Below are positions 1 to 64,000 of a stretch of 64,000 nucleotides of DNA, in pieces; positions within the stretch are counted from its first letter, which is position 1; the number at the start of each line of letters is the position of its first letter. The stretch spans positions 101,968-165,967 of the forward strand of contig JBBDRA010000002.1 in the NCBI GenBank assembly GCA_040905715.1, written 5' to 3'. The stretch is from Minisyncoccota bacterium. GTDB lineage: Bacteria; Patescibacteriota; Minisyncoccia; Phycocordibacterales; CSBR16-193. The notes beneath the pieces were generated by a model that saw only the letters and a program-made list of their open reading frames with translations, did not search any database and was not told the DNA's origin. The position numbers and the translations under genes are program-made.

Positions 1-1553
1 CAAAGCAGTTTGAGCCGGGAAAGGTGCTCGGTATTATTTCTCGAGCGAAAGGAGAAGCACAAGATATAGATGAGTTTCTGGCACAGCAGCAACAAGTGGT
101 CTCGCCGATACGGCGAGTAGCCGGTGAGATATGGGGGAAATATGCTACGTTGCTTGCCGATGAAAAAGCACTGGATTTTGACGACCTGCTCTTAAAAACG
201 CTCCAGCTTCTGGAGCGGGATACTGAAGTTCGAGAGTTTTATCAAGACCTTTGGCGGTATATTCATATTGATGAGTATCAAGATACGAACCATGTTCAGT
301 ATCGTATCGCGCAGATCCTCGCCAAGAAGCATCGTAATATTTGTGTTGTGGGAGATGTGGATCAGACGATCTACTCGTGGCGCGGGGCGCAGATCAAGAA
401 TATCCTGACGTTTGAGCAGGACTATCCGGAAGCCGAGACCGTGGTTCTGGAAGAAAACTACCGTTCAACTCAGATCATTCTCCAAGCTGCCAATAACGTG
501 ATAGAAAAGAATCAATTTCGACGGGAGAAGCGTCTTTTTACTCAAAATACCGGCGGGGAACTCATTACAATAAGTGGGTTTCGAAATGAGGGCGAGGAGG
601 CCGCGTATATTGCCGGTGAAGCAAAAGACATGATCGCCAGCGGGGTGCCGGCCGAAGAGATTGCGGTTCTCTACCGGACCAATGTTCAGTCTCGGGCGAT
701 GGAAGAGGCTATGCTTAACCGGGACGTGCCGTATCAAGTGCTTGGAACACGGTTCTTTGAGCGAAAAGAGGTTAAAGATGTTATCGGTTATATAAAAACA
801 GCGTTAAACCCGGCCTCGATCACTGATTTTAAGCGTGTGGTGAATACACCGGCGCGAGGGATCGGCAAGGCAACAATGATGAGGATGATCGAGTATAAAG
901 ATAGCGAACTTGGCCCGAAGCAGCTTGCGGCTGCCGAGCAATTTCGCGCTATTCTTGAGAATATTCGCAAAATGGCGCAGGAGGCAGTACCGTCTGAGTT
1001 GGTAAGCTATGTGATCCGTGAATCCGGCCTTGACCGGGCGCTTAAAGCAGAAGGAACTGAAGACGCAGAAGAGCGACGGGCAAACATGTATGAGCTCGCC
1101 AACCTTGCCCGTAAATACGATGAACTTGGACCTGACGAGGGAATCGAGATGCTTCTCTCTGACGCGGCGTTGGCATCTGACCAGGACGAGCTAAAGGAAA
1201 ATAAGGCCGGAGTAAAGCTTATGACCGTTCACGCGGCGAAAGGCCTCGAATTTGATCGGGTATTTGTGGTCGGACTTGAGCAGGATCTTTTTCCACAGTC
1301 GCGTGAGGAAACAGAGGAGCAGGAGGAAGAGCGGCGTTTGTTCTATGTGGCTCTCACCAGAGCGCGCGCTAAACTGTATTTAACCTATGCCGGCATGCGC
1401 ACCATTTTCGGGAAAACCAACTTTCAGATGCCGTCCGAGTTTCTCGAAGACATCGACGATACGTTGGCTCTCCGCGACGAGCCTGAAGAGGTTACTGGCG
1501 GAGGAAGTGTTGGTATGCTGGATGACGACCCGATCGTGCGGATCGAGTGGTAG
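1..1553 (+). CDS. UvrD/PcrA/Rep-family DNA helicase, C-terminal portion (5-prime end outside window)
   Basis: Open frame continues to base 1 with no upstream stop. Helicase superfamily 1 motifs DEYQDTN, VGDVDQTIYSWRGA and LEENYRST are present. Confidence 0.85.
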   Translation, partial: KQFEPGKVLGIISRAKGEAQDIDEFLAQQQQVVSPIRRVAGEIWGKYATLLADEKALDFDDLLLKTLQLLERDTEVREFYQDLWRYIHIDEYQDTNHVQYRIAQILAKKHRNICVVGDVDQTIYSWRGAQIKNILTFEQDYPEAETVVLEENYRSTQIILQAANNVIEKNQFRREKRLFTQNTGGELITISGFRNEGEEAAYIAGEAKDMIASGVPAEEIAVLYRTNVQSRAMEEAMLNRDVPYQVLGTRFFERKEVKDVIGYIKTALNPASITDFKRVVNTPARGIGKATMMRMIEYKDSELGPKQLAAAEQFRAILENIRKMAQEAVPSELVSYVIRESGLDRALKAEGTEDAEERRANMYELANLARKYDELGPDEGIEMLLSDAALASDQDELKENKAGVKLMTVHAAKGLEFDRVFVVGLEQDLFPQSREETEEQEEERRLFYVALTRARAKLYLTYAGMRTIFGKTNFQMPSEFLEDIDDTLALRDEPEEVTGGGSVGMLDDDPIVRIEW

Positions 1554-1663
1554 GTATCCAGGTTATAGGTATTAGCTTACAGCTTATACAAAAAAAGAAG
1601 TCCACCTCTTTCTGGGTCGTGCGCCTCCTCGGCGCCGGTTTCACTGACGTTGTTATGGTACAC

Positions 1664-1786
1664 TAATGCTACGTAATAGTTACGTAACTATTACGTAATG
1701 GTTACTTCAACAAGCGAGGATCGATCGTGAGCTCGCTCTCGTTTCACCCGAGCGTAGTTGAAGCAAGCTCTGCTTACGTAGCATGT
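1664..1786. promoter_or_regulatory. Nested palindromes rich in TACGTA; candidate operator region
   Basis: Perfect 28-bp palindrome tacgtaatagttacgtaactattacgta at 1670-1697. Outer inverted repeat atgctacgtaa (1666-1676) pairs with ttacgtagcat (1774-1784). Lies immediately upstream of the AbrB-like gene. Confidence 0.4.
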
Positions 1787-1803
1787 AATAATCCTTTTAC
1801 TCT

Positions 1804-1974
1804 ATGGCTCAACAGAATATTCAATTTATACGTAAGGTAACTCGTGTTGGCGGCAGAAGCCTCTCTATAGTTATTCCGTCTGAGATCGTTAGCGCACTTG
1901 GTATTCGAGAGCGCCAAAAACTTACCCTTGAGCTTGACGGTGAGAGGATCATTGTCCGGGACTGGAAAGAATAA
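1804..1974 (+). CDS. AbrB/MazE/SpoVT-family swapped-hairpin DNA-binding protein (56 aa)
   Basis: Hand translation gives MAQQNIQFIRKVTRVGGRSLSIVIPSEIVSALGI...RIIVRDWKE. The RKVTRVGGS-IPSEI pattern is typical of AbrB-fold proteins. Too short for the ORF track. Confidence 0.55.
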   Translation: MAQQNIQFIRKVTRVGGRSLSIVIPSEIVSALGIRERQKLTLELDGERIIVRDWKE

Positions 1975-2044
1975 AACTATTGCGTTTTTGGGTCGAAGGT
2001 GGTTGAGTAGCCTTATGCATGAAACCGAATATGAAACCGCAATT

Positions 2045-2863
2045 ATGAAACCAAAGAAATCACTCGGACAGCACTTCCTAACTTCAGAAGGTGCAGTGAA
2101 GCGCATTGTTGATGCAGCTGACATTACTGATGGGGAACAAGTGCTTGAGATCGGGCCGGGCCGAGGCGTGCTGACCAAAGCACTTCTGGATGCGGGTGCG
2201 CGCGTTGTCGCGGTGGAGAAAGATGAAGCACTTGCCACTGAACTTAGAGATCGTTTCGCTGACGCTGTGTCCGCAGGTACTCTCAGTGTGATCGCGGATG
2301 ATATTCTGAATAGTGATCTCGTTGATACTGAATACGGAATACTGAATACAAAATATTCCCTTGTTGCTAACATTCCTTACTACATCACCGGCGCTATCAT
2401 CCGGCAGTTTCTCACCGCTTCGCACCAACCGACGAAAATGGTGCTTCTAGTCCAGAAGGAAGTTGCTGAGCGCATTATTGCCCGAGAGGGAAACAAGCAG
2501 GGGAAGGAAAGCCTGCTCTCGATCTCAGTTAAAGCATACGGTGAGCCAAAAATGGCTGGTGTTGTGAAGGCGGGAAGCTTTAACCCTCCACCGAAGGTGG
2601 ATTCGGCTATTTTAGTTATTGAGAATATCTCCCGGGCTTTCTTTAAAGAGATCGATGAAAAGCAGTTTTTTGAGATGCTCCACCTTGGCTTCGGCCAGAA
2701 ACGCAAACAGCTCGCCGGTAACTTAAAAGCACGATTCAGCTCTGAGGTAGTAGAGCAGGCTTTTGTAGCGTGTGCTATAGATACTCAGGTGCGCGCAGAA
2801 GATCTTGGGCCTGCGCAGTGGCACTGTCTCGCAAAAGAGCTTTTTTCAATGCAGAACTCCTGA
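2045..2863 (+). CDS. rsmA: 16S rRNA adenine dimethyltransferase KsgA/RsmA
   Basis: N-terminus MKPKKSLGQHFL, SAM-binding motif LEIGPGRGVLT and NIPYYIT motif. Start chosen at the internal Met within ORF 1898-2863. Confidence 0.85.
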   Translation: MKPKKSLGQHFLTSEGAVKRIVDAADITDGEQVLEIGPGRGVLTKALLDAGARVVAVEKDEALATELRDRFADAVSAGTLSVIADDILNSDLVDTEYGILNTKYSLVANIPYYITGAIIRQFLTASHQPTKMVLLVQKEVAERIIAREGNKQGKESLLSISVKAYGEPKMAGVVKAGSFNPPPKVDSAILVIENISRAFFKEIDEKQFFEMLHLGFGQKRKQLAGNLKARFSSEVVEQAFVACAIDTQVRAEDLGPAQWHCLAKELFSMQNS

Positions 2864-2920
2864 AGTAGCTCTTCCGGGCGTATGTAAAAAAATGAAGCGC
2901 AGGCAAGAAAAGGCATAGAA

Positions 2921-2950
2921 AAAGCGGCTATACGTAGCCGCTTTTCTGTT
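2921..2950. terminator. Hairpin agcggctatacgtagccgct flanked by A/T runs (bidirectional)
   Basis: Stem-loop seen in sequence between the convergent genes ksgA and 2964-3875. Confidence 0.5.
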
Positions 2951-2963
2951 TATTTAATTTTGT

Positions 2964-3875
2964 TTAGTCGTCGTCTCTTGCCCGAATACGTAATGTATCA
3001 GTGACCTGACCTCCTTCACGGTCTGTGATGCGAATATCGACATAATGATTTCCATCGTCATCAACTTCGCCGGTTAGATACAATCCTCCTTCTTCAACCT
3101 CGAACTGTGTTAGGTGGTCAGGAAGGTCAGTGAGTACCTCGTATTCATACGGCCCCCCGGCGCCACCGGTCGCAACGATCGAGAGAGTAATATCTCTGTC
3201 TTCTCTAACTTCCCAGTAGTCAGGCACAAGGCGCAACTCGCCGCCGCAGGCGTAGCTTCCTTCTTGGGTCTCCTCGCCACACTCTACTGGTTCCTCATCC
3301 TCGTCAGTATCGTCACCGCCGGTGTCTGAGCCGTCGTCTCCCGAATCAGTATCACTATCAGAATCATCGTCTCCACCACCGGAGTCAGAGTCATCACTGT
3401 CACCGGAGTCTCCGCCCCCACCTCCTCCATCTCCACCTCCGCCACCCCCACCTGAATAGCCGCTGCTGAATTGGCAGCCGGGGAAACTTGAGCCGACCAT
3501 GGATATATCGTAGTCAGGTGTTTCTGAGCTTTCACAGAACGAGGTAAGGGTTACGCAGCTGGTTCCGGTCGTGACGAAGCCGAGCGCGCAGCTCTGAGGA
3601 AGCGGGTAGTAGTAGGTTTGGCGATACGCGGACATTGCCCAGCTCGTCTTGAATGTGCCGTCAGGGAGGCTGCTTTCAACTGCTTCGTGTTCCAGCATGA
3701 TCGTTCCATCGCAGCAAATATTTGTGATAGTCGTGAATCTTCCTCCGAAATGCTCTGATCCTCCTCCGCCTTGTGCCTCAATGCGCTGTTCAGGTGCTGT
3801 TACAAATACAGCTGTCGTGATCAGTGTTGTAGAGAACACCACTGCAACGATAGAAAAATAAACTGATGATCTCAT
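2964..3875 (-). CDS. Secreted low-complexity protein (poly-Gly and Asp/Ser-rich)
   Basis: N-terminal signal-peptide-like hydrophobic segment, a GGGGGGGDGGGGGGDSGDSDDSD tract and several Cys residues. Confidence 0.5.
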   Translation of the reverse strand: MRSSVYFSIVAVVFSTTLITTAVFVTAPEQRIEAQGGGGSEHFGGRFTTITNICCDGTIMLEHEAVESSLPDGTFKTSWAMSAYRQTYYYPLPQSCALGFVTTGTSCVTLTSFCESSETPDYDISMVGSSFPGCQFSSGYSGGGGGGGDGGGGGGDSGDSDDSDSGGGDDDSDSDTDSGDDGSDTGGDDTDEDEEPVECGEETQEGSYACGGELRLVPDYWEVREDRDITLSIVATGGAGGPYEYEVLTDLPDHLTQFEVEEGGLYLTGEVDDDGNHYVDIRITDREGGQVTDTLRIRARDDD

Positions 3876-3886
3876 GTTTTTAATAA

Positions 3887-4831
3887 CTAATTACCATAGG
3901 ATTTATAAAAGAACGGTATTACATTGCTCTCGCCGCTTTCGTTCACGACCTTGATCTGTACCAAGAGCTCTTCTGGGAATTGTGAACGCACCTGATCAAG
4001 TTTGTCTGAAGGGACAGCGTTCAGTTGTTTTTCAAGCTCTTCCCCGACCGTTGTTTGAAGGGTGAAGGTGAGTGTTTCGCCGTCTTTTGAGGCCACCTCT
4101 TGGTATTGGTCAGGCTGAGTATGGTTGGTCATGACCGTGTTGCGTCTGGTGTTAAAATTGTGTCCGTAGAGCGTTATTTTGTCACCATTCGTGCCCTTAG
4201 CCGGTTCAATGCGAGTGATCTTTGGCTCGTTCCATAAGCCGGTCACTGCGGGCGCATTACTTTCTTTCGGATCTTCCTCAGAAGTGTTTAGTTCAATATT
4301 TGCTTCGCTTGTTTGCTTCGGGGTAGATCCACCACCTACAAATTCGTTGAGCTTTTGACGTGTTGTCTGTCCCACAAAACCGGTTCCATGTGCGAGGTTC
4401 CATGGGTCCAGGACCTCACTGCGATACTTTTCTTGAAAGGCGATCACCGCTTGGGTTGTAAGAGAGCCGAAAAAATCGGTCTCGTTGCCTGGCGAGCCTG
4501 CACCGCTTGCGGCGATCTGGATCCCGGGCACATTGTTTAGTGCTTGCTGGAGTGTGCGTACTTGAGGTTCGCGGTCGCCAGGAGAGAGATTTGAAGTAAT
4601 CTCACCAACGTTATTTGTTGGTTGAGAAATGTTTTGAAATGCGTCTATTTGTTGTTGAAGTAGTTTGATCTGGTTCTGGAGCGATCGGATCAAGTCGGCA
4701 TCTTGTGCATTTACTTGAGATGTGCCAAACAAGACACCGAAAGCGATAAAAGTTGAAAAAATTATCGAATAAGTAAGGATGCCTGACGCCTTTTTCGGCA
4801 CGCTTCTTTGTGAGATCTGTTTCATGTCCAA
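3887..4831 (-). CDS. Secreted protein with a peptidoglycan-binding (PG_binding_1-like) domain
   Basis: Signal/TM at the N-terminus. The LQQALNNVPGIQ...DFFGSLTTQAVIAFQEKY pattern resembles the PG-binding domain. Confidence 0.55.
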   Translation of the reverse strand: MDMKQISQRSVPKKASGILTYSIIFSTFIAFGVLFGTSQVNAQDADLIRSLQNQIKLLQQQIDAFQNISQPTNNVGEITSNLSPGDREPQVRTLQQALNNVPGIQIAASGAGSPGNETDFFGSLTTQAVIAFQEKYRSEVLDPWNLAHGTGFVGQTTRQKLNEFVGGGSTPKQTSEANIELNTSEEDPKESNAPAVTGLWNEPKITRIEPAKGTNGDKITLYGHNFNTRRNTVMTNHTQPDQYQEVASKDGETLTFTLQTTVGEELEKQLNAVPSDKLDQVRSQFPEELLVQIKVVNESGESNVIPFFYKSYGN

Positions 4832-4894
4832 AGTATACCACCAGCGATTGCAATCAACAGGTTAAGGTGGGGAAAAGTCTGATACAATTTAGGA

Positions 4895-5845
4895 ATGTTA
4901 CCGAGCAAGAAATTTACTTTCGTTATTATCGGCGTAGCGGTCAGTGTAGGGGGAGCTGTGTTTCTTTTCATGGGACTTGACGCTGACTCCGTGCCGTATT
5001 CACGTGATGGATTTTCTGCGGTTGCGAGAGGAGGTGCGGATGAGTTAGGTGGCCCGAATATCTCCGGCGACAGGCCGGAAAGCAGTTCAAAAGAGTCTTC
5101 GGAGGAAGATCAAGAAGTGCGTGGTCACTCAACAGCTTCAACAGATAGCGATAAAACAGCAGAATCCACAGAAATTTCTCAGCAGAGTCAAAATATGACG
5201 GATCATTATCCGGAAGATTCCTGGACAAGAGAGTTTCTTGAATACTACAACCAAACAGTTGATGAGCCGCTTATTAATTACAGTGACATAAGCGAGTTTG
5301 ACCGATCAAAGGCGCTTCGCGGCTTTCTTGAGCGGGCGGACGTAAAAAATGAACTTCGTCGATTTCGTGCGTATACTCAAAAAGACCTCACTATAAATGA
5401 TAAGGTTGCAGATGAAGATCGCCGAGACTACGGTAACAAGGTTGCACAAATATTTATCGACAATAGTTCCCCTTACAATGTGACGTCACTGTCGATCTAT
5501 AGAAAAGCTCGAGAGATTGACGATGGAGGGTTGCGTGAAGAACTTATTAATGAATTGCGAAATACACGGCTGCGTTACGAGAGAATGCAAAACGAACTTG
5601 TGCAGTTGAATGTTCCAGAGGACGCGGTTGAGGTGCATCTTGCGCTTTTGAATAGTTCGAGTTTGCTGGAAAAGCGTGTGGCCGGGATGACGCTGTTCTC
5701 ACTTGATCCGATACGAGGAGTAGTGAATGCCGGAGCGTACAAACCGCAAAGCAAGTATTTTGTAGAGAGCTATGAACAACTGGTTGCGTATCTGGAAGAA
5801 CACGAAGTGAGTTTTGCACAGGGGGAGCCTGGTTCCACGTTGTAG
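4895..5845 (+). CDS. Membrane-anchored hypothetical protein
   Basis: Single N-terminal TM helix followed by an acidic Ser-rich linker and a globular domain. Part of the T4SS-like cluster. Confidence 0.45.
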   Translation: MLPSKKFTFVIIGVAVSVGGAVFLFMGLDADSVPYSRDGFSAVARGGADELGGPNISGDRPESSSKESSEEDQEVRGHSTASTDSDKTAESTEISQQSQNMTDHYPEDSWTREFLEYYNQTVDEPLINYSDISEFDRSKALRGFLERADVKNELRRFRAYTQKDLTINDKVADEDRRDYGNKVAQIFIDNSSPYNVTSLSIYRKAREIDDGGLREELINELRNTRLRYERMQNELVQLNVPEDAVEVHLALLNSSSLLEKRVAGMTLFSLDPIRGVVNAGAYKPQSKYFVESYEQLVAYLEEHEVSFAQGEPGSTL

Positions 5846-5893
5846 GTGCGGTATACTGAGTATGATAAACGAAACTTTTAGCACGAGGGCACT

Positions 5894-7096
5894 GTGATGA
5901 CATCATTTACAAAACAGATCTGGGTAGTGGGCGGGCTTGCCATGCTTACTGTAAGCATGGGCGGTGTATTTTTGCCGTCTGCTGTGTACGCTCAAGGTGG
6001 CGGCCAGAGCGTGCCGGTGACTGATGAAGATCATATTGAGGTAAGCGAGGAGGCGAATAATATTCTCAGTAATATTCAAGAAACAAATAAAGAAAATCTT
6101 GAGCAAAATGCAAACGCCGCAGAGACGCTCAAAAAACTCCTTGAAGTGTTTACGGTGGATCACCCGGAAGGAGAAAAAGCATCCAAAGACGCGCTTGCTG
6201 AGAAATCAAAAACAAACATTGATGATTCAGTCGAGGGATACAAAGGATACATGAACAATCAGTACCTTCCGCAGTATGATTGTGAAGAGGGAGAGAATTC
6301 ATTTATTGAGACCGACCCTGATCAATACTACCAGGATGTTTCAAATAGTCAGTTTAATAGATTTCTTGTAGAGGAGTTTAGTTTTGACCGTGATGATCTT
6401 TGTGACAACGGCGACAACTACACTCCTCCCAACAGTAATGACACGCCGAACTATCAAAAAGGGTTAGTTCGCTCACTTCAGACATCTAATGCGCAAGAGC
6501 AGGAATTTGATCTGAATTACAATCTTCACGAAACAACTGACGGAAACGTCGATGAATTTATGAGTGGAGATTTTTCCCACGGCGGCTACGCCGGCCTGTT
6601 TTCGGCTTTGGGAAATTCTGATAATCATATCTACGGAGCATACACAAAGTCTAAAGGAGAATCAGAGCGGCGTGAAAGGGAAGCTCAAGAGATTGAGAGT
6701 CAGAAGCTTGAATGGAGCGGTGGGGCCCATGCTCTTACGAATAGTGATAACCAGATCCTTACGCCAGGAACGCTAAACCGTGACAGGTATGATAGAGCGG
6801 TTAATTTTTGCGAGCGGTCCCTTGTTGGTCTTGATAAACATCAAGAAGTTGCCGAGCAGTTAGATGAGCATTGTCAAGAGATCGAGAACAAGATCATGGA
6901 CGGACTTGCTCTCGATGGGTCGTTGCTTGATTCATTCGATCAGCTTATTAACGGCCTGATCAATCTTGATTACGAGGCAGAGTTTGAAAATATCATTGAT
7001 GATCTTGAGAGCGAAGCAGAAGACTACGTGAGCGACGTAATCGACGACTTCATCGGTGGCTGGCTTGGCGGCGGAGGTGGCGGTGGATTCCTTTAG
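5894..7096 (+). CDS. Secreted acidic hypothetical protein
   Basis: Signal peptide, highly acidic composition, C-terminal GGGGGG tail. Confidence 0.45.
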   Translation: MMTSFTKQIWVVGGLAMLTVSMGGVFLPSAVYAQGGGQSVPVTDEDHIEVSEEANNILSNIQETNKENLEQNANAAETLKKLLEVFTVDHPEGEKASKDALAEKSKTNIDDSVEGYKGYMNNQYLPQYDCEEGENSFIETDPDQYYQDVSNSQFNRFLVEEFSFDRDDLCDNGDNYTPPNSNDTPNYQKGLVRSLQTSNAQEQEFDLNYNLHETTDGNVDEFMSGDFSHGGYAGLFSALGNSDNHIYGAYTKSKGESERREREAQEIESQKLEWSGGAHALTNSDNQILTPGTLNRDRYDRAVNFCERSLVGLDKHQEVAEQLDEHCQEIENKIMDGLALDGSLLDSFDQLINGLINLDYEAEFENIIDDLESEAEDYVSDVIDDFIGGWLGGGGGGGFL

Positions 7097-7105
7097 TAGT
7101 TAGTT

Positions 7106-9214
7106 ATGAATCGAGCAATTTACACAGTACTTTTCTTCCTCATGCTGGCAACAGCAGGATATTTGCGCTTCGGACCATCTTCAGCTGAAGCTAGTTTTCA
7201 CGACACATGGATCGGAGGCGCGGCTCTTATGGCATTCCCTCCTGTGGGTTTGGCTAATGCGGGGTATCAAGCAGGTTCTTGGGCGTTGTCTACTGGAGGC
7301 GAGAAAGTTAAGGAGATGGCCAGCGCTAAATTTATAGATATACTCGTCGACATTGCATCTTTCTTGTTCCAGTTCACTGTGATGTTGTTTCAGATGACCG
7401 TATATTTATTTGAGATCAGTCTTGAATGGTCTGTTGTTAAGTTTACTGAGAATATTGAAAATATCACAATGATCGATACAGGTTGGACGATCATTCGTGA
7501 CATGGTCAATGTTGCTTTTATATTCATCATTCTTTATATAGCGATAAGGATCATTTTACAAATGAACGAAGCAAGCGCTAAACAGATGCTTGTACGAGTT
7601 ATTGTCGCCGCACTGCTTATTAACTTCAGTTTGTTTGCTACCAAGGTGGTTATTGACGCTTCAAATGTTCTCGCTATTGAGTTCTATAACGCCGTTGAGA
7701 CAGTGCAGCCCGCGCCGCAAGATATGCAGGTTGAGATGCCTGATGGAACCGTTTTTGTAAATGAGGATGATCCAATAATCGTAAAAGGGCCGGCATCCGC
7801 GATCATAGGAGGTCTTAATATTCAAACATTATTACATCAGTCAGATGCCGATCCGACACTTAGGTCAGTAGCTGTCGTTTACATAGGAGGAACCGTTCTT
7901 TTATGGGTCCTTATGTTTGTTCTGGGGGCACTGGCAATTATGTTCCTGATACGTTTCGTGGCGTTGATATTTTATATGGTCTTCTCGCCGATCGGTTTTC
8001 TTGGAATTATTTTGCCCCAGCTGTCTTCGGTGGGAGGTAAGTGGTGGAACGGATTGTTGAAGCAAGCGTTCTTTGCTCCAGTTGCGCTTTTCATGCTTTT
8101 TCTGGTCTCCAGTATGGTTAGCAGTCAAAGCTTGGTTGCTGTCACGTCTCTTCCTCAAGGAGCTGCTAATCCGGCACTCGCCTCGGCTATCCAAGGTGAC
8201 ATAAACCATTTTGGGACACTAATGAATTACTTTTTAATAATCGCTCTTACCTGCGGAGCGCTTATTATCTCAAATAGCATTGGCGCACACGGTGCGGCGG
8301 CGGCTGTTTCTGTAGGCAAAAGGACGGCAAACGGAGCTCGTGGCTTTGCTGGGCGTAATACAATAGGTTGGGCTGCGCAAAGAGCTGAAGAGAGGTTTGG
8401 TGATTCGCGTCTCGCCAACACGTTTGTGGGTTCATCGCTCAGAGATATGACCACGCGCAAGCTCGCGAGCGCGAAGTACGGCGGGAAGAAATCAGCGGCA
8501 GACGCGGCAAAAGCAGAACAAAAACGCCGAGGGACGTATGAAAAAGTAGCTAGCGAATCGACGGCCAAAACCCGAGAGCGGATGACCAGATCAGTAGACG
8601 CAGAGGCTGAACGACATCAGGTAAATCTACGGGATGTTGAAGGCAGGATCTCACAGGATCCGCGGGTGCGAGGTCATGATGAGCGATTGCGGGGGCTTAA
8701 TAGTGAAGCGAATCAGCTGCGAGAACAAAAGAAGCAATTTGATGGTAAAGCAAGTACTCCTGATGCTATTCAGGCACGAAAGAATCTAGAGGATAAGGAA
8801 AAAGAACTTCGAAGAGCTGAGCAGGAACGCGAGCAAGCTATTCCGGGAGATCTGAAGCGGGAGCGTGATGCTGTGAAAAGAGAGGCTGAGTATGCAAAAA
8901 AGAACAGCGAGAAAAAACATGAAGAAGCAAATCAAGTTGCAAAGAAAATGGTGGCACGACAGCGCCAGAAAGCGTCCAAGGGTGGGTTAACTACAGCCGG
9001 CACGCAGCAACAAGCAAATATCCTTAAGGAGATGGAAAAAGGAATGGGTGACGACGTTGGGGAGATGAGAAAGAAAGCGAAAGACAAGCAGAAAAAGGAT
9101 CCGGCAGGCAACCTCGCTGATGCGGTTAAAGGCGCTATAGAGGCAGGTGTTATTGATATGCCGGCAAGTGGGCAGGGGCAGGATGATAAAGGTGGAACTT
9201 CTCAACTTAAATAA
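7106..9214 (+). CDS. VirB6/TrbL-like polytopic membrane protein with a C-terminal charged coiled-coil tail
   Basis: Six or more predicted TM helices in the first 430 aa, then a long Lys/Glu/Arg-rich tail. Sits beside VirB4 and VirB3-like genes. Confidence 0.5.
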   Translation: MNRAIYTVLFFLMLATAGYLRFGPSSAEASFHDTWIGGAALMAFPPVGLANAGYQAGSWALSTGGEKVKEMASAKFIDILVDIASFLFQFTVMLFQMTVYLFEISLEWSVVKFTENIENITMIDTGWTIIRDMVNVAFIFIILYIAIRIILQMNEASAKQMLVRVIVAALLINFSLFATKVVIDASNVLAIEFYNAVETVQPAPQDMQVEMPDGTVFVNEDDPIIVKGPASAIIGGLNIQTLLHQSDADPTLRSVAVVYIGGTVLLWVLMFVLGALAIMFLIRFVALIFYMVFSPIGFLGIILPQLSSVGGKWWNGLLKQAFFAPVALFMLFLVSSMVSSQSLVAVTSLPQGAANPALASAIQGDINHFGTLMNYFLIIALTCGALIISNSIGAHGAAAAVSVGKRTANGARGFAGRNTIGWAAQRAEERFGDSRLANTFVGSSLRDMTTRKLASAKYGGKKSAADAAKAEQKRRGTYEKVASESTAKTRERMTRSVDAEAERHQVNLRDVEGRISQDPRVRGHDERLRGLNSEANQLREQKKQFDGKASTPDAIQARKNLEDKEKELRRAEQEREQAIPGDLKRERDAVKREAEYAKKNSEKKHEEANQVAKKMVARQRQKASKGGLTTAGTQQQANILKEMEKGMGDDVGEMRKKAKDKQKKDPAGNLADAVKGAIEAGVIDMPASGQGQDDKGGTSQLK

Positions 9215-9231
9215 TTGGTAGCGATTTACAT

Positions 9232-10263
9232 ATGACACTATCTCACGAGACAATAGGTAACTACATAAACGAACTCGATCCCGAGCTTAGGTCGTATTTA
9301 GTTTCCGACAATATTCAGGATCGGCTTCGCGATATTGCAACAACATACAACCTCTCCGACGAAGAAGTTGTCCGTCTTATTGATGAATCGTATTACGTAT
9401 TGATGGGGCTAAAGCCTGTTTCTGCGTTTGCTGATGAGCTTGCGTCCGGTGTCAAAGTAAATGATGGTGAGCTTGCTGAGATCATTGAATCGGTGGACGA
9501 ACAGATAATTGAACCCGTTAGCGACCTTATACCTTTACATGAGGACGACAAAGAATCGTTTGACGATCAACAATTAGATTCAACTCTAACTGAAGAGAGT
9601 GATGAGCGGGTAGTGACTGTTGCCGACGACCAGATGTCATCTGTCCCTGATTCTCCTCGCAAGGCGGCGCACGAAGCGCTATCATCAAAAGTAAAGAAAC
9701 ATAGCAACGTGCCGGCACCCGATAACCTTCCAGGAACATCTGGAGAACCGATAAGCGCTCCTCAAACACGGCTGCGATCACAAGGCCACTCTTCATCTCC
9801 GGCAAAAAAACCTTCACAAAGTATTTGGGATAAGATCTCTTTTCGTAAGTCGGCAGAGCAACAGGACGGTGTTGACCGGTCACTCAAGAAGGATGTTCCG
9901 CGTTCACCTTATGCAAACATGCCGGAAAGCCAGGAACAAAACGAGGGTCCGCAGGATAGCCAGCAGCTTGATGGGATTGACGTTAAGAGAGAAGTAAAAC
10001 AGCCGTCAGAAAGCGAGAAAGGGCAGAGAGCGTCGACAGCCAATTATTCCATCGGCGGATTTGATTCATTTCGGGAGACTGACCACGATCACCGTAATTT
10101 AAATCGTGACCAGGTGCTGGCCGGTATTGAAGATCCAGATGGAGAAACAAGGCCCAATGATACGGTGTCAGAAGAAGAGTTGCGCCAGGAGTCGCCGGGC
10201 ACGAACGACCCCGACCAAAGGTACGGTGAAGAAGAAGATCCATACAGAGAGCCTGTGGCCTAG
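9232..10263 (+). CDS. Acidic, probably disordered hypothetical protein
   Basis: Long ORF with low hydrophobicity and Asp/Glu/Ser-rich composition, in cluster context. Confidence 0.4.
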   Translation: MTLSHETIGNYINELDPELRSYLVSDNIQDRLRDIATTYNLSDEEVVRLIDESYYVLMGLKPVSAFADELASGVKVNDGELAEIIESVDEQIIEPVSDLIPLHEDDKESFDDQQLDSTLTEESDERVVTVADDQMSSVPDSPRKAAHEALSSKVKKHSNVPAPDNLPGTSGEPISAPQTRLRSQGHSSSPAKKPSQSIWDKISFRKSAEQQDGVDRSLKKDVPRSPYANMPESQEQNEGPQDSQQLDGIDVKREVKQPSESEKGQRASTANYSIGGFDSFRETDHDHRNLNRDQVLAGIEDPDGETRPNDTVSEEELRQESPGTNDPDQRYGEEEDPYREPVA

Positions 10264-10366
10264 CGTATTGATTGTTATAATAATGCTGTGCACATATCGC
10301 ACCCTTCAGCGCAGAATATGGGGGGGTGGTATGATGACAGAGTCACTATGCCTGTAAATTAATTGT

Positions 10367-10804
10367 ATGCGTTTTCACGTCCCTCAATATATTGAAATAG
10401 AAAGCAAGCTGTTTGGACCGTTTACGCTCAAGCAGTTTATCTACCTCGCGGGTGGTATTGGCGCGAGTGTGGGGTTGTGGTTCGTGGTGCCGTATGCGGT
10501 CCTGTCTTTGCCGCTCATAGCTGCAGTTGCTTTGTTTTCATTTGCGCTTGCTTTCTACAAGGTTAATGAAAAGCCGTTCATTGAGGTGATGGAGGCTGCG
10601 TTTTACTATGCCGTAGGCTCAAAGCTCTATATTTGGGATCGGCACCGTAAAACCCCTACGAAGAAAGAAATCGCGGAGGCGGATAAGAAAGAGCAGGAGG
10701 CGAATGTGCCAAAACTGTCGAGCAGTAAGCTTAAAGATCTCACCTGGGACCTGGATACCAAGACCGGAGAGAAAGACGAAGATCTGTCAGATGAAACTAT
10801 TTGA
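10367..10804 (+). CDS. Small two-TM protein, PrgI/VirB3-like
   Basis: 145 aa with two hydrophobic helices, located immediately upstream of VirB4 as in Gram-positive conjugation loci. Confidence 0.45.
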   Translation: MRFHVPQYIEIESKLFGPFTLKQFIYLAGGIGASVGLWFVVPYAVLSLPLIAAVALFSFALAFYKVNEKPFIEVMEAAFYYAVGSKLYIWDRHRKTPTKKEIAEADKKEQEANVPKLSSSKLKDLTWDLDTKTGEKDEDLSDETI

Positions 10805-10891
10805 TCAGTTGCATAACTAACATGTAACGCATACGAACAAGACTGAATTGTTCATCGTATCGATATGATACACTAGAGAAAGCTCATTATT

Positions 10892-11554
10892 ATGGCAAAA
10901 CGAAGCACTCCATCACAAGATTTTATTCCGATCAAAGAGATTCGCGACGACGTTGTGATACTCAAGAACGGATCCCTGCGGGCCATACTTATGACCTCAA
11001 CGGTTAACTTTGGTTTGAAATCAAAAGAAGAGCAGGAGTCTACGCTCTATCAATTCCAGAACTTTTTAAATTCTCTCGATTTTTCTACGCAGATCTGTGT
11101 TCAGTCCCGTCGACTTGATATTCGTCCGTACCTTCAGCTTCTTGCGGAACGTCAAAAAGAACAAGTGAACGAGCTTCTAAAGGTTCAAACAAAAGAATAT
11201 ATAGAATTCGTTAAGACCTTTACCGCCAAAACAAATATAATGGCGAAGCATTTTTACGTTATTGTGCCGTATACGCCAACTACAATATCGACTTCCGGCG
11301 GTGGTATTGCGGATAAATTAAAAGGGTTAGTTGGCATGGGCGGATCTGACGACGAGAAAGAGGAGGCAGCTGAGCAAACATTTGATCAGCAGCGAAGCCA
11401 GCTTGAGGCACGGCTGTCTGTTGTGGAGCAGGGATTGATCCGCTCCGGTGTTCGCAGTGCTCGGCTCGGTACCGATGAGTTGACTGAACTTTTTTACCAG
11501 ACCTTTAACCCGGGCGAGACCGATATTCCGGTCAATAAATCGGATGATGAATAA
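10892..11554 (+). CDS. VirB4 N-terminal domain (Orf16/TcpF-like), a separate ORF from the ATPase body
   Basis: SQDFIPIKEIRDDVVILKNGSLRAILMTSTVNFGLKS...FQNFLNSLDFS matches the conserved N-terminal pattern of Gram-positive VirB4 homologs. Ends 24 nt before the ATPase ORF, which is in a different frame. Confidence 0.45.
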   Translation: MAKRSTPSQDFIPIKEIRDDVVILKNGSLRAILMTSTVNFGLKSKEEQESTLYQFQNFLNSLDFSTQICVQSRRLDIRPYLQLLAERQKEQVNELLKVQTKEYIEFVKTFTAKTNIMAKHFYVIVPYTPTTISTSGGGIADKLKGLVGMGGSDDEKEEAAEQTFDQQRSQLEARLSVVEQGLIRSGVRSARLGTDELTELFYQTFNPGETDIPVNKSDDE

Positions 11555-11577
11555 ATCGCGGTAATTGCACTATATAT

Positions 11578-13416
11578 ATGGGTATCCTTGGATTTGGAAA
11601 ATCAAAAAAAGAAGCATCTGACGACAGTCCGATCCTGCCACATCAATTAATGAACGCGGAGTCTTTGGAGCTCGAGGATATAATTGCCCCGAGTGCGCTT
11701 AAGATCACTCCGAAAGCGCTTCATCTCGGTAATAAGATCGTGCGGACACTGTTTGTGATCTCGTACCCGCGTTATCTTACCGAAAGTTGGTTCTCGCCGG
11801 TTATCAATCTAGATAAAGTTTTTGACGTATCGATCTTTATTCACCCGATCGAGACGAGTCAGATCCTGAAGAAGTTTCAGAAAAAAGTGGCAGAGGTGCA
11901 AAGTCAGATCCATGAGCGGGAAGATAAAGGGCTGGTACGTGATCCGCAACTTGACACTGCCTATCAGGATCTCGAGAATCTGCGTGACAAACTTCAGCAG
12001 GCGCAGGAACGTTTGTTCGATGTTGGGTTGTATCTCAGTATCTATGGAGACGATAAGGACGAACTGGATAAAATAGAATCAGAGATCCATTCGATCCTTG
12101 AGGCAAAACTTATTTACGTAAAACCGGCCCTGTTCCAGCAGGCGGAAGGTTTTCGTAGTGCGATCCCGATATCAACTGACGAGCTCGAAGTTCACTCAAA
12201 GTTGAATTCGACCCCGCTGTCGAGCATCTTTCCGTTTGTTTCGTTTGATCTCACGGCTGATTCAGGGATCTTGTACGGTGTTAACCGTCACAACTCAAGT
12301 CTTGTTCTGTTTGATCGCTACAGTCTTGAGAACTACAACTCAGTTACGCTCGCCAAGTCCGGTTCAGGTAAATCATACGGAACGAAACTCGAGATCCTTC
12401 GGTCACTTATGTTTGACACTGAGGTGATCGTGCTCGACCCGGAGCGCGAATACGAAAATCTCTCGGAAGCTGTTGGTGGTCGGTACTTTAATATCTCACT
12501 TACTTCCCAGCACCATATTAATCCGTTTGACCTGCCGGTGCCGACCGAAGACGAGTCTACCGCAAACATCATTCGCTCGAACATTATCCATCTGGTGGGT
12601 TTGTTCCGTATCATGATGGGTGGTTTGACGCCGGAGGAAGACGCGATTATCGATAAGGCGATCACGGAAACCTATGCTCTTAAGGATATTACCCCGGATG
12701 CTGATCTGACCAAGGTCGAAGCACCTTTGTTGTCGGACTTTGAGATGGTACTTTCGGGTATGGAAGGAGCCGAGTCGCTTTCGCAACGCCTTTCAAAGTA
12801 TACTGAAGGAACATGGGCTGGTTTTCTGAACCAGGCAACCAATGTGGATATCGAGCAGAAGTTCATCGTCTTTTCCCTGCGAGACATGGAGGACGAGTTG
12901 AAGCCGGTGGCGATGTACATCGTTACCCACCATATCTGGAATGCGATCCGTCGTCGCCTTCAGAAGCGATTGTTAGTGATCGACGAGGCGTGGTGGATGA
13001 TGAAATCTGAAGATACCGCTTCGTTCCTGCTTGGACTGGCGAAGCGAGGTCGAAAGTACTACCTTGGTCTGTCGACGATCACTCAAGATGTCGGTGACTT
13101 CCTCAAGTCTCCTTACGGCTTACCGATCATCACGAACTCATCGATGCAGTTTTTGATGAAGCAGTCGCCTTCCGGTGCGGAAAGACTTCAAGAGATCTTC
13201 CATCTTACTGAAGAGGAAAAATATCTCCTTATGGAGTCAGATGTTGGAGAAGGTATCTTCTTTGCCGGTATGAAGCATGTCGCGGTAAAAGTAATAGCCA
13301 GCTATACCGAAGATCAGATCATTACGTCTGACCCTTCTGAGATCATGGCGATCAAGAAGTCCAAAAAAGAATTTAATGAACAGGATAGTGACGAGAAGCA
13401 AGAACCGATCAATTAA
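11578..13416 (+). CDS. virB4: VirB4/TraC/CagE-family type IV secretion ATPase (body)
   Basis: Walker A AKSGSGKS and Walker B LLVIDEAWWMM, 612 aa. With the preceding 220-aa ORF the total reaches about 830 aa, typical for VirB4. Confidence 0.8.
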   Translation: MGILGFGKSKKEASDDSPILPHQLMNAESLELEDIIAPSALKITPKALHLGNKIVRTLFVISYPRYLTESWFSPVINLDKVFDVSIFIHPIETSQILKKFQKKVAEVQSQIHEREDKGLVRDPQLDTAYQDLENLRDKLQQAQERLFDVGLYLSIYGDDKDELDKIESEIHSILEAKLIYVKPALFQQAEGFRSAIPISTDELEVHSKLNSTPLSSIFPFVSFDLTADSGILYGVNRHNSSLVLFDRYSLENYNSVTLAKSGSGKSYGTKLEILRSLMFDTEVIVLDPEREYENLSEAVGGRYFNISLTSQHHINPFDLPVPTEDESTANIIRSNIIHLVGLFRIMMGGLTPEEDAIIDKAITETYALKDITPDADLTKVEAPLLSDFEMVLSGMEGAESLSQRLSKYTEGTWAGFLNQATNVDIEQKFIVFSLRDMEDELKPVAMYIVTHHIWNAIRRRLQKRLLVIDEAWWMMKSEDTASFLLGLAKRGRKYYLGLSTITQDVGDFLKSPYGLPIITNSSMQFLMKQSPSGAERLQEIFHLTEEEKYLLMESDVGEGIFFAGMKHVAVKVIASYTEDQIITSDPSEIMAIKKSKKEFNEQDSDEKQEPIN

Positions 13417-13422
13417 CCTTCC

Positions 13423-14115
13423 ATGCCAGAACCGCGCCCTTATAGCAACGATACGAGAAGAGAGACAGGTCCGGCACCGGTAGCGCCGGGAGGGGTTGGT
13501 CCTAAGATGGGAAATGAAGAGGATTTTGAAAAAGATTTCTCTCAAGAAAAGAAGTCTGCGGTAAAAGAGGGTGAGGGTGGGCAGCAAAAAAGATTACAAC
13601 AGCAAAAAACTGGAAGAGGGTCGCGTAAAGGTCGGGTTGCACAACGTGGTTTAACGCGGGCTCGCGCAAAAACTCGTCAGGCGCTTCGAGCGAGCCGAAG
13701 GCAGGAGCAGTTAGAGCAGAGCGTCTCCCAAACTCCAAAGAAAAAGCTGACAGGGTGGCCGTTCTACGTTGTTCTGTTTCTCGCGATCATTAAAGATATT
13801 GTTGACATTATCGTGACGATATTTGTAATCTCTTCAATTGCGAGTACAGCTGCTGCTGCGTTGCTTACCATTGTTATCGTTCCATACTATCTTTACAGCG
13901 GTGTTTTGCCGAAAACAAAGAAGGTTGTGATGTGGGTTATTACAGCTGTTATTGCGTATGTTCCGTTTCTCGCGGTTCTCCCTACGGCAACAATTAATGT
14001 TGTTTTGACACGGATCATGACGAACAATGAGCTTTTCCAGGCAGTGGCAAGCAAGGTAAGCGTAAAAGGAAACATCCGCCGAACCGCGCGTCGAAAAGCA
14101 CAGTCAGCAATGTAG
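13423..14115 (+). CDS. Membrane protein (basic N-terminal region, three C-terminal TM helices)
   Basis: Composition and hydropathy from the translation. Confidence 0.4.
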   Translation: MPEPRPYSNDTRRETGPAPVAPGGVGPKMGNEEDFEKDFSQEKKSAVKEGEGGQQKRLQQQKTGRGSRKGRVAQRGLTRARAKTRQALRASRRQEQLEQSVSQTPKKKLTGWPFYVVLFLAIIKDIVDIIVTIFVISSIASTAAAALLTIVIVPYYLYSGVLPKTKKVVMWVITAVIAYVPFLAVLPTATINVVLTRIMTNNELFQAVASKVSVKGNIRRTARRKAQSAM

Positions 14116-14167
14116 TGGATAATATGCTCACCCCACTTCTAAATAGACGTGATAGAATAACACTATA

Positions 14168-14899
14168 ATGCAAGCGATGAGCATAAAACATAAAGTATTT
14201 ACAGGTCTTGCGATAGCGCTTTTGCTAATACTTGCCCCAAGCGCTCTAGTTCAAGCGCAAGAAGTCGACGTGGATCTGATCTGGGAGGCAGAGTCGTATA
14301 CGCCGGTTTTGTATGACGGAAAATCACGCTATACACCGGGTGCGTCGGTAACACTGCAGGCAGTGCCGTATCGTGTCGGGACAGGTGAAACTATTGATCC
14401 AGCTGTTACAGAATTTACTTGGAAAGTTAATGGGCGACAGATGCGCCAGGGAGTGGGAGAAGATGCGTTTGTTTTCAATGGGTCTACGCAAAAAGAGCAC
14501 ACGATCTCGGTTACGCTAAGAAACAGTAATAAGATAAGTCAGTCAGTAACACTAAAACCATCAGCTCCGGAAGTTGTTTTGTATCCCGAAAGCCCTCTTT
14601 ACGGTACTCAGTCTGCATTTGCACTTATGGGAACATTTCACATGCGTGATCAAGAAGCAACTATTCGCGCCGTACCGTATTACTTCACGGTTGCGTCCGC
14701 GGTCGATCTAGGGCTCCTCTATCGCTGGAGTGTTAACGGAGAGGATATAGATCAGGATCTCACAGGAGACGATGCTTCCGCGTTAACCATGCGTGCCCCC
14801 GAAGGCAATGGATCGGCGCATCTCGGGTTAGAGGTGGAGAAGCAAAACTCACTGTATCATCTTGTCCGAGATCAGTTGAATGTCAGATACGGGCTATAG
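14168..14899 (+). CDS. Secreted hypothetical protein
   Basis: Signal peptide MQAMSIKHKVFTGLAIALLLILAPSALVQA followed by a beta-rich composition. Confidence 0.45.
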   Translation: MQAMSIKHKVFTGLAIALLLILAPSALVQAQEVDVDLIWEAESYTPVLYDGKSRYTPGASVTLQAVPYRVGTGETIDPAVTEFTWKVNGRQMRQGVGEDAFVFNGSTQKEHTISVTLRNSNKISQSVTLKPSAPEVVLYPESPLYGTQSAFALMGTFHMRDQEATIRAVPYYFTVASAVDLGLLYRWSVNGEDIDQDLTGDDASALTMRAPEGNGSAHLGLEVEKQNSLYHLVRDQLNVRYGL

Positions 14900-15740
14900 C
14901 TCATCGAGAGACATGAATACTTTATTTATTATAATAAAAAAACAGTATCAGATACTCGGGGGAGTGGTTCTTGCTTTTATACTTCCGGTGGTTACGTACG
15001 CTCAAAATGATTACGTGCCGTTGGTGCCACTACCAGGGATCGATGGGTCCGGAGGGATCGGGCTGGCAAATTACTTTCAGCAGATGTTCATTCTACTGCT
15101 TAGTTTAACCACGGTCTTCGCGGTGTTGATGATTGTGATTGGCGGATTGCAATACATGACGGCCGGGGACAATGCGAGCAAAGTATCTGGAGCAAAAGAA
15201 ACCATTCAAAATGCTTTATACGGCCTTTTTCTTGCTATCGGTGCCTGGCTCATTCTTTACACCATTAATCCGACCATCCTCAGCTTAACAATCGGGGGTG
15301 ACGAGATTGAGCATCAATCATCCTATGGGTTTATGCGCAATCGAGTGACAACAGCCACGGTGTCGTCTGATTGGATGGGAAACAATTTTTTTGAATATAT
15401 CGCCGGCGCGAGCGACCCGGAGGATGCCGCAATTCAACAGTGCCTCCAAAAAGCCGCACAAATAAATAATGTAAGGGACGAGTATAATATATATAATATT
15501 CAGTCCGGTATGTGCACCAATCCAGAACAGGTCACTCGATATGATGGAGCTGTTGGGTACATCGCTCGTTTTGATTATGCGCGCGTATTCCCCGATACCC
15601 GTTTCGGGCCTGAGCGGTATTTCTCGGATACCATTGAAGAATGCCGAAATCGGCGGGATACAATAATACAGTCAGCAGCGAACCTGGGCGTACCGGCGAG
15701 CGCTCTAGATGCTTCTAATTGTCAGCCGTACACTCATTAA
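14880..15740 (+). CDS. VirB2/TrbC-like pilin with a C-terminal extension
   Basis: Signal peptide, then two closely spaced hydrophobic helices (FILLLSLTTVFAVLMIVIGGLQY and LYGLFLAIGAWLILYTI) typical of T4SS pilins, then roughly 150 aa of Cys-containing extension. Confidence 0.5.
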   Translation: MSDTGYSSSRDMNTLFIIIKKQYQILGGVVLAFILPVVTYAQNDYVPLVPLPGIDGSGGIGLANYFQQMFILLLSLTTVFAVLMIVIGGLQYMTAGDNASKVSGAKETIQNALYGLFLAIGAWLILYTINPTILSLTIGGDEIEHQSSYGFMRNRVTTATVSSDWMGNNFFEYIAGASDPEDAAIQQCLQKAAQINNVRDEYNIYNIQSGMCTNPEQVTRYDGAVGYIARFDYARVFPDTRFGPERYFSDTIEECRNRRDTIIQSAANLGVPASALDASNCQPYTH

Positions 15741-17080
15741 ATATGAAAAAGATCTTATACATCGCTGTGGTGCTTCTTGTTGTCGTTTGTGCGGCTGCTG
15801 TCGGTCTGTACGCATACCTACCAATCGGTGATGTGAATCCGGAGACCGGCGAGATAGTAAAGATCCAGGATTATTTGCCAATAGCAAATGATAGATCAGG
15901 TGATCCGGATTCTTCAGATGCGGGAGGTGATCAGACTCAGGATGAGGAAGGAGGTTCTCCGGCTGATACAACGTCTTCAGACGAAGAGACCTTACCGGCG
16001 CTGCGCGACCTTTCCGGAGAACCGGTTGCTGGTGCGATCGCGTTTGAGCAGACAGAGCAAGTAGGAACATCAACCCATGTATTTACTGAGATACGCTACA
16101 CGACGGTTGCACAAGGACACGTGCACAGTGCTCGGTCTGATCGGTCGGGTACCGACAGGGTTACCAATGAAACAAATCGAAAAACCGTTAATTCTGTCTG
16201 GACATCACCCGTTACCACAATTTTGCAGACAGTTGATACTAACAGGGATAGTATTACATCGCTGCTGGTTACGATCCACGATGAGCAGGCCACGTCATCC
16301 TCTCTGCGAGAGGTGAGTGGAAATTTTCTTAGCAACACTATTAAGAACATTGTCTCGGCACCAACCGGTGGTCAGATAGTCCTGATTCGATCGCAAGAGA
16401 GTGGTGGGGTTTCTGTTGAAGTAGGTCAGCCGGGAGAACAGATGACGGTGTTGTATACGACACCGCTGAGTGACTGGCAGATCGCATGGCCGGCTTCGGC
16501 ACAGGTTTTATTGACAACCAATCCGGGTGCTGGTGATGACGGATTCCTGTATTCGATCAATACGCAAAACGGCGCACGTACTCGATTGCTCGGTGGTATT
16601 GCCGGTCTGACAGTACGTATGAATTCGGGTGGTTCAAGGTTGCTTTACAATGAGAGTACGAGGAGCGGATTCCAGTTGTACAGCTACACTATTGAAACAG
16701 GTGAGAGCTCTGAACTTGTCACACACCAAACTCTGCCTGAGAAATGCACATGGAGTTCCGAGAGTTCAATAATTGCTTACTGCGGTGTTCCAAGAGAGGT
16801 TCCGTCTGCTCAGTATCCAGATGATTGGTATAAAGGTCGTGTGTCATTTGACGACCACCTAGCCCGGTTTAATGTCGAGACAGGAAAGGTTGAAATTCTT
16901 GAGGATCTCTCAGCAAAAATAGAAGGAGGTGGGGACGTTATCGAGCCCTTCCTCGGGCCCAACGAAGAGTATCTTTTCTTCACCAACAAAAAAGACGGTC
17001 ACTTGTGGAGCTACCGTCTCTCTGATTCAGAAGAGGCGGCTTCGACCAACTCTGGCTCTGAAGAGGGAGCTGATTTCTAG
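15719..17080 (+). CDS. Membrane-anchored beta-propeller-like protein (PD40/TolB-like repeats)
   Basis: N-terminal TM helix, Asp/Ser-rich linker and repeated beta-strand motifs. Confidence 0.45.
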   Translation: MSAVHSLNMKKILYIAVVLLVVVCAAAVGLYAYLPIGDVNPETGEIVKIQDYLPIANDRSGDPDSSDAGGDQTQDEEGGSPADTTSSDEETLPALRDLSGEPVAGAIAFEQTEQVGTSTHVFTEIRYTTVAQGHVHSARSDRSGTDRVTNETNRKTVNSVWTSPVTTILQTVDTNRDSITSLLVTIHDEQATSSSLREVSGNFLSNTIKNIVSAPTGGQIVLIRSQESGGVSVEVGQPGEQMTVLYTTPLSDWQIAWPASAQVLLTTNPGAGDDGFLYSINTQNGARTRLLGGIAGLTVRMNSGGSRLLYNESTRSGFQLYSYTIETGESSELVTHQTLPEKCTWSSESSIIAYCGVPREVPSAQYPDDWYKGRVSFDDHLARFNVETGKVEILEDLSAKIEGGGDVIEPFLGPNEEYLFFTNKKDGHLWSYRLSDSEEAASTNSGSEEGADF

Positions 17081-17090
17081 ACGTATTGAT

Positions 17091-17576
17091 CTAGTTGACT
17101 GAGGGCTCAGGTTCATCAGTATAGGTAATAACGACGTGACGCTTCTCGCCGACTCCTTCAGAGCATGTTTCGATGTCTGAGACATTGCTCAGTACGTCGT
17201 GGACCACGAAACGCTCGAACGAACTCATAGGCTCCATGGCGATGGAGTTTTTTAGTGAGCGAGCACGCTCAGCGCAAGCCGATGCTTTTTGCGTAAGTGC
17301 TTCGCGTGCGTGTTCACGGTGATAGTTTACGTCAATAGAAAAAACGGCCACATCAGGGCCGAGCTGTTTGCGTGCTATTTGGTGGACAAGGGTGTTTATT
17401 GCTTGCAAATGCGTGCCGTCTGAGCCGATCAGTTCCTTGTCGTTTTCTGCGCTGATCATGAATACCGGGCGGGTTTCATGATCGTGCATGGTGATATCGC
17501 TGTATGAGACGCTAAGAGCGCTCAGGAACCCCTCGATGATCCTCTGTATTTGCTGATTGGTGTCATCGGTCGGCAT
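17091..17576 (-). CDS. jag: Jag/KhpB-like RNA-binding protein (KH/R3H)
   Basis: Conserved position downstream of yidC. R3H-like C-terminal region. Confidence 0.6.
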   Translation of the reverse strand: MPTDDTNQQIQRIIEGFLSALSVSYSDITMHDHETRPVFMISAENDKELIGSDGTHLQAINTLVHQIARKQLGPDVAVFSIDVNYHREHAREALTQKASACAERARSLKNSIAMEPMSSFERFVVHDVLSNVSDIETCSEGVGEKRHVVITYTDEPEPSVN

Positions 17577-17587
17577 AAGGGGTGGTG

Positions 17588-18490
17588 TTATCTATTTCTC
17601 TTTGCGTGCTTTTTCTTTCGTTTGTTTTTCTTTTGCGGTCGGGCTCCCGGGGTTTTTTGCTGCTCAGTACTTTGCGCGTGATTTTGTGCGTTAACCGCGT
17701 GTTCTGGTAGTGGGTCGGTAGTGTCGGGTGCTGACTCCGGGGTTTTTTCGGTGTCTTTCTGGTTTTGCATCTCTCGGCGTACTACGAGCTCCTGTCCAAG
17801 TGTGAAGAGGTTCGAGGTGATCCAGTAAAGCGCGATGGCGCCGGAGATGCTCCAGGCAATGAAAAAGACAATAACCGGGAAAACGTAGCGCATTTGTATG
17901 TTCATGCTGCGCATGAGGTCTTCTTTAAAGTTCGGCTCACTTGAGGTTTTCGGCTTGAGCGGAGGCATCGAGTAGCGGATCTGGAAAAAGCTCGTGATTG
18001 AAGCAAATACTGCCAGTACCCAGCTTTTACCGGCCAATGAGAGGAACGAAAGCCCGAATAATTGCACGGTTACCAACTCCGGTTCTTGAACAAAGGAGTA
18101 AAGAAGCTCTTGGTCGATCTCTGGCAGGCCGGTGCTTAAAAATATATGATACAGTGCAATAATGATCGGGAGCTGGATCAGGATAAGCAGAAAACTGGAG
18201 AACGGATTGATCCCTTTTTCCTTATAAAAGGCCATCATTTCCTGCGCTTGTGCCTGCTTGTCTTCTTTGTGCTTTTCCTTGATCTCTTTGAGCTCGTCTT
18301 CGTGTGAGCGCATCTTCATCTGCGTTTTGACTGCTTTTCGCGATAGCGGGAAAAGCAGGAGACGAACGAGTACCGTGAAGACGATAACCGCAAGTCCGGC
18401 ATCGCTCCATGGCAAGAACCACATTACAAAAACGAGGCCGTTATAAAGCGGCTCGTAGACAACGAAATTAAAAGCGTCAACGATAAACAT
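17588..18490 (-). CDS. yidC: Membrane protein insertase YidC
   Basis: YidC/Oxa1 signature helices (YNGLVFVMWFLP..., LYKEKGINPFSS). Start chosen at the internal Met of ORF 17588-18580. Confidence 0.8.
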   Translation of the reverse strand: MFIVDAFNFVVYEPLYNGLVFVMWFLPWSDAGLAVIVFTVLVRLLLFPLSRKAVKTQMKMRSHEDELKEIKEKHKEDKQAQAQEMMAFYKEKGINPFSSFLLILIQLPIIIALYHIFLSTGLPEIDQELLYSFVQEPELVTVQLFGLSFLSLAGKSWVLAVFASITSFFQIRYSMPPLKPKTSSEPNFKEDLMRSMNIQMRYVFPVIVFFIAWSISGAIALYWITSNLFTLGQELVVRREMQNQKDTEKTPESAPDTTDPLPEHAVNAQNHAQSTEQQKTPGARPQKKNKRKKKHAKRNR

Positions 18491-18622
18491 GCTCTCTACT
18501 CTAGCGCATCCGCAGGCTTTTTTCAATTTATCCGGTACACTCTTTAGGTTTACGTCAAAGGTGTGTCCAGCCACATGCACGCACGCGTGTACAGCAGGAC
18601 TAATCTAAAACGGGTGGAGTGA

Positions 18623-18970
18623 TTACCCGTTATATACTTTTGCTTTTCTTAGTATTTTCTCAAGGTCGGACGCGACCTCCTCCGAGGAGGCGTCGCGAAT
18701 AGATGATTTGGCGTATAAAGCAATTTTCCAGCCGTCCTGGGTGTGCCCCAAAAGGTCGTTGATGGCGTGGTGTACACGTCGTTTAATCCGATGACGTTCA
18801 ACTGCTCCTTTGGTTACTTTTTGAGAGATGATCACGGCAAACCGGGCAGGAGATGATTCAGTAGAAAGAGTGCGTGCAACAAAAAACGATGAGTGAGTTA
18901 CTCTCACTGCATCGTTTGTCTGCATCTCCTTAAGCATCTCGGTAGTGAGTCGTCGGCTACGGGGAAGCAT
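18623..18970 (-). CDS. rnpA: RNase P protein component
   Basis: FAVIISQKVTKGAVERHRIKRRV motif and rpmH-rnpA-yidC synteny. Confidence 0.8.
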   Translation of the reverse strand: MLPRSRRLTTEMLKEMQTNDAVRVTHSSFFVARTLSTESSPARFAVIISQKVTKGAVERHRIKRRVHHAINDLLGHTQDGWKIALYAKSSIRDASSEEVASDLEKILRKAKVYNG

Positions 18971-19013
18971 GGGAAGAATATATACAGCTTTTAAACCGGG
19001 TCTTTAAGCTGCG

Positions 19014-19157
19014 GTTACACCGTAGAGAGCTTGGTGCGTCCTTTGCGACGTCGACGTCGCAGAATGTTTCGGCCGTCTGCTGTACGGGATCGTTTCCGAA
19101 AACCGTGCACTCGTGCACGCTTCTTTCGTTTCGGGTTGTAGGTTAGTCCTTGTGGCA
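19014..19157 (-). CDS. rpmH: 50S ribosomal protein L34
   Basis: Hand translation gives [47 protein letters not shown]. Too short for the ORF track. Confidence 0.85.
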
Positions 19158-19417
19158 TGTGCATTGTTATATCATAGAAGCGAAGAGAGCTCAAGTCTTT
19201 TTATTTGTCTTTGTTGCGAGAAAAGGTACCGGGAAAAAGGTGCGACATTTATCACAAACAGTATTGCAGTGGGTAGCAGAAGTGTGTCCTGTATGCAATA
19301 CACACCTTGTGCACACGCTGTTCACAAAACCGGGCAAGCAAAAAAATGAGGAGCTTCTATAATGGCATCAACGAACATTTTATTATCAAGAGCTGGATGT
19401 GATACACTTACTGCCGT
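19158..19417. other. Candidate chromosomal origin (oriC) between rpmH and dnaA
   Basis: Conserved rpmH | dnaA intergenic position, an AT-rich stretch and degenerate DnaA-box-like 9-mers. TGTGGACAA overlaps the dnaA start. Confidence 0.45.
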
Positions 19418-20800
19418 ATGGAAACTGTGGACAATAAAAAACTATGGAACAGCGTCTTGGTTGAGATAGAGTTAAATGTTTCGAAAGCAAATTTTAACAC
19501 GTGGTTCAGAGACACGTATATTCTCAAGCAAGAAGAAGGGGTTATTTATCTGGCCACACCGAACACGTTCGTAAAAGAATGGCTATCTCACAAGTATCAC
19601 AATTTTGTCCTCCGTATTCTCCGCAACATCTCTCCTGACGTACGCTCTCTGGAGTATGTCATCACAAAGAATCAGCCGAAGAATCCGCCCCAGCAGTCAC
19701 ACACCTCTCCACAAACAGAGAAACTTGGCCAAGGACAATCTACAGCAGGAGAGTTGCCTCTTGAAGAGCATTACATCAATAAAGATGACAATCTGAACCC
19801 GCGATATGGCTTCGACACCTTTATTGTGGGTCCTTTCAATGAGCTTGCGTACGCTGCTTCTCAAGCGATCTTAAAACAGCCGGGAAGAATGTATAATCCG
19901 CTTTTTGTGTACGGCGATACCGGTCACGGCAAGACTCATTTGATTCAGGCGATCGGTAACGCGCTCAAGAATGAAGAGGGAACTGACCGCAAGATCTTTT
20001 ACGTTACCTCTGAACGTTTTGTGATCGACTACATTAACGCAATTCAGGCAAACAAAGTAACACCGTTCAAGGAAAAATATCGCAAGTACGATATTTTGAT
20101 CATGGATGACATTCAGTTCCTTTCGAACAAAGAGAAGACGCAAGAAGAGCTTTTTCACCTTTTCAATACACTCTACGACAACAACAAGCAGATCATTTTC
20201 TCGTCCGATAAACACCCGAACTATATACCTGGCTTGGAAGATCGACTAAAATCACGGTTTAGTGCCGGCATGATCGTGGATATTCCGGCTCCGGACGCAG
20301 AGTCACGGGCTGCAATTCTGCGCGAGAAAGCAAAGATGAATAATATTGAGCTTGACCCGGAGGTGGTCGAGCACATCGCCTTCTCGGTGGAAGGGAATGT
20401 ACGCGACCTTGAAGGGGTCATTAATACGGTTATGTGCCAGCAGGAGCTCAAAGGGAGACCGTTGAACGTAGGGGAGGTGAAACAGGTCATTAAGAGCAGC
20501 GAGAAGCCTAAGAAGACAATGTCAGCTGAAGAGATCATTAAGACGATCGCTAATTATTACAACATTGACGAGCAAGCAATTTACCAGAAAACACGTCGGA
20601 AAGAGGTAATAAAGCCTCGTCAGCTGATCATGTTTGTGATGCGTGAGGACTTTGGTTCCTCCTATCCTTCCATCGGCCAGAAGCTTGGCGGGCGGGATCA
20701 TACGACTGTTATTCATTCCTGCGAGAAAATACGAGGAGAGCTAAAAACAGACACCGCCCTTCACCAGGAACTGAATCAGATCCGTGCACTTATTTCGTAA
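19418..20800 (+). CDS. dnaA: Chromosomal replication initiator DnaA
   Basis: AAA+ Walker A GDTGHGKTHL and a C-terminal DnaA-box-binding domain. Confidence 0.95.
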   Translation: METVDNKKLWNSVLVEIELNVSKANFNTWFRDTYILKQEEGVIYLATPNTFVKEWLSHKYHNFVLRILRNISPDVRSLEYVITKNQPKNPPQQSHTSPQTEKLGQGQSTAGELPLEEHYINKDDNLNPRYGFDTFIVGPFNELAYAASQAILKQPGRMYNPLFVYGDTGHGKTHLIQAIGNALKNEEGTDRKIFYVTSERFVIDYINAIQANKVTPFKEKYRKYDILIMDDIQFLSNKEKTQEELFHLFNTLYDNNKQIIFSSDKHPNYIPGLEDRLKSRFSAGMIVDIPAPDAESRAAILREKAKMNNIELDPEVVEHIAFSVEGNVRDLEGVINTVMCQQELKGRPLNVGEVKQVIKSSEKPKKTMSAEEIIKTIANYYNIDEQAIYQKTRRKEVIKPRQLIMFVMREDFGSSYPSIGQKLGGRDHTTVIHSCEKIRGELKTDTALHQELNQIRALIS

Positions 20801-20826
20801 AAGAGAAGAATTAATAAACACTATCT

Positions 20827-21930
20827 ATGAATGTTGAATGCGTAAAAGATAAACTCGAACAAGCGCTCACAAAGGCAACGCGAGTTACTAGCAAGAACGT
20901 GACACTGCCGGTGCTTCAGTGCGTACTCCTCGAAGCAGCTGACAACCAGCTTCTTATTCGGGCAACAAACCTTGATCTCGGCGTGGAGATCGGTTTGTCG
21001 GTGAAAGTAAAAGAAGAAGGTATTGTTGCGGTGCCCGGTTCGATCTTAGCTTCATTCCTTTCCCATGTTTCAGATGAGTCGGTTACGCTCGAGCGTGAAG
21101 GCGAGCAGCTTGTCGTGAAGACGGCAAGTGCTTCAACAAAGATCAATACGTATGACCACGAAGATTTTCCAACGATCCCACGAGTAACGGACGGTGTTTC
21201 TTTTTCAGTTGACTCGAGTACGTTTGCTGAAGGATTTCACTCGGTTGCGTACAGCGCTGCTGTCTCAAGTATGAAGCCGGAACTCTCAAGTGTGTATATC
21301 GCACCGGCAAGCGACCAGCGGTCACTCGTCTTTGCTGCAACTGATTCATTTCGCCTCGCGGAAAAGAAGGTACAAATGAAAGAGGTGCCGGTGTTTGATT
21401 ACGTACTTGTGCCGGTTAAGAATACGAACGAGATCACACGCATGCTCGATGAGTATAACGGCACTATCGAGATCAAGTTCGGTGAAAGCCAGGTGGCGTT
21501 TGTCGGCGACGGGCTGTATGTGACATCACGTACGGTCGATGGGGTATTCCCCGACTACCAGCAGATCATTCCGACTGAGTTTTCAGCTGAAGCGACCGTG
21601 TTAAAAAATGATCTGGTAACAGCGCTTAAAGTTGCCACCATCTTTACTGATAAATTTAATCAGGTAACCGTATCAATTGATCCGGGCCAAAAACAATTCA
21701 CCTTGCAGACAAAGAACAGTGAGGTTGGTGAGAATACGTATTCACTCGACGGAGCGTTGAGCGGCGAAGCATTAACGATAGCTTTTAATCATAAATACAT
21801 AATGGATAGTTTTCAGTCTATCACTACCGACAGCGTGGTGCTGAAACTGGGCGGCCCTGGCAAGCCGATGGTCATGAGCGGGGTTTCTGATCCATCTTTT
21901 CTTTACTTGGTGATGCCGATGAATAGATAG
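20827..21930 (+). CDS. dnaN: DNA polymerase III beta sliding clamp
   Basis: Three-domain clamp length (367 aa) immediately after dnaA. Confidence 0.9.
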   Translation: MNVECVKDKLEQALTKATRVTSKNVTLPVLQCVLLEAADNQLLIRATNLDLGVEIGLSVKVKEEGIVAVPGSILASFLSHVSDESVTLEREGEQLVVKTASASTKINTYDHEDFPTIPRVTDGVSFSVDSSTFAEGFHSVAYSAAVSSMKPELSSVYIAPASDQRSLVFAATDSFRLAEKKVQMKEVPVFDYVLVPVKNTNEITRMLDEYNGTIEIKFGESQVAFVGDGLYVTSRTVDGVFPDYQQIIPTEFSAEATVLKNDLVTALKVATIFTDKFNQVTVSIDPGQKQFTLQTKNSEVGENTYSLDGALSGEALTIAFNHKYIMDSFQSITTDSVVLKLGGPGKPMVMSGVSDPSFLYLVMPMNR

Positions 21931-21967
21931 TTTGGGTTGCTAGGGTTTAACGTCTAACGCCTAGACT

Positions 21968-22222
21968 ATGTTCAACATTCAGGACTATCTCAAAAAGTTC
22001 AAGGTTCTTACATCTACCGAGGGTGAGGTAAAAGATGCCACGGTCTCGGTTATAGAGAAAAAGCTTGGAGTAGTTCTTGATCGTAATGCAGTAGTATATC
22101 GAAACAAACAAATATTCATTACTGCTCATCCTGCGGTTAAAAACGAGCTCGCTCTTCGTCGAAGAGAGGTCACGGCCGCTATTCAAGCACAGACATCTCT
22201 CAGGATCAAAGATATACGTTAG
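21968..22222 (+). CDS. Small hypothetical protein, possibly a DUF721-like protein found after dnaN
   Basis: 84-aa ORF in the conserved post-dnaN position. No recognisable motif. Confidence 0.3.
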   Translation: MFNIQDYLKKFKVLTSTEGEVKDATVSVIEKKLGVVLDRNAVVYRNKQIFITAHPAVKNELALRRREVTAAIQAQTSLRIKDIR

Positions 22223-22287
22223 TAAGAAATGTGACGCAAACAAAAACACCCCTCCGATTCTCGGTGGGGTGTTTTGCTTTTTGTTTA

Positions 22288-24510
22288 TTACCGCGATGAG
22301 TTCTCGTCATCATCCTCATCATCATTTGAGCGATCTCTATCACTGTCATCGTCTTCATCCTCATTGTCGTTATCATCTGAGCCATCGTCTGTTGAGGTGG
22401 CGGTATCCTCGCCAAAACCTTGTGTATCCGCCCAGAGACTAACCGGAAATTCCCATTGAGCATACTGACCGTCTTGACGCGGATTGCGCGGGGCGGGTCC
22501 GCGTGGGTCGTTGCGATTCACCCAGTGCAGTATCGAATGAACCCCTCCATTGTTCTGCCATTTGCCGGCTAAAATAGGTTTAAGGTTATCATCAGATGTG
22601 CTGATAAAATCATCAAATCGTGAGTTCGGTTTCTCTTCTAAGGCCTCGACCATGAACTCGTTCCACATTGGAGCAACAATAAATCCGGCGATCTCTTTGA
22701 CCATGGCTGATCCGTCGTTGTTTCCTGCCCAGGTACCTACAGCTATATCCGGCGTGTAGCCAATGATCCAGGCGTCTTTGTAGTCGTTAGTAGTACCTGT
22801 TTTTACGGCTACGTCGCGTCCCGGAAAGTGAAGAAGAGAGTTGTGTCCAAATGCCGGTGCTCGGGCGGCGTTGTCGGAGAGCATATCTGATATTTGAAGC
22901 GCTACATCTTCTGAAAGTACGCGATCAGGATTTACTTCGTGCTCAAATAGTACTTTGTCATCGCTGTCTTCTACTTTCAGTATGGCAACATGTTCGTTTC
23001 TCTCTCCCTCGTTGCCAAAGACGCCGTAGGCGCTGGTCATATCAAGAAGTGATACTTCGCCGCCACCAAGCACAAGGGTGAGGCCGTATTGGCGGATATC
23101 TCCAAGATTCTCAACACCCATATCTCGGGCGAGTTCAAGTGTCGCGTCCATTCCGGCAAGATACAAAACTTTGATAGCCGGGATGTTAATTGATTGAGCT
23201 AGGGCGTTTCGGAACGAGACGGGTCCACGGAACTTACTGTCATAGTTCTGTGGAGAATAACAGTCACCTCCGTTGGAGAGGTTTGAAGGAGCGCAGGCCG
23301 TGGAAAATTGGGTTTTGAGGTCAAACACCACGGTCTCCGGGGTGTAACCTTTAGTAAGTGCTGCAGCGTACGCGAAGGGCTTGAACGTTGAGCCTGGTTG
23401 TCGGTTCGGTGAGACTGCTACGTTGAATTGACCTTGGATCGTATCCGAAAAGTAGTTGCGGGATCCAACCATTACCTCGATACCCCCCGTTTTCGGGTCG
23501 ATTGCTACAAGCGCCGCGTTCTCGGCATTGAATCGGGTTGCGTTTGAGCGGGCGTTCTCAAGAATGATCTCCTCAGCTTTTTCCTGCAGTTCGAGATTAA
23601 GCGACGTGGTTACCTTAAGACCCCCTTGACGTACCGTTTGTTCACCGTACTCGTCAATAAGCTGTTCGATAACGTACATCACAAAATGTGGAGCTTTGAT
23701 GATGGCTGTATCTGTCGGCGACAGTTCATAGACTTCTTCACGTGCGTCTCGGTATTCTTCCGATGTAATGTAGCCATGTCGGCGCATTTCAATAAGCACT
23801 TGATTTTTGCGTGTTTCGAGTGCCTTAGGATTGTTGAGATAGTAGGTCGGTGCTTTTGGAAGCGCGGCCAAGTAGGCGCTTTGGGCGATCGACAGATCGC
23901 TGGCCGGCGTGCCGAAGTAGGCCTGACCGGCTTCTTCCACACCGTACAGACTGCCTCCGTACGGGATCTCGTTGAGATAGATATTTAAGATCTCGTCTTT
24001 TGTATTAACGCGTTCTATTTTTAAGGCGAGAAGCCATTCTTTAAGTTTTCGGGTGATCGTCTTCTCGGGTGTGAGAAGCGAGTTTTTTACTACTTGCTGT
24101 GTGATAGTTGAACCACCTTGTTCAAATCCAAAATTGATCAGGTTGACGAATGAAGCTCGTAGAATAGCAGACGGTTTAATACCGACGTGTTGATAAAATT
24201 CAGGGTCTTCGATCGCGAGCGATGCCTCTTTAACAGAGTCGTTGATCTCGTCGAACGGCACAATTGTTCGTTGGTAGTCCCGATATACATCATAGAGCAG
24301 TGCCTCACCGCTTTTATCGTATATTTTTGTTGATTGGGCAACTTGGCGTTCTTGAAAGGAGTCGACGGTAGGGATCTCAAGAGTGGAAACCCAGATGGCG
24401 GTAGCGCCGGCGAGGAATACACCGATGGCAAAAAGCAGGATGAGGGTATTTTTTACCGCTATCCAGTTCAAAAAGCGTCGTGAGTTCTTCTCTGATCCTT
24501 GATGTGCCAT
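22288..24510 (-). CDS. Class A penicillin-binding protein (transglycosylase plus transpeptidase) with an acidic C-terminal tail
   Basis: N-terminal TM helix. GT51 motifs (EDPEFYQHVG, RQGGSTITQQ). Transpeptidase motifs STFKP, SRN and KTGT. Ends DDDSDRDRSNDDEDDDENSSR. Confidence 0.85.
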   Translation of the reverse strand: MAHQGSEKNSRRFLNWIAVKNTLILLFAIGVFLAGATAIWVSTLEIPTVDSFQERQVAQSTKIYDKSGEALLYDVYRDYQRTIVPFDEINDSVKEASLAIEDPEFYQHVGIKPSAILRASFVNLINFGFEQGGSTITQQVVKNSLLTPEKTITRKLKEWLLALKIERVNTKDEILNIYLNEIPYGGSLYGVEEAGQAYFGTPASDLSIAQSAYLAALPKAPTYYLNNPKALETRKNQVLIEMRRHGYITSEEYRDAREEVYELSPTDTAIIKAPHFVMYVIEQLIDEYGEQTVRQGGLKVTTSLNLELQEKAEEIILENARSNATRFNAENAALVAIDPKTGGIEVMVGSRNYFSDTIQGQFNVAVSPNRQPGSTFKPFAYAAALTKGYTPETVVFDLKTQFSTACAPSNLSNGGDCYSPQNYDSKFRGPVSFRNALAQSINIPAIKVLYLAGMDATLELARDMGVENLGDIRQYGLTLVLGGGEVSLLDMTSAYGVFGNEGERNEHVAILKVEDSDDKVLFEHEVNPDRVLSEDVALQISDMLSDNAARAPAFGHNSLLHFPGRDVAVKTGTTNDYKDAWIIGYTPDIAVGTWAGNNDGSAMVKEIAGFIVAPMWNEFMVEALEEKPNSRFDDFISTSDDNLKPILAGKWQNNGGVHSILHWVNRNDPRGPAPRNPRQDGQYAQWEFPVSLWADTQGFGEDTATSTDDGSDDNDNEDEDDDSDRDRSNDDEDDDENSSR

Positions 24511-24768
24511 GTCTGATAGTATTATACGTTAGAGCGTAGGTGAAGGCTACGGTGGGGACGCGCCTTCGGTTTTTTAAGATGCCGTGTAATTACTCATTTA
24601 ATTACCTGCTTTATAATAACTCCCGGTGTGGTATCCTCTGTAATAGAGATCACTTGTCCTCCTTAAGACGTATCGGGGTCTTGTATCTTTCACTGGCCAT
24701 GCTCGAGTGCCTTGTGCTCGTTACCTGACATTGCCTGATCCTACTAGCTAGAAGTTTCAAAGTGTACC

Positions 24769-25992
24769 ATGAATATAACCACCGGTAAAGAGCGTATAGA
24801 TGAGGTTTTAACCCGCGGCGTCGCAGAGCTTTTGCCGTCTCGAGAAAAGGTTGAAGAGCGACTTTCCTCCGGCGAGCGTCTTCGGATCTACCTTGGTATC
24901 GACGCGACCGGCGCCGAGCTTCACCTGGGCCACACCAAGAACATCCTCCTGCTTGAACGTTTGCGTCGGCTGGGCCATGTAATAATTCTCTTGTTCGGTG
25001 ATTTTACTGCCATGATCGGTGACCCGACAGACAAAGGTGCGGCTCGTCAGCGTCTCACTAAAGAAGAGGTCGAGGAGAACATTGCTAGCTGGAAAGAGCA
25101 GATCACACCGATCCTCTCACTCGATGACCCGGAGAACCCGGCTCAGATAAGGCAGAACAGCGAGTGGCTCTCTAAACTTGGTTTTAATGACGTTGTAGAC
25201 ATTGCCTCCAACTTTACGGTTCAACATATGCTTGAGCGGGACATGTTTGAGAAGCGCATGAATGAAGGAAAGCCGGTATATGTACATGAATTTATGTACC
25301 CACTGATGCAAGGGTATGACAGCGTGGCTATGGATGTAGACGGCGAGGTTGGCGGTACCGATCAAACCTTTAATATGCTTGCCGGACGCAGTCTGCAGCA
25401 AACCTATAATACAAAAGAGAAATTCATCATTACGATGAGTCTGATCGCCGATCCGGTGACGGGTAAAAAGATCATGAGCAAAAGCGAAGGCGATTACGTC
25501 AGCCTTACCGCAACGTCGGAGGATATGTACGGTGGCGTGATGGCGCTCCCGGACGGAGTGATCGTCCAGATGTTTGAAGGCTGCACGTTTGTGCCAATGA
25601 AGGAAGTAGATGAGGTTCGCGCTCAGTTGGAGGGTGGTGAGGTGAATCCGCGAGATCTCAAGATGAAGCTGGCTCAAGAGATCACAAAAATGTATCACGG
25701 CGAGGAAGCCGCAGAAAAAGCGGGCCTGCAATTCACTCAAGCCTTTTCTGAGCGAAGTGTGCCGAGTGAGATAAACGAAGTATCGGTGGTAAGTGGTGCG
25801 CTGCTCGTCGATGTGCTCGTCGAGCACGGGGTTGTGGAATCAAAAAGTGCCTTTCGACGACTTGTCGAGGCCGGTGCGGTTCGCGATATGGAAAGCGAGG
25901 AAAAGATCAGCGATCAGAACACCGCGATAGAACGACCGTTAACGCTGCGGGTAGGAAAGAAGCAGTTTATAAAGATCACTCCGCAGGAATAG
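24769..25992 (+). CDS. tyrS: Tyrosyl-tRNA synthetase
   Basis: Class I HIGH-type motif HLGH and a KMSKS motif. Confidence 0.85.
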   Translation: MNITTGKERIDEVLTRGVAELLPSREKVEERLSSGERLRIYLGIDATGAELHLGHTKNILLLERLRRLGHVIILLFGDFTAMIGDPTDKGAARQRLTKEEVEENIASWKEQITPILSLDDPENPAQIRQNSEWLSKLGFNDVVDIASNFTVQHMLERDMFEKRMNEGKPVYVHEFMYPLMQGYDSVAMDVDGEVGGTDQTFNMLAGRSLQQTYNTKEKFIITMSLIADPVTGKKIMSKSEGDYVSLTATSEDMYGGVMALPDGVIVQMFEGCTFVPMKEVDEVRAQLEGGEVNPRDLKMKLAQEITKMYHGEEAAEKAGLQFTQAFSERSVPSEINEVSVVSGALLVDVLVEHGVVESKSAFRRLVEAGAVRDMESEEKISDQNTAIERPLTLRVGKKQFIKITPQE

Positions 25993-26461
25993 TATTGATC
26001 GTCGCCAGTGCAGTGATACCGATAGCAATCGCGTCGTATTCGTCGTCGTGCTGAAGAGGTTCTCCGATATGCACAAGGCGCTTGGTCATAGTAATAACTT
26101 GTTTTTTATCGCTGTTGCCTTCCCCGGTAACAGCGATCTTAATTGCCTGGGGAGAAAATTCTGTTATCGGAAGATTGGCGCAGGCTGCGGCGGACAAGAG
26201 TGCGCCGCGAGCCTCGGCGACTTTCATGGCGGTTTTTTGGTTTACGCTGAAGAAGAGGGTTTCGGTGGCGAACGCGTCAGGTGCATATTCCTGAATAATC
26301 CGCTCTATCTCGCGGTAGACTTGAGAGAGGCGTTCAGGGTGGGGAGTGGTAGACTTGGTTTTAAAACACGCGGAGTACACAAGCGCTTCACTTCCCGACG
26401 GTCCGTCAAGCACCGCCACACCGAGTCGTTCATACCCCGGGTCGATTGCAAGAATGCGCAT
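25976..26461 (-). CDS. ruvC: Holliday junction resolvase RuvC
   Basis: MRILAIDPGYERLGVAVLD N-terminus and RNase H fold length. Confidence 0.85.
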   Translation of the reverse strand: MRILAIDPGYERLGVAVLDGPSGSEALVYSACFKTKSTTPHPERLSQVYREIERIIQEYAPDAFATETLFFSVNQKTAMKVAEARGALLSAAACANLPITEFSPQAIKIAVTGEGNSDKKQVITMTKRLVHIGEPLQHDDEYDAIAIGITALATINTIPAE

Positions 26462-26487
26462 AGCGTAGTAACTAAAAAAGAGGCAGT

Positions 26488-27018
26488 TTATGCGGCATTT
26501 GTATACACATCTTGAACATCTTCATGTTCTTCAAGCGTTTCTATAAGCTGATCGAGTTTTGCGCGATCGTCCTCACTGATCTCCATCGTTGTCTGCGCGA
26601 CCCACTCGCCGTTTTGTTTTTCAAACGCCCAGGCTGCAGCGCCGGGTGTGGCAAGTTCAAGGCCGTTTTTGGAGAGGAGATGTTTGATCTCGCTTGATGT
26701 TCGGTTGTTGTTGTCGGTTAGACCGGTAATAACAATGGCAATGCCGGCGGGTCCATAGGTTTCAAACACGACCGGCTCGAGTGTTGCTGCGTCCCCGCTC
26801 TGGCCTTTTTTGACCGCCCGCTCAATATTGTCATTGGGCATATTCTCTTTTTTCGCCTTCTCGATCGCTGCTTTCAGGGAAGGGGATTCAACATTACCGT
26901 CGGCATTCTTTGATTCGGTCGCGATCAGTTTGGCTAGTTTGCCGAATACCTGACTCTTTTTCGAATCTGAGGCGGCTTTTTTGTGCTTTATCTTACTCCA
27001 TTTATTGTGTCCGGACAT
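26488..27018 (-). CDS. YebC/PmpR-family transcriptional regulator (short form)
   Basis: MSGHNKWSKIKHKK N-terminus characteristic of YebC. Confidence 0.75.
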   Translation of the reverse strand: MSGHNKWSKIKHKKAASDSKKSQVFGKLAKLIATESKNADGNVESPSLKAAIEKAKKENMPNDNIERAVKKGQSGDAATLEPVVFETYGPAGIAIVITGLTDNNNRTSSEIKHLLSKNGLELATPGAAAWAFEKQNGEWVAQTTMEISEDDRAKLDQLIETLEEHEDVQDVYTNAA

Positions 27019-27097
27019 AGTGTTTGTAGTTTTACATAGTTAGGTCTAATTATCAAATCTTTAAAGATCGCAAAAGATTTAGGGTCTATGAATAAAG

Positions 27098-27125
27098 AAA
27101 AGATCCGCCCAAAACGGATCCGTGA
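27098..27125 (-). terminator. Intrinsic terminator after ruvB
   Basis: Minus-strand hairpin gatccg-ttttggg-cggatc followed by a T-run. Confidence 0.4.
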
Positions 27126-27157
27126 CCTAAGACTCTGATCGATCCAGTGGTCATGTG

Positions 27158-28144
27158 TTACGTATTGAATCGCTCACGTGCTTCTTTGGTGGCAACACGT
27201 CCCCGTGGGGTACGCTCAATAAGGCCGATCTGGATCAGGTATGGTTCGTTGAACTCCTCAAGCGTGCTTTCTTCCTCGGCAAGAGCGGCTGCAAGTGTGT
27301 TGAGACCGACCGGTCCGCCGTTGAATTTCTTTATGATAGTCGAAAGAAGGTCTCGGTCGGTCCGGGAGAGGCCATACTCGTCGATATCAAGCAGTTCTAG
27401 GGCCTCTTTCACGATAGTGTCAGTCAGATCTTGTTTGTGAACTTGGGCGAAATCGCGCGCACGCTTTAAAAAGTAGTTAGCTGTGCGCGGGGTGTAGCGA
27501 CTTCGTCGGGCGATCTCGCTGACCGCTTGGTCGGTTATCACTATACCTAGTATGCCGGCCGACCGGCGAACGATCTCTTCTATCTCCAGATCGGTATAGA
27601 ACTCCAGTTTGAACGTTCCGCCGGAAAACCGAGAGCGAAGTGGGGAGGAAATACCGGCCACGCGGGTAGTAGCGGCAATGAGGGTGAACGGTGGTAACTC
27701 CAGTTGGATCGTGCGGGCGCTGGGTCCTTTGCCGAGAATAATGTCAAGCGAACCTGACTCCATGGCAGGGTAGAGAACCTCCTCGATCGACTTGTTAAGC
27801 CGGTGGATCTCATCAATAAAGAGAATGTCGCCGCTTGAGAGGTTGGTAAGCACCGAGGCAAGGTCGCCAACTTTCGTTATGGCCGGTCCGGAGGTTACCT
27901 TGAGTTGAGAATTGGTTTCCTTGGCTATGAGGTGAGCCAACGTTGTTTTCCCAAGCCCCGGTGGGCCGTAAAAGAGAATGTGTTCCGGAGGCTGGTCACG
28001 CTCTGTAGCCGCCTTTAGGAGAATAGAAAGGTTGTTTTTGATGCTGATCTGTCCGATATATTCGTCCCATGTACTTGGTCGGAGTGTCCTATCAAGGAAA
28101 TGAGCGTCACTCGGTTGGGTGGGGGGTTGTCCGTTGAGTGTCAT
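27158..28144 (-). CDS. ruvB: Holliday junction helicase RuvB
   Basis: AAA+ Walker A GPPGLGKTTLA and RuvB length. Confidence 0.9.
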   Translation of the reverse strand: MTLNGQPPTQPSDAHFLDRTLRPSTWDEYIGQISIKNNLSILLKAATERDQPPEHILFYGPPGLGKTTLAHLIAKETNSQLKVTSGPAITKVGDLASVLTNLSSGDILFIDEIHRLNKSIEEVLYPAMESGSLDIILGKGPSARTIQLELPPFTLIAATTRVAGISSPLRSRFSGGTFKLEFYTDLEIEEIVRRSAGILGIVITDQAVSEIARRSRYTPRTANYFLKRARDFAQVHKQDLTDTIVKEALELLDIDEYGLSRTDRDLLSTIIKKFNGGPVGLNTLAAALAEEESTLEEFNEPYLIQIGLIERTPRGRVATKEARERFNT

Positions 28145-28151
28145 AAATCAT

Positions 28152-28180
28152 TGACAATATATTTTCTTTATATTATACTA
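28152..28180 (+). promoter_or_regulatory. Sigma70-like promoter (TTGACA-17-TATACT) on the plus strand
   Basis: ttgaca at 28152-28157, a 17-nt spacer, then tatact. No plus-strand CDS follows. Confidence 0.45.
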
Positions 28181-28187
28181 GCTTAAT

Positions 28188-28492
28188 CGTTGATCTTTAC
28201 GGACTCACTATATTAGTGAAGCTCGTCAAAGCCAGCTCATAAACCTCTCAGCAACAAAGTACTGCTTTGAGGTGTATCGCCAGGATTTCCGCGGTTCTCT
28301 CGCTTGTACGAGAGGTGACTGCAGTAATTGCTGAGTAATATCCCCGACTTTCTCCGTGAAAGGTGTTGCTGAGAGGTTTATGGTCTGGACGGCTTTAGAA
28401 GAACATTTTGTTCCGCGAGGCTTTCTTCAGTGAATCCTAGTTGCATTATACACAAAACACCCCGTTTGTCAGAGGGGTGTTTTGTTTTTATT
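28188..28492 (+). ncRNA. Candidate structured ncRNA of about 300 nt with its own promoter and terminator; possible divergent RNase P RNA (rnpB)
   Basis: No ORF. Perfect 18-bp long-range helix ataaacctctcagcaaca (28239-28256) pairs with tgttgctgagaggtttat (28364-28381). AAAGCCAGCUCAUA (P4 5-prime-like) and GGACGGCUUUAG (P4 3-prime / CR-V-like) give AAGCC/GGCUU pairing. GUGAAAGGUG resembles the P15 region. The 5-prime GGACUCACU can pair with the 3-prime AGUGAAUCC (P1-like). Ends at a strong terminator. Confidence 0.35.
28459..28492. terminator. Bidirectional intrinsic terminator (acacccc-loop-ggggtgt plus T-runs)
   Basis: Serves the plus-strand ncRNA candidate and pilB on the minus strand. Confidence 0.55.
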
Positions 28493-28524
28493 GATCTTCT
28501 TGGGTTTCAGAGTAAATAAACAAC

Positions 28525-30216
28525 CTATTCTTCGCTGTCTATATCAACCACTCGACGCAGTTCCTCCAGCGAGGTTATGCCTTTAAGTGCCTTTATAACG
28601 CCATCTTCGGCAAGTCTCGGAATGCCTTGTGGTTTTGCTGCCTCCCAGATCTCACGGATACTTGGATTGTCCCGGAGCGCCATCTCGATCGCCTTATCCC
28701 CAAGGATCGCCTCGTAAATACCCAGACGCCCCTTGTACCCGAGGTCGTTGCATTTATCACATCCGCCAGCTACCCACATTTTTTCTGTCTGCAGGTCAAC
28801 AAGATACTTTTCGTTCTTTTCGCGCAAACTTGCCAGGAGTCGGTCAACGGTTTCTTTGTCTTTGCCCTCGATCACAGCTTCTTTTTTGCAGTCTTCACAA
28901 AGCTTTCGTACCAGGCGCTGGGCCATTGAGAGGGTGACCGCTGAGGTGATGACTTTTGCATCTACACCAAGGTCTATTAGACGCGGGAACGTACCGGCGG
29001 CATCATTTGTGTGCAGGGTAGAGAACACAAGGTGACCGGTCAGGGCCGCGTTGATCGCGGTGTTGGCGGTCTCCTCGTCACGGATCTCACCGACCATGAT
29101 GATGTCCGGGTCCTGGCGCATCGCGGAACGTAGTCCGGCGAGGAAGTCATACCCGGCCTCATGGTTTACCTGGGTTTGCACGACTCCTTCTAGGTGGTAC
29201 TCAACCGGGTTCTCGATCGTGAGGATCTTTACATCCAGCGAGTTTACCTCGCGGAGGAAAGAATAGAGCGTTGTTGTTTTTCCGGAACCGGTTGGACCGG
29301 TGTTCAGGAGCATGCCGTTTGGCTTCTGGATCTCTCGTTTGAATATCGTAAGCAGATCGGGCGGAATACCAAGGTCTTTAAGTTCCACCTGGATCGAGGA
29401 CGGGTCAAGAATACGCATTACGATCGAGTCGCCACCCGGGGAGGGAATGACCGAAGAGCGGATCTGGATCTTTGCATTGCCGGCATCGATCGAGAACCGG
29501 CCGTCTTGAGCTTCGCTGGTAACGTTAAGCTTCATGCCTGAGACCAGCTTAAATCTAGCCATGAGGCTTTTGTAGGTCGGGTAGTCGATATCGGCGATCT
29601 TTTGGAGCACACCGTCAAGACGGTATCTCAGACGCACAGCTTCTTCTTCCGGCTCGATATGGATATCAGACGCACCGACAGCCAGCGCACCGCCAAGAAC
29701 ATGCTCGGTCAGCTCTGAGGTCTTGGTCATGGAATCCTTTTCGAGTGTTGTGGAGACGAGCTCTCCTACGTCTTGGATCGTTTTTACTTTTTCGCGGATC
29801 GCATCAATATTTTCATTTGAAATATCAACCGTTCCGCGTCGGGTTTTAAAGGAGGCGGATAGATCATCATAGGTTCGCCAGCCTTTCTCAAGACCGATCG
29901 TGGTTGTGAGAAAGGGGTTTACGACGTACCCTTTTTCTTTGAGGTCACTTAGCACTTTTTGCGTCTCCTCGCTATTTGGCTGACGCATCGCAATGCTGAC
30001 CTTGTTGTTTACGATAGCGAACGGTACGAGTTTGGCTTTTTGAGATACTTCTTTGGGAACCAGCTGCATCGCGTCACCCTCGATGTTTTTCATGGTCAGA
30101 TCAACAAACTCCATTCCGGTCTTAGCGGCCAACTGCTGGACGAAATCGTCCTCTTCGTCCGTACGGAGTTTGCTCAGCGTTCCTTCTTGGTTTTCGTCGT
30201 CAAATTGGATGATCAT
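28525..30216 (-). CDS. pilB: Type IV pilus / type II secretion assembly ATPase (GspE/PilB family)
   Basis: N-terminal GspE-N domains, Walker A GPTGSGKTTTLYS, and a tetracysteine CDKC...C motif. Confidence 0.85.
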   Translation of the reverse strand: MIIQFDDENQEGTLSKLRTDEEDDFVQQLAAKTGMEFVDLTMKNIEGDAMQLVPKEVSQKAKLVPFAIVNNKVSIAMRQPNSEETQKVLSDLKEKGYVVNPFLTTTIGLEKGWRTYDDLSASFKTRRGTVDISNENIDAIREKVKTIQDVGELVSTTLEKDSMTKTSELTEHVLGGALAVGASDIHIEPEEEAVRLRYRLDGVLQKIADIDYPTYKSLMARFKLVSGMKLNVTSEAQDGRFSIDAGNAKIQIRSSVIPSPGGDSIVMRILDPSSIQVELKDLGIPPDLLTIFKREIQKPNGMLLNTGPTGSGKTTTLYSFLREVNSLDVKILTIENPVEYHLEGVVQTQVNHEAGYDFLAGLRSAMRQDPDIIMVGEIRDEETANTAINAALTGHLVFSTLHTNDAAGTFPRLIDLGVDAKVITSAVTLSMAQRLVRKLCEDCKKEAVIEGKDKETVDRLLASLREKNEKYLVDLQTEKMWVAGGCDKCNDLGYKGRLGIYEAILGDKAIEMALRDNPSIREIWEAAKPQGIPRLAEDGVIKALKGITSLEELRRVVDIDSEE

Positions 30217-30311
30217 TTACCCTATAATATCGCGGTGTGAGTGATGGAACAAGGGAAATTAAGGTGAGGGGTTGAACCATGGGCGATGATAGGGGGCGAT
30301 GACGGTGAAAA

Positions 30312-30350
30312 ATATTAGAGTTAACTCTAATATAACTCTAATATTTTAGA
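30312..30350. promoter_or_regulatory. AT-rich palindrome and direct repeats upstream of pilB
   Basis: tattagagttaactctaata palindrome plus a taactctaata direct repeat. Confidence 0.3.
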
Positions 30351-30402
30351 GAATGCAGTGTAGTGTTCTTACGATCAGCATCTGTTGCTGGCGCAACAAA
30401 TT

Positions 30403-30435
30403 ATAAAAAAGCCGCATTGCTTGCGCAATGCGGCT
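30403..30435 (-). terminator. Intrinsic terminator after the 30460-31170 gene
   Basis: 11-bp perfect stem agccgcattgc/gcaatgcggct followed on the minus strand by a T6 run. Confidence 0.55.
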
Positions 30436-30459
30436 GGTGAACGTACTTGGGAGTCTCGA

Positions 30460-31170
30460 TTATTCGGAGGTCGTCCATTCGAAACCGCGGTCGTGGATCG
30501 TCTGGTTGGGACCTCCCACAACCTCGATCCGCTCTCCGGGCTGATCGCGTTCTTTGAGCGCATCAGCTTCGCTGGTGTAGCGATCGGATGAGGAGCTACC
30601 AGACGGGATCCGTTGACTCTCAACTCGCCGAGTGTCGTCACGAACCGGCACTCGAGCAGATTCGAGTCGCTGACGAGTGACAGTATATGCTTGTCCTTGA
30701 GCACGAAACTTTGCCGCATCGCGTTCGCCGATTGCTCCGCCGGCTTCCGACTCGCCGGGTTGAGCCACGTGCTCCTCAGCGTACATGAACTCAAGGTTTT
30801 GGTTGTGTTCCTGGCGGCTTTGCCTGGAGATGATGTCGGAAGTATTGTTATCCTCGCGAATGTTGTTGTCGGCGCCAGCATTGTCGGCGCGGATGTCGTT
30901 GGACGTACGGACCGTATCGAGATTACCTCTGTTTCTGGTTCGAACCGTATCTCGCTCGAGATCGTGCTCGTGGTCCTGCTCTTCGCGGTCCTTGTCGCGT
31001 TTGTGGTCGCGCTCCTCTTCGATATCGTCGAGAATAACGTCGGCAACCTTTTCGCCGATGTCATCGCCGAACCAGTCCTTGATATCATTCGCCTCGGCAG
31101 GTGCCGGGGAAACGAACGAAACGAAACTGAACGAGAGAATTGCCAGTGTGGTCAAGATCGTCGTACGCAT
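30460..31170 (-). CDS. Secreted highly charged (Asp/Glu/Arg-rich) hypothetical protein
   Basis: AGGAGG sits 7 nt upstream of the ATG at MRTTILTTLAILSFSF (signal peptide). The longer ORF-track start is unlikely. Confidence 0.5.
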   Translation of the reverse strand: MRTTILTTLAILSFSFVSFVSPAPAEANDIKDWFGDDIGEKVADVILDDIEEERDHKRDKDREEQDHEHDLERDTVRTRNRGNLDTVRTSNDIRADNAGADNNIREDNNTSDIISRQSRQEHNQNLEFMYAEEHVAQPGESEAGGAIGERDAAKFRAQGQAYTVTRQRLESARVPVRDDTRRVESQRIPSGSSSSDRYTSEADALKERDQPGERIEVVGGPNQTIHDRGFEWTTSE

Positions 31171-31307
31171 AGCGCACCTCCTAAAAAGTGGTTTGTTTGA
31201 TCTGAAACGAGCCCTCACATTTCTGGGTCTATTATACATCTATACAAATATTTGTCAAGACCCTGTAAACTCTCTCATGCACTGTTTTCTGTGCTACAAT
31301 ACGCTCA

Positions 31308-31766
31308 ATGACGACCGTTTCGGAAGGTGAATTACAGGGCTTTGTTGAGCGTTTTTTGCAGGAGATATCAGAAAACACAGCGACTGACCGTACAAAATCG
31401 GTCGTTGTGGCTTTGTCCGGGGATCTGGGGGCCGGAAAAACCACCTTCACCCGTACGCTTGCCCGTGTTCTGGGTGTAACCGGACCGGTCACCAGTCCGA
31501 CCTTTGTGATCGAGCAGGTGTATGACCTACCGGCTGACAAGAACTTTGGTCACCTGGTTCACATTGATGCGTACCGACTTGAGAGCTCTGAAGACCTCCG
31601 AAGACTTGGCTGGGATGACATTGTTGCAGATCCGGCTAATTGTATTGTGGTTGAGTGGGCACAGAAGGTTGCAGATATACTACCTGAGGATGCGGTGTGG
31701 TTGATGTTTGAGGTGGTGGGAGAGAAGGAGAGGGAAATAACTACAGGACCTCAAATCAAACACTGA
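31308..31766 (+). CDS. tsaE: tRNA threonylcarbamoyladenosine biosynthesis protein TsaE
   Basis: P-loop ALSGDLGAGKTTFTR and about 150 aa. Confidence 0.75.
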   Translation: MTTVSEGELQGFVERFLQEISENTATDRTKSVVVALSGDLGAGKTTFTRTLARVLGVTGPVTSPTFVIEQVYDLPADKNFGHLVHIDAYRLESSEDLRRLGWDDIVADPANCIVVEWAQKVADILPEDAVWLMFEVVGEKEREITTGPQIKH

Positions 31767-31800
31767 ATACCGGATACCGGATACTGAATACAGACTACCG
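31763..31800. promoter_or_regulatory. ATACCGG / ATACTGAATAC repeat motif upstream of polA
   Basis: ctgaataccggataccggatactgaatacagactaccg. A related motif lies upstream of ruvX at 42816-42846. Confidence 0.25.
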
Positions 31801-31808
31801 AACTAGTT

Positions 31809-34235
31809 ATGTCACCAAAAACTAAAAAATCTGCAAAGAACGAACAAGACAAAAAGCGTCTGGTCTTGCTCGACGCTCATGCGATCTTGCATCGCGGGTA
31901 TCATGCCCTGCCGGCCTTCTCGACCACGAAAGGTGAGCCCACCGGTGCGCTCTACGGCCTCTCGACCATTCTCGTGAAGCTCATTGGCGATCTTAAGCCG
32001 GATTATATTGTCGCCTGTTACGATCTTCCCGAGCCAACTCATCGCCACGAAGCATACGATGCTTACAAGCAGGGACGAAAAGCGACTGACGAAGAGCTCA
32101 TCTCGCAGATCATCAATTCGCGCGAGATATTTGCGGCGTTCGGTATTCCGATGTACGAGGCGCCGGGTTTTGAGGCAGATGATCTGCTTGGTACAGCCGT
32201 TGAGCAATTCAAGGAGAGAGATGACATTGATATTGTGATCGCGTCCGGAGATATGGATACCATGCAGCTTGTCGATGATAAGCGGGTGCAGGTGTATACG
32301 ATGAAAAAAGGGATTCAGGACACCGTAATGTACGACGAAGATGCGGTGAAGGCGCGGTTCGGGTTTGGCCCAAAGCTTCTGCCTGACTACAAAGGTTTGG
32401 CCGGTGACCCTTCCGACAATATCCCCGGCGTTGCCGGCATAGGAGAGAAAACGGCAACACTGTTGATACAGGCGTTCGGAAGCATTGAAAAGATCTATAA
32501 AACGCTTAAGAAAAGCCCCGAGAAATTCGAAGAGGCGGGGATAAAGAAGCGAGTGGTTACGTTACTAGAGGAAAACAAAGACGAGGCAGAGTTTTCGAAA
32601 ATGTTGGCCACGATCCGGCTTGACGCACCGGTCGAATTCACGCTTTCCGACCGCGAATGGCGTGACGGTATTGATTTTGAAAAGACCCGGGAGGTTTTCC
32701 AGCGTTTTGAGTTTCGTAATCTCGAGCAACGTCTGCGGGAGGTGATCGCAACCGAAGACGAGCGGACAAAGATGGAGGAAGAAAAAGAGCAGCGTGCTCA
32801 GGTGCAGAAGAGCGACATCAACCAGGACGAGCTTGCCGAGACCGCTATTGCGCTGTGGCTTGTAAACTCAAGTACCACCTCGCCTACACTCGAGGATGTA
32901 CTTGCGTACGCGAATGCGACAGCGTTTGCAGAGGCGCGGGAGGTGATATTCCAAAAGCTTAAGGAGAACGAACTCGAAAACGTGTTTTATCAGATCGAGA
33001 AGCCGATCATTCCCATTGTGGCAAAAATGAGAGAGCGCGGCATAGTGATCGATCGCACATATCTCGCTGGCTTATCAGAGAAGTATCACATAGAACTCGA
33101 TCGGATCGAGAAAAAGATTCACACTCTGGCCGGCCGGGAGTTTAATATCAATTCACCAAAGCAGCTCGGCGAGGTGTTGTTCGACGAGCTGAGTCTCGCG
33201 CCTAAAAATCATCGTAAAACTTCCACCGGTGCTCGCTCGACAGCTGAGTCAGAGCTTAGAAAACTCGAAGGCGAGCACGAGATCATCGATTGTATTCTCC
33301 AGCACCGCGAACTTTCTAAACTTTTAGGGACGTATATTGATGCAATTCCCGACGGTCTTGATACACATGATAGGCTTCATGCTGAATTTCTTCAGGCCGG
33401 CACAACCACCGGTCGGATGTCCTCGCAGAATCCGAACTTGCAGAATATACCGATCCGGACCGAGCTTGGTCGGAATATTCGCAATGCGTTCGTGGCAAGC
33501 GAGGGATATGTTCTCGCCGCACTTGATTACTCGCAGATCGAACTTCGAGTATCTGCGTTTCTTTCGGGCGATGCTAAATTAATTAAAGCGTTCAAGGATC
33601 GTGAGGATATTCACACGGCTGTTGCGGCGGAAGTGTTCGAGGTTCCTGTTGAGGAGGTTGATAAGGAAATGCGTCGGAAGGCCAAGGTGATCAACTTCGG
33701 GATCATTTACGGCATGGGCGTAAATGCCCTGAAGACCAATCTCGGTACTGACCGCAAAGAAGCCCAGCAGTTTTACAATCGCTACTTTGAGAAGTTCAGT
33801 GGATTGGCAAAATATCTGGAGCACTTAAAAGATGAGGCGCACCAGCAGGGCTACAGCGAAACGCTCTTTGGCCGTCGTCGTTATTTTGAAGGTCTTGATT
33901 CACGTCTTCCGCAAGTGCGGGCCGGTGCGGAGCGCATGGCGATCAATGCGCCGATCCAGGGAACCGCTGCTGATATTCTCAAGATCGCTATGAAACGTGT
34001 TGACGAAAAATTGTGTGAACGCGCTGACGACAAGCAGACGTATCTTTTGCTTCAGGTACACGATGAGCTCGTCTACGAGGTGCCGGAAGGTTTGGTCGAC
34101 CAGATAGTACCACTGATCGAGGAAGCAATGGAATCGGTCCTGAGTGAAGAAGAGACAAAAGGTGTTCCTTTAGCAGCCGAGGCAGAAGTTGGTAAGAATT
34201 GGGGTGAGATGAAGTCGATCGAAAACGAAGGATAA
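31809..34235 (+). CDS. polA: DNA polymerase I
   Basis: 5-prime nuclease domain, polymerase motifs DYSQIELR and QVHDELV. 808 aa. Confidence 0.9.
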   Translation: MSPKTKKSAKNEQDKKRLVLLDAHAILHRGYHALPAFSTTKGEPTGALYGLSTILVKLIGDLKPDYIVACYDLPEPTHRHEAYDAYKQGRKATDEELISQIINSREIFAAFGIPMYEAPGFEADDLLGTAVEQFKERDDIDIVIASGDMDTMQLVDDKRVQVYTMKKGIQDTVMYDEDAVKARFGFGPKLLPDYKGLAGDPSDNIPGVAGIGEKTATLLIQAFGSIEKIYKTLKKSPEKFEEAGIKKRVVTLLEENKDEAEFSKMLATIRLDAPVEFTLSDREWRDGIDFEKTREVFQRFEFRNLEQRLREVIATEDERTKMEEEKEQRAQVQKSDINQDELAETAIALWLVNSSTTSPTLEDVLAYANATAFAEAREVIFQKLKENELENVFYQIEKPIIPIVAKMRERGIVIDRTYLAGLSEKYHIELDRIEKKIHTLAGREFNINSPKQLGEVLFDELSLAPKNHRKTSTGARSTAESELRKLEGEHEIIDCILQHRELSKLLGTYIDAIPDGLDTHDRLHAEFLQAGTTTGRMSSQNPNLQNIPIRTELGRNIRNAFVASEGYVLAALDYSQIELRVSAFLSGDAKLIKAFKDREDIHTAVAAEVFEVPVEEVDKEMRRKAKVINFGIIYGMGVNALKTNLGTDRKEAQQFYNRYFEKFSGLAKYLEHLKDEAHQQGYSETLFGRRRYFEGLDSRLPQVRAGAERMAINAPIQGTAADILKIAMKRVDEKLCERADDKQTYLLLQVHDELVYEVPEGLVDQIVPLIEEAMESVLSEEETKGVPLAAEAEVGKNWGEMKSIENEG

Positions 34236-34241
34236 GAACAT

Positions 34242-34955
34242 ATGCTTTACATTCTCTACGGTTCAGATTTTCAAAAGCGAAATACCAAGCTTAACCAGCT
34301 CTTGTTAGGTTTGGAGAAAAAACGCCCGAACGCGGAGCTTTTTAAACTCGACGAGATGGATATTAGCCCGGTACGACTCGAGGAGTTGGCCGGTTCACAG
34401 GGGTTATTTGATAGCAAATACATTGTTCAGATCGATCAGGTGATGGATATAGCTGATGCGCGTGAGACGGTTCTCGAGAGCGCGAAGTCCCTCGGTGAGT
34501 CAGAAAATGTTTTTATTATTGTGGAGAACGAACTTTCAAAAGCGGTTCTTAAAAGGCTTGAGAAACACGCTGAACGGGTCGAAGAGTTTTCTAAAAAGAA
34601 GGAAGGGAAAAAAGAGTTTAATACCTTTGCGCTCGCTGATGCACTCGGCAAGCGAGATCGCAAAGCGCTCTGGGTGGAGTATCAGAAGAATTGTCGGGAG
34701 CTCAAGGCACCAGAGGAAATACACGGTGTTTTGTTCTGGCAGCTTAAGTCAATCGCTATCGCACAGCAAACAAATTCAGCTGAAGAGGCAGGAATGAAAG
34801 CGTTTCCGTATTCCAAAGCAAAGGGGTTTGGGAAGAACTATACTGACAAAGAGTTGTACGATCTCCTCGGTGATCTTGTTGAGCGCTACCATCTGGCTCG
34901 CCGAGGAGAAGGTGATATGTCGACACAGTTGGAGCAGTTTGTGCTTACCGTGTAA
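34242..34955 (+). CDS. holA: DNA polymerase III delta subunit-like (short)
   Basis: N-terminus MLYILYGSDFQ resembles the HolA start. 237 aa is short for HolA. Confidence 0.45.
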   Translation: MLYILYGSDFQKRNTKLNQLLLGLEKKRPNAELFKLDEMDISPVRLEELAGSQGLFDSKYIVQIDQVMDIADARETVLESAKSLGESENVFIIVENELSKAVLKRLEKHAERVEEFSKKKEGKKEFNTFALADALGKRDRKALWVEYQKNCRELKAPEEIHGVLFWQLKSIAIAQQTNSAEEAGMKAFPYSKAKGFGKNYTDKELYDLLGDLVERYHLARRGEGDMSTQLEQFVLTV

Positions 34956-34976
34956 GGGGTTTACAGAAACATTTCA

Positions 34977-35105
34977 TGTCCGCCCGGTAGCCTGCCTGCC
35001 GGAAGGCAGGGAATCGCCTCTCCCTTCGGTCGAAATGCGCTAAAAACATAGTCGCAAGCCTGTCTGCCAACAGGCAGGCTCCTTGTTTTTAGGCACCTTC
35101 GGTTC
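34977..35105. repeat. Degenerate partial copy of the tRNA-Lys 3-prime region interrupted by a 20-nt hairpin insert, plus an inverted T-loop-like ggttcgattcc
   Basis: tgtccgcccggtag[cctgcctgccggaaggcagg]gaatcgcc compared with the real tgtccgcccggtaggaatcgaacc at 35164-35190. Confidence 0.55.
35057..35090 (+). terminator. Intrinsic terminator after holA
   Basis: Stem agcctgtctg / caggcaggct with loop ccaa, followed by ccttgttttt. Confidence 0.5.
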
Positions 35106-35119
35106 GATTCCTTCCCAAG

Positions 35120-35157
35120 CATACAAAACAAAGGCACGGGAGAAAACCCGTGCCTTT
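35120..35157 (-). terminator. Intrinsic terminator downstream of tRNA-Lys
   Basis: Stem aaaggcacggg/cccgtgccttt followed on the minus strand by ttttgtat. Confidence 0.55.
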
Positions 35158-35166
35158 GTTTTGTTG

Positions 35167-35239
35167 TCCGCCCGGTAGGAATCGAACCTACGACCGTCTC
35201 CTTAAAAGGGAGCTGCTCTACCGACTGAGCTACGGGCGG
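35167..35239 (-). tRNA. tRNA-Lys (anticodon TTT)
   Basis: Cloverleaf read by hand: acceptor CCGCCCG/CGGGCGG, D-arm GCTC-AGTCGGTA-GAGC, anticodon loop CTTTTAA, T-arm GTAGG-TTCGATT-CCTAC. Confidence 0.8.
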
Positions 35240-35284
35240 AAGTGAGGACGATCAGAAATATATCATATATATTTATGTTTCGTC

Positions 35285-35400
35285 CGAATGCACCGCCCGA
35301 AAGATTTTCTTACGGGCGGGAATGAGCGGTATCGCGCGAGAGCTAGCTCTCGCATGATCCGCGATTGACCGTTCGCAAGCTTTGCTTACGGGCGGGTAAT
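35285..35400. repeat. tRNA-Lys upstream region with two partial copies of the tRNA 5-prime end and palindromes
   Basis: cccgcccgtaag copies (minus-strand sense) at 35309-35320 and 35386-35397. Perfect 18-bp palindrome gcgagagctagctctcgc at 35336-35353. Confidence 0.5.
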
Positions 35401-35469
35401 TTGCGGCAAGAGTATTATTGCTCTTGCGTTGATTTCAATTTATAGCATAGAATAGAGAGCGTTTCAATT

Positions 35470-35937
35470 ATGGCCACTTATTTATTACTCCACAACATTC
35501 GCTCCACCTACAATGTCGGTTCTATTTTTCGGACAGCTGATGCTGCCGGTGTTGAGAAAATATTTCTGACCGGCTACACGCCAACACCGACCGATCGACA
35601 CGGACGGACGCGAAGCGACATTTCCAAGACCGCATTAGGCGCCGAAGGTTCTGTTGCGTGGGAGTATCATGCTCAGCCCGGGCCACTCGTAAAGGAACTA
35701 AAAGATCAAAGCGTTCGGGTGGTGGGTGTTGAGCAGGATGAGCGGTCAATTCCGCTTACGAAATATTCATCTCAGAAAAAAGAATTGCAAGATATTTGCT
35801 GGATCTTAGGAAACGAAGTGCGGGGCATATCTTCTCAGTTGCGCCGTCAGTGCGATGAGCTCGTCGAGATACCGATGTGCGGAAAGAAAGAATCACTCAA
35901 TGTTTCAGTTGCTGCCGGTATTGTACTTTTTTGTTGA
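35470..35937 (+). CDS. SpoU/TrmH-family RNA 2-prime-O-methyltransferase
   Basis: SPOUT motifs GSIFRTADAAG, ILGNEVRGIS and LNVSVAAGIVLF. Confidence 0.75.
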   Translation: MATYLLLHNIRSTYNVGSIFRTADAAGVEKIFLTGYTPTPTDRHGRTRSDISKTALGAEGSVAWEYHAQPGPLVKELKDQSVRVVGVEQDERSIPLTKYSSQKKELQDICWILGNEVRGISSQLRRQCDELVEIPMCGKKESLNVSVAAGIVLFC

Positions 35938-35940
35938 TAG

Positions 35941-36540
35941 TTACTCGTCTTGTTCGCGATGTTTAAAAAGCCACTTTACTGCAGGTCGGCCAACAAAATA
36001 GATGCCAAGGGTGACGGCCAGTAATGCAGTAAGCGCGATCTGGAGGCCAAATGCTGTATCTTCTAGCGTTGCAAGACCGGCACCCAAAACAAGACCGATC
36101 ACCGTAAGCAGTAGAATCCAGACAATGTTGCTTAGTAGTACAACAAGGGCGTATTGCCAAAGCGGAACTCGGTATATTCCGGCCAGGAGCTGAAAGACCA
36201 TTCGGGTGCCGAATAAGAATTTTGAATAAAATAACACGCGGAGTTTATGTTGTCTAAAGAACTCATCAAACGGTTTTGCTCGGTCGAGTCTAGACCGTAC
36301 GTATCGATAGTGCGCTAATCGCTCTTTCGGAATAAGGAGACCGAGCGTATACCAAAAAGTGTCGGCGAGCAGGGCTCCGCATAGTGTAAATATAAGCACA
36401 AGCTCTAGATCCAGGCGCCCGGTATAGCCAAGATAAATACCCGGAAGCACGAAAGCCTCGCCTAAAAAAATAACTCCTATAGTGTAGGCGAAATAAAAGT
36501 AGACGATTGCTGGAAATGAGAACATTATAAAAATGATCAA
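35941..36540 (-). CDS. DedA/TVP38-family membrane protein
   Basis: DedA signature region and multiple TM helices. Confidence 0.7.
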   Translation of the reverse strand: MIIFIMFSFPAIVYFYFAYTIGVIFLGEAFVLPGIYLGYTGRLDLELVLIFTLCGALLADTFWYTLGLLIPKERLAHYRYVRSRLDRAKPFDEFFRQHKLRVLFYSKFLFGTRMVFQLLAGIYRVPLWQYALVVLLSNIVWILLLTVIGLVLGAGLATLEDTAFGLQIALTALLAVTLGIYFVGRPAVKWLFKHREQDE

Positions 36541-36562
36541 GACCTAAAGACCGCCATCTGCA

Positions 36563-37147
36563 TTATCTGCTTGCTCGGGAGAAAGATAGTTTGCGTTTGG
36601 TGAACCAGTACACACCGGCATAGGAAAGGAGGGTGACAATAAGTGTTGCTGTGGCGGCGATGCCGGCACCGGTCATAACATCTTTAAGTACGTCAATGCT
36701 GGCGCCTAGGATGACACCGAACACGGTGGCCACACCAAACCACACGAGTGTGGCAGAGGTGCTCGCGAGGATGTAATGGCGATATGGTACATGGTTCATT
36801 CCGGCGAGCACCTGAAAGAAGATGCCGGTACCAAATAAAAACTTAGAAAGAAAGATCATTCGCAGCTTATGTTTGTCGTAAAAAGGTTTAAGCTTTTCTG
36901 CTCGTGCTGTTTCTCGTTGGATGAGTCGGTAGCGCATCAGACGCTGCTTTGGAAAGCGGCGACCTATACAGTACCAAAATGTATCTGAGAAAAGTGATCC
37001 AAGCAGAGCTACACCAAGAACGCTTAGAAGAGCAATGCCGCTCATATAGCCGAGATAAACAGCAGGGATAAGCGTGATCTCACCGGCAGAGATCATGCCA
37101 ACAAAGAGAGCGACAAAAAAATATTTAGTTATCCAGGTGGGGAGCAT
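36563..37147 (-). CDS. DedA/TVP38-family membrane protein (paralog)
   Basis: Clear paralog of the preceding gene (FLSKFLFGTGIFFQVLAGM versus FYSKFLFGTRMVFQLLAGI). Confidence 0.7.
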   Translation of the reverse strand: MLPTWITKYFFVALFVGMISAGEITLIPAVYLGYMSGIALLSVLGVALLGSLFSDTFWYCIGRRFPKQRLMRYRLIQRETARAEKLKPFYDKHKLRMIFLSKFLFGTGIFFQVLAGMNHVPYRHYILASTSATLVWFGVATVFGVILGASIDVLKDVMTGAGIAATATLIVTLLSYAGVYWFTKRKLSFSRASR

Positions 37148-37168
37148 AAGGATATTCTTAGCATTTTA

Positions 37169-38125
37169 TTAGGTGTTGGCGGTTTTTTGGCAAACAGGAC
37201 AAAAATGCGCGCTTCTGCCACCAACAACAATTCTCTTTATTATACCAGAACATCCGCGACGTGAGCAGGGGGCGTCTTTTTTTCGATAAACTTGGTGAAA
37301 ATTCTGATATTGGCCTTTTTCTCCGTAAATATTACGGTAATCTGAATCGGAATCCCCACCTGTCTCAATGGCGCGGGCCATTACTTTTTTGAGTGACTGG
37401 TGGAGCTTTGTTAACTGTAGGTCACTGAGTTTCTGAACATCGGTTTCCGGATGTATGCTACTCATCCAGAGTGCTTCGTCGGAGTAGATGTTTCCCACCC
37501 CGGCAAGGACCGACTGATCCATTAGAACTGTTTTGATCCGCCCGCTTTGTTTCCGGCGGATCCGATCACGGAATGTTTTCGGGGATAGGTCGAACGGGTC
37601 AGGGCCAAGAGCTGAAATGTCACTGACGGTGTCTATAGTAGAAGTAGGAAGAAGTGTTATTTTTGCAAATTTACGCACATCAGAGAGAACAAGGTGCTTG
37701 TCGTTGGAAAGAGAAAAGACAAGATGGATAAACCGATTATATGGATCCCAGAGCGGGGAGTCTTTTTCTGCGACCGGAACCCACTTCTCGCCACGCCAGT
37801 TTTCAGGAACTCGTTTTGCACTCTGTAGATCTTTGGTTTTTGTATACCTGCCGTACATTACATGCCCTGTCATCTTCATATGGATCAGTATCGTGCGGTC
37901 GTTCGTGAGCTCGATCAATATATTCTTTCCGCGGCGCGTGGCATTGGTGATAGCTGCGCCGATGACGGCACGTTTGAATGTGCGGTAAAAACGCTCGCTT
38001 TTGAGGGTGTCGGTTCGATGGGTTGCGTCGACATGAATATCCGACCAGACGTCAGTGATCGTTGTTCCAACTAATTCCTTTCGAATCTGCGTAGTAGTTG
38101 TATGCACCTCGGGGAGTTCAGGCAT
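37169..38125 (-). CDS. mutM: Formamidopyrimidine-DNA glycosylase (Fpg/Nei family)
   Basis: MPELPEV N-terminus (catalytic Pro2) and a C-terminal zinc finger CxxC...CxxC. Confidence 0.8.
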   Translation of the reverse strand: MPELPEVHTTTTQIRKELVGTTITDVWSDIHVDATHRTDTLKSERFYRTFKRAVIGAAITNATRRGKNILIELTNDRTILIHMKMTGHVMYGRYTKTKDLQSAKRVPENWRGEKWVPVAEKDSPLWDPYNRFIHLVFSLSNDKHLVLSDVRKFAKITLLPTSTIDTVSDISALGPDPFDLSPKTFRDRIRRKQSGRIKTVLMDQSVLAGVGNIYSDEALWMSSIHPETDVQKLSDLQLTKLHQSLKKVMARAIETGGDSDSDYRNIYGEKGQYQNFHQVYRKKDAPCSRRGCSGIIKRIVVGGRSAHFCPVCQKTANT

Positions 38126-38221
38126 ATGAGCAGTATCTAGATTGAGTATGTGGTAATTAGTACTCTAGTTTAGTGTTGATTAAAAGCGTAACATCCAGCA
38201 GGTGTTATACAGCAACATATA

Positions 38222-39532
38222 TTACCTACCTCTCAACTTTGCAAGTTCTTCTCGCGCTACTTCAGCATCACTCCACGGAGTTTTTGTGTTATTTGCTTCC
38301 ATGATGTACGGGTCGGTACCTTTGCCGGTGATGAGAACAACAATGTTTTTGTTTTGCTCACCCTCTGTAGCTTTTGTGAGGGAGGAAGCTTTTTGCAGGG
38401 CTGTATGAATAGCCTCTCGTCGATCCATAATGATCGCACACGGTTTTTTGGTGATGCTTGTTTTCATTTCCTCAACGATCGATCGAGGGTCTTCATCGTA
38501 CGGGTCTTCGTTCGTGAGGATGATCTCATCGCAATGAGTATCAGCGATCGTACCCATACTTTTTCGTTTCCAGGTGTCGCGTCCGCCGCCGGCGTTGCCA
38601 AGCACGCATACTTTTTTTGTTTTAGGAAATGTTTCGTAGAGTTGTTTGAGTGAGTCAGGGGTGTGGGCGTAGTCTATAAAAACACGAAAATCTTGTCCCT
38701 CGGTGATCTCCTCTACTCTGCCCGGTGTCCCGGTATAGGTCTCGATAGCTCGTTTAGCTGTTTCTACCGGTATGCCAAAGGTACGCAGACAGGTGAGAGC
38801 CGCGAGAATATTGGAGAGATTGAAGGCGCCGAGCAAAGGTGAAACCATAGATGTTTCTTCAAAGATAAATTCGAGACCGTTTTCACTGGTTGAGTATGGC
38901 TGTGCGTCTGCAAGCGAGAAAAGAACCGGTGAGCAACTGGAGCCCGCTGCGGTTACGAACTTGCTGTGTTCAGGGTCATCTGCGTTAGCAACTATATACT
39001 TAGGGGTTTTTGGTGAGCGCGCGAGCCCGCGGGCTATATCAAGTTTTGCTTCTCGGTACTGCTCAAAAGAGCCGTGCGATTCGATGTGCTCAGGGTGAAG
39101 GTTGGTGAAGATGAGTGCATCGAGTTCAATAAAACGGTGGCGGAACTGCTTGGCTCCTTCGGAGGTTAATTCAATAACTGCATAGGTACAACCGGTGTTT
39201 ACCGCTTGACGCATGGTCCGCTGAAGAAAGAATCGTCCCCGAACTGATGTTTTAAAGAGGTTCCGCTCTGATCGTTCGGCAACCTTTATGCGAACTGTAT
39301 TTGTGAGGACGGTCGGATGGCCGTTTTCTTCTAGGATAGCGTTAAGTAATTCTGTAGTAGTTGTCTTCCCTTTGGTTCCGGTTACAGCAATGACAGTGAG
39401 GTGTTTTGATGGGTTACGGTAAACAAGGTATCCCAAAAAAGCTAGTGAGAAATGATACGCCGGCTGGAAAAAATGAAACACACTCTTCGGGATCAGTTTT
39501 TTTATGGAGAATAAAATGTCATCGAGTTGCAT
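38222..39532 (-). CDS. Mur ligase family protein (MurE-like)
   Basis: ATP-binding motif VTGTKGKTTT and Mur ligase middle and C-terminal domains. Start chosen at the internal Met to avoid overlap with ruvA. Confidence 0.6.
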   Translation of the reverse strand: MQLDDILFSIKKLIPKSVFHFFQPAYHFSLAFLGYLVYRNPSKHLTVIAVTGTKGKTTTTELLNAILEENGHPTVLTNTVRIKVAERSERNLFKTSVRGRFFLQRTMRQAVNTGCTYAVIELTSEGAKQFRHRFIELDALIFTNLHPEHIESHGSFEQYREAKLDIARGLARSPKTPKYIVANADDPEHSKFVTAAGSSCSPVLFSLADAQPYSTSENGLEFIFEETSMVSPLLGAFNLSNILAALTCLRTFGIPVETAKRAIETYTGTPGRVEEITEGQDFRVFIDYAHTPDSLKQLYETFPKTKKVCVLGNAGGGRDTWKRKSMGTIADTHCDEIILTNEDPYDEDPRSIVEEMKTSITKKPCAIIMDRREAIHTALQKASSLTKATEGEQNKNIVVLITGKGTDPYIMEANNTKTPWSDAEVAREELAKLRGR

Positions 39533-39542
39533 ACGAGAAATG

Positions 39543-40112
39543 TTAGGCGCCCATGTTTTTAAGCGCTTCCTTAATACGCTCACCGGTGTCGGTAATGTCA
39601 GTTGGAAGGTTGCGTACAGCGTCGCGCGCCTCAGAGGCAGAGTAGCCTAATGAGGTAAGTGCTTCAAAGGTTTCACTATCGGTATCGCGGTACGTACCCG
39701 CTTCTTCGTCGACTGCTTCGAGCTTGCCACGCAATTCCAGCACGATCTTTTCAGCATTTTTTTTGCCAATGCCGGATACCTTTACGAGGTGGGAGGTGTC
39801 GCCGGCTGCGACGGCGTTCTTTAGGGCATTAGCATCGGCAACGTTAAGAATACCCAGAGCGCTTTTAGGACCGATACCGGAGACAGTGAGGAGGAGTTCA
39901 AAGAGCTGCACGTTCTCTTCGCTGGTAAATCCATAAAGATCGAGTGAGTTCTCTCGTACTGCTAGATGCGTCCAGAGCGTGATGTGCTCACTATGAGCGG
40001 TGTTGAGCGCAATGTCACTCGGGCAGTATACAACATAGCCAACACCGCCCGTGTCAATAACGAGTGAATTAGCGTTTTGAGATATGACAGTGCCGGTGAG
40101 TACGCGGATCAT
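39543..40112 (-). CDS. ruvA: Holliday junction DNA helicase RuvA
   Basis: MIRVLTGTV N-terminus and HhH motifs LLTVSGIGPKSA and VSGIGKKNAEKIV. Confidence 0.8.
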   Translation of the reverse strand: MIRVLTGTVISQNANSLVIDTGGVGYVVYCPSDIALNTAHSEHITLWTHLAVRENSLDLYGFTSEENVQLFELLLTVSGIGPKSALGILNVADANALKNAVAAGDTSHLVKVSGIGKKNAEKIVLELRGKLEAVDEEAGTYRDTDSETFEALTSLGYSASEARDAVRNLPTDITDTGERIKEALKNMGA

Positions 40113-40211
40113 GGCTTTATCATAACTTGTGAAGAGCGAAACTGGAAGCGCGCGCAAAAACAGTTCGTTGACAGTTATTAGTGTTTTACGTATAACAATT
40201 ATGGATAGTAC

Positions 40212-40598
40212 ATGCATGATATTCATTTCCTTCTAGATAAGGAGAGTCGCGTGACTACATCTTTGAATGGCGATAAGTTTTCGAAGTCGGTAGAAGCTCA
40301 GCTTCGGAGACTCGGTTTCAGGGCTGACGAACAGTGCGGCCGTCGGTACTGGGTGCGTGAGAAGAAAGACATATGGGACATATGGGTGTTCCGTAAAGCC
40401 GGCGTGTTCATTGTTCGACGACGACGGCGTCCGTGGATGAGGCGCTCCGGTCAATACAGGTGGCAGACTGCCAAGGAGGAGAAGGCGCTGGACTGGGTCC
40501 GCGGCTGGATCAAGGAAGAAACAGACGGAACACTTTCCCGTAAACGGAGTAGATTCTTTGCTCGCCAATGCTTGCCGAGACCCGTCAATCAGGTCTGA
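40212..40598 (+). CDS. Hypothetical basic protein
   Basis: A strong terminator lies downstream on the plus strand, favouring this ORF over the overlapping minus-strand ORF. Confidence 0.3.
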   Translation: MHDIHFLLDKESRVTTSLNGDKFSKSVEAQLRRLGFRADEQCGRRYWVREKKDIWDIWVFRKAGVFIVRRRRRPWMRRSGQYRWQTAKEEKALDWVRGWIKEETDGTLSRKRSRFFARQCLPRPVNQV

Positions 40599-40616
40599 AG
40601 CCCGTTTCCACACCAG

Positions 40617-40650
40617 CAAGACGTCGAGGTATCCTCGACGTCTTTTTATT
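40617..40650 (+). terminator. Intrinsic terminator (12-bp perfect stem aagacgtcgagg/cctcgacgtctt plus T-run)
   Basis: Seen in sequence. Confidence 0.55.
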
Positions 40651-40835
40651 TATATACAAAACCTGCTTGTACACTTCTAGAAGTGTACAAGCTTTTCCTT
40701 CCTGGAAAACGCCGTTCGGATTCTCACACGTCTGTTTCGGAGGGTGCAGAGAGGTCCTTTATGCTATGAGTAATCAGTAGCGATCTCTCTCGGACATGTT
40801 GCCTTTTTTGATCAGGTGATGTAGGATACTCGCGT

Positions 40836-41102
40836 ATGCCAAATCTACAGGCAAGTAAAAAATCACTTCGAGCTGATCGGAAAAAAACCGTATTTAATCA
40901 GCGAAAGAAAGTTTTAATGAAAAAAGCGATCAAAAAAGTTCGCGACCTTACTATTGCCGGTGATGTGAAGGAGGCGCAGGAGAATCTGCCGGCTGCCTAC
41001 GAGGCGATCGACAAGGCCTTGAAGCGAAAGGTTATTAAGAAAAACACTGCCGCACGCAAGAAATCAAGACTGGTAGGTGCGATCAAGCGGGTGCAGGAGT
41101 AA
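40836..41102 (+). CDS. rpsT: 30S ribosomal protein S20
   Basis: Sequence pattern KSLRADRKKTVFNQRKK...AARKKSRL. Confidence 0.85.
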   Translation: MPNLQASKKSLRADRKKTVFNQRKKVLMKKAIKKVRDLTIAGDVKEAQENLPAAYEAIDKALKRKVIKKNTAARKKSRLVGAIKRVQE

Positions 41103-41137
41103 GTTAACCTTTATACAAAGATCAATAAAAATAAGAC

Positions 41138-41170
41138 ACCGTTCGGTGTCTTATTTTTTATTAAATTTGG
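41138..41170 (+). terminator. Intrinsic terminator after rpsT
   Basis: Stem ataagacacc/ggtgtcttat followed by a T-run. Confidence 0.55.
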
Positions 41171-41222
41171 TGTACTTAATTTTCTGATGCCCCGCTGGCT
41201 GGCGGAGAACTAGAAAAAGAAG

Positions 41223-41250
41223 TGCTCCCGGCAGGAATCGGCCCCGCGAG
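41223..41250. repeat. Partial duplicate of the tRNA-Arg(GCG) 3-prime end (att-like)
   Basis: gtgctcccggcaggaatcg repeats the sequence at 41499-41517. Confidence 0.6.
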
Positions 41251-41257
41251 TTCTAAG

Positions 41258-41400
41258 TATTTTGCTTCGCTCAAACAAATAAGGCTTCTTGTGTTTTCTT
41301 CGAAAACATCCGCGAAGCGAATGTGTGCTTTTTTGGATACGGAACGTTACACTTGCAAAAAACACACATTCGCCTGGCCGGCGCCTCACATCGCTACGCG
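41258..41400. repeat. Repeat element copy A (about 135 bp; second copy at 51364-51500)
   Basis: Shares a 53-nt exact core cttcttgtgttttcttcgaaaacatccgcgaagcgaatgtgtgcttttttgga and a conserved long hairpin cgaatgtgtg...cacacattcg. Confidence 0.6.
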
Positions 41401-41465
41401 ATATGTTCCGGCGCTTCGATTCCTGACGAAAGTGCAGAAATGCACTTTCTCCGGAAACACAAATT

Positions 41466-41496
41466 AAAAAAACCAGGTAAAACCTGATTTTTTAAT
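41466..41496. terminator. Hairpin ccaggt-aaa-acctg with flanking A/T runs, immediately 3-prime of the tRNA on the minus strand
   Basis: Seen in sequence. Confidence 0.4.
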
Positions 41497-41499
41497 TTG

Positions 41500-41571
41500 T
41501 GCTCCCGGCAGGAATCGAACCTACATTACGAGCTCCGCAAGCCCGCGTTCTATCCGTTGAACTACGGGAGC
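41500..41571 (-). tRNA. tRNA-Arg (anticodon read as GCG)
   Basis: Acceptor GCTCCCG/CGGGAGC, D-arm GTTC-AACGGATA-GAAC, anticodon stem CGGGC/GCTCG with loop TTGCGGA (G37), T-arm GTAGG-TTCGATT-CCTGC. Confidence 0.75.
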
Positions 41572-41720
41572 AAATGAGGGGTATCGCGCAAAAGCATACT
41601 CTCTGGCAAGTGAGGGATACGAGAAAACTCGTTTTCATCGTATCACGAACGAAGTCAGAGAAAGCTATGCGACTTTGTTTTCTTTTGAACAGCTTTGCTT
41701 ACGGGAGCAAGGCTTGCGTC
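41565..41720. repeat. tRNA-Arg(GCG) leader region, inverted homolog of 45996-46130, including a partial tRNA 5-prime copy
   Basis: Over 90% identity in reverse complement to the leader of tRNA-Arg(TCT). The ttgctcccgtaag copy is at 41698-41710. Confidence 0.6.
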
Positions 41721-41782
41721 AACGCGATAAACTGTATCCTGAAACGAATGCGCTGTAAAGCAGGGCTTTGCTGTTAGAACAA

Positions 41783-42307
41783 CTAAAAGCCCATCCACTC
41801 CATGATTTTTTGCGAAAGTGGTTCAAACAACTCTTCCTCATCCACAAAATCAAGCATGTAGTCGGTAACATCTTCCGGATCCACCTCTTCTTCATTGATC
41901 GGAATAACAATGAGTGGCATGAGTATCTTATGAGATTTAGCCAGTAGTTTTGGTCCTTCCTGGCTCTCTTCATCGTTTTCTACCCAAAATGATTCAAGAG
42001 TGTTAAATGGATATAGTTTTTTGTTGATTACTACGCCTCGACTCGTGATAGCAATATTCATTTCCGCAGGACCGTTGAGCGACTGGATCATCAACGCAAT
42101 TGCGGCTATAACGATCAGGATTGCAAACAAAAAGTTTCCGAAAATAATAGATGCCATCGCAATAGAAAGAGCAATAAGTCCAACTGCCCAGTACCAATCA
42201 GCTGTTTTGTTTAGATGCTCATGCTCTAGCGTTGACCACTCAAGTTTTTCAGGAAGGTCAGGGTGCGAGTGCACCAAGGTATGAGTTGACTGAGGTGATC
42301 GTGCCAT
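41783..42307 (-). CDS. Hypothetical membrane protein (two TM helices)
   Basis: ORF with hydrophobic helices and no recognised motif. Confidence 0.4.
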   Translation of the reverse strand: MARSPQSTHTLVHSHPDLPEKLEWSTLEHEHLNKTADWYWAVGLIALSIAMASIIFGNFLFAILIVIAAIALMIQSLNGPAEMNIAITSRGVVINKKLYPFNTLESFWVENDEESQEGPKLLAKSHKILMPLIVIPINEEEVDPEDVTDYMLDFVDEEELFEPLSQKIMEWMGF

Positions 42308-42436
42308 AGATAGATATTATTATATCACACACACGCATGCAGCAATCAACGTTTTCGATACCGTTTCTTAGATGAATATAGATATTACAAAACCTAATTA
42401 TTGTGGCGAGTGCTTCTCTTTGGTAAGATGGCGTAG

Positions 42437-42688
42437 ATGGAGAATATTAATGATTCGACGCTTGTAACACTGCTTGCTATTGTTGTGGTTACCTTGCCGT
42501 TTAAAGGAACAGCATTATGGATGGCGGCACGTCGATCACACATGAGGTGGTTTATCGTGCTGTTGATCGTTAACAGCCTTGCTATTCTCGAAATCATCTA
42601 TATATTCTTTATTGCGAAGCAGTACACTGTTGAAGTGGAAGAAACGAATGCTGATTCGAGACACTCGTCGTCAGACATTGAAAAATAA
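42437..42688 (+). CDS. Small two-TM hypothetical protein
   Basis: ORF only. Confidence 0.3.
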   Translation: MENINDSTLVTLLAIVVVTLPFKGTALWMAARRSHMRWFIVLLIVNSLAILEIIYIFFIAKQYTVEVEETNADSRHSSSDIEK

Positions 42689-42692
42689 CATA

Positions 42693-42777
42693 CGGAGGGC
42701 TGCGCCGAATGGCTAAGGCACCGGTCTTGAAAACCGGCGGGTTCACGCCCTTGTGGGTTCGAGTCCCACGCCCTCCG
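42693..42777 (+). tRNA. tRNA-Ser (anticodon TGA)
   Basis: Type II tRNA. Acceptor GGAGGGC/GCCCTCC, anticodon stem CCGGT/ACCGG with loop CTTGAAA, long variable arm, T-arm GTGGG-TTCGAGT-CCCAC. Confidence 0.8.
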
Positions 42778-42843
42778 CACCGAGATTATTTATGAGTTTG
42801 CTCACTTGCTACTGCATACCGAATACGAGATACTGAATACTGT

Positions 42844-43227
42844 ATGAAATATCTCGGTATCGACTTCGGCACAAAGAAAGTTGGTCTTGCTCTCTCAGAC
42901 GAGTCAGGAACATTTGCGAATCCATTGAAAGTGATCCCGAATAATGATGATCTCGTTAATGAGATCAAACGATTATGCGCAGAGCACGAGGTTTCGGTGA
43001 TCGTGCTTGGTTTATCAACAAATTTTAAAGGAGAGGATAACCCGGTAATGAAAGAAGCGCGTCAGGTGAAGGAGGTGCTTGAACGAGATGAAGCAGTCAA
43101 GGTAGAACTTGAACCGGAATTTCTTACTACTGCACACGCCGCGCGCACCGAAGAAAACAAAGCCACGCTCGACGCTTCTGCAGCAGCGTTGATACTCCAG
43201 AGTTTTCTTGATCGCCACAAGGAATAG
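42844..43227 (+). CDS. ruvX: Holliday-junction-resolvase-like nuclease YqgF/RuvX
   Basis: MKYLGIDFGTKKVGLALSD N-terminus. Confidence 0.8.
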   Translation: MKYLGIDFGTKKVGLALSDESGTFANPLKVIPNNDDLVNEIKRLCAEHEVSVIVLGLSTNFKGEDNPVMKEARQVKEVLERDEAVKVELEPEFLTTAHAARTEENKATLDASAAALILQSFLDRHKE

Positions 43228-43286
43228 GTTTTTCTTGTGCGCATAAGCAGGTTTTGAAACGCACGCACCTGCGTTATAATACCTCT

Positions 43287-44351
43287 ATGACAAGCAACGA
43301 GTTCCTGCACTTTTTTCCAGCACCAACATTTCTTCAGATGCCGACTGCCGGGCTTGATATTGCTGATGGAGAAATACGTTTCATTGAGCTTCGCGAAGAC
43401 CGCGGAGTTCTTGGGCTTCAAAATTACGGGATGCAAAAGATAGCTAATGACGTGATCGAAGAAGGCTCTATTGAGAAAAAAGAGGAACTTGTAGCAGCTC
43501 TTACAAAAATCCGCGAAGAGAACGGTCTTAAGTTTGTGCGAGTCTCTCTCCCCGAAGAAAAATCATACGTATTTCATACAACAGTTCCGTACGCTGCAAA
43601 CCCTGATGAAATGCGAGACGCTATTAGCTTCACGATCGAAGAAAACGTTCCTCTGTCAGCGGAAAATGTAGTGTTCGATTACAACGTGATAGGTAGAAAG
43701 TCCGTAAAGGTATCGGAAGATGTGGATGTTGCTGTCTCGGCACTCCCGATCAATGTTGTAGAAATGTATATTGATGTAATTCGATCAAGCGGGTTACGCC
43801 CGATGTCACTTATGGTTGAGTCGCAAGCTATCGCGCGATCGGTGGTCCCAAAGGAAAATCCAAATTCATTCTTGGTTATAAATATCGATACGGAAACATC
43901 GGTGGTATATATCGTAAATAATAATACAGTACACTTCACGTCAGCGTTTCCTACAAAAAATGCAGGTTCAAGTGTTTTAACTTCTAGCACTTCGATCACC
44001 CAAGAAGGGGAGCTTGTTGATAATAAGGAAGATTCAATAAGTGAAGAAGATACTTTTTTCTCGAATGCGTCTGAGATACTTGCTGAAGTAAAGCGAGTGT
44101 ATGATTATTGGCATTCGCGTGGCATCGGGTCACAAAAGGACAACCAAGTGAAAAAATTTCTTATATGTGGAGATCACGCCCTCGATAAACAGTTTCAGAA
44201 AAAGCTTGCTGAAACATTTTCGGTTGATGTTGAGACCGCGAATGTCTGGATAAACGCGATGACATTTGACGAGTCTGTACCAGAGATACCTGTTGATGAA
44301 GCACTGCGGTATGCTGCCGCGATCGGTTTGGCACTTCCTCAAAATATATGA
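43287..44351 (+). CDS. pilM: Type IV pilus assembly protein PilM (actin-like ATPase)
   Basis: PilM-like pattern LDIADGEIRFIEL and actin fold length. Start moved to the ATG 6 nt after a TATAAT box, since the ORF-track start is a TTG. Confidence 0.65.
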   Translation: MTSNEFLHFFPAPTFLQMPTAGLDIADGEIRFIELREDRGVLGLQNYGMQKIANDVIEEGSIEKKEELVAALTKIREENGLKFVRVSLPEEKSYVFHTTVPYAANPDEMRDAISFTIEENVPLSAENVVFDYNVIGRKSVKVSEDVDVAVSALPINVVEMYIDVIRSSGLRPMSLMVESQAIARSVVPKENPNSFLVINIDTETSVVYIVNNNTVHFTSAFPTKNAGSSVLTSSTSITQEGELVDNKEDSISEEDTFFSNASEILAEVKRVYDYWHSRGIGSQKDNQVKKFLICGDHALDKQFQKKLAETFSVDVETANVWINAMTFDESVPEIPVDEALRYAAAIGLALPQNI

Positions 44352-44899
44352 TCAACCTGCTACCAGAGAGTGAGAAAAAACGAGTTCGCCGCGAATATAA
44401 TGTGCGCCGCATGGTTGTCGTGGTTATTTTTGCGTGTGTGACCGGTGTTATTGTCGGTATTGCGTTGCTGCCATCCTATATGCATGTGCAGGCGCGTAAA
44501 CAAGCACTTAGCCAAGAACTTGATCATCTGGAAAGATCAACAGACAGTAAAAGATCGCAAGAGTATGCAGAACGTCTTGAACGCGCGAATCAAATGATAT
44601 CTATTCTGACTCCACACAAAAATTACATTCCGGCCTATGTCCTCATAGAGAATTTAGTTGATAACCTGACGGAAGAGGTAAGATTACGCGGTATGAGTTA
44701 CGAGCGCAAAATCACAGAAGATGGTGAGCGCAGTATCCTTTTGTCAGTGACCGGTGTTGCTGCGGATCGGGACGCTCTCACCGCGTTAAAACAAGCACTC
44801 GAAGAAGTTTCGTATTTCGATGAAGTTGATCTACCGATCTCGAATTTTGCGGAGCGAGAGAATATTGAGTTCTCCATGACCTTAACCGGAACCCTCTAA
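44348..44899 (+). CDS. pilN: Type IV pilus assembly protein PilN
   Basis: N-terminal MINLLPE motif followed by a single TM helix. Overlaps the pilM stop. Confidence 0.7.
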   Translation: MINLLPESEKKRVRREYNVRRMVVVVIFACVTGVIVGIALLPSYMHVQARKQALSQELDHLERSTDSKRSQEYAERLERANQMISILTPHKNYIPAYVLIENLVDNLTEEVRLRGMSYERKITEDGERSILLSVTGVAADRDALTALKQALEEVSYFDEVDLPISNFAERENIEFSMTLTGTL

Positions 44900-44904
44900 C
44901 ACAT

Positions 44905-45450
44905 ATGTCCTCGAGTATAAAAACATTATCAATATCATGTCTTGTCGTTCTCGTTGTGAGCGGTATTGTGATCGGTTTTTTCTACGAGATACGATCAGTG
45001 AACAGTGAAGCGAATGCTATTGCAGAACAGGTGAGGGTTGAGCGTGAGCGTCAGCAACGTTCAGAGTCAGTACAGGAAACACTTGAGAACAACGTTCAAG
45101 AGATCAACAGTCTTGGCTCATATATTGTGGGTGCAGATGAAACACCTGATTTCTTGAGCATGGTGGAAGAAGTTGGCACACAAAGCGGGGCCACTATCAG
45201 TACAGAATCAGTAGAGACATTGGATGAGGACGAATCAGATCAAGGGGAGCTTTTACAGATGAACGTAGTGATCTCCGGAAGTTGGCAGGAGGTATACCGT
45301 TCGGTCGCTCTAATAGAAACATTGCCATTCAAGATCACGGTGACTGCTTTTAATTTTTCTCAGAAAAGCACCGGAGAAGAAGAGGGCCCTGCTATTCAGT
45401 GGGAGGCAAAGGTAAAATTAGATGTCGTTAAATTAACTTCAACTCTATAA
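44905..45450 (+). CDS. PilO-like membrane-anchored protein
   Basis: Single TM helix and a coiled-coil region, in operon position after pilN. Confidence 0.45.
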   Translation: MSSSIKTLSISCLVVLVVSGIVIGFFYEIRSVNSEANAIAEQVRVERERQQRSESVQETLENNVQEINSLGSYIVGADETPDFLSMVEEVGTQSGATISTESVETLDEDESDQGELLQMNVVISGSWQEVYRSVALIETLPFKITVTAFNFSQKSTGEEEGPAIQWEAKVKLDVVKLTSTL

Positions 45451-45452
45451 TT

Positions 45453-45791
45453 ATGTTCGCTCGTATTAAAAAACAACTACGCGCAGTGATCCCGCAAGGC
45501 AAGGGGCGGGGTACCGGTGCGCACCCAATGTTTCAACCGGAGCATGACTGGCAGATCATGAGCGCTGCGTTTATTGTAGTAAATGTAGTGGTCGCCGTTA
45601 TTGCGTGGTATATGTACATTCAGGTAGAGTCAGGAACCTTTTTTGCGAGCACTGTTGTGCAGGAAGAGAATAGCAGTGCTCAACTTCAAAAAAATGAACT
45701 GACAAATATCATTGAACATTACGAGCAAAAAAAGAGACGTTCCGGTGAATTTCAACGCGAAGCCGAGGTCATAATTGACCCTTCAGAGTAA
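45453..45791 (+). CDS. Small single-TM protein (fourth gene of the pilMNO operon)
   Basis: Operon context. Confidence 0.35.
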   Translation: MFARIKKQLRAVIPQGKGRGTGAHPMFQPEHDWQIMSAAFIVVNVVVAVIAWYMYIQVESGTFFASTVVQEENSSAQLQKNELTNIIEHYEQKKRRSGEFQREAEVIIDPSE

Positions 45792-45829
45792 TGGTAGTAT
45801 GGTTTTGGGGCTTGCTTATTGAGTGAGCA

Positions 45830-46194
45830 GAATTTGCTCCCGTAAGTAAACTTGCTCTGACAACGCTCGGACGGTACGTAAACGCGTTTCCGACCGCTCC
45901 TCGCTTGTCAGAGTAAGCGAAGCTTTCGAAAGCTACATTCGCGGATCATGCAAAAGCAAGCACCACCAGGGCACTTCTTGTTTTCTAATTCACAGCGAAG
46001 CTGTTCATAAGAAAACAAAGTCGCATAGCTTTCTCTGACTTCGTTCGTGATACGATGAAAACGAGTTTTCTCGTATCACTCACTTGTCAGAGAGTATGCT
46101 TTTGCGTGATGCCGTTCACTTGCTCCCGTAAGCGAAGCTTTCGGGATCTGCGTTCGAAGAAAATAGAAGTAAACTTCAATTTTGCTTCTCACTT
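45830..46194. repeat. tRNA-Arg(TCT) leader with two partial tRNA 5-prime copies and nested palindromes
   Basis: ttgctcccgtaag at 45834-45846 and 46119-46131. Palindromes agctttcgaaagct (45921-45934) and aaacgcgttt. 45996-46130 is the inverted homolog of 41565-41700. Confidence 0.6.
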
Positions 46195-46266
46195 GCTCCC
46201 GTAGTTCAACGGATAGAACAAGGGGCTTCTATCCCCTCAATGTGGGTTCGATTCCTACCGGGAGCA
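46195..46266 (+). tRNA. tRNA-Arg (anticodon TCT)
   Basis: Acceptor GCTCCCG/CGGGAGC, anticodon stem AGGGG/CCCCT with loop CTTCTAT, T-arm GTGGG-TTCGATT-CCTAC. The first 25 nt are identical to tRNA-Arg(GCG). Confidence 0.85.
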
Positions 46267-46271
46267 CAATG

Positions 46272-46318
46272 AAACACACGGATGTTTTTGAAAAAAACAT
46301 CCGTGTGTTTCGTATTTT
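46272..46318 (+). terminator. Intrinsic terminator (18-bp stem aaacacacggatgttttt/aaaaacatccgtgtgttt) after the tRNA
   Basis: Seen in sequence. Confidence 0.55.
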
Positions 46319-46422
46319 GGAGTAGGAATCGAACCGGGAAGGGGTCGGGGAACGGTAGTTCCCCGTGAAGGAAAGGTGGAAAAACCGTGGGTTTTCCAGA
46401 TGTTCTTTCCTGCCGGGAGCAC
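46319..46422 (+). repeat. tRNA-associated structured element, copy 1 (GGGAAGGGGTCGGG hairpin family)
   Basis: Left flank ggagtaggaatcgaacc, hairpin cggggaac-ggta-gttccccg, second hairpin ggaaaaacc-gtg-ggttttcc, right flank cctgccgggagcac (tRNA 3-prime duplicate). Confidence 0.6.
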
Positions 46423-46582
46423 TACCAGAGTACTTCTTTATTTCTAACTCGCTTCCGCTCATAAGGGCTAAAAGTCGCACAACCAGAGCACCTCTTAAAA
46501 TATCCCACCGTAACAAACTGTCGGCAAAACCAGTCTTCACTAGCAGGCGTTTCATGTTCCTTCAAATATAAAGGATGCCAAG

Positions 46583-47161
46583 ATGGTGAAGAAGAAGGTA
46601 AAAGCGAAAGTCGGCGAGAACAGATCTCCTCAGCTAACGGGTGAACAAATACAGTATATCGAAGAGAGAATAGCCAGTATTGGATCGGCAAAGCGTTCGC
46701 TCGATGAGTTGCAGGCGCAAATGGATCAGCAGATCGAAGAGGTTCGCGAGTCGTTCCGATCACGAACACAGCAGAGTGCTACTGTGGTTCAGGAAAAGCT
46801 AGATGAGCTCTATCAGTTCTGTGAGGAGAACGCCGAGGCGGTTACTCAGGGCGGACTTCAGCAAAGTGTGAAGGTAAGCAACGGGCAACTTGGTTGGAGA
46901 TTAGGGAATACCACCGTGGAAGTAATAGAAGCTGAAGATTCGGTGATAGCTCGTATCAAGCAGCGCAGTCTAAGTCGAAAGTTGTTGATACAGACTCCGC
47001 GACTGAACAAGATAGCTATCAAAGCTTTTCTGGAAGCCGGTTGCCGCATTAAGGGTGTTGTGCTCAAAACACCTCAGCGGTTCTTCGTAAAGCCCTCTGA
47101 GACCGTGGAAGGGGTCTCGAAAGATGTTCAGACACTTCAAAAGCTCTCCGGCAAAAAGTAA
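46583..47161 (+). CDS. Phage Mu Gam-like DNA-end-binding protein
   Basis: Blockwise similarity to Mu Gam as recalled from memory, not checked against a database: FCEENAEAVTQGG vs WCEANRDELTNGG, NGQLGWRLGNTTVEV vs TGDVSWRVRPPSVSI, RLNKIAI vs EINKEAI. Confidence 0.65.
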   Translation: MVKKKVKAKVGENRSPQLTGEQIQYIEERIASIGSAKRSLDELQAQMDQQIEEVRESFRSRTQQSATVVQEKLDELYQFCEENAEAVTQGGLQQSVKVSNGQLGWRLGNTTVEVIEAEDSVIARIKQRSLSRKLLIQTPRLNKIAIKAFLEAGCRIKGVVLKTPQRFFVKPSETVEGVSKDVQTLQKLSGKK

Positions 47162-47181
47162 GGAGAAAGGCGAAGAAATAT

Positions 47182-47205
47182 AAGCAACCCTTGCGGTTGC
47201 TTTTT
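47182..47205 (+). terminator. Intrinsic terminator after the gam-like gene
   Basis: Stem aagcaaccc-ttgc-gggttgctt read as caacccttgcggttg, followed by a T-run. Confidence 0.45.
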
Positions 47206-47234
47206 GTGTGGAGAATCCGGTCATTGCAGCTTTT

Positions 47235-47395
47235 TAATTTGTGATATACTTCTATCCCAACAACACAAGTGAGTAGATAAAGAGGAAGAGGGTGTAATTC
47301 CCCACAGTCGCGCTACTGTAAAGTCAGACCTTCTTTATCGAACTTTTCCAAAGCTCACCGTGACGCGCGTTTCGTCGACTTTCTATATATAAGTC
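47235..47395 (+). promoter_or_regulatory. Candidate cobalamin riboswitch in the nrdB-nrdA leader
   Basis: GAGGAAGAGGGTGTAATTCCCCACAGTCGCGCTACTGTAAAGTCAGACC contains a GGTGnAAnTCC-like core, CGCTACTGT (B12-box-like GCCACTG with one mismatch) and an AGTCAG element. The leader is 314 nt long. Confidence 0.4.
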
Positions 47396-47397
47396 GA

Positions 47398-47430
47398 ATT
47401 AACGTGTGCACGAAGTGCACACGTTTTCTG
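47398..47430 (+). terminator. Putative riboswitch expression-platform terminator
   Basis: Perfect 10-bp stem acgtgtgcac/gtgcacacgt followed by ttttctgtt, 45 nt before the nrdB start. Confidence 0.45.
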
Positions 47431-47475
47431 TTAAACAGAAATGGGCGCTGTTGGTTTATCAGTAACTTCACTTAT

Positions 47476-48786
47476 ATGAAAATCACTGAAGTTCGGAAAC
47501 GCAATGGCTCTGTTCAGGTATTTGATAGCAGTAAGATCACCAAGGCAGTTACAAAAGCGTTTGATGCGATTGAGGGTGGCAGCAACGCTGACGCGACAAA
47601 GGTGGCAAAAAATGTTGAAAAAAAGGTGGTAGAGATGTGTGAACAGGATGCAAAGCTCCCTGATAGTTCACCGAAGAAAAAATGTAAAGACGGAAAACCT
47701 TCAGTAGAGGAGATCCAGGATCTGGTCGAAGAAGCGCTTATGGAAATGGAGTTTTATGATGTCGCTAAGGCGTATATCTTGTACAGGAATAAACGAAAGG
47801 AGATGCGTGAGCGAGACCTTTTTCGCAAACGGATCAACCTTAAGCCGTATGAATATCCGGAACTCGTGGAATACGTTGATGCTATACGGCATTCGTACTG
47901 GATCCATACCGAATTCAATTACACAAGTGATGTGCACGACTACAAGGTAAATATCACGGACATAGAAAGAAGCGCTCTTAAAAATGCAATGCTGGCCATT
48001 GCTCAGATCGAAGTGGCGGTCAAAACGTTCTGGGGAGATCTCTATAAAAAAATGCCAAAGCCGGAGCTTGGCGCGGTCGGGTACACCTTCGCTGAAAGCG
48101 AGGTGCGGCATATGAATGCGTATTCTCACCTCCTTGAGATCCTCGGTCTCAATAATGAATTTGAAGACCTCGTTGATGTGCCGGTTATACAAGGCCGGGT
48201 TGCGTATCTTGAAAAAGTGGTTGCGCTATCTCGGACCGATGACAACAAAGAATACACACAGGCAATTCTCCTATTCTCTCTCTTCGTTGAACATGTGTCG
48301 TTGTTCTCACAGTTTCTGGTAATGATGTCATTCAATAAATACAAGAACCTTTTTAAGGGCATCTCGAATACTGTTGAGGCCACATCGAAAGAAGAACAGA
48401 TCCACGGACTCTTTGGTATCGACCTTATCAATACGATTCATCGCGAACACCCGGAGTGGTTTGATGATAGAACAAAAGCTCTCATTGAGAATATGACACA
48501 GGAAGCATTCAAGGCAGAGGAGGGAATAGTCGATTGGATCTTCGAGGCAGGAGAGCTTGATTTTCTACCGAAAAAGGACGTGAAAGAGTTTATAAAGCAA
48601 AGGCTCAATAATTCACTGGTGAGTATTAAAATGAAGCCGCTCTTTGAAGTGGATGAAGAGATCGTTTCGTCTCTCAGCTGGTTCGATGAAGAAGTGATCG
48701 GCACAAAGCACGTCGATTTCTTTGCAAAGCGGTCAATTAATTACAACAAACGAAAAAGCAGCATAACGAGCGCTGACCTTTTTTAG
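47476..48786 (+). CDS. nrdB: Ribonucleotide reductase small subunit NrdB with an N-terminal ATP-cone domain
   Basis: N-terminal MKITEVRKRNGSVQVFDSSKI (ATP-cone), then a ferritin-like R2 domain with iron ligands (EVRHMNAYSH, EEQIHG). Confidence 0.8.
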   Translation: MKITEVRKRNGSVQVFDSSKITKAVTKAFDAIEGGSNADATKVAKNVEKKVVEMCEQDAKLPDSSPKKKCKDGKPSVEEIQDLVEEALMEMEFYDVAKAYILYRNKRKEMRERDLFRKRINLKPYEYPELVEYVDAIRHSYWIHTEFNYTSDVHDYKVNITDIERSALKNAMLAIAQIEVAVKTFWGDLYKKMPKPELGAVGYTFAESEVRHMNAYSHLLEILGLNNEFEDLVDVPVIQGRVAYLEKVVALSRTDDNKEYTQAILLFSLFVEHVSLFSQFLVMMSFNKYKNLFKGISNTVEATSKEEQIHGLFGIDLINTIHREHPEWFDDRTKALIENMTQEAFKAEEGIVDWIFEAGELDFLPKKDVKEFIKQRLNNSLVSIKMKPLFEVDEEIVSSLSWFDEEVIGTKHVDFFAKRSINYNKRKSSITSADLF

Positions 48787-48805
48787 CATTTTAAAACAGA
48801 TCTGT

Positions 48806-50494
48806 ATGGAGAAAAAACAAGACTTTTATTGGCTCAATGAAAACAGTATTGCATTCTTGGAGCGGGGGTATTTGCAGGAAGGTCAGAGTGCACAAGAGCG
48901 CATCCGAGAGATAGCCGACACCGCTGAACGGTATCTCGGCAAAGAAGGGTTTGCCGACAAGTTCTATGACTATATGGCAAAAGGGTACATCTCTCTCGCG
49001 TCTCCTGTGTGGTCGAATTTCGGGATCGACAAAGGGCTTCCGATCAGTTGTTTTGGTTCGTATGTGGGCGACAGTATGGGGAGCATTATGTTTACCCAGT
49101 CGGAGGTAGGTATGATGAGTAAATTTGGCGGTGGAACGTCCGGATACTTCGGCGCACTGAGATCTCGCGGATCGAACATAAGTCAGAACGGACACTCTTC
49201 CGGCTCAGTTCATTTCATGCAGCTTTTTGACCTGATGGTAGATGTGGTGAGTCAGGGTTCTGTGAGGCGGGGTCATTTTTCTCCATATCTTCCGATCGAA
49301 CATCCGGATATAGAAGAGTTTCTGCAGATAGCAACAGAGGGAAATCCTATACAGAATTTGAATCACGCGGTAACAGTAAGTGATGAGTGGCTTCAGGCGA
49401 TGGTCGACGGCGATGAAGAGAAGCGGGCTCTATGGGCAAAGGTAATACAGCGACGAAGCGAGATCGGATACCCATATATCATGTTCTCTGATAACGCCAA
49501 CAATAATACGGTCGATGTGTACAAGGATAAAGGTCATAAGATCTACGCAAGTAATCTGTGCAGTGAAATAATGCTTCCCTCAAACGAAAAGTGGTCGTTC
49601 GTGTGCTGTTTGTCATCATTGAACGTCCTTCACTATGATGACTGGAAAGACACTGATCTGGTAGAGACAATGACGTACTTCCTTGACGCGGTCATCACCG
49701 ACTTCTGCACGAAATTAGAGGCGATGCGGGATTCTGATAAGAAGGAAAAACAATTGGCCTTTCAGTTCATGGAGAGAGCATATACATTTGCGAAAGAGAA
49801 TCGAGCTATTGGGATCGGCGTACTTGGATGGCATTCACTGCTCCAGTCACGAATGCTTTCCTTTGAAAGCGACGAGGCGAATCAACTTAATGTTGAGATC
49901 TTTAAGTCTATTCGGGAAAAGGCATATACAGCTTCAGAAGCTCTCGCAGAGGACTTGGGAGAGCCTGAAGTGTTAAAGGGATATGGAAGGAGAAACACCA
50001 CGCTTATGGCTGTGGCCCCAACAACGTCTTCTGCGTTTATTCTCGGACAAGTATCGCAGAGTATCGAACCGGTTTGGTCAAACTGTTATGTCAAAGATGT
50101 ACAAAAGTTAAAAGTCACCATTAAAAATCCATTTCTCGAAGATCTTTTAGAAGAAAAGGGAAAGAATACTCGTGAAGTTTGGGAAGACATTCGCAATAAC
50201 GACGGATCGGTTCAGCATTTGGAGTTTCTTACTGAAGAAGAAAGAAAGGTGTTCCGGACTTTTGCGGAATTGGATCAATCTGTAGTAATCGAGCAAGCGG
50301 CGGTACGGCAGCAGTACATAGACCAAGGGCAGTCCTTGAACATTGCTGTTTCTCCCGATGTTTCGGCAAAAGATATTAATCAACTGTACATTCAGGCGTG
50401 GCGTCAGGGAATTAAGGCGCTTTACTATCAGCATAGTGTAAACGCGGCGCAGGCGTTGAGCCGCAAAAAGATCTGTTTGAATTGCGAGGCCTGA
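48806..50494 (+). CDS. nrdA: Class I ribonucleotide reductase large subunit without an ATP-cone
   Basis: Active-site motif NLCSEI and the C-terminal Cys pair region. 562 aa. Confidence 0.85.
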   Translation: MEKKQDFYWLNENSIAFLERGYLQEGQSAQERIREIADTAERYLGKEGFADKFYDYMAKGYISLASPVWSNFGIDKGLPISCFGSYVGDSMGSIMFTQSEVGMMSKFGGGTSGYFGALRSRGSNISQNGHSSGSVHFMQLFDLMVDVVSQGSVRRGHFSPYLPIEHPDIEEFLQIATEGNPIQNLNHAVTVSDEWLQAMVDGDEEKRALWAKVIQRRSEIGYPYIMFSDNANNNTVDVYKDKGHKIYASNLCSEIMLPSNEKWSFVCCLSSLNVLHYDDWKDTDLVETMTYFLDAVITDFCTKLEAMRDSDKKEKQLAFQFMERAYTFAKENRAIGIGVLGWHSLLQSRMLSFESDEANQLNVEIFKSIREKAYTASEALAEDLGEPEVLKGYGRRNTTLMAVAPTTSSAFILGQVSQSIEPVWSNCYVKDVQKLKVTIKNPFLEDLLEEKGKNTREVWEDIRNNDGSVQHLEFLTEEERKVFRTFAELDQSVVIEQAAVRQQYIDQGQSLNIAVSPDVSAKDINQLYIQAWRQGIKALYYQHSVNAAQALSRKKICLNCEA

Positions 50495-50562
50495 TATCTT
50501 TGATGGCAGGAGACGGGTGGAGTCACGTAAAAATAGAAACACAAAATGGTACACTGGTGATA

Positions 50563-51078
50563 ATGAGAAAAGAAGATCAGCAAGGTTTTTCCCTTATTGA
50601 ATTACTCGTTGTCATCGCTATCATCGGCATACTTTCTGCGGTTGTGTTGGCGTCGTTGAGTGTGGCTCGAGATTCTGCCCACTTTGCACGAGCGAAAGCA
50701 GAGATGAGAAGTATCCGTGAGGCAATGGAGTTTTACTATAATGAGCACGGTGAGTACCCGGCAGATGCTAATCGGGGCCAGTCACCGGGTCTTGATGAGT
50801 ACCTTACTTCAGATGGATGGCCGGAAGGACCGTGGCCGGGGAGTGTGTATGACTGGGATGTGTGGGACATAGACGGAGATGGTGATGTTGATACGTATCA
50901 GATCAGTGTTCGATTTTGTCCTAGCGACACTTCTCCGCTAGAGGACTGTCGATTTCCTGACGAAGAGTGGGCGGATAACTTTGATCAACAGAGTAGCGTA
51001 TACTATTGTGTTGACGGTTCGTGCCAAGCTCATGTAGGTGAAGACGCTGATCACCCTGGATATTGCGTGAATTGCTAA
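50563..51078 (+). CDS. Type IV pilin-like protein (prepilin)
   Basis: Class III signal peptide MRKEDQQG|FSLIELLVVIAIIGIL with G-1, F+1 and E+5. C-terminal Cys pairs. Confidence 0.75.
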   Translation: MRKEDQQGFSLIELLVVIAIIGILSAVVLASLSVARDSAHFARAKAEMRSIREAMEFYYNEHGEYPADANRGQSPGLDEYLTSDGWPEGPWPGSVYDWDVWDIDGDGDVDTYQISVRFCPSDTSPLEDCRFPDEEWADNFDQQSSVYYCVDGSCQAHVGEDADHPGYCVNC

Positions 51079-51103
51079 AGCCTCTCTGTGCGAGTGTCCG
51101 TAT

Positions 51104-51160
51104 AGCTAAAATAAACACTAAAGACCCGGTCTTTAGTGTTTATTTGGTACTTTTTTGCAC
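51104..51160 (+). terminator. Intrinsic terminator after the pilin gene
   Basis: 17-bp perfect stem aaataaacactaaagac/gtctttagtgtttattt followed by a T-run. Confidence 0.6.
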
Positions 51161-51363
51161 AAACCTAATCACAAGAACAGGATGTGGAAGTTTTGTTTTG
51201 TGGGGTGGGGCTTCCGGTAGGGGCTCGGTCACACATAAATTTCCTGACGGAAATTTTGCGCGTTCCGTTATCACCGGTCTCGCACAGCTCGACATCGGTG
51301 ATTTCGCTTCGCGAACCTCCTGAAACATAAAGCAGTTTATGTTTCAGCCCCTCTCGTGGTTTT

Positions 51364-51500
51364 TGCCTTGCTTCGCAAACAAATCTTCTTGTGTTTTCTT
51401 CGAAAACATCCGCGAAGCGAATGTGTGCTTTTTTGGAGATGGAGCGCTTCGCTAGCAAGAAACACACATTCGGCTGCGCCTTTCTCGTCCCTACGCAGGC
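51364..51500. repeat. Repeat element copy B (homolog of 41258-41400)
   Basis: Same 53-nt core as copy A (positions 51385-51437) and the same cgaatgtgtg...cacacattcg hairpin with a different loop. Confidence 0.6.
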
Positions 51501-51519
51501 AAAGCAGTTTGCCTGCTCA

Positions 51520-51588
51520 ACGCCCACAAAGCAAAAATCTGCACGAATAATTCGCACAGATTTTTGCTTTGTGGGCGTTGAGGGACTC
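51520..51588. repeat. 24-bp perfect-stem hairpin overlapping a partial duplicate of the tRNA-Val 3-prime end
   Basis: caacgcccacaaagcaaaaatctg...cagatttttgctttgtgggcgttg. tgtgggcgttgagggactc at 51570-51588 repeats the sequence at 51720-51738. Confidence 0.55.
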
Positions 51589-51719
51589 AAATCTTACAGA
51601 TTCTGTACAGGTTTTCACTATTTTGTTTCGTTCCTCACAAAATAGTTGAAGAACCTTTTCGAGTCCGCGTTACGCCGCTGTCGCGGCTACGCCTCATCGT
51701 CCTCGCTCCTTCGTCGCTG

Positions 51720-51793
51720 TGGGCGTTGAGGGACTCGAACCCCCGGCCTATCCGGTGTAAACGGATTGCTCTAGCCAACTGAGCTAAACGCCC
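51720..51793 (-). tRNA. tRNA-Val (anticodon TAC)
   Basis: Acceptor GGGCGTT/AACGCCC, D-arm GCTC-AGTTGGCTA-GAGC, anticodon stem ATCCG/CGGAT with loop TTTACAC, T-arm GGGGG-TTCGAGT-CCCTC. Confidence 0.8.
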
Positions 51794-51891
51794 CTACTTC
51801 GCTCGGGTTGTCACCCGAGCTTCGAAGGACAAGTTGTATTTAATTTGTACCGCGTCTCGTCCTGCGAAGCTCGATTGCCAGTGAGAGCGTA

Positions 51892-51912
51892 GCGGGAAGC
51901 TAAACGCCCTAT
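51892..51912. repeat. Partial copy of the tRNA-Val 5-prime end upstream of the gene
   Basis: Minus-strand sense atagggcgtttagcttcccgc compared with the real gggcgtttagctcag. Confidence 0.45.
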
Positions 51913-51979
51913 AGTCATATAGCCTACGAAACTTATTCATTTTTTGCAAGAAACACCAAATCTCCCTATACTGAAAGTA

Positions 51980-52279
51980 ATGAGATCTGCAACCGATGAA
52001 AAAGAAATTGAGGCTTCTATTACCGGCAAGGTGCAAGGGGTGAATTTTCGTACGTTCGTTAAAAAACGCGCTGATGAACTCGGGCTCACCGGTTATGTTA
52101 CAAATCTTGATGATGGCTCTGTTGAAGTGATCGCTCAAGGTGAAAAGGAGCAGTTAGAAGAACTGGTTAGACAGCTTCACAAAGGTCCGCACTTTGCAGA
52201 GGTCGAAGAAGTTGATGTTTCTTGGCACGATTCACTACAAGATACGTTCACTGACTTTAAGATCAAGAAAATAGTATGA
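51980..52279 (+). CDS. acyP: Acylphosphatase
   Basis: Motifs VQGVNFR and GYVTNLDDGSVEV. Confidence 0.7.
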   Translation: MRSATDEKEIEASITGKVQGVNFRTFVKKRADELGLTGYVTNLDDGSVEVIAQGEKEQLEELVRQLHKGPHFAEVEEVDVSWHDSLQDTFTDFKIKKIV

Positions 52280-53007
52280 CCTATCGCGACGAACATTTGA
52301 ATGCCAAACGCGAGCTACCTGTAGAGGGTTCACCGCAGTGTGTGGGCGTGGTCATGGACGGCAATCGCCGCTGGGCGAAACGAAACGGTCTGCCAACTGT
52401 TGAGGGACACCGAGTCGGTTACAACAAGCTCAATAATCTAATGCAATGGGCAAAGGAAGAAAAGATCCCGTACGTGATCGTCTATGCGTTCTCAAGCGAG
52501 AATTGGAATCGTTCAGAAGAAGAAGTGAGTGCATTGATGGGACTCTTTCGTCACTTCTTCCGTTCCCAGATCAACTACGCTAAACGTAATAACGTAAAAA
52601 TTGTGTTCATCGGCGAGCGTGAACGTCTACCAAAGGATATACAGACCGGCATGACGCGTATCGAGCGTGAGACGCAGCACAACACCGCTCTGACGCTTGT
52701 CATTGCTGCTCCGTATGGATCACGTGGCGAGATCGTCGATGCGATCAATCGAATACTTGATACGCAGGGAGGCCACGATCATATTACCGAGGATATAGTA
52801 AGCGGTTACTTATGGACATCCGGCATACCGGATCCGGATCTTATTATTCGTACCGGCGGTCGGCGTCGGCTTTCGAACTTCCTACTCTGGCAAGCAGCCT
52901 ATGCGGAACTGTATTTTTCTGATACGCTTTGGCCTGATTTTGTTCGAACGGAGTTTACAAAGGTGTTGTATGATTACTCACTGCGTAAACGATCTTTCGG
53001 AAAATAG
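52276..53007 (+). CDS. uppS: Undecaprenyl pyrophosphate synthase (cis-prenyltransferase)
   Basis: Motifs VMDGNRRWA and RTGGRRRLSNFLLWQAAYAELYF. Confidence 0.85.
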   Translation: MTYRDEHLNAKRELPVEGSPQCVGVVMDGNRRWAKRNGLPTVEGHRVGYNKLNNLMQWAKEEKIPYVIVYAFSSENWNRSEEEVSALMGLFRHFFRSQINYAKRNNVKIVFIGERERLPKDIQTGMTRIERETQHNTALTLVIAAPYGSRGEIVDAINRILDTQGGHDHITEDIVSGYLWTSGIPDPDLIIRTGGRRRLSNFLLWQAAYAELYFSDTLWPDFVRTEFTKVLYDYSLRKRSFGK

Positions 53008-53050
53008 AATAAATTTCTCTTTCTACGTTTTTGATGTAGACACTCAATAC

Positions 53051-53803
53051 ATGAATCCAATCCCTGAAATACTTTTTGAAGATGAAGATATAATTGTTAT
53101 CTCAAAGCCACCTCGTTTGAACGTCCACGGTAATGGACGCGACGAGGAGTACACGCTCACAGACTGGCTTCTCGAGCATGATCCATCGCTTGTTGATGTT
53201 GGTGAACCACTTAAACTGGAGGGCGGCAAAACCATACCCAAGCCCGGCCTTGCTCATCGGCTCGATCGCGACACCTCCGGTGTGATGGTCATTGCTCGTA
53301 ATCAGCGTGCATACAAAAAGTTAAAGAATCAGTTTCAGGAGAGAGAAGTAGAAAAATGGTATCACGCGATCGTATACGGTGCAGTGAAAGGTCGGTATGG
53401 AGAGATCGATCAGCCAATAGGCCGGAGCTCGGTTAATTTTAAACGACGCACCACCAACCCTGAAACAATGCGCGGCCGCATGCGGCCGGCATATTCTGAG
53501 TACTGGGTTGCACTGAGTGCGCCCAAAGCGTCGCTTCTAAAGGTCCGCCCGAAAACAGGACGAACTCACCAGGTTCGGGTGCACTGCGCTGCGATCAAGC
53601 ACCCGATTGTTTGTGATCATCTCTATGCGTCTCATCGCGAGCGATTGCTCGGTTTCAGTCGTTCGGCCCTGCATGCATATCAGATCACGTTTACGCACCC
53701 CACAAGCGGCGAGAGGGTGGTATTCACTGCTCCTTACCCGCAAGATTTTGAAAATGCGGTCGAGGCATTGAAAAAAGAGGCTCAAACTGATACAAGTACT
53801 TGA
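53051..53803 (+). CDS. RluA-family pseudouridine synthase
   Basis: Catalytic motif HRLDRDTSGVMV and GRTHQVR. Start chosen at the internal Met. Confidence 0.75.
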   Translation: MNPIPEILFEDEDIIVISKPPRLNVHGNGRDEEYTLTDWLLEHDPSLVDVGEPLKLEGGKTIPKPGLAHRLDRDTSGVMVIARNQRAYKKLKNQFQEREVEKWYHAIVYGAVKGRYGEIDQPIGRSSVNFKRRTTNPETMRGRMRPAYSEYWVALSAPKASLLKVRPKTGRTHQVRVHCAAIKHPIVCDHLYASHRERLLGFSRSALHAYQITFTHPTSGERVVFTAPYPQDFENAVEALKKEAQTDTST

Positions 53804-53838
53804 AACTCTAACTAAGCTGTGTTACATTATCTTTCATT

Positions 53839-54414
53839 ATGACTACGCCAACGGTTACATTTTCACCGGTAAATATAGAGAAGCGCAAAGAGACCGATAT
53901 TCGAACGGGTGATACTATTCGTGTACATACGAAGATCATCGAGAAAGGTAAAACCCGAACCCAGCCTTTTGAAGGTTTGGTGATCGCGCGCAAGCACGGT
54001 GCTGAGCCCGGTGCTACATTTACCGTTCGCCGAACATCTGAAGGATACGGTGTTGAAAAGATCTTTCCGCTTTACTCTCCAAACATTGATAAGATCGAGA
54101 TACTGCGTCGATCAAAGGTTCGCCAAAGCAACATTTATCACGTTCGTGAGAAGGTGGCTAAGCAGATCCGTCGAGAGATGCGCCGCATGATGTTGATGGG
54201 CGAGCTTGCATTCTCTGAATCTGAAGAACAAGAAGCAACGAAAGCAGAAGAGGCGGTGGCAGCTCCGACGTCGCAAGACGAGTCGGAGCCCCGACCCGAG
54301 GGCGTCGGGGAAGCAGCCGAGGAAGCAACAACTAACGAGACACAATCAGAAACACAACCAGATGAGTCACCGGTCGAAGAAAAACAATCCGGTGGAGAAG
54401 AAACAAAAGAATAA
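53839..54414 (+). CDS. rplS: 50S ribosomal protein L19 with an acidic C-terminal extension
   Basis: L19 core (GDTIRVHTKIIEKGKTRTQPFEGLVIARK) followed by a Glu-rich tail of about 70 aa. Confidence 0.85.
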   Translation: MTTPTVTFSPVNIEKRKETDIRTGDTIRVHTKIIEKGKTRTQPFEGLVIARKHGAEPGATFTVRRTSEGYGVEKIFPLYSPNIDKIEILRRSKVRQSNIYHVREKVAKQIRREMRRMMLMGELAFSESEEQEATKAEEAVAAPTSQDESEPRPEGVGEAAEEATTNETQSETQPDESPVEEKQSGGEETKE

Positions 54415-54420
54415 GTAGAA

Positions 54421-54450
54421 AGTAAATCCACAGCTTGTGGATTTACTTTT
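54421..54450 (+). terminator. Hairpin agtaaatccacagcttgtggatttact plus T-run after rplS
   Basis: Seen in sequence. Confidence 0.5.
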
Positions 54451-54482
54451 ATCTAATTTGGTATACAATAAACACTAGAGAT

Positions 54483-55130
54483 ATGAGACGTGGATCAAAA
54501 CCAAAAGGGAAGGTGCGGATACAGTGGTCGTCTAACTTTGCGTATGCAATTGGTTTGCTTGCGGCAGATGGATGTTTATCAAAAGATGGTAGGCATATTG
54601 ACGTAACATCGAATGATTACGATCAACTTGAAAATTTTATTAAAGCTCTTGATATTGACGTAAAAATTACTCAAAAATCATCCGGAAGAGGGTATACAAG
54701 TTGGCATGTTCAGTTCAGTGATGTTCTTTTTTATAAGTTTCTTACTGAAATAGGTATAACCTCAGCAAAGAGTAAGACATTAAGAAAGCTTGATATTCCC
54801 GACGAATACTTTTTTGATTTTTTAAGAGGGGAATTTGATGGGGATGGACATTTTTATAGTTATTGGGATAAGCGATGGACGAATAGTTATATGTTTTATT
54901 TAACTTTTATTGGTGCAAGTCAGAAATTTCTTGAATGGATTTCACAAACTAATGAGCGTCTCATTGGTATAAAAGCGAATGTAATTTTTTGTAAAAAATC
55001 AAAGGTATATCAGTTACGTTATGCAAAAGAAAGCACTCTGGAAATAATCAATAAAATGTATTATACTTCCAGCGCACTTCATTTGAGGAGAAAAAAGAAA
55101 AAGATAGATGCTTTAGTAGTGCCTCGATAA
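54483..55130 (+). CDS. Free-standing double-motif LAGLIDADG homing endonuclease
   Basis: Motif 1 AYAIGLLAADGCL and motif 2 FLRGEFDGDGHF. AT-rich gene with its own ATG after the rplS terminator. Confidence 0.75.
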   Translation: MRRGSKPKGKVRIQWSSNFAYAIGLLAADGCLSKDGRHIDVTSNDYDQLENFIKALDIDVKITQKSSGRGYTSWHVQFSDVLFYKFLTEIGITSAKSKTLRKLDIPDEYFFDFLRGEFDGDGHFYSYWDKRWTNSYMFYLTFIGASQKFLEWISQTNERLIGIKANVIFCKKSKVYQLRYAKESTLEIINKMYYTSSALHLRRKKKKIDALVVPR

Positions 55131-55134
55131 TAAT

Positions 55135-55216
55135 GCCCAGGTGGCGGAATTGGTATACGCAATAGGTTGAGGGCCTATGCTCCTAGAGCGTGCGGGTTCA
55201 AGTCCCGCCCTGGGCA
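55135..55216 (+). tRNA. tRNA-Leu (anticodon GAG)
   Basis: Type II tRNA. Acceptor GCCCAGG/CCTGGGC, anticodon stem ATAGG/CCTAT with loop TTGAGGG (G37), variable arm GCTCCTAGAGCGT, T-arm GCGGG-TTCAAGT-CCCGC. Confidence 0.8.
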
Positions 55217-55259
55217 CAAAAGAACGAAGTGAATTTTGGGAACAGGGCTGCGAACTGTT

Positions 55260-55390
55260 TACGGAGTAAACAGGAGCTGGGACTTGGGGAAGGGGTCGGG
55301 AAACGGGAGTTTCCCGTGGAGGAAGGCAGCGACCGAAGGGAGTGTTGGAAAACCGCGGGTTTCCAAGTTAGTCTTGCCCTGGGCACAAAA
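55260..55390 (+). repeat. tRNA-associated structured element, copy 2, ending in a 15-nt duplicate of the tRNA-Leu 3-prime end
   Basis: Motif ggggaaggggtcgggaaacgggagtttcccgtggagg (55287-55322), second hairpin ggaaaacc-gcg-ggtttcc (55347-55364). gccctgggcacaaaa at 55376-55390 repeats 55207-55221. Confidence 0.65.
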
Positions 55391-55391
55391 A

Positions 55392-55418
55392 AAGACCAGC
55401 ATCAAGCTGGTCTTTTTT
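55392..55418 (+). terminator. Intrinsic terminator (agaccagc/gctggtct plus T6)
   Basis: Seen in sequence. Confidence 0.55.
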
Positions 55419-55510
55419 ATATGTTATCCTTTGAATTTCTTAAGTTAAACAAGGTATAATAATACCAACATATTCAGTACTAATGAGTGTACGCTAACTA
55501 GAGCATTTAC

Positions 55511-57058
55511 ATGATAACAAATAAACTTCTTTCATATATTAAAGATGAACGGGCACGAGGTGTTTCTGAGGCTCAGATCCGAAAAACTCTCATGGCTCAA
55601 GGTGGCTGGCATCAAGATGATCTCAAAGAGGCATTCCAAGCTGTGCAGAAATCGGTCGCCCAGAAAGATACTCCACAAAAGAGCGCAAAAGCGCCAGCTT
55701 CTCAGTCTGCCGCTAAACAAGCATCCGCCTCTCGAGTGAGTGACCCAATAAAGAAGAACAAAAAAGATGAAAAGTTTGGTAAGGATCTTGATTCTCAGTC
55801 TGAGAGCATGCAGACGAACAGAAAGCAACAGGCAGTAATTCCGTCTCATTCATCTGTCGGTAGAAAAGTTGTTTTATTTTTAGTAGCACTTCTTGTGTTT
55901 GTCGGTGTAGCTGTTGGCGGAGTGGCTGCGTACACGTCCATTATCGGAGGGGTAAACGAAGATTTGTCAAAAGATGAGATTTTATCTTCTGCGTTCTCAA
56001 ATTTCTCTGATGCAACCTCGTTGGAATACGAAGCTGTGTTAACTGTAGAGAGCGGTATCGATGGATCAAGGCCTCATTCTCTCCGCGTGAGCGCCGATGG
56101 AGTGTCAAGCATGGGCGCGGCTTTTAGCGATCTTACAATGCAGCATAAGGTATCTGTTGAATCAGAGACAGATGGTCAGGAACAAGGAGGGTCATTAATT
56201 GATACCGAGGTAGAGATGCGTCTAGTAGATAAGATCCTCTACTTCTATGTTGAGCATGCCCCTGAGATGACAAGAGTGTTCTTGCCTATTTCTGAGCAAC
56301 AGTGGTTGCGCTCGCCGGAGGTGGTGGCTTCGGGACGAACTGGAAGTGAGAGCGGTATTGGTCTCGATGGATTTAAAGATGAGGCAACCAGGCGGTTCGT
56401 TATTGATTCTGTTAAATTAGCCCGAGAGCATCGGGTGTACAGTATTACGGAAATAGAGGAAGAAAGAATAAATGGTGAAGGTGTACACGCTTTTAGTATT
56501 CGTTTTCATCCACAAAACATAGAGGTGTTTTTCAATGACGTGGTTGCTATGGTTTATGAGCGAGAAGATCTGCCGGATGAAGTGAGGGAAAGCGTGATAA
56601 CCTGGGCCGAGAGGAAAATTCAGCTTTCAGAAGAAGAACGAGCGCAAGAGATAGAACGCATAAAACAAGTCACTGATAATTTAGAAACCGAGATCATGAT
56701 CGGGAAGAGAGATATGCTGCCGCGTCGTATCCGTATTTCTTTCGATGGCGATGTGCCTGGTGAGCTTGTGGATCAAGGAGGTGTGAATTCTTTTGCATCG
56801 AGGGTGATCGGGAACGATCCACTGCGACGAAATGCAATGTCAGTCATCGGTTCTGCGTTTAATCCGGTCCGGGTAGCTGGTGCAGATTTTCCGCTTCTTC
56901 TCGATCTCGAGATCCGTTTTTCTGGCTTCAATGAATCGGTTAATGTAGAAGCGCCTGCCGACGCGATCGATTTTGAAGCTGCGATAAGAGATGCCCGCAT
57001 AGAAGGAGGAAGCGGCTCGGGAGATATGAGCACATCTTCAGAAGAAGTTGAGCTCTAG
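55511..57058 (+). CDS. Membrane-anchored hypothetical protein (Lys-rich cytoplasmic N-terminus, one TM helix, large extracytoplasmic domain)
   Basis: Translation features only. Confidence 0.45.
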   Translation: MITNKLLSYIKDERARGVSEAQIRKTLMAQGGWHQDDLKEAFQAVQKSVAQKDTPQKSAKAPASQSAAKQASASRVSDPIKKNKKDEKFGKDLDSQSESMQTNRKQQAVIPSHSSVGRKVVLFLVALLVFVGVAVGGVAAYTSIIGGVNEDLSKDEILSSAFSNFSDATSLEYEAVLTVESGIDGSRPHSLRVSADGVSSMGAAFSDLTMQHKVSVESETDGQEQGGSLIDTEVEMRLVDKILYFYVEHAPEMTRVFLPISEQQWLRSPEVVASGRTGSESGIGLDGFKDEATRRFVIDSVKLAREHRVYSITEIEEERINGEGVHAFSIRFHPQNIEVFFNDVVAMVYEREDLPDEVRESVITWAERKIQLSEEERAQEIERIKQVTDNLETEIMIGKRDMLPRRIRISFDGDVPGELVDQGGVNSFASRVIGNDPLRRNAMSVIGSAFNPVRVAGADFPLLLDLEIRFSGFNESVNVEAPADAIDFEAAIRDARIEGGSGSGDMSTSSEEVEL

Positions 57059-57084
57059 TTCTTAGTTCGTGGCGGACTATATTT

Positions 57085-57666
57085 ATGACTTTTTTTACAG
57101 GAAAAGGTGATGATGGCACTACTAAAACGTTCGGTTGCAATCAGCGAATATCAAAAAGCTCGGCTATTGCCGAGGCGCTTGGTACAGTCGATGAGCTCAA
57201 CTCATTTCTGGGTTTGCTTAAAGTGAAAGGCAGTGAGAGCAACGTGCTTGTGCCGAAAACGGAGGAAACCCTTGCCTCGCTTATTCATGCTATTCAGCAC
57301 GATCTGTTTATTGTCCAAGCAGAGCTTGCCGGAGCTGATAAAGCCATCGAGGAGGAAAAGGTGGTCAAGCTTGAGAAGATCATAAACACCATTGAACGCT
57401 CGCTCCCGGAGATCACGACGTTCTTTGTCTCCGGCGGAACCGAGCTTGCTGCGCTGTGTGATGTGGCTCGCACGATCACTCGGCGCGCCGAGCGCCGAGT
57501 GATCGCGGTGTACGACGGTTCGACAGACTCACCGCAGGCGAAGGGGCAAAAAGTAGATGCGCAGACCCTGGCCTATCTCAACCGCCTCTCCAGTATCTTT
57601 TATGCGTTGGCGCGACTTGTTAATCACCAGGCCGGAGTGAGTGAGGAGTCGCCGACGTATGTCTAG
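57085..57666 (+). CDS. PduO-type ATP:cob(I)alamin adenosyltransferase
   Basis: N-terminus MTFFTGKGDDGTT and overall length match the Cob_adeno_trans family. Confidence 0.75.
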   Translation: MTFFTGKGDDGTTKTFGCNQRISKSSAIAEALGTVDELNSFLGLLKVKGSESNVLVPKTEETLASLIHAIQHDLFIVQAELAGADKAIEEEKVVKLEKIINTIERSLPEITTFFVSGGTELAALCDVARTITRRAERRVIAVYDGSTDSPQAKGQKVDAQTLAYLNRLSSIFYALARLVNHQAGVSEESPTYV

Positions 57667-57755
57667 GCCCTGAGTATTAGGGTGTTGAGTCGGTATTGCA
57701 ATTATCCACAAGCAAATCTGTTTACCCTGTACTATTCCTGGGCTACTATTAAGTA

Positions 57756-58253
57756 ATGCCAGATGTTTCATGCAAAAAATGCGGTAATACTTTTTATGCA
57801 AAACCAAATTGGTTAAAGCGTGGCTACGGAAAGTTCTGCTCCATTAATTGTACTCGCCTGGCAAGCAGGAGGGGTAGTTGGAAAGCATGTTGCCTTTGCA
57901 AAGAAAAGGTCTACAAATCACTAAAAGATATCCGGCGGTCAAAGAGCGGGAACTTTTTTTGTAGCAAGCGGTGTAGTTTAAAATGGCTTAGGTCAAAACA
58001 ATTTGGCAGAAATCATGCAAATTGGAAGCACGGAAAATATGCTTACAGAGGGATGCTCCTTCGTAGTGCGTTGAGCAGAAAATGCAAATTATGCGGTCGT
58101 GACGACGAACGTATCTTAATAGTTCATCATATAGATAAAAATCGTGAAAATAACAAAATAGATAATCTCACTTGGCTTTGCCTGAACTGTCATTATTTAG
58201 TTCATAATTATTCAGAGGCTGAGGACCAATTTCTTGACAGTCTAAATACATAA
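57756..58253 (+). CDS. HNH endonuclease with an N-terminal Cys-rich zinc-ribbon repeat
   Basis: HNH core VHHIDKNRENNKIDNLTWLCLNCH. Two CxxC...C...C modules at the N-terminus. Confidence 0.7.
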   Translation: MPDVSCKKCGNTFYAKPNWLKRGYGKFCSINCTRLASRRGSWKACCLCKEKVYKSLKDIRRSKSGNFFCSKRCSLKWLRSKQFGRNHANWKHGKYAYRGMLLRSALSRKCKLCGRDDERILIVHHIDKNRENNKIDNLTWLCLNCHYLVHNYSEAEDQFLDSLNT

Positions 58254-58256
58254 ATT

Positions 58257-58763
58257 ATGGAAAGGAGTTGTGAAATATGTAAAGCGACGTTTAAAACAAA
58301 ACCTTATTTTATTCGGAAAGGGCAAGGGCGCTTTTGTTCTAAAAAATGTCAATACGAAAGTTTCAAAACTGGTTCAAGTATCACTTGCGATACCTGTAAG
58401 AAGAACGTCTATAGGAATAGGTCGGGCTTAGGTAGATCCAAGAGTAGGAAATTCTTTTGTTCAAAATCGTGCCAAACAAAATGGAGAAATACGCAGTACA
58501 GTAGAGAGAAACATTTAGGTTGGAAGGACGGCGTTTCGTCATATCGAAATGCCATGCTAAGAAATAATGAATCGCAAGAGTGCAAGTTTTGCAAAGAAGT
58601 CGATGTGCGAGTTCTTGTTGTCCACCATGTTGATGAGGATCGAACCAACAACAAACTGGAAAATCTTTGCTGGTTATGCCATAATTGCCACCACCTTGTT
58701 CACCATTGCAAAGGCGAGTCAGAAAAGATTCGCTCGATCATTGGTAAAGGCAAAGAACAGTAG
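58257..58763 (+). CDS. HNH endonuclease (tandem paralog)
   Basis: HNH core VHHVDEDRTNNKLENLCWLCHNCH. Same architecture as the preceding gene. Confidence 0.7.
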   Translation: MERSCEICKATFKTKPYFIRKGQGRFCSKKCQYESFKTGSSITCDTCKKNVYRNRSGLGRSKSRKFFCSKSCQTKWRNTQYSREKHLGWKDGVSSYRNAMLRNNESQECKFCKEVDVRVLVVHHVDEDRTNNKLENLCWLCHNCHHLVHHCKGESEKIRSIIGKGKEQ

Positions 58764-58850
58764 CATATGGTGCCTATGGTATAATGGTTATTACGGAAGC
58801 TTGTGGAGCTTCAAATTCCAGTTCAATTCTGGATAGGCACCCAGAATATA

Positions 58851-58882
58851 AAAACAACTCCATGCCTGGAGTTGTTTTTTAT
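58851..58882 (+). terminator. Intrinsic terminator (aaaaacaactcca-tgcc-tggagttgtttttt)
   Basis: Seen in sequence. Confidence 0.5.
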
Positions 58883-58898
58883 TAGTAAGAAGTTACCG

Positions 58899-58945
58899 GG
58901 AATCGAACGGGAAGGGGTCGGGAAAACTAGAGTTTTCCCGTGAAG
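58899..58945 (+). repeat. tRNA-associated structured element, copy 3 (partial, no adjacent tRNA)
   Basis: ggaatcgaac followed by gggaaggggtcgggaaaac-taga-gttttcccgtgaag. Confidence 0.55.
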
Positions 58946-59127
58946 TCTGCCTGCGGGCGCTGTCAGGGAAAGCTCTGCTTATGAATGGAATGAATTAGGA
59001 AACAAGCAATGCTCTTTGGGTATTTCCCAGAAGTGAGATAGCGACGGAATCCCGCTTTCGCGGGCTCAGCTTTTTCGGAGACTTATTCTCAGCCAAAATC
59101 ATATATAACCTGTGATACTATTCACTC

Positions 59128-59535
59128 ATGGAACAACATGCTGCCGGAATTATTCTTGTAACACCAGGTGGATCGGTCATTCTTCAGCAGCGAGATCGAT
59201 CAGGCGTTGAGCAGCCTGGGAAAATTAGTTTCTTTGGTGGGGGATGTGAAGAAGGTGAGACAGTAAAAGAGTCCGCAGTACGTGAGTTGCGGGAGGAGAC
59301 AGGTCTCGATGTCTCGCCAGATGATCTCGAACTATTTAAAGAGTATGATGTAACTGCTCACGAAGGACGTCACTCCGGCGCCACGTTTTTTGTTTTACGC
59401 GGTATTACTCCAGAAGATATAACTGTTTATGAAGGTGAGGGTGTGGTGATGGTTTGCTCTTGGGAGGATGTTCAGGGGCATCCTGGTATCGCTTCTGTGG
59501 CTCGTCAGGTACTAGACGATTGGTTTAATTCGTAA
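59128..59535 (+). CDS. NUDIX hydrolase
   Basis: Nudix box GGGCEEGETVKESAVRELREETGL. Confidence 0.7.
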   Translation: MEQHAAGIILVTPGGSVILQQRDRSGVEQPGKISFFGGGCEEGETVKESAVRELREETGLDVSPDDLELFKEYDVTAHEGRHSGATFFVLRGITPEDITVYEGEGVVMVCSWEDVQGHPGIASVARQVLDDWFNS

Positions 59536-59539
59536 CTTC

Positions 59540-59995
59540 ATGCCCCACATTCATGACAGGATCGATTATACGGTAGAGGTGTTTATTGTTCACAAAGACA
59601 CGATACTTCTCCATCAGCACAAGAAACTGAACAAGTGGCTCTCGATAGGCGGTCACGTTGAGCTCGACGAAGATCCCGAAGTTGCATGTCATCGAGAAGT
59701 AAAAGAGGAAATGGGGCTCGAGATCGAGTTGGTCCCGGAACGAGAAACAAAAAAGTTTAATACGAGCCATGAATTACCTCAGCCGTTTGCAGTAAATCGA
59801 AACCCGATCACCGATACGCATGACCATATAACTTTTGTATACTTTGCCCGCACAAATACCGATCAAGTGACGCCGGAAGAAGGTATAACAGAGTGGAAGT
59901 GGTTTGCGAAAGAAGATCTTGAGGAAAATGGAGACGGGGTACCTGATGATATACGGTACTATGCCCTCAAGGCACTTGATGTGCTAAGCTCATAG
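59540..59995 (+). CDS. NUDIX hydrolase
   Basis: Nudix box GGHVELDEDPEVACHREVKEEMGL. Confidence 0.7.
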   Translation: MPHIHDRIDYTVEVFIVHKDTILLHQHKKLNKWLSIGGHVELDEDPEVACHREVKEEMGLEIELVPERETKKFNTSHELPQPFAVNRNPITDTHDHITFVYFARTNTDQVTPEEGITEWKWFAKEDLEENGDGVPDDIRYYALKALDVLSS

Positions 59996-59997
59996 AT

Positions 59998-60429
59998 ATG
60001 CAAAAAGGAATTGATTATCCAGGCATAACTGTTGTTTTCTTCTGTCACGACGGACAAGGGAATTACGTGTTGGCAAAGCGAGGGAAGAACTGTCGAGACG
60101 AGCACGGATGTTGGGATCCGGGTGGAGGCGGTGTAGAGCACGGGGAGACTATTGAAGGAACGTTGCGTAAAGAGATCGCCGAGGAATATTGTACTGATGT
60201 TTTGGATCATGAATTTCTTGGGTATCGTGATGTGCATCGAGATCACGAAGGGGCAAAGACGCACTGGATAGCACTCGACTTCAAAGTTTTAGTTGATAAA
60301 GACAAGGTTGCCAACGGTGAGCCGCATAAGTTTGATGCGATTGAATGGTTCCGGGTAGACGCCTTACCTGAGCCAATGCACTCTCAACCCCCGGCTTTTT
60401 TTGAGAAGTATAAAGATAAACTCCTATGA
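59998..60429 (+). CDS. NUDIX hydrolase
   Basis: Nudix-like GGGGVEHGETIEGTLRKEIAEEY. Confidence 0.6.
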   Translation: MQKGIDYPGITVVFFCHDGQGNYVLAKRGKNCRDEHGCWDPGGGGVEHGETIEGTLRKEIAEEYCTDVLDHEFLGYRDVHRDHEGAKTHWIALDFKVLVDKDKVANGEPHKFDAIEWFRVDALPEPMHSQPPAFFEKYKDKLL

Positions 60430-61016
60430 GTAAACCGGTACTCGGACTTGATGTAGATGATGTGCTTGCGGATTTTAACGCAACGCTCTTTGGATTTCAT
60501 AATATGCACTACGGTACATCGCTGACACGCGACGATATTATTGATTATAGACTCGAAGTTTCGTGGGGGTGTAGCAAAGAAGAAGCTTGTCAGCGGATTA
60601 GACACTTTCATAGATCACCGGAATATAAGAATCTACCTCCGATTTCAGGCGCTGTCGCGTCGGTTAATGAGCTTTCCAATCAATACGATATCCATTTGAT
60701 AACAGCACGACCCGATGAGATCCGCGAGGAAACATGTGCATGGATCCAGCAGCATTTTCCGTATCTCGTTGAACGTGTTCATTTTACGCGACAAGTGGTT
60801 GGTGGCGATCAGCGACCTAAGAGTGAGGTGTGCCAAGAGCTTGGTGTAAGTATATTTGTTGATGATGCGTTGCATCATACTGAAGATCTTTCCCCTGCAG
60901 TTGAAAAAGTTTTCTTGTTTGACACGCCCTGGAATCAAACATCTAAGGCGCTTCCGGAGAACGTGCTACGGGTGTATTCGTGGGAGGAAATTACAAAAAA
61001 GCTTTTACCACTATGA
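60426..61016 (+). CDS. 5-prime(3-prime)-deoxyribonucleotidase-like HAD phosphatase
   Basis: N-terminal LGLDVDDVLADF (HAD motif I) and overall similarity to the NT5C family. Confidence 0.6.
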   Translation: MSKPVLGLDVDDVLADFNATLFGFHNMHYGTSLTRDDIIDYRLEVSWGCSKEEACQRIRHFHRSPEYKNLPPISGAVASVNELSNQYDIHLITARPDEIREETCAWIQQHFPYLVERVHFTRQVVGGDQRPKSEVCQELGVSIFVDDALHHTEDLSPAVEKVFLFDTPWNQTSKALPENVLRVYSWEEITKKLLPL

Positions 61017-61435
61017 ACCAATTCGTCGCAACCAGAGCGTTTATTGTAAATGAAGAGGGAAAGGTGCTCATCATCCGCGAGGCATCGGAGTATTCAGGTG
61101 GTACCCAGGTCGGTAAGTACGATCTCCCGGGTGGCAAGATCAAGCCGGGCGAATCGGCCGTTGAGGCGACCAAGCGGGAGGTTAAAGAGGAGGTTGGTCT
61201 AGATGTTGAGATCGGTCAGCCGTTCTTTGTTAGCGAGTGGTATCCGGAAATAAAAGGCGAAACGATCCAGATCGTCGGCATCTTTTTTAAATGTACCCCT
61301 GCCTCTTCGGTGATCATCTTGAGCGTTGACCACGATGACTTTCAGTGGATCGATCCGGCTGATCATTCCCAGTACGAGTGCATGAAGGAGAATATTGGAG
61401 CGTTTGATGCTCATCTAAAAAATAGATATAGATAA
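61013..61435 (+). CDS. NUDIX hydrolase
   Basis: Nudix box GGKIKPGESAVEATKREVKEEVGL. Start at the ATGA overlap with the upstream stop codon. Confidence 0.7.
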   Translation: MNQFVATRAFIVNEEGKVLIIREASEYSGGTQVGKYDLPGGKIKPGESAVEATKREVKEEVGLDVEIGQPFFVSEWYPEIKGETIQIVGIFFKCTPASSVIILSVDHDDFQWIDPADHSQYECMKENIGAFDAHLKNRYR

Positions 61436-61443
61436 TGATGCTC

Positions 61444-61471
61444 TTGACAATTATTTTAAAGGGAGTATTAT
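61444..61471 (+). promoter_or_regulatory. Sigma70-like promoter TTGACA-16-TATTAT
   Basis: Hexamers read directly from the sequence. Confidence 0.45.
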
Positions 61472-61478
61472 ATTGTCA

Positions 61479-61554
61479 GTAATAAAAAAGTACCCCAAGC
61501 CCCCGGAAGCCCATCGCACGAATTTTGTTTCGTGCGGTGGGTTTTTTATTTTTT
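61479..61554 (+). ncRNA. Candidate small RNA (promoter to intrinsic terminator, about 75 nt, no ORF)
   Basis: Starts downstream of the promoter and ends at the hairpin cccatcgcacgaa/ttcgtgcggtggg followed by gttttttatttttt. Confidence 0.3.
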
Positions 61555-61593
61555 AAAACCCACTGACCCAACAATTCTATCTGACAATAAATC

Positions 61594-61622
61594 TTGACAC
61601 TTAAAGCTCGTATGGTTACTAT
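61594..61622 (+). promoter_or_regulatory. Sigma70-like promoter TTGACA-17-TACTAT
   Basis: Read directly. Lies upstream of the small basic ORF and the PRTase gene. Confidence 0.4.
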
Positions 61623-61688
61623 GTAGTGCGGTTGAGCCTTGTATGGATATAAGGCTCGTTACAGTGTTCTTACAGAAAGAGGGTTTTC

Positions 61689-61790
61689 ATGTCGAGGAAA
61701 CGGCATCGAGGCAAGGTTCGTAAGCAGACCGGTAAGCGTCGTAAGAAGTCGCTGAAACGCGCCACGAAAAAAGCCGGCAACGGTAACTGA
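61689..61790 (+). CDS. Small highly basic peptide (33 aa)
   Basis: An aaagaggg RBS precedes the ATG. Translation MSRKRHRGKVRKQTGKRRKKSLKRATKKAGNGN. Confidence 0.3.
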   Translation: MSRKRHRGKVRKQTGKRRKKSLKRATKKAGNGN

Positions 61791-62028
61791 CCATCTCTTT
61801 TGCCCGTCCTGGGCAACCGCCGAATCGTGGCGCTCTCCTGGAGCGTCGCGATTTTTTCATATCTGTATTGTCCGTAATCAGGATAAGCGATGGTATACCC
61901 ACAAGCAGTTCTTGCTCCAAGAATAGGAATATTTGACTTATTTTTCTTGCCGAGTACTGTTAGCGCCAGTGTTTTGATCCTTGTCTTCACTCTGGCCTCT
62001 AGCAGGTTCGTCCTGGGAAGGAAGATGT

Positions 62029-62679
62029 ATGAATACGAATGACTGGCGCAGCATCTGGAAAAATCTCGGTGGCTACTGGAAATTTGATCATGATCATGAT
62101 CCGGCGATTCAGCCGCATGCAATTCTTACCAGCGGTAATCACTCAGACGGGTACGGCAATAGCCGGGTTATCAGTGCGAATCCATGTGCGGTTACCCGGG
62201 CTGCTCTCGATATGTGGGATGCGTTTTTGCAAGAGCGCCCGTTGAATCTTCCGCAGGCGGTATTCGCTCCGGAAACAAGTGCTCCGCCGTTTGCAGAAGA
62301 GATCAAACGGTACAAAAGTGTGCCGTTTGGCAGTATTGAAAAGGACGGCACGATCAACTGGCCCAAGAATGTGAAGAAGGTCAGAACGGCCCTTGTGATC
62401 GAAGACGTGGTTACAACCGGCGGCAGTGTAGTGAAGGCGATCAAAGCGCTCGAAGATGCCGGGGTCGTGGTGTTGCCGTATGTACCCGTCATTCTCAATC
62501 GCAACACGGACGGAAAGGATTACCTTGAAGATGAGAGCGGGAACACGCTGGCTATGCGTATCCTCCCGTTGATCAAGGAGCCGATGAACATCTGGCCATC
62601 GGAGGAATGCCCTCTGTGTTGCAAGGATAGCACGGCATATCGTCCGAAAGAGAACTGGTCCTTGTTTGCCGGCTCTTGA
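62029..62679 (+). CDS. Type I phosphoribosyltransferase (PyrE/OPRT-like)
   Basis: PRPP-binding motif LVIEDVVTTGGS. Start chosen at the internal ATG. Confidence 0.6.
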   Translation: MNTNDWRSIWKNLGGYWKFDHDHDPAIQPHAILTSGNHSDGYGNSRVISANPCAVTRAALDMWDAFLQERPLNLPQAVFAPETSAPPFAEEIKRYKSVPFGSIEKDGTINWPKNVKKVRTALVIEDVVTTGGSVVKAIKALEDAGVVVLPYVPVILNRNTDGKDYLEDESGNTLAMRILPLIKEPMNIWPSEECPLCCKDSTAYRPKENWSLFAGS

Positions 62680-62933
62680 TTCGGTTGACAAACTTCCTTA
62701 GGTGAGTAAGCTAGAGGCAGTTATTTGATTTGTACCCAGACGCTTCACGGCCCCGAGAAAGAGAATGAAGTCGACCCTCAGACGATTTCTTTCCTCTTCT
62801 CGGGGTCTTTTTATAAGCTGCGTACCGTTCTGGTACTGTTTTGATACGTATTCTGTTTGTGCGTAGTTCGTGACAGGGTTTATTTAAGCAGTGCTTGATT
62901 CCACATTATATACATGCTACAGTCTTTAGCACT

Positions 62934-63050
62934 ATGAAAGTCAAAGCATCGATCAAAAAAGAAAAGCCGGGAGACAAGCTTGTTCGTCGACGAGGACGTC
63001 TTTACCGTATCAATAAGCGCGATCCACGACGAAAAGCACGGCAAGGATAG
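62934..63050 (+). CDS. rpmJ: 50S ribosomal protein L36, Cys-less variant
   Basis: Translation [39 protein letters not shown]36 pattern with no zinc-binding cysteines. Confidence 0.75.
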
Positions 63051-63096
63051 TCAGCTTGTACCTGCCTGCCGGCAGGGCTGATAGATTATAGCGTAT

Positions 63097-63131
63097 AAAA
63101 CCCGCCCGGCTCCGCCGGGCGGGTTTTTGTT
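63097..63131 (+). terminator. Intrinsic terminator after rpmJ
   Basis: Stem cccgcccggc-tcc-gccgggcggg followed by tttttg. Confidence 0.55.
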
Positions 63132-63135
63132 TGAC

Positions 63136-63167
63136 TATAAAAAGCCGCTCGGGTGTGCCGAGCGGCT
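63136..63167 (-). terminator. Intrinsic terminator after the desaturase gene
   Basis: Stem agccgctcgg/ccgagcggct with a T-run on the minus strand. Confidence 0.5.
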
Positions 63168-63171
63168 TGAA

Positions 63172-64000
63172 TCAGTCCGCAGGCTTGGCTTGCGGTGATT
63201 CTTTTCGCCTAATAGTCTCTAAGGAAGGAACATTTACATTTTTTGCTAAACGAAGGAAGGCAAAGAGCTGAATCAGGCGGTAGCTCGGATCGAACCCTTG
63301 CCCAAGTGAGTGCCATGCAGATTTAGGAAGTGCATGATGGTTATTATGCCACCCCTCACCTCCACCGAGTATACCGCAGATCCAGTTGTTCCTGCTTTGG
63401 TCTTGGGTATTAAAGCGTCGTGTGCCAAACACATGGCAAACAGAATTAATACTCCAGGTGACGTGATGGAGTGCACCAATGCGGATCAAGCTACCCCAAA
63501 GAAATGCTAGGAGAGCGCCAGATGCTGTTCCGGTGATGACAAAGCCAAGTACCGCCGGAAGAGCAAGTGAAAGAACTGTCCATAACAGGAATAAACGGCT
63601 AATCAAGACCAGGTCAGGGTCGCCTATGATGTGCTTGGCGTAACGATCCTTGTCAATCCGCTCTTCGGTGAGTAGAAATCCAAAGTGAGCGTGCCAAAAT
63701 CCGTGAACCGGTGAGTGTGGGTCACCTTCTTCATCGGCGAACCGGTGGTGCTTATTGTGTCTTGCGACCCAAGTAGCAACCGGCCCTTCAAGCGCCATTG
63801 ATCCGGCAATGGCAAGTATGATCTTCAACGGGCGAACTGCTTCAAATGAAGCGTGTGTAAAGAGTCGATGGTATCCGACCGTGACACCAAAACCGGTGAA
63901 GATATAGAAACCGGCAAACAAAGCTAGGCTTATCCAATCAACCCCCCAACCCCAGATCTGGATGATGCCAATAGGAAGCGCGATGATCGGTAGTATAACA
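63172..64000 (-). CDS. Membrane fatty-acid desaturase (N-terminus probably beyond the window end)
   Basis: His boxes HRLFTH, HNKHHRF and HNNHH. The frame stays open to the window edge. Confidence 0.7.
   Translation of the reverse strand, partial: VILPIIALPIGIIQIWGWGVDWISLALFAGFYIFTGFGVTVGYHRLFTHASFEAVRPLKIILAIAGSMALEGPVATWVARHNKHHRFADEEGDPHSPVHGFWHAHFGFLLTEERIDKDRYAKHIIGDPDLVLISRLFLLWTVLSLALPAVLGFVITGTASGALLAFLWGSLIRIGALHHVTWSINSVCHVFGTRRFNTQDQSRNNWICGILGGGEGWHNNHHALPKSAWHSLGQGFDPSYRLIQLFAFLRLAKNVNVPSLETIRRKESPQAKPAD

Follow-up and report, generated by a model that had tools for sequence, protein, structure and literature searches.

The window, that is, the whole stretch of 64,000 nucleotides that was analysed, comes from a MAG of the Paceibacteria (CPR) and carries on its plus strand, at positions 4895–17080, an operon of 11 co-directional genes separated by gaps of at most 103 bp. 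The operon encodes a VirB4 that is split into a TrsD-like protein and VirB4 proper, a PrgI/VirB3-like protein, an extended VirB6/TrbL-like protein, one VirB2-like pilin and six conserved lineage-specific proteins: one membrane-anchored, one polytopic membrane, two with a signal peptide, one anchored TolB-like propeller and one cytoplasmic. These genes were compared with 80 related loci, 46 of them full-length (tblastn), and HMM counts were taken over the 80. The open reading frame coordinates of an earlier note on this DNA match exactly, and its VirB4, PrgI/VirB3, VirB2-like pilin and PG-binding calls have HMM scores above the curated cut-offs.

The C-terminal three quarters of the VirB4 ATPase (11578–13416, plus strand) belongs to the NCBIfam CD1110 family (E = 6.5e-110; 368.6 bits against a cut-off of 325), matches Pfam P-loop_TraG (3.6e-25), displays both the Walker A (GSGKS) and Walker B (VIDEAW) motifs and aligns to residues 208–754 of a Clostridium perfringens plasmid VirB4 with 31% identity. 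The detached N-terminal domain corresponds to a TrsD-like protein (10892–11554, plus strand; 46 of 46 loci), which matches positions 100–233 of NCBIfam VirB4_plasma (4.5e-10) and TrsD/TraD (1e-6), bears a precomputed Pfam annotation as TraC-like and aligns to residues 24–128 of full-length plasmid VirB4. Because the two products align to separate parts of the full-length plasmid protein, VirB4 is split into two genes here; the earlier note had passed over the N-domain gene. VirB4 has more than 8,000 homologues, the top 120 being 75–100% identical and nearly all the named ones among them CPR/Paceibacteria, and its identity to the VirB4 proteins of Firmicutes and Actinobacteria plasmids is at most 34%. 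The small PrgI/VirB3-like membrane protein (10367–10804, plus strand) is present in all 46 loci (Pfam PrgI 2.2e-10; 41.4 bits against a cut-off of 27).

The extended polytopic membrane protein (7106–9214, plus strand; 45 of 46 loci) shows about seven hydrophobic segments in residues 1–400, followed by a charged tail of about 270 residues whose sole PDB matches are weak ones to coiled-coil proteins. The VirB6/TrbL assignment made in the earlier note finds no direct Pfam match in this copy, which weakly matches the CD3337/EF1877 mobilome membrane family (19.5 bits, 3.4e-4); no match was obtained either by hhalign against a plasmid VirB6-like protein, by tblastn against plasmids or by a profile search of the PDB. 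The assignment is supported transitively, Pfam TrbL (PF04610) being matched by 6 of the 43 syntenic orthologues and, among close homologues, by 16 of 70 (best E = 8e-8), and the sequence relatives thus point to a VirB6/TrbL-like protein; the representative library contains 13,920 clusters homologous to it. The VirB2-like pilin (14880–15740, plus strand; PF18895 T4SS_pilin 4.2e-8, 33.6 bits against a cut-off of 26.6) has a signal peptide, two hydrophobic helices and, at the C-terminus, a variable extension of about 150 residues that contains Cys. Its conservation is confined to residues 22–135, tblastn finds it in 41 of 46 loci and the HMM in 67 of 80, and its true start is likely the ATG at 14913.

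The last gene of the operon (15719–17080, plus strand; 46 of 46 loci) encodes an N-terminal transmembrane helix, a disordered acidic linker and a β-propeller. The propeller proposed in the earlier note is borne out by an AF2 model built on a 99-sequence alignment (pLDDT 89.6, pTM 0.81), for which the best Foldseek match is TolB (4pwz, 1.7e-8), followed by the propellers of tricorn protease and acylaminoacyl-peptidase. Some orthologues carry PG_binding_1, residues C335 and C347 are invariant, and the ATG at 15743 is the likely start. Alignment of the secreted protein encoded at 14168–14899 (plus strand; 46 of 46 loci) reveals two Ig/PKD-like repeats in tandem, each about 100 residues long, with the repeated unit W..NG..SGxGK, most orthologues having three repeats; PDB searches give only weak Ig-domain matches, and the Pfam PKD_3 match is likewise weak. 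Directly 3′ of virB4 lies the gene for a 230-residue membrane protein (13423–14115, plus strand), delineated by its hydrophobic segments and conservation profile, with a conserved hydrophobic C-terminal half (residues 105–210) and a basic N-terminal extension unique to this genome. Its orthologues occupy the same position in 61 loci (median 147 residues); it has no Pfam or NCBIfam match, and hhalign detects no kinship with the pilin or PrgI.

The first gene of the operon (4895–5845, plus strand) encodes a 316-residue protein that is anchored in the membrane at its N-terminus and continues through an acidic linker into a conserved C-terminal domain without a recognized fold. On the same strand, 55 loci carry an orthologue whose offset from virB4 stays constant at about −7 kb, and 17 of 45 orthologues contain bacterial TSP3 calcium-binding repeats, which are absent from this copy. 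The protein has no Pfam or NCBIfam match, and a PDB profile search with the conserved domain yielded nothing, the sole match (7c7r, E = 0.0017) covering the TSP3-repeat region. Two further products had been described as acidic secreted proteins. This holds for the 400-residue protein encoded at 5894–7096 (plus strand), whose signal peptide ends at VYA|Q; its gene lies directly 5′ of the VirB6-like gene, with orthologues in 55 loci. They range from 320 to 840 residues, and their C-terminal domains are swapped among discoidin (F5/8 type C), Ig-like, fn3 and InlB-repeat types, which makes the protein a candidate surface or tip adhesin; it has no Pfam or NCBIfam match, its PDB profile search was empty and its single-sequence AF2 model (pLDDT 36) is unusable. 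The description does not hold for the 343-residue acidic protein encoded at 9232–10263 (plus strand; orthologues in 69 loci), in which neither a signal peptide nor a hydrophobic segment was found. This protein begins with a conserved domain of about 100 residues, followed by a variable low-complexity linker and a C-terminal D-P-Y-R-E motif, in which D336, P337, Y338 and E340 are invariant. Of 71 orthologues, 67 have the motif, which occurs in no other open reading frame, whether in the 80 loci or in the window; the protein has no Pfam or PDB relative.

Upstream of the operon, two genes are encoded on the minus strand. The gene at 3887–4831 specifies a secreted protein with PG_binding_1 (2.1e-7; 31.5 bits against a cut-off of 23) and IPT/TIG (4.7e-4) domains; with minus-strand orthologues in 14 of the 46 full-length loci (tblastn) or about 18 loci (HMM), it is a divergently transcribed, variable neighbour of the operon. 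The gene at 2964–3875 encodes an orphan surface protein of 303 residues, rich in Cys and containing a low-complexity linker of Gly, Asp and Ser. It has no Pfam or NCBIfam match and no orthologue in the 80 related loci, occurring only on identical NCBI and Logan contigs, and the membership in the secretion system that the earlier note had granted to this poly-Gly protein is doubtful.

The gene order uvrD-ksgA-[operon]-yidC-rnpA-dnaA-dnaN is kept in 42–46 of the 46 full-length loci, which belong to different GTDB species (32–46 of 46 for the individual neighbours uvrD, ksgA, yidC, dnaA and dnaN). The cluster had been placed beside oriC, about 2 kb from dnaA: dnaA does start at 19418, 2.3 kb past the cluster end, and it is from this adjacency that a position beside oriC is presumed; the GC skew is positive on both sides of dnaA without a switch, and no DnaA-box cluster was found. 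Scans detected no relaxase, VirD4 coupling protein or VirB11 in the window, as had been reported, nor in the upstream flank of 5.6 kb that reaches the contig end; homologues of relaxase, T4CP and SLT hydrolase are absent within 10 kb in all 80 loci. The operon contains no lytic transglycosylase and no identified VirB8-like or VirB1-like component. Patescibacteria commonly encode a T4CP at another site of the genome (PMC12102498), and one may likewise exist outside this contig. Because the same gene order recurs in so many loci of different species, the cluster is chromosomal and vertically inherited rather than mobile, and the non-conjugative, T4SS-like character first attributed to it is strongly supported. 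That it is instead a decayed ICE or plasmid remnant, inserted by chance near dnaA and stripped of its relaxase and coupling protein, would fit the absence of both and a CD1110-type VirB4 and PrgI typical of Gram-positive conjugative elements, but is highly improbable and effectively refuted by this synteny, and is further opposed by 11 genes that are all intact, conserved and at fixed offsets in related loci, by a VirB4 more conserved across the 46 loci (about 75% identity) than DnaA (59%) or DnaN, and by the lack of a composition break and, beside the cluster, of a tRNA, flanking repeats or an integrase among the open reading frames scanned against Pfam.

Chromosomal, relaxase-free T4SS clusters beside dnaA were described across Patescibacteria (CPR bacteria) between 2023 and 2025 (PMC12102498, PMC10633639), and the present cluster shares with them (PMC12102498; S. 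epibionticum SEML1_0006-0019, PMC10633639) the same VirB4 with adjacent TrsD, PrgI/VirB3, VirB6 and PF18895 VirB2-like pilin. It also shares the absence of a relaxase and of a T4CP near virB4 (PMC12102498), chromosomal location and vertical inheritance, as well as the neighbours dnaA, dnaN, rnpA and ksgA reported for Paceibacteria (PMC12102498). S. epibionticum has a six-gene pilin array, whereas here the only pilin gene encodes a protein with a long C-terminal extension, and no peptidase or lysozyme gene lies downstream of virB4; the cluster is nonetheless an ordinary member of the Patescibacteria T4SS, with no difference of substance. The proximity to dnaA, the lack of a relaxase and the hypothesis of import or host interaction are already in print (Quinonero-Coronel et al. 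2025, PMC12102498; Wang et al. 2023, PMC10633639). The new material is limited to the six unannotated gene families conserved in the operon, the rest being already known; the Paceibacteria-specific accessory genes (propeller, Ig-repeat, DPYRE and others) are absent from the main text of PMC12102498.

The cluster resembles the conjugative T4SSs of plasmids and ICEs in monoderm bacteria, of the MPF-FATA type (pCF10 Prg/Pcf, pIP501 Tra, pGO1 Trs and the CD1110-type C. perfringens pSXP-169_2) in its CD1110 VirB4 (31–34% identity), in a PrgI gene directly upstream of VirB4 and a polytopic membrane protein upstream of PrgI, in a TrsD-like domain as in pGO1 and in the lack of an outer-membrane core. 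It differs in its split VirB4, its fixed chromosomal slot and the absence of MobC/relaxase, VirD4 (CD1115), SLT/CHAP hydrolase and topoisomerase; in the plasmid comparator, relaxase, VirD4 and SLT all lie beside PrgI-VirB4. Unlike Gram-positive systems, which have none, it possesses a VirB2-like pilin.

It is nearly certain that the cluster is a Patescibacteria T4SS and non-conjugative, and very probable that it is the Paceibacteria version of this chromosomal system, fixed between ksgA and yidC-rnpA-dnaA, inherited vertically, derived from the MPF-FATA-type conjugation machinery of monoderms and built as follows. In the single membrane, VirB4/TrsD would dock on PrgI and VirB6 and power the assembly of a VirB2 structure, either a pilus or a tube, that crosses the wall. 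A wall-spanning scaffold would be formed by the Ig-repeat protein and the propeller, to which some species have fused a PG-binding domain, and the secreted protein with swappable lectin/Ig ends may serve as the host-binding adhesin. Such roles of the six accessory proteins are suggested by position, topology and fold. At the site of host-cell contact, the apparatus would act as a conduit for macromolecules rather than in conjugation.

What, if anything, passes through this conduit admits several answers. An organelle for adhesion only, in which the VirB2 pilus and the lectin/Ig proteins attach the cell and no substrate passes, would account for the variable C-terminal extension of the pilin and for the discoidin, Ig or fn3 domains on orthologues of the 5894–7096 protein. 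It is improbable, as type IV pili, whose genes are also present in the window, already adhere in Patescibacteria (PMC12857230), and the retention of a VirB6-like channel protein and of an extremely conserved ATPase suggests translocation.

Somewhat better placed, if still unlikely, is a dedicated DNA-uptake (competence) system like Helicobacter pylori ComB or archaeal Ced, with DNA as a nucleotide source. Like these, the present cluster is relaxase-free and has a VirB4-type ATPase and a proposed import direction, and no T4CP was found with it; Patescibacteria are reported to lack nucleotide synthesis, and the T4SS of class ABY1 adjoins comF, recG and radA (PMC12102498). However, the CedB match (7.9e-10) reaches 38 bits against a cut-off of 700, no homologues of ComB8, ComB9, ComB10 or CedA were found, and the phylogenetic affinity of the cluster is with MPF-FATA conjugation systems. 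Moreover, transformation of S. epibionticum needs comEC and type IV pili, and the window has type IV pilus genes of its own; comEC is dispensable for epibiotic growth, which requires the T4SS genes, including the pilins (PMC10633639, PMC12857230).

Export of protein effectors that subdue the host cell, independent of a T4CP as in Bordetella Ptl or Brucella VirB, is a more serious contender, albeit one we consider doubtful. Protein-secreting T4SSs without a T4CP exist (PMC12102498, PMC12857230), and protein export was suggested by Wang et al. (PMC10633639). Ptl and VirB likewise need no coupling protein or relaxase and contain VirB2, VirB3, VirB4 and VirB6, but they are of the diderm MPF-T type and possess a VirB7/9/10 core, VirB8 and VirB11, no counterpart of which was found here. 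The acidic, largely low-complexity, cytoplasmic DPYRE protein has a layout known from T4SS substrates; as a conserved single-copy member of the operon, however, it fits a machine subunit better than cargo, and the neighbouring genes show no effector-like family or shared C-terminal signal.

Above these three we tentatively rank import of host cytoplasmic nucleic acid as our preferred direction of transport, a possibility short of an even chance. Tubular structures that pierce the host, together with uptake of host RNA, have been observed in a cultured Patescibacteria representative (bioRxiv 10.64898/2026.06.21.733656), and a function in uptake or host interaction is also the hypothesis of the literature (PMC12102498, PMC10633639, bioRxiv 10.64898/2026.06.21.733656).

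The type IV secretion (T4SS)-like cluster is built around an operon of eleven plus-strand genes that extends from 4895 to 17080, with spacings that range from a 20-bp overlap up to 103 bp, and it is accompanied by a divergent pair on the minus strand (2964-3875 and 3887-4831). Housekeeping genes flank it on both sides, namely uvrD (24-1553) and ksgA (1898-2863) upstream and jag/KhpB (17091-17576), yidC (17588-18580), rnpA (18623-18970), dnaA (19418-20800), dnaN (20827-21930) and a class A PBP gene (22288-24510) downstream. The ORFs found here coincide exactly with the positions reported in the earlier note. The only clear terminator is a bidirectional hairpin at 2920-2945, between ksgA and the gene at 2964-3875, and a promoter scan returned sites no commoner than in shuffles (21 vs 20.8). 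The interval between uvrD and ksgA contains a 56-aa MazE/AbrB-like gene (window ~1804-1974). The upstream flank, 5.6 kb to the contig end (GCA_040879545.1 JBBDKD010000014.1, a Paceibacterota MAG), carries the remainder of uvrD, a LysM-LysM-Peptidase_M23 gene and a Mg-chelatase/ComM-like gene. The LysM-LysM-Peptidase_M23 gene (14556-15623 in L081) is located just beyond uvrD, upstream of window position 1 by ~0.7-1.7 kb; its domain set has been reported joined to VirB1-like proteins in Patescibacteria.

Four of the component assignments first made from the sequence are borne out by HMM scores above curated cut-offs. VirB4 (11578-13416) matches the NCBIfam CD1110 family (368.6 bits, cut-off 325, E 6.5e-110) and Pfam P-loop_TraG (3.6e-25), PrgI/VirB3 (10367-10804) scores 41.4 bits against Pfam PrgI (cut-off 27), the VirB2-like pilin (14880-15740) scores 33.6 bits against T4SS_pilin PF18895 (cut-off 26.6), and the protein at 3887-4831 contains PG_binding_1 above the curated threshold. 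A further component, which had escaped mention, is a 220-aa protein (10892-11554) that matches the TrsD/TraD family (1e-6) and the VirB4 N-terminal region (4.5e-10). It aligns to residues 24-128 of the full-length VirB4 of a Clostridium perfringens plasmid, and the 612-aa VirB4 to residues 208-754 of the same protein; since the two gene products cover separate stretches of full-length VirB4, VirB4 is split over two genes. As in Patescibacteria-clade T4SS, this TrsD-like gene adjoins virB4.

The VirB6/TrbL-like call for 7106-9214 stands through its relatives rather than by any direct Pfam match. The 702-aa polytopic protein shows about seven hydrophobic segments followed by a long charged tail, and its only family match is a 19.5-bit one to the CD3337/EF1877 mobilome membrane family. 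Pfam TrbL (PF04610) is the only family that recurs among its relatives, being found (best E 8e-8) in 6 of 43 syntenic orthologues and in 16 of 70 homologues selected for matching the window protein at E<1e-43 each. Judged from these sequence matches, the putative VirB6/TrbL identity holds transitively. A tblastn search of 72,556 plasmids gave no match, hhalign comparison with the TrbL_2-like protein of a C. perfringens plasmid gave a probability of 0.3%, and profile searching of the PDB picked up nothing beyond coiled-coil noise, which stemmed from the tail. Comparison of the operon families with each other by hhalign (membrane protein, pilin, PrgI and others) detected no hidden paralogy.

Neither Pfam or NCBIfam scans of window ORFs nor inspection by eye of the remaining ones revealed a relaxase, VirD4-type coupling protein (T4CP), VirB11 or lytic transglycosylase, which confirms the earlier reading that the window lacks relaxase, VirD4 and VirB11. 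Relaxase and T4CP genes beside virB4 are likewise absent from the window, the 5.6-kb upstream flank and the 80 related loci; the named counter-evidence, relaxase and T4CP genes just outside the window together with element boundaries, was thus not found in that flank, although a coupling protein may be encoded elsewhere in the genome. Searches by phmmer with a plasmid relaxase and MobC, and with an SLT query, gave zero matches in the window and the 80 loci. In the closest plasmid relatives, PrgI and VirB4 are contiguous with MobC, relaxase, VirD4 (CD1115) and an SLT hydrolase, and queries with those plasmid proteins gave zero matches in the window or the 80 related loci. The only candidate in the cluster for a VirB1-like SLT/CHAP hydrolase is a PG_binding_1 and TIG protein without a catalytic domain. 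The sole T2SSE-family ATPase in the window (28525-30216) bears an MshEN domain and is a type IV pilus ATPase, which belongs with pilM, pilN, pilO and prepilin genes elsewhere in the window.

These type IV pilus genes are scattered outside the T4SS cluster (28525-30216 on the minus strand; 43254-45450 and 50482-51078 on the plus strand) and encode the PilB-type ATPase (T2SSE and MshEN), PilM, PilN, PilO and a prepilin that bears an N-methylation motif. Other features of the window include ribonucleotide reductase genes at 47404-48786 and 48806-50494, in which an N-terminal ATP-cone (Pfam 2e-21) resides on the small subunit and the adjacent large subunit contains all-alpha and barrel domains only; it is uncommon for the small chain to carry the regulatory domain. 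A free-standing LAGLIDADG endonuclease ORF (54435-55130) stops 5 bp before tRNA-Leu (55135), and tandem Cys-rich HNH endonuclease paralogues (57756-58253 and 58257-58763) stop just before tRNA-His (58770). A phage Mu Gam-like protein (46583-47161, Pfam 5.9e-18) is encoded beside tRNA-Arg (46195-46267), with no other phage genes recognised nearby. Finally, a run of small genes (59128-61435) starts with a NUDIX hydrolase (59128-59535, Pfam 1e-15) and includes, by eye, three more NUDIX-like genes and one deoxyribonucleotidase-like gene, which fits a nucleotide-salvage lifestyle.

Scanning a single genome from each GTDB species yielded 80 related loci, 46 of which have the full 10 kb on either side and were used for gene counts by tblastn. 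PrgI, TrsD, VirB4, the Ig-repeat gene (14168-14899) and the propeller gene (15719-17080) are present in all 46, the VirB6-like gene, yidC and dnaA in 45 each, dnaN in 44, ksgA in 42, the pilin in 41 and uvrD in 32. Every gene found in this way occupies a constant offset on the expected strand, and the other operon genes, recovered from 55-69 of the 80 loci by iterated HMM searches, likewise keep fixed offsets and the same strand. Median identity across loci is 75% for VirB4, as compared with 59% for DnaA and 48% for DnaN. The fixed offsets and strands indicate that the operon is a conserved chromosomal feature of Paceibacteria, and the ksgA-rnpA-dnaA-dnaN arrangement is retained in 42-45 of the 46 loci. 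A conjugative MPF-FATA T4SS or ICE possesses a relaxase (MOB), a VirD4/TcpA-type T4CP and an SLT/CHAP hydrolase, none of which was found with the operon, and has an integrase, an att or tRNA boundary and a variable location, whereas the operon shows fixed synteny in 46 species. No tRNA occurs before position 35166 and there is no break in composition; the operon does not represent an integrated element.

Homologues of VirB4 at E<1e-20 number more than 8000. For the best 120, identity is 75-100%, and the named ones among them come nearly all from Paceibacterota, Parcubacteria, Zambryskibacteria, Taylorbacteria and other Patescibacteria. The best plasmid relatives belong to Firmicutes and Actinobacteria (28-34% identity), and non-CPR homologues reach at most 34%. 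Taken as a proxy for a tree, these homologue identities point strongly towards placement in the monophyletic Patescibacteria clade.

The description of the cluster as lying beside oriC is an inference from its adjacency to dnaA, and the window does not contain the origin as defined by skew. The plus-strand GC skew is positive throughout all 64 kb, on both sides of dnaA, and at four-fold degenerate sites amounts to +0.23 to the left of dnaA, for genes of both strands, and +0.07 to +0.27 to the right. Neither the rpmH-dnaA (19150-19417) nor the dnaN-PBP (21931-22287) spacer contains a DnaA-box cluster. Were dnaA the site of the origin, transcription of the 12-kb T4SS operon would run head-on into the replication fork.

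Among the accessory proteins, the beta-propeller recognised earlier at 15719-17080 is upheld by a confident model built from a 99-sequence alignment (pLDDT 89.6, pTM 0.81), in which a disordered acidic linker connects an N-terminal TM helix to an all-beta domain. A Foldseek search gives 527 propeller-type PDB matches at E<=1e-3, the best being TolB (4pwz, E 1.7e-8) and the propellers of tricorn protease and acylaminoacyl-peptidase, at ~12% identity. The protein has no Pfam match at E<0.1, which places it outside the PD40-repeat family. Although the beta-propeller fold is shared with TolB, the two are not orthologues, and the N-terminus consists of the TM helix and disordered linker, not of the alpha/beta domain of TolB. 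The family has two invariant cysteines, and some orthologues (P0184, P0191, P0193, P0205, P0217 and others) contain an inserted PG_binding_1 domain, which suggests a wall-associated scaffold. PG_binding_1 is carried here by the separate divergent protein 3887-4831 and in some Paceibacteria by the propeller protein itself. Orthology counts for the PG-binding protein were discarded, because the iterated HMM drifted into the propeller family through those orthologues that carry PG_binding_1.

The protein at 14168-14899 has two Ig/PKD-like repeats of ~100 aa each (three in most orthologues), and a search with it found only itself. The protein at 4895-5845 is membrane-anchored, with TSP3 calcium-binding repeats in 17 of 45 orthologues, and that at 13423-14115 has a conserved, hydrophobic C-terminal half. 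Of the two proteins described earlier as acidic and secreted, 5894-7096 does possess a signal peptide, but 9232-10263 has no hydrophobic segment and is not Sec-secreted. Orthologues of 5894-7096 range from 320 to 840 aa and end in C-terminal discoidin, Ig-like, fn3 or InlB-type domains. In diderm systems, VirB5/TrbJ genes sit directly upstream of the VirB6 gene; 5894-7096 sits directly upstream of the VirB6-like gene, and this analogy of position offers no more than a lead to a VirB5/TrbJ-like role. Structure prediction, which succeeded for the propeller, failed for 5894-7096, whose single-sequence AF2 model (pLDDT 36) was unusable and discarded. In the acidic, cytoplasmic 9232-10263 protein, a conserved N-terminal domain is followed by a variable linker and then by an invariant D-P-Y-R-E-(P) motif, which lies 6-8 residues before the C-terminus and is present in 67 of 71 orthologues. 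Since the motif is restricted to this family, occurring in no other ORF of the 80 loci or the window, the idea of a secretion signal common to neighbouring genes was rejected. This family has no Pfam or PDB relative, and PDB profile searches with the families of 14168-14899, 5894-7096, 4895-5845 and 9232-10263 gave no significant match. The poly-Gly protein (2964-3875), originally counted as part of the cluster, has no orthologue among the 80 loci and is probably not a machine part but a variable surface protein.

The operon shares the traits of the Patescibacteria chromosomal T4SS: an MPF-FATA-related VirB4, TrsD-like, PrgI/VirB3, VirB6 and VirB2-like pilin components, no relaxase or T4CP beside virB4, and proximity to dnaA, dnaN, rnpA and ksgA. 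According to Quinonero-Coronel et al. 2025 (PMC12102498), the Patescibacteria VirB4 clade is monophyletic and nested in MPF-FATA; TrsD, PrgI/VirB3, VirB6 and VirB2-like pilins including PF18895 are encoded near virB4; relaxases occur in just 103 of 3,035 genomes and T4CP is seldom encoded close to virB4; and T4SS surroundings in Paceibacteria and Microgenomatia are rich in dnaA, dnaN, rnpA, ksgA and rpmH. These authors propose a repurposed machine, possibly serving to take in DNA or other kinds of macromolecule from hosts. By Tn-seq, Wang et al. 2023 (PMC10633639) found T4SS genes of Southlakia epibionticum, a system without recognisable relaxase and coupling protein, to be essential for epibiotic growth; comEC is dispensable in this species (2025 FEMS review, PMC12857230). 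A 2026 preprint (bioRxiv 10.64898/2026.06.21.733656) describes tubular structures, possibly T4SS pili, that pierce the host, and uptake of host RNA. The operon is an ordinary Paceibacteria member of the system published in 2023-2025 and no new system type. As both system and interpretation appear in those papers, the finding is correct yet already published; the main text of the 2025 paper (PMC12102498) does not discuss the six accessory families.

The analysis establishes the component list of the apparatus, its split ATPase, the lack of conjugation-specific genes and its fixed chromosomal position. VirB4 and TrsD, acting on PrgI and VirB6, would drive a VirB2 pilus or tube to assemble across the monoderm wall, with the propeller and Ig-repeat proteins as a wall scaffold and the secreted protein 5894-7096, with its variable ends, as a putative adhesin; at the site of host contact, the apparatus would serve as a channel for macromolecules. 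That no conjugation-specific genes were found and that the synteny is fixed agree with the earlier proposal of something other than a conjugative element, with a putative role in uptake or cell-cell interaction. Among the candidate functions, import of host nucleic acid comes first, as a tentative preference short of even odds. Export of effectors through the same machine is possible, at a lower probability. A competence system dedicated to DNA is somewhat unlikely: DNA-uptake T4SS combine a CedB/ComB4-type ATPase with CedA or ComB8-10, whereas the operon VirB4 scores far under the CedB cut-off (38 vs 700 bits) and the cluster proteins have no matches to the partner families. A role in adhesion only seems improbable, and a decayed mobile element can hardly be entertained for a locus of such constant synteny and context.

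It is conceivable, though doubtful, that the six accessory families are integral, lineage-specific subunits replacing the missing VirB5, VirB8, VirB1 and T4CP functions. On that reading, the DPYRE protein (9232-10263) could take the place of the coupling protein by recruiting substrates or docking to the ATPase, 5894-7096 could determine host range as a VirB5-like adhesin at the pilus tip, and the part that spans the wall could consist of the membrane-anchored TolB-like propeller together with the Ig-repeat protein.

Nearly all of a radiation that may account for a quarter of bacterial diversity carries the system. In the sole species tested, epibiotic growth cannot proceed without it, and it is the foremost candidate for the means by which such reduced cells obtain host material. 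What is gained here is a defined, conserved 11-gene operon and six unannotated families with coordinates, alignments and one confident structure, which are concrete targets for how a relaxase-free, T4CP-free T4SS operates in a monoderm.

Follow-up and report, generated by a model that had tools for sequence, protein, structure and literature searches.

The two tRNA-Arg loci and the segment between them

The window, a stretch of 64,000 nucleotides from contig JBBDRA010000002.1 of a Minisyncoccota bacterium, contains two tRNA-Arg genes on opposite strands. Each is preceded by one arm of an inverted repeat, and the segment between them carries pilMNO, ruvX and tRNA-Ser, as the initial annotation described:

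41499–41571, minus strand: tRNA-Arg(GCG) (ARAGORN; Rfam tRNA, 62.8 bits)
41563–41699, minus strand: left arm of the inverted repeat (repeat search, blastn, fold)
41783–45791: segment between the arms (ARAGORN, open reading frames, Pfam), comprising the next eight features
41783–42307, minus strand: 174-aa membrane protein
42437–42688, plus strand: DUF5652 protein
42694–42778, plus strand: tRNA-Ser(TGA) (ARAGORN and Rfam)
42844–43227: ruvX
43287–44351: pilM
44348–44899: pilN
44905–45450: pilO
45453–45791: 112-aa open reading frame
45994–46130, plus strand: right arm of the inverted repeat (repeat search, blastn, fold)
46195–46267, plus strand: tRNA-Arg(TCT) (ARAGORN and Rfam)

The arms are 137 nt long, 93% identical and 4294 nt apart (repeat search and blastn, E=2e-55), with nine mismatches and a longest perfect run of 69 nt; exact alignment upholds the first estimate of about 135 bp at over 90% identity. 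The left arm is made up of a 128-nt hairpin-rich unit and nucleotides 1–9 of tRNA-Arg. It has a GCRAAGC mini-hairpin motif at its start and a long hairpin (GCATAGC...GTATGC) within; the pairing of this hairpin is perfect in the right arm and disrupted by two changes in the left. Both arms are present as annotated, but their placement is not equivalent: the left arm adjoins tRNA-Arg(GCG) directly, with no gap, while the last 9 nt of the right arm (46122–46130) are a stranded tRNA 5'-end copy, and a further 64 nt lie between the arm and tRNA-Arg(TCT). The two tRNAs are identical in nucleotides 1–25, which confirms the reported identity of their acceptor and D arms. Their anticodon arms show 10 differences over 17 positions, and nucleotides 44–72 show three, the T arms being near-identical.

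The arm unit is species-specific: none of the other fetched loci contains a homologue. In a relative whose PilM is 68% identical, the Arg gene lacks it upstream and has only the proximal unit described below.

Copies of gene ends at the Arg genes

Around these genes, both loci carry further parts, many of which are copies of the tRNA ends:

41222–41466, minus strand: downstream unit of tRNA-Arg(GCG) (end-copy and repeat searches)
41467–41493, minus strand: intrinsic-terminator-like hairpin after tRNA-Arg(GCG) (predicted)
41700–41708, minus strand: stranded tRNA-Arg 5'-end copy GCTCCCGTA, distal to the left arm (end-copy search)
41731–41759, minus strand: promoter-like TTTACA-17-TACAGT, immediately preceding the distal 5'-end copy (consensus match only)
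45775–45803, plus strand: promoter-like TTGACC-17-TATGGT, upstream of the entire Arg(TCT) leader array (consensus match only)
45836–45993, plus strand: hollow tRNA-Arg-like shell (repeat and end-copy searches)
46122–46194, plus strand: proximal leader unit of tRNA-Arg(TCT) (cross-genome comparison)
46270–46312, plus strand: terminator-like hairpin of 20 pairs after tRNA-Arg(TCT) (predicted)
46336–46406, plus strand: Type A two-hairpin scaffold, GGGAAGGGGTCGGGGAAC..GTTCCCCGTGAAGG..TGGAAAAACCGTGGGTTTTCCA (comparison and fold)
46407–46503, plus strand: series of stranded 3'-end copies downstream of tRNA-Arg(TCT) (end-copy search)

The 5'-end copy GCTCCCGTA has five matches in the window, against 0.29 expected. 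After tRNA-Arg(GCG), the terminator palindrome spans 41451–41508 and takes in an inverted copy of the acceptor 3' strand (41451–41460). The downstream unit contains an inverted T-loop copy, CAGGAATCGAAG (41414–41425), and a module (41262–41376) with 87% identity to 51368–51476 downstream of tRNA-Val; it closes with a stranded tRNA 3'-end copy, GATTCCTGCCGGGAGCAC (41222–41239), followed by an old trailer (41205–41221).

At the Arg(TCT) locus, the hollow shell runs from a 5'-end copy GCTCCCGTA (45836–45844) through hairpins to a degenerate 3'-end copy, CACCAGGGCAC (45964–45974), and an old trailer, TTCTTGTTTTCTAATTCAC; a module inside it resembles a unit upstream of tRNA-Lys (82% over 49 nt). 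The proximal unit consists of a mini-helix (46122–46148), formed by the 5'-end copy and its complement around a AGCGAAGCT loop, then TGCGTTCG, a second hairpin (46157–46188) and TCACTT. It is kept at Arg(TCT) in three distant genomes (L043, L028 and L030) and also occurs at Lys, Ala and Asp genes. Its stem tracks the acceptor stem of the cognate tRNA, with 6.1 of 7 pairs versus 4.9 of 7 for non-cognate stems. Downstream of the gene, a palindrome (46245–46335) includes the tRNA T arm and its inverted copy (46322–46335), and the scaffold is followed by stranded ends that become progressively degenerate. The first, TTCCTGCCGGGAGCAC (46407–46422), reproduces 16 nt of the Arg(GCG) 3' end exactly, its T-stem reading CCTGC and that of the adjacent Arg(TCT) CCTAC; the second (46423–46450) is degenerate and retains its old trailer, and the third, CAACCAGAGCAC (46480–46491), is also degenerate.

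Gene-end copies across the lineage

In Paceibacteria, tRNA genes lie among hairpin units and are bracketed by copies of their own ends. The copies are strictly sided: among 169 tRNAs, the 3' end recurs downstream of 25 and the 5' end upstream of 12, and no copy lies on the wrong side. Of these tRNAs, 89 come from the window and its relatives (5'-end copies: nine upstream, none downstream; 3'-end copies: 14 downstream, none upstream; inverted 3' copies: six downstream, none upstream) and 80 are independent metagenomic ones (5'-end copies: three upstream, none downstream; 3'-end copies: 11 downstream, none upstream). Two further examples from the window, both located by repeat and end-copy searches, are:

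34978–35395, minus strand: tRNA-Lys(TTT) (35166–35239) with its cassette
51100–51909, minus strand: tRNA-Val(TAC) (51719–51793) with its units

The tRNA-Lys cassette has 5'-end copies upstream (~35311–35319 and ~35387–35395) and a 3'-end copy downstream (~34978–34987), and can be aligned to the Arg(TCT) cassette over 263 nt. tRNA-Val has a 5'-end copy (~51901–51909) and a 3'-end copy (~51571–51580), then a terminator and an inverted copy, beyond which a second unit contains the 51368–51476 module. The general layout of a cassette is: working gene end, terminator or promoter, short inverted end copy, scaffold, older stranded end and old flank. In a search of the leaders and trailers against Rfam 15, only tRNA models match, even at E values up to 5. 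Stranded and working tRNA ends frequently remain the same in sequence, which fits either recent events or selection.

The Arg leader is a real inverted repeat, as first annotated, but not an Arg-specific one; it is one unit of a gene-end repeat family that occurs throughout the lineage and accompanies most tRNA genes in the window. As the arm unit has neither homologues nor the short inverted end copy seen beside scaffolds, and the left side of the right arm at the Arg(TCT) locus lacks a stranded 5' end, it is placed in this class by position and shared motifs only.

The Type A scaffold

The Type A scaffold is a conserved two-hairpin structure that is absent from Rfam. In the window it lies next to Arg(TCT) and downstream of tRNA-Leu (from 55289) and tRNA-His (from 58911), and it occurs in at least 120 metagenomic stretches, a biased sample gathered by exact pattern and taken irrespective of taxonomy. 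Both hairpins show compensatory changes and conserved loops. Sixty of 122 copies are found 28–134 nt after tRNAs (59 of them at 28–80 nt), representing about 30 anticodon types; the remainder lie at the ends of protein genes, such as those for DnaK and glycosyltransferases, where the same scaffold and grammar are in antisense orientation.

In 69 of 99 copies (controls 8–9), the scaffold is immediately preceded on its 5' side by sequence that repeats an upstream stretch in inverted form. Direct repeats on either side of the scaffold occur in 36 of 52 tRNA-linked copies (control 7) and in 28 of 48 others (control 4); the duplicated stretch derives from the end of the target gene and varies in length from 15 to 70 nt. 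Simple recombination does not account for the short inverted copy beside the scaffold.

At protein genes, dnaK among them, the differences between working and stranded ends are concentrated in one codon phase (112 of 188, versus a null of 89.4 ± 3.5; none of 20,000 permutations reaches the observed value). This bias shows the stranded ends to be former coding alleles that stem from a different lineage.

Relation to known elements

Miniature non-autonomous repeats (MITEs, Correia/ERIC-type repeats and Rickettsia palindromic elements) are small, hairpin-forming, multi-copy, intergenic and protein-less. In general character the units share all of these properties, and they likewise break short-read assemblies. 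Unlike such repeats, they have no constant terminal inverted repeats or short target duplication of fixed length; their flanking repeats are 15–70 nt of the neighbouring gene's end. Identity with MITEs fails on this point, although the units are small, multi-copy and non-coding.

In intron-less homing, free-standing homing endonuclease genes bring about co-conversion of flanking markers, as with T4 seg/mob and segB in the tRNA region. Here too the targets are conserved genes, and the codon-phase bias indicates that adjacent gene sequence has been replaced by a foreign donor allele. Moreover, the window has a LAGLIDADG_3 gene at tRNA-Leu (54435–55130) and two HNH genes at tRNA-His (57756–58763), in each case directly upstream of the tRNA gene, with a Type A scaffold downstream. 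However, most units have no endonuclease gene nearby, and a Pfam scan found none at either Arg gene. Among 120 metagenomic loci, phmmer detects homologues of the window's LAGLIDADG protein near the scaffold in two, belonging to a cluster of four loci; a second cluster (five loci) is LAGLIDADG-like in appearance, without confirmation by Pfam. In addition, classical homing is not known to leave a duplicated gene end, whereas one is present here, and any cleavage would be putative.

Parallels also exist with the attachment-site duplications made by integrative elements such as genomic islands and prophages, for which tRNA gene fragments have been discussed (PMC9897764). In both cases the insertion is bounded on its far side by a partial, directly oriented copy of the gene end, and the incoming DNA supplies a replacement end, a diverged allele, that leaves the gene intact. 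The units could be decayed integrase-driven elements or prophages, with stranded ends as old attR sites and the scaffold as an attP arm; the direct repeats of tRNA 3' ends, the foreign homologous replacement ends and the layering of stranded ends, which resembles tandem att sites, would all suit this origin. Nevertheless it is unlikely. The units measure only ~100–300 nt, and some 100 Type A copies are all free of enclosed cargo and integrases, with no protein family recurring beside them. One conserved scaffold serves dozens of unrelated targets with duplications of variable length, a single tRNA can have units at its 5' as well as its 3' end, and neither upstream stranded 5' ends nor the additional inverted copy beside the scaffold would be expected. 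Among 2.9 million viral contigs, Type A has a single match. The integrase or recombinase gene of an integrase-type element proper is absent from between and beside the repeats in these copies, and from the Arg loci.

Alternatively, the units may be functional parts of tRNA transcripts or nearby RNAs, serving processing, stability or regulation, with selection keeping their stems matched to the cognate tRNA. Folding strongly predicts structure in the Arg(TCT) leader (z = −8.4 for 45825–46275), the scaffold hairpins covary, the mini-helix tracks the cognate acceptor stem, and the proximal unit is conserved in distant genomes; the conservation of Type A across very distant genomes could itself reflect a host function. 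Such a role is nonetheless decidedly unlikely: scaffold and grammar recur in antisense at protein genes, where codon phase marks the stranded ends as former coding alleles of another lineage, and the progressive degeneracy of stranded ends looks like decay. Furthermore, many orthologous tRNA loci are entirely free of units, and terminators separate many units from their tRNA.

Orientation and age of the Arg loci

The initial annotation suggested that the arms can drive inversion of the 4.4 kb between them, with pilMNO and ruvX. Within their 137 nt the inverted arms share 69 nt without a mismatch, long enough for homologous recombination, and there are signs of recombination between the two Arg loci. 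Yet no flipped state is seen: the segment has one and the same orientation in two independent assemblies that cover it, those of the window and of GCA_040876875.1 (locus L005), and the orientation of pilMNO relative to the Val–Leu–His flank is constant in all relatives. Short-read contigs are uninformative here because they break inside the arms. A Pfam scan of every open reading frame in and beside the segment found no recombinase or site-specific invertase, and the promoter-like sites sit inside the segment with the leaders, so that flipping would not obviously switch pil expression. An invertible segment, whether as a switch or as a recurrent polymorphism, is highly unlikely, though flipping at low frequency may occur, and the label "switch" should not be applied without long-read evidence.

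The order Lys–Arg(gcg)–Ser–ruvX/pilMNO–Arg(tct)–Val–Leu–His is conserved in relatives with a PilM identity of just 24–37%, and the two Arg genes are mutually inverted in 8/8 relatives holding both. The proposal that one gene arose from the other by recent duplication with its leader and an anticodon-arm switch is extremely improbable: near-identical tRNA bodies, a common leader and an old trailer common to the stranded 3' ends at both loci would fit it, but both isoacceptors occupy these syntenic positions in eight relatives, each anticodon arm resembles its own orthologue (for example, tct that of L026 and gcg that of L015), and the pair differs at 10–19 positions outside the anticodon arm in seven relatives, versus four in this genome.

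Judged by sequence and gene order, both Arg genes are ancient positional orthologues rather than recent duplicates. Conserved synteny and orthologue-like anticodon arms imply that their likeness stems from later homogenisation, not from recent common origin, and the comparison points to an exchange of sequence between the genes and their leaders, probably by gene conversion, outside the anticodon arm and in this genome only. Concerted evolution between dispersed tRNA or rRNA copies would explain such near-identity of genes and leaders; here, however, the exchange is between two distinct isoacceptors that are inverted relative to each other, and the conversion tract includes a species-specific repeat unit.

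Proposed origin of the arms and cassettes

The reading that we hold with slightly more confidence than doubt is that the arms are copies of one repeat unit spread by gene conversion, and that this unit belongs to the lineage-wide gene-end cassettes. The unit would have arrived at the 5' ends of two ancient, already opposed tRNA-Arg genes. Non-reciprocal recombination, for which the shared tRNA 5' end would offer homology, may have spread it and homogenised the genes outside their anticodon arms. The repeat would be inverted because its two host genes are.

In the cassettes generally, a small piece of DNA would carry both a scaffold and its own version of a conserved gene end and, in a new genome, recombine into the gene homologous to it. 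The incoming end would replace the resident one, leaving the gene intact, and the resident end would be displaced outward and decay; successive events would build up layers of stranded ends. The cassettes would thus be small, protein-less elements that replace gene ends via horizontal recombination. The route may be homologous recombination, double-strand-break repair or a recombinase acting in trans, in which the scaffold and inverted copy may play a part. Since no presence/absence polymorphism with exact breakpoints was observed between close strains, we infer mobility rather than see it.

More tentatively, and possible rather than probable, the cassettes of Paceibacteria (candidate phyla radiation) may constitute an undescribed class of protein-less mobile elements of ~100–300 nt. 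Each would consist of the two-hairpin scaffold preceded by a short antisense of a conserved gene end, with tRNAs of ~30 anticodon types, dnaK and glycosyltransferase genes as targets. Insertion at a gene end would deliver a replacement end plus promoter or terminator, and the leftover resident end could provide a later transfer with its second homology arm. At its boldest, this reading would have the antisense segment and scaffold guide a nuclease or recombinase supplied in trans; the cassette would then be a naturally occurring "cut-and-rescue" homing element that targets essential genes.

Significance

The repeat accounts for the fragmentation of this organism's short-read assemblies at tRNA genes, and for the twin-like appearance of two different Arg tRNAs. 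For tiny, streamlined genomes, 300–650 nt of non-coding DNA per tRNA gene is unexpected. A scaffold absent from Rfam at the ends of essential genes, together with replacement by foreign alleles, points to a route by which DNA that encodes no enzyme could pass between distant genomes. If confirmed, the cassettes would represent a new kind of mobile element, would change the annotation of tRNA genes and pseudo-tRNA fragments in genomes of the candidate phyla radiation, and would provide markers of horizontal exchange among uncultured bacteria.

Inverted leaders of two tRNA-Arg genes

Both ARAGORN and Rfam call all three tRNAs that the initial annotation placed here, namely two oppositely oriented tRNA-Arg genes and a tRNA-Ser between them.

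41499-41571, minus strand: tRNA-Arg(gcg) (ARAGORN and Rfam)
42694-42778, plus strand: tRNA-Ser(tga) (ARAGORN and Rfam)
46195-46267, plus strand: tRNA-Arg(tct) (ARAGORN and Rfam)

The two Arg leaders form an inverted repeat, as had been proposed, with arms of 137 nt at 41563-41699 and 45994-46130 (93% identity, blastn E=2e-55; nine mismatches and a perfect run of 69 nt), and the gene content between them (pilMNO, ruvX and tRNA-Ser) is also as first listed. The arms are not, however, placed equivalently at the two genes. The left arm abuts tRNA-Arg(GCG) without a gap; the right arm stops 64 nt short of tRNA-Arg(TCT), and its last 9 nt (46122-46130) are a stranded copy of the tRNA 5' end. The long hairpin of the 137-nt unit pairs perfectly at Arg(TCT) and carries two disrupting changes at Arg(GCG).

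The arms had been expected to flip the pilMNO segment, a reading that is poorly supported. Alternative orientations were sought through exact-protein look-ups; a metagenome-assembled genome of Candidatus Paceibacterota encodes a protein with 100% identity to the PilM of the window. Same-species short-read assemblies break exactly within the tRNA-flanking repeats: one Logan contig consists of the 4,384-nt inter-arm stretch, and other contigs end at 41269-41305, 46048, 46152, 46400 and 51366. A single further contig spans the region (GCA_040876875.1, 99.97% identity to the window), with unchanged orientation. Across 34 distant relatives pilMNO likewise keeps one orientation with respect to the Arg(tct)-Val-Leu-His flank, and the segment between the arms encodes no recombinase. 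Inversion is thus physically possible, yet unobserved.

History of the Arg genes and their leaders

A recent origin of one Arg isoacceptor from the other, by duplication and an anticodon switch, is also poorly supported. Relatives with only 24-37% PilM identity share the order Lys - Arg(gcg) - Ser - ruvX/pilMNO - Arg(tct) - Val - Leu - His, and the two Arg genes lie in mutual inversion in all eight that hold both; they are therefore old positional orthologues. Differences between the two genes number 5-8 within nt 1-26 and 5-11 within nt 44-72 in seven relatives, compared with 1 and 3 in the window. The anticodon arms in the window still differ at 10 positions, and each resembles its orthologue. 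Separate positional orthologues with orthologue-like anticodon arms argue against a recent duplication; the best reading is gene conversion, confined to this lineage, that homogenised the pair to either side of the anticodon arm. The identical 5' ends of the two genes would allow a unit, together with adjacent tRNA sequence, to be copied from one gene to the other.

The anticodon GCG is carried by tRNA-Arg in the window and in the relatives' loci L011-L042, L142, L145 and L161 (all genomes), and ACG, the usual bacterial anticodon, by none of the Arg tRNAs found in the window or the relatives' loci, which suggests that CGN codons are decoded without inosine in these genomes. A possible ochre suppressor, a tRNA whose anticodon ARAGORN reads as TTA, is predicted in a distant relative (locus L031, about 1334, minus strand).

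The 137-nt unit is a recent, species-specific addition at both Arg genes, because the corresponding spacing is short in L043 (a locus with 68% PilM identity), no homologue of the unit occurs in any other of the 165 fetched loci, and the Arg(gcg) leaders of relatives are short, with an extended -10-like promoter directly 3' of the 174-aa ORF homologue. Between the 112-aa ORF and the Arg gene, L043 has only about 95 nt, filled by one proximal leader unit; the window has 404 nt there. The 137-nt unit is provisionally counted in the same class as the units described below by its position, its GCRAAGC start and the flanking 5'-end copy, and not by homology to them.

Spare copies of tRNA ends

Both Arg tRNAs begin with the same 9 nt, GCTCCCGTA, which occurs five times in the window against 0.29 expected; their 3' end, CCGGGAGCA, occurs four times against 0.32 expected. 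The spare copies all lie on the side of an Arg gene that corresponds to the end in question:

41700-41708, strand of the Arg gene: spare 5'-end copy, upstream
45836-45844, strand of the Arg gene: spare 5'-end copy, upstream
46122-46130, strand of the Arg gene: spare 5'-end copy, upstream
41222-41239: spare 3'-end copy, downstream
46407-46422: spare 3'-end copy, downstream

Increasingly degenerate 3'-end copies follow Arg(TCT) at 46407-46422, 46423-46450 and 46480-46491, a gradation that fits repeated events. Directly 3' of this array, a stand-alone Mu Gam-like (DNA-end-binding) protein gene is found at 46583-47161 (plus strand), with no phage genes nearby.

The window's tRNA-Lys, tRNA-Val and tRNA-Leu also have spare ends of their own on the corresponding side, and Lys, Val, Leu and His have flanking modules in common with Arg. 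The module at 41262-41376 is 87% identical to 51368-51476, the Lys and Arg(TCT) cassettes align over 263 nt, and a GAAGGGGTCGGG motif is found 3' of Arg(TCT), Leu and His. Sidedness was counted for 89 tRNAs with full flanks from the window and relatives, using exact 9-nt 5'-end and 10-nt 3'-end copies; chance expectation, by simple arithmetic, is about 0.1 per category. Own 5'-end copies lie upstream in nine cases and downstream in none, 3'-end copies downstream in 14 and upstream in none, and inverted 3'-end copies downstream in six and upstream in none. Eighty more independent tRNAs from metagenomic loci gave right-to-wrong-side counts of 3/0 for 5' copies and 11/0 for 3' copies.

The downstream layout runs from the tRNA through a terminator, an inverted copy of the T-loop and acceptor 3' strand, and hairpins to a direct 3'-end copy, sometimes in tandem; the upstream layout is its mirror image. 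Promoters and terminators near units are predicted by consensus match only. Antisense tRNA pseudogenes and split or permuted tRNAs were rejected, as the opposite strand allows no T-stem and protein genes show this grammar too.

GCGAAGC forms an unusually stable DNA mini-hairpin. Counting both the motif and its complement, the window has 26 copies, where dinucleotide-matched first-order Markov simulations give about 11 (maximum 16); about ten or eleven copies, tallied from listed positions, fall inside tRNA-flanking units.

Leader units and the Type A scaffold

The proximal leader unit (46122-46194) opens with a mini-helix formed by the 5'-end copy and its complement around the loop AGCGAAGCT. 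Then come TGCGTTCG, a second hairpin, often with a TGTGATATT-like -10 element, and TCACTT. Proximal units are also present at Arg(tct) of the loci L043, L028 (twice) and L030, and at Lys, Ala and Asp genes. The stem tracks the cognate acceptor stem, with 6.1/7 pairs versus 4.9/7 for non-cognate stems. The leader motif had no match in the viral contigs scanned.

Downstream of Arg(TCT), Leu and His lies a strongly conserved two-hairpin unit, the Type A scaffold, of the form GRAAGGGGTCGGGAAAAC-loop-GTTTTCCCGTGGAGGAAGG ... GGGAAAACCGTGGGTTTCCC. Metagenome contigs, scanned for the exact pattern irrespective of taxonomy, gave at least 120 stretches; viral contigs gave only one match in 2.9 million. 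Both hairpins vary by compensatory changes. Sixty of the 122 copies listed lie 28-134 nt (59 of them 28-80 nt) 3' of a same-strand tRNA, with about 30 anticodon types; the others among the matches listed follow the same grammar at protein-gene ends. At dnaK in the locus L046, the working N-terminus comes first, then its promoter region and 12 nt of inverted copy; the scaffold separates these from another, older N-terminus of dnaK.

Immediately 5' of the scaffold, upstream sequence is repeated in inverted form in 69 of 99 listed copies, versus 8-9 in controls. Direct repeats of 15-70 nt span the scaffold in 36/52 tRNA-linked and 28/48 other listed copies (controls 7 and 4). In tRNA-linked cases the inverted copy most often has its scaffold-proximal end in the T-loop, at a point about 21 nt from the 3' end of the tRNA, and the outer limit of the direct copy is variable. 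Such variable lengths rule out fixed-length target duplications as the source of stranded ends.

None of about 100 Type A copies encloses cargo. Clustering of 1,207 neighbouring ORFs gave no family present in more than 8 of the 120 loci listed, and the top clusters were housekeeping genes. In Rfam searches of 34.8-59.3 kb, at the gathering score and at E up to 5, leaders and trailers match tRNA only, and the Type A scaffold has no match. No published description of such units was found in full-text literature searches; TIGR-Tas and UG/Abi reverse-transcriptase systems were judged unrelated.

A second scaffold type is common to units 3' of tRNA-Leu(cag) and tRNA-Val in the locus L021 (12517-13190), with a conserved loop GTTTACGAGCTCAGCAGAGCTTGT and stems that differ through compensatory changes. 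A Type A variant in L048, L059, L073 (two copies) and L078 sits inside a longer repeat whose flanks are near-identical between contigs (...CCTAGGCAGGGATGAATGGCGGGTCAGCGA 5' of the scaffold; ...AACTCCGCTCGCC...GAGCGGAGTTTAC 3' of it), which suggests a multi-copy composite element.

Neighbouring genes

A LAGLIDADG_3-like gene (54435-55130, plus strand) ends 4 nt 5' of tRNA-Leu(gag), and two tandem HNH endonuclease genes (57756-58763, plus strand) end 6 nt 5' of tRNA-His; both tRNAs bear Type A scaffolds in their downstream flanks. LAGLIDADG homologues lie 5' of scaffold-bearing tRNAs in a few metagenomic loci. A homologous LAGLIDADG-like ORF, judged by eye on its C-terminal translation, precedes tRNA-Leu(gag) in a distant relative (L030).

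Elsewhere in the window, dnaA and dnaN (19418-21930, plus strand) and a GC skew that is positive throughout place the window next to the replication origin, on one replichore. A match to the AdoCbl (B12) riboswitch at 47255-47375 (plus strand), below threshold (39.2 bits, E=4e-4; the gathering score is 50), lies just 5' of a gene (47404-48786) for an NrdB that bears an ATP-cone at its N-terminus, and NrdA comes next; cobalamin adenosyltransferase is encoded at 57085-57666. Large ORFs without Pfam match (316, 400, 702, 343 and 453 aa; 4895-17080, plus strand) surround a TraG/VirB4-like P-loop ATPase (11578-13416), and the cluster could be a secretion or DNA-transfer apparatus.

Gene ends from other lineages

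Where a unit adjoins a protein gene, the working end, which is in use, can be compared with the stranded end, a spare copy beyond the unit. A frame-free codon-phase test replaced one on automatically assigned ORFs, which was noisy through spurious ORFs. In 21 copies that are not tRNA-linked, 112 of 188 differences cluster in one codon phase; the null is 89.4 +/- 3.5, and 112 was never reached in 20,000 permutations. Individual cases go up to 11/12, 8/8 and 9/12. In-place duplication followed by neutral decay should put at most about half of the differences in one phase. The one-phase excess indicates that both copies had evolved as coding sequence before they were joined; the gene end was swapped for the homologous end of another lineage.

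A purely functional RNA would agree with the covariation, and fits in part; it accounts neither for the protein-gene cases and the codon-phase signal nor for the units missing at many orthologous loci. Decayed integrase-type elements, also a partial fit, have att-like repeats and allele replacement in common with the units, but differ in size, in the many targets per scaffold and in the inverted copy. They also imply integrases; Pfam scans of most large window ORFs found no integrase, transposase, TnpB/IscB or reverse transcriptase.

The units are instead proposed to be gene-end cassettes, small DNAs that would move between genomes. Each would comprise a conserved gene end, its terminator or promoter, and a scaffold, and would enter the corresponding gene of another genome by recombination. 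One homology arm would be the gene body, the other the old stranded end at the far side of the cassette. Double-strand breaks could drive this recombination, and a guide-like function of the short inverted copy or the conserved scaffold is possible. Cassette recombination of this kind would explain the direct repeats, the foreign-allele signature, the layering, the bias to highly conserved sequence and the lack of an encoded enzyme.

Follow-up and report, generated by a model that had tools for sequence, protein, structure and literature searches.

Introduction

Integrase-driven integration of islands, prophages and ICEs into tRNA genes generates partial copies of the gene at attL and attR (Reiter 1989; Williams 2002; reviewed in PMC9897764). 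tRNA genes are also targeted by retrotransposons of compact eukaryotic genomes, such as Dictyostelium TRE and yeast Ty1/Ty3 (PMC5006619, PMC6101501). Fragments of tRNA architecture are known as minihelix or microhelix substrates and tRNA-like structures, which include RNase P model substrates, the tRNA-like domain of tmRNA, and YrlA (PMC4201824).

Our literature search returned no description of tRNA-end modules like those reported here; it returned only the classical att-site explanation and the eukaryotic tRNA-targeting retrotransposons. In known miniature element families, the ends are fixed (terminal inverted repeats or a GTAG foot) and target duplications are short or missing. To our knowledge, none of them homes to tRNA positions +1 to +9 or to the T-loop, or has a target-derived inverted arm. 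Casposons (Cas1-solo transposons) integrate at tRNA 3′ ends with 14–15 bp target duplications.

Here we describe inserts at tRNA gene ends in a 64,000-nucleotide stretch of DNA from the Patescibacteria (the window). Patescibacteria genomes are ~1 Mb and have very little spare DNA. Against this compactness it is notable that six of the seven window tRNA genes carry at least one insert, 5′ or 3′. Like MITEs, REP/REPIN, Correia, RUP/BOX and Rickettsia palindromic elements, the inserts are short, multi-copy, non-coding, hairpin-forming and intergenic, can nest, and would often be co-transcribed with adjacent genes. Their ends (AGCRAAGCT... and ...YTCAYTT) were not inverted copies of each other, and an inverted-repeat scan detected internal hairpins only. 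As with casposons, tRNA 3′ ends are targeted and duplications are long. Casposons, however, are kilobase-sized and have terminal inverted repeats, Cas1 plus a polymerase and a fixed duplication length, none of which was seen here (no ORF, no terminal inverted repeat, variable duplication length), and 5′-end insertions are unknown for them. TRE and Ty1/Ty3 likewise find safe havens at the tRNA genes of gene-dense genomes and make variable target duplications, but they are eukaryotic, protein-coding and recruited by pol III factors, and they insert tens of bp from the gene rather than inside its ends.

Results

tRNA 5′ ends are repeated upstream of four window tRNA genes

The original prediction held that four tRNAs are preceded by copies of their own first 9–12 nt. 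We found exact upstream 5′-end copies at four of the seven window tRNAs, at distances of 73–359 nt, and exact matching, shuffle tests and an independent assembly (L121) all bore this claim out. The repeated unit was tRNA positions 1–9 for Arg-TCT (twice), Lys (twice) and Arg-GCG, and positions 1–12 for Val. Ser, Leu and His had no 5′ copy. The predicted 9–12-nt lengths were correct, and the exact Arg-TCT copies start at 45836 and 46122.

CCCGTAAG occurred five times in the window (1.13 expected; five reached in 0/100 shuffles), each time upstream of Arg-TCT, Lys or Arg-GCG. When upstream regions were shuffled 2000 times, any single 9-mer copy was matched 10–19 times and the Val 12-mer 0 times. 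Chance is excluded because all copies begin at tRNA +1 and two tRNAs carry two. Metagenome assemblies can turn short repeats of repeat-rich intergenic DNA into chimeras, and L121 itself ends within a repeated module. However, L121 was identical to the window over their entire overlap (46048–46590, the end of the aligned stretch), and therefore the repeated tRNA starts are not an assembly artefact. The same architecture was also present in dozens of unrelated assemblies. With the shuffle tests, these data leave chance matches or an assembly artefact a negligible probability.

The tRNA-Arg(TCT) leader contains nested modules

The outermost copy of tRNA-Arg(TCT) positions 1–9 (GCTCCCGTA; 45836–45844, + strand) has upstream surroundings that look native, and we take it to mark where the 5′ end lay ancestrally. 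It is followed by a composite module A (45845–46121, + strand) that comprises a AGCGAAGCT cap, a degenerate inverted copy (TTCGAAAGC), a long hairpin (CGGATCATGCAAAAGC...GCTTTTGCGTGATGCCG) and the end GTTCACTT. We observed two nested inserts in module A: a 71-nt hairpin (45847–45917) with GTAAG repeats on both sides, and an insert of ~165 nt within the hairpin loop. The inner copy (GCTCCCGTA; 46122–46130, + strand) is preceded by TTCACTT, as before the real tRNA. Module B (64 nt; 46131–46194, + strand) consists of the AGCGAAGCT cap, the inverted copy TTCGGGATC, TGCGTTCG, a hairpin (GAAGAAAA...TTTTGCTTC) and CTCACTT adjoining tRNA +1. The tRNA (46195–46267, + strand) is intact and does not encode CCA.

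Modules of this main family share one order: an AGCRAAGCT mini-hairpin cap, an imperfect inverted copy of the duplicated segment, TGCRTTCG, a second hairpin, and YTCAYTT adjoining the next copy or tRNA +1. The AG that had been noted after each copy already belongs to the inserted module, as its first two bases. What had been seen as an AAGCTT/TTCGAA palindrome is really the cap plus the 3′ arm of a hairpin, and the copy itself supplies the 5′ arm. The inverted copy is specific to its own tRNA, and therefore the old 5′ end folds as an acceptor-stem-like hairpin. Of 45 discriminating positions, 29 in the inverted arms of the 5′ modules paired with the cognate tRNA, compared to 28% for non-cognate pairs (p = 4e-7). 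The inner Arg-TCT copy and module B form such a hairpin at −11.5 kcal/mol (z −2.8); leader hairpins across the window ranged from −11.5 to −17.4 kcal/mol (z −2.8 to −4.6), and the entire Lys module B reached z −6.3.

By eye, the Arg-TCT leader at ~45955–45997 looks similar to the tRNA's own 3′ end and 3′ flank (46418–46450).

A 133-nt stretch that includes the inner copy (45998–46130, + strand) was 94% identical to the Arg(GCG) upstream region running into that tRNA (41695–41563). This stretch would fit decayed tandem tRNA duplicates, or a single local duplication common to both Arg genes, as would the likeness of the leader segment to its own gene's 3′ end and flank. However, Lys and Val each have tRNA-specific copies, D-arm and anticodon-arm remnants are absent after every copy, and the junction is always 9/10 (or 12/13), then AGCRAAGCT, across different tRNAs and organisms. 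The Lys, Val, L045 and metagenome-contig cases refute tandem decay as the sole explanation, and we consider this account very unlikely. Decayed tandem copies may nevertheless contribute to the Arg-TCT locus. Confinement of the pattern to the two Arg genes had been named as the outcome that would refute the original prediction. We found it at Lys and Val too, and at Pro, Asp, Lys, Arg, Leu, Ser and Thr genes in other genomes.

Modules at the remaining loci differ in number and family

The tRNA-Lys leader (35240–35395, − strand) contains an outer copy (35395–35387), module A (35386–35320), an inner copy (35319–35311) and module B (35310–35240). Both copies are CCGCCCGTA, and the two leader hairpins measured −17.4 and −12.7 kcal/mol. 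The tRNA-Arg(GCG) leader (41572–41708, − strand) has a single copy of positions 1–9 (GCTCCCGTA; 41708–41700) and one module, with a CCTCATT end at tRNA +1. The tRNA-Val leader (51794–51909, − strand) carries a copy of positions 1–12 (GGGCGTTTAGCT; 51909–51898) and a module of another family (CGAGCTTCG...TCGAAGCTC, a hairpin, and GAGCGAAGTAG), which also occurs at a tRNA-Arg in L045. The proposal that one common form precedes all four tRNAs held for Arg-TCT, Lys and Arg-GCG, but not for Val. B-type modules were invariably the tRNA-adjacent ones. Duplication length was 9 bp in 11/11 clear cases of the main (GTAAG) family, 12–13 bp in the Val-type family, and 10–34 bp in the 3′ core family described below.

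Filled and empty sites point to insertion

Compared with Arg-GCG, Arg-TCT has a clean insertion of 73 nt (64-nt module + 9-nt repeat) directly after ...TTGCTCCCGTA. In the nearest relative with holA/tRNA-Lys/SpoU synteny, 58 nt separate tRNA-Lys from SpoU, and neither a module nor a copy is present; in the window, the distance from SpoU to the outermost Lys copy is 73 nt. A sigma-70-like promoter match (TTGAAA-16-AATACT; 35411–35438, − strand) is located just upstream of the outermost Lys copy, and a promoter-like site is likewise present just upstream of the outermost Arg-GCG copy. A strict sigma-70 scan from the outermost copy to the tRNA detected no internal promoter at Arg-TCT, Lys or Arg-GCG. 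AT-rich loops with TATGAT-like hexamers in the modules are possible weak promoters. The empty site in the relative, the clean Arg insertion and the restriction of promoter-like sites to the region upstream of the outermost copy support a reading as recombination scars, which was among those originally offered.

Within the window, the main 5′ family occurs at Arg-TCT, Arg-GCG and Lys, with repeats that differ by tRNA. On metagenome contigs we observed it at Pro (four times), Lys and Asp, with the gene's own acceptor strand before each, and a related module with a longer hairpin cap at Arg-TCG.

The best explanation, and in our judgement a probable one, is nested insertion of miniature, non-autonomous, tRNA-end-targeting modules. 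The upstream copies would be displaced halves of target duplications. Small (~30–280 nt), non-coding, hairpin-rich modules would have been inserted, sometimes successively, precisely at the start of the tRNA gene, at its first 9 bp (Arg, Lys) or 12 bp (Val). The tRNA would remain intact downstream of each insertion, and the old promoter and old 5′ end would be shifted upstream. With the promoter so displaced, the primary transcript would gain a long structured leader.

tRNA 3′ ends carry a counterpart with a conserved core

Five of the seven window tRNAs had a 10–19-nt copy of their own 3′ end downstream. Shuffled sequence matched the copies of four tRNAs in 0/2000 trials and that of the fifth in 4/2000. 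In the direction of transcription, the 3′ layout is the same as the 5′ layout (segment X, loop, inverted X, body, X), and the 3′ X runs from the T-loop to a few bases beyond the gene end. Neither these downstream copies nor the breadth of the phenomenon formed part of the original prediction.

Immediately 3′ of tRNA-Arg(TCT) lies an intrinsic-terminator-like hairpin (46270–46312, + strand). An inverted copy (GTAGGAATCGAACC; 46322–46335, + strand) of the T-loop and T-stem 3′ strand (46245–46258) adjoins the conserved 3′ core (46336–46397, + strand; 79.8 bits), which consists of GGGAAGGGGTC, hairpin P1 (GGGGAAC/GTTCCCC), GTGAAGGAAAG and hairpin P2 (loop CCGTGGG). The downstream direct copy (TTCCTGCCGGGAGCAC; 46407–46422, + strand; 15/16 match) spans the T-stem 3′ strand, the acceptor 3′ strand and the first trailer base. 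The tRNA-Leu(GAG) element (55279–55390, + strand; 64.4 bits) has an inverted T-loop copy (GGGACTTG; 55279–55286), a core (55287–55380), a direct copy (GCCCTGGGCACAAAA; 55376–55390) and a terminator. A degenerate core (GGAATCGAAC + core; 58899–58981, + strand; 31.2 bits) lies 3′ of tRNA-His, downstream of which we found no direct copy of the tRNA-His 3′ end. Further downstream copies belong to tRNA-Lys (CTACCGGGCGGACA; 34977–34990, − strand), tRNA-Arg(GCG) (19 nt, CGATTCCTGCCGGGAGCAC; 41222–41240, − strand) and tRNA-Val (19 nt; 51570–51588, − strand), the last followed by a terminator. The Lys insert opens with a terminator and GGAATCGAACC (inverted T-loop).

Three window 3′ inserts have the two-hairpin core in common. 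We found at least ~60 copies of the core in genomes of Patescibacteria. Almost every one sits immediately 3′ of a tRNA, with an inverted copy of the adjacent tRNA's T-arm/acceptor end on one side and a direct copy on the other. A genome search with a 17-mer core motif returned at least 120 loci. Among the matches listed, about half had the hairpin and lay 17–170 nt 3′ of a same-strand tRNA of any isotype; these mostly had an inverted T-arm copy adjoining the core and a 10–34-nt direct copy at the far end. A covariance model alone added four copies, each directly 3′ of a tRNA. The core was ~95% conserved across deep lineages, with compensatory changes. The insert family is ~100 nt long, and its core, nearly invariant from Saccharibacteria to Paceibacteria, also occurs in MAGs that bear the labels Bdellovibrionales and Gammaproteobacteria. 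In two further copies, the 3′ element (X/terminator/inverted X/core/X) lies at the 3′ end of a protein gene that we read as a putative rplL from its C-terminal sequence. This placement suggests an insertion mechanism that is independent of tRNA structure.

At Rfam gathering thresholds only tRNAs passed, and at E values up to 10 the best non-tRNA matches in 45780–46480 scored 15–26 bits against cut-offs of 40–100. The conserved core has no Rfam family, and a literature search found no paper on it. Several identities for the core were rejected. A G-quadruplex (GGG-AA-GGGG-TC-GGG-AAAC-GGG) is broken in CGGTAG variants, which have no fourth tract. A small ORF behind the core GGAGG was dismissed in that the next stem covaries at the nucleotide level. 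Likeness to tmRNA, SRP or RNase P fragments was superficial, with several copies per 64 kb. Viral contigs gave 15 matches to the 17-mer, none with the hairpin or a tRNA; these were chance matches, and a phage link was rejected.

Where the tRNA and downstream copies differ, the inverted copy matched the tRNA at 182 positions and the downstream copy at 53, most such positions lying outside the truly homologous stretch. Inverted copies centre on the T-loop/T-stem and usually end before the acceptor end, and direct copies run into the genomic trailer, not CCA; the ~18 nt complementary to the mature 3′ end including CCA that mark a tRNA-primed retroelement were absent.

The order X, spacer, inverted X, core, X resembles the "site, content, inverse site, structured spacer, site" of integron attC and CTX phage attP(+), and a single-strand hairpin of inverted and direct copies would likewise mimic a double-stranded target. 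The ...TTCGAAC adjoining the core and the GTTCGA at the target start each agreed with the attC consensus (RYYYAAC/GTTRRRY) at 5/7 positions. However, the spacer here has its own conserved hairpins, two independent ones in the central region between the attC-like ends, and targets vary in sequence by site.

The 3′ inserts also invite the classical explanation, in which integrase-bearing islands or prophages integrated in tRNA genes and were later deleted, leaving attL/attR-like copies. As in such systems, an insert lies in a tRNA-gene end, part of the gene is directly repeated and one intact tRNA is kept, and flanking partial tRNA copies are the hallmark of integrase integration (PMC9897764). 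The 3′ repeats run from the T-loop past the 3′ end. The T-loop is reportedly among the integrase sublocations in tRNA genes. Yet the modules span ~30–280 nt and have no room for an ORF, whereas islands span 9–120 kb. One core or module family served more than 15 tRNA isotypes, each with its own target-specific repeat, and not a single tRNA species with a single att core; this is impossible for a site-specific integrase with a fixed attP. The 9-bp repeats at 5′ ends, with an inverted target copy within the insert, are foreign to the integrase pattern, and right-hand copies do not have the T-stem 5′ arm that an attR should contain. The 40 window ORFs scanned yielded no integrase, transposase or RT domain, and the core was not found in viral contigs. 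We regard att-site scars as an extremely unlikely origin.

Some module features would fit functional pre-tRNA structures

The 9-nt copies were perfect in 5/5 window cases and the inner copy was 8/9 in the diverged relative L148, although the surrounding module sequence had strongly diverged between the two. This suggests constraint or gene conversion rather than neutral scars. Islands conserved between the window and L148 Lys leaders were the copy plus GTAAG, CTTTCG and CTCACYT. YTCAYTT precedes pseudo and real 5′ ends alike and places U at −1, which RNase P favours. YTCAYTT was not enriched window-wide (60 vs 51 expected); it was rejected as a general motif and matters only as the module end. 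AGCGAAGC was rejected as a DNA-uptake sequence (10 copies per 64 kb vs 3.4 expected, half within modules).

An alternative, which takes in the two other readings originally offered (processing-site mimics and regulatory decoys), is that the modules are functional pre-tRNA architecture, in which pseudo-5′ ends (leader microhelices) and pseudo-3′ ends (trailer minihelix-like stems) are selected as processing mimics or decoys. Partners might include RNase P, RNase Z, the CCA-adding enzyme, an aminoacyl-tRNA synthetase or a tRNA-targeting toxin, or the role might be in folding or stability. The modules would then persist by usefulness whatever their origin, which is compatible with an origin by insertion. 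The stable leader hairpins, the tRNA-specific base pairs at the stem foot, the YTCAYTT context, the conserved Lys islands and the ability of the copies to pair with the real 3′ acceptor strand all argue for it. As in minihelix and microhelix systems, leader hairpins reproduce the cognate acceptor stem, and 3′ elements are predicted to be able to close an acceptor + T-stem helix around the core; the elements differ from those systems in having no intact T-loop or CCA. Covariation in the core also favours function, as do G-U pairs on the tRNA strand, although that signal was weak (P1, two G-U and one U-G; P2, three G-U vs four A-C, the A-C pairs arising mostly from bulge misalignment). Conservation of the core with compensatory changes is no less consistent with a functional RNA than with a selfish one. 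On the other side, 5′ modules are absent from the nearest relative's tRNA-Lys and from three of seven window tRNAs, and outer hairpins are degenerate, with nested inserts. Terminators lie between many 3′ elements and the tRNA, so most would be poorly transcribed, and the element also follows the putative rplL. Taken as a whole, selected architecture is possible but rather unlikely, and a B-type module next to a tRNA could be a functional leader.

Discussion

Modules at tRNA ends turn out to be widespread in Patescibacteria (CPR), and they look like footprints of insertion. The loci display duplications, module families, nesting, presence or absence between relatives, and tRNA-specific arms. 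We infer mobility from this distribution alone, because searches of the window turned up no transposase, integrase or RT partner, and neither terminal inverted repeats nor an excised form was found. Duplications fixed at 9 bp in the main 5′ family and of 10–34 bp in the 3′ family seem unlike those made by classical transposases. Under the insertion model, the modules would be, or have been, non-autonomous mobile or copy-paste elements that prefer highly transcribed genes. The inverted copy would be made from the target during insertion, most simply by fold-back (hairpin-primed) synthesis nucleated by a GCGAAGC-type mini-hairpin or by the terminator hairpin.

Tentatively, and with less expectation than for insertion itself, the modules may be an unrecognised class of protein-less miniature homing elements of Patescibacteria with a target-complementary guide arm. 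A trans-acting enzyme (reverse transcriptase, HUH nuclease or recombinase) would then act on the element through its core, or else the core could be a new widespread tRNA-linked functional RNA. The arm, complementary to the target sense strand, would be carried by the element or re-templated at each insertion, and would steer insertion to gene ends at highly transcribed loci, chiefly tRNAs and occasionally the putative rplL.

In practical terms, the modules break assemblies (L121 ends inside one) and give tRNA-fragment false positives, and they provide dense markers for strain-level comparison of CPR genomes. If the modules are mobile, they would find safe havens at tRNA genes in a new way, and their target-derived complementary arm might amount to a new principle of targeting. 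If they are functional, they would constitute a lineage-specific layer of pre-tRNA structure, with acceptor-stem mimics in leaders and minihelix-like trailers.

Copies of tRNA 5′ ends in the window

ARAGORN and Rfam concordantly placed seven tRNA genes in the window, and encoded CCA is absent from all seven. The original prediction was that partial copies of the tRNA 5′ end lie upstream of four of them. We found the quoted repeat strings where it had placed them, and the exact unit is positions 1-9 of tRNA-Arg(TCT), tRNA-Lys and tRNA-Arg(GCG) or positions 1-12 of tRNA-Val. Two exact copies precede tRNA-Arg(TCT) (45836-45844 and 46122-46130, + strand) and tRNA-Lys (35395-35387 and 35319-35311, − strand), and one precedes tRNA-Arg(GCG) (41708-41700, − strand) and tRNA-Val (51909-51898, − strand). 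The sequence CCCGTAAG occurs five times in the window (1.13 expected), each time upstream of Arg-TCT, Lys or Arg-GCG. A 9-mer match arose in 10-19 of 2000 shuffles per 400-nt upstream region, and the Val 12-mer in 0/2000. Since the copies all start exactly at +1 and are doubled at two tRNAs, chance is excluded. From 46048 through the aligned end at 46590, the window was identical to an independent Logan assembly of this organism. No 5′ copy was found upstream of tRNA-Ser, -Leu or -His in the window.

Structure of the 5′ modules

At Arg-TCT, Arg-GCG and Lys, AGCRAAGCT (AGAAAATCT in one case) comes after the copy, and the next nine bases are an imperfect inverted copy of the duplicated tRNA segment. 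Upon folding, copy, cap and inverted copy formed a single hairpin, in which an acceptor-like stem is followed by a U-U or U-G pair, a 4-bp AAGC/GCUU stem and a triloop (−11.5, −17.4 and −12.7 kcal/mol; z-scores −2.8 to −4.6). The AAGCTT/TTCGAA palindrome originally described after the copy corresponds to this hairpin. The inverted arm is tRNA-specific: at five tRNA-distinguishing positions, Watson-Crick pairing was 29/45 with the cognate tRNA versus 28% with non-cognate tRNAs (p = 4e-7).

Downstream of the acceptor-like hairpin lie TGCRTTCG, a second hairpin and YTCAYTT, which adjoins the next copy or the tRNA +1. Lys and Arg-TCT each carry two such modules (small, hairpin-rich, non-coding inserts) in identical order, an outer A type (stem CGGATCATGC...GCGYGATRCCG) and an inner B type (TGCRTTCG, hairpin, TCACTT). 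Module A of Arg-TCT contains nested inserts, such as a 71-nt hairpin between GTAAG flanks. The Val module belongs to a separate family (CGAGCTTCG...TCGAAGCTC, hairpin, GAGCGAAGTAG), which we also observed in a Paceibacterota MAG, where it sits at a tRNA-Arg gene and the copy of this tRNA is 13 nt long.

Directly after tRNA-Ser (42798-42815), CTCACTT followed by GCTACTG resembles a module end and a degenerate tRNA-Arg start, and may be a module remnant. Repeats of the ACTGAATACCGGATACCGGATACTGAATAC type (2327-2356, 31762-31791 and 42811-42840) lie immediately upstream of gene starts, for example those of polA (31809) and an ORF at 42844, and may be a regulatory or operator-like motif.

Filled and empty sites

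The Arg-TCT and Arg-GCG loci align at 94-97% identity across ~130 nt. Compared to Arg-GCG, the Arg-TCT locus carries a clean 73-nt insertion straight after ...TTGCTCCCGTA, consisting of module B (64 nt) and the second 9-mer copy. The two loci thus form a paralogous filled/empty pair. Of the relatives found, the closest (SpoU 69% identical) shares the holA / tRNA-Lys / SpoU order with the window; there, 58 nt separate tRNA-Lys from SpoU and neither side of the tRNA carries a module or copy, which makes this an orthologous empty site. The window distances to SpoU are 73 nt from the outermost Lys copy and 230 nt from tRNA-Lys. In L148, a diverged relative, the tRNA-Lys leader has two modules as in the window, and in L259, another relative, tRNA-Lys has no 5′ module and a different 3′ insert with a 32-nt repeat. 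This presence and absence among relatives indicates that modules were gained or lost at one orthologous gene.

Sigma-70-like matches lie just upstream of the outermost Lys copy (TTGAAA-16-AATACT, 35438-35411) and the outermost Arg-GCG copy (41759-41731). These were the sole matches on the tRNA strand, and none was found between any copy and its tRNA, a placement that supports insertion of the modules. The tRNA-Lys(TTT) of the window (35166-35239) and those of L148, L257 and L259 have C1 paired to G72 (CCGCCCG.../CCCCCT...), an uncommon feature in tRNA-Lys.

3′ inserts in the window

The original picture of copies upstream only overlooked a 3′ counterpart downstream. Five window tRNAs have copies of their 3′ ends 130-258 nt downstream, spanning the T-loop or T-stem to 1-4 nt beyond the gene (10 exact (15/16), 13-15, 14, 19 and 19 nt). 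By shuffling, four were matched in 0/2000 and the fifth in 4/2000. The inserts of Arg-TCT (46322-46422), Leu (55279-55390) and His (58899-58981) share a core of GGGAAGGGGTC, hairpin P1 (GGGAAA / loop CGGGAG / TTTCCC), GTGGAGGAAGG and hairpin P2 (variable stem, loop CCGWGGG). Immediately 5′ of this core, the T-loop and T-stem of the tRNA concerned are repeated in inverted orientation. The inverted copy of Arg-TCT (GTAGGAATCGAACC) is 14/14 complementary to 46245-46258, and that of Leu (GGGACTTG) tracks the unusual Leu T-loop.

We also observed a 101-nt repeat (88% identical) at 41276-41376, between tRNA-Arg(GCG) and its 3′ copy, and at 51376-51476, past the Val 3′ copy and terminator. It contains a hairpin (GAATGTGTG...CACACATTC) and resembles a further small hairpin module. 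The Lys 3′ insert (34990-35085, − strand) contains repeats of a short hairpin module, CCTGCC-TNCCGG-CAGGCAGG, which is also nested in P1 or P2 of the 3′ core elsewhere (L023, L025, L029 and L073, loci from other genomes). By eye, GCAC-(N)ACCAGRGYACYTCTT...TTCTAAYTC follows the 3′ copy of each Arg tRNA and recurs once in the Arg-TCT leader (45955-45997 versus 46418-46450, 46475-46505 and 41222-41200), which may reflect an old duplication of a whole tRNA-Arg locus.

The window, part of a Candidatus Paceibacterota MAG, is a core chromosomal region (dnaA, dnaN, polA, ruvAB, yidC, ksgA) with type IV secretion genes (VirB4/TraG-like, T4SS pilin) and type IV pilus genes (PilB, PilM, PilO, prepilin); these secretion, pilus and core genes were noted at 10367-17080, 28525-30216, 43254-45450 and 50482-51078. 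A Mu Gam-like gene (46583-47161) adjoins tRNA-Arg(TCT).

Related elements in other genomes

Scanning one genome per species with the 17-mer GGGAAGGGGTCGGGRAA gave at least 120 loci, and about half of those listed have the P1 hairpin (at least ~60 copies). Among the matches listed, P1-bearing loci follow a same-strand tRNA, of nearly any isotype, at a distance of 17-170 nt, and the hosts are Saccharibacteria, Paceibacteria, Moranbacteria, Kaiserbacteria, Nomurabacteria and other Patescibacteria, with the core also in a few MAGs labelled Bdellovibrionales, Bacteriovorax and Gammaproteobacteria. Most P1-bearing loci have a 7-21-nt inverted T-arm copy against the core and a 10-34-nt direct copy at the far end, the latter often extending into the trailer and even a second terminator. 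The remaining 17-mer matches, in high-GC genomes and with no hairpin, were attributed to chance. So were all 15 matches in the viral contigs searched with the 17-mer, which held no copy of the 3′ element.

A covariance model from 23 copies gave 61 matches in 66 loci; four lay outside motif ascertainment, all directly 3′ of tRNAs. In P1, one A-U pair has changed to G-C by compensation, and three pairs are wobbles on the tRNA strand. In P2, the loop stays constant and the stem occurs in at least eight different versions, each fully compensated (167/187 stem positions Watson-Crick). The P1/P2 element (~60-100 nt, bracketed by inverted and direct copies of the tRNA 3′ end) has no Rfam family.

Two 3′ elements (L019:1100-1300, L030:6300-6500) follow the stop codon of a protein gene, in the order gene end, terminator, inverted copy of the gene end, core and 26-35-nt direct copy. 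Going solely by its C-terminal ...GGKV(T/E)LK*, we read this gene as a putative rplL; copies after it show that the 3′ element is not strictly tRNA-specific. The region downstream of a tRNA-Arg(TCG) (L142:4700-5030, − strand) contains the tRNA 3′ end in inverted orientation (21 nt, no mismatch), after which the unit of body, GGTTCGAATCC and inverted copy recurs in tandem at least three times; the body end ...GTACTGAACCTGTAAG resembles the Val 3′ insert of the window (...GTACAGAATCTGTAAG, ~51612-51592).

For the 5′ modules, we scanned metagenomes with GTAAGCRAAGCTTKCG. Six of the 120 matches listed lie 30-127 nt upstream of a same-strand tRNA (Pro four times, Lys, Asp); the cognate tRNA's first seven bases precede each, and most finish with CTCACTT at +1. 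A neighbouring tRNA-Arg(TCG) is built alike, except that its cap is longer. Among the genome loci fetched, an upstream 5′-end copy of at least 10 nt occurred at 13 of 91 tRNAs versus 2 in the control direction.

Common design and possible origin

The order along transcription at both tRNA ends is X, loop, inverted X, body, X, where X is the duplicated target segment; in 5′ modules the real tRNA start is the last X, and in 3′ inserts the real tRNA end is the first. Junctions on the body side fall precisely at position 9/10 or 12/13 for 5′ modules and at the T-loop for 3′ inserts, and the outer end of the 3′ repeat varies. The modules have no ORF and no terminal inverted repeats, and integrase, transposase and RT domains were absent from 40 scanned window ORFs. 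Overall, our data show insertion with target duplication by multiple module families, with nesting, turnover between relatives and a target-derived inverted arm. We infer that the modules are non-autonomous mobile or copy-paste elements.

A functional layer, with modules acting as processing mimics, decoys or stabilisers, would be compatible with an insertion origin. Despite diverged surroundings in L148, the 9-nt copies there are nearly perfect, and those of the window fully so; the module adjoining the tRNA is always B type, and the 3′ core is near-invariant across deep lineages. These features speak against modules that are purely selfish, and a functional layer would be a serious rival.

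For insertion, the simplest origin of the X, loop, inverted X order would be fold-back (hairpin-primed) synthesis, with a GCGAAGC-type mini-hairpin as the nucleus for 5′ modules and the terminator for 3′ inserts. Given the sense-strand polarity and targets that are tRNA genes and the gene read as rplL, the substrate would be highly transcribed DNA or its transcripts. The inverted arm could possibly act as a guide. Folded single-strand recombination, as in CTX phage and integron attC, would also give the observed order, but would not easily explain the target variety.

Our full-text literature search found no description of these modules, and in membership tests they fell outside MITEs by their lack of terminal inverted repeats, and outside casposons, primer-binding sites and Rfam. 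Among known phenomena, the nearest is the partial duplication of a tRNA where integrase-borne islands end (PMC9897764). Three features that define this class are missing from the modules: an integrase, a single att core for each element family, and kilobase size. We rate tRNA-end insertion with partial gene duplication as a kind already known, within which the modules differ, and the 3′ core element has a real chance of being a new class.
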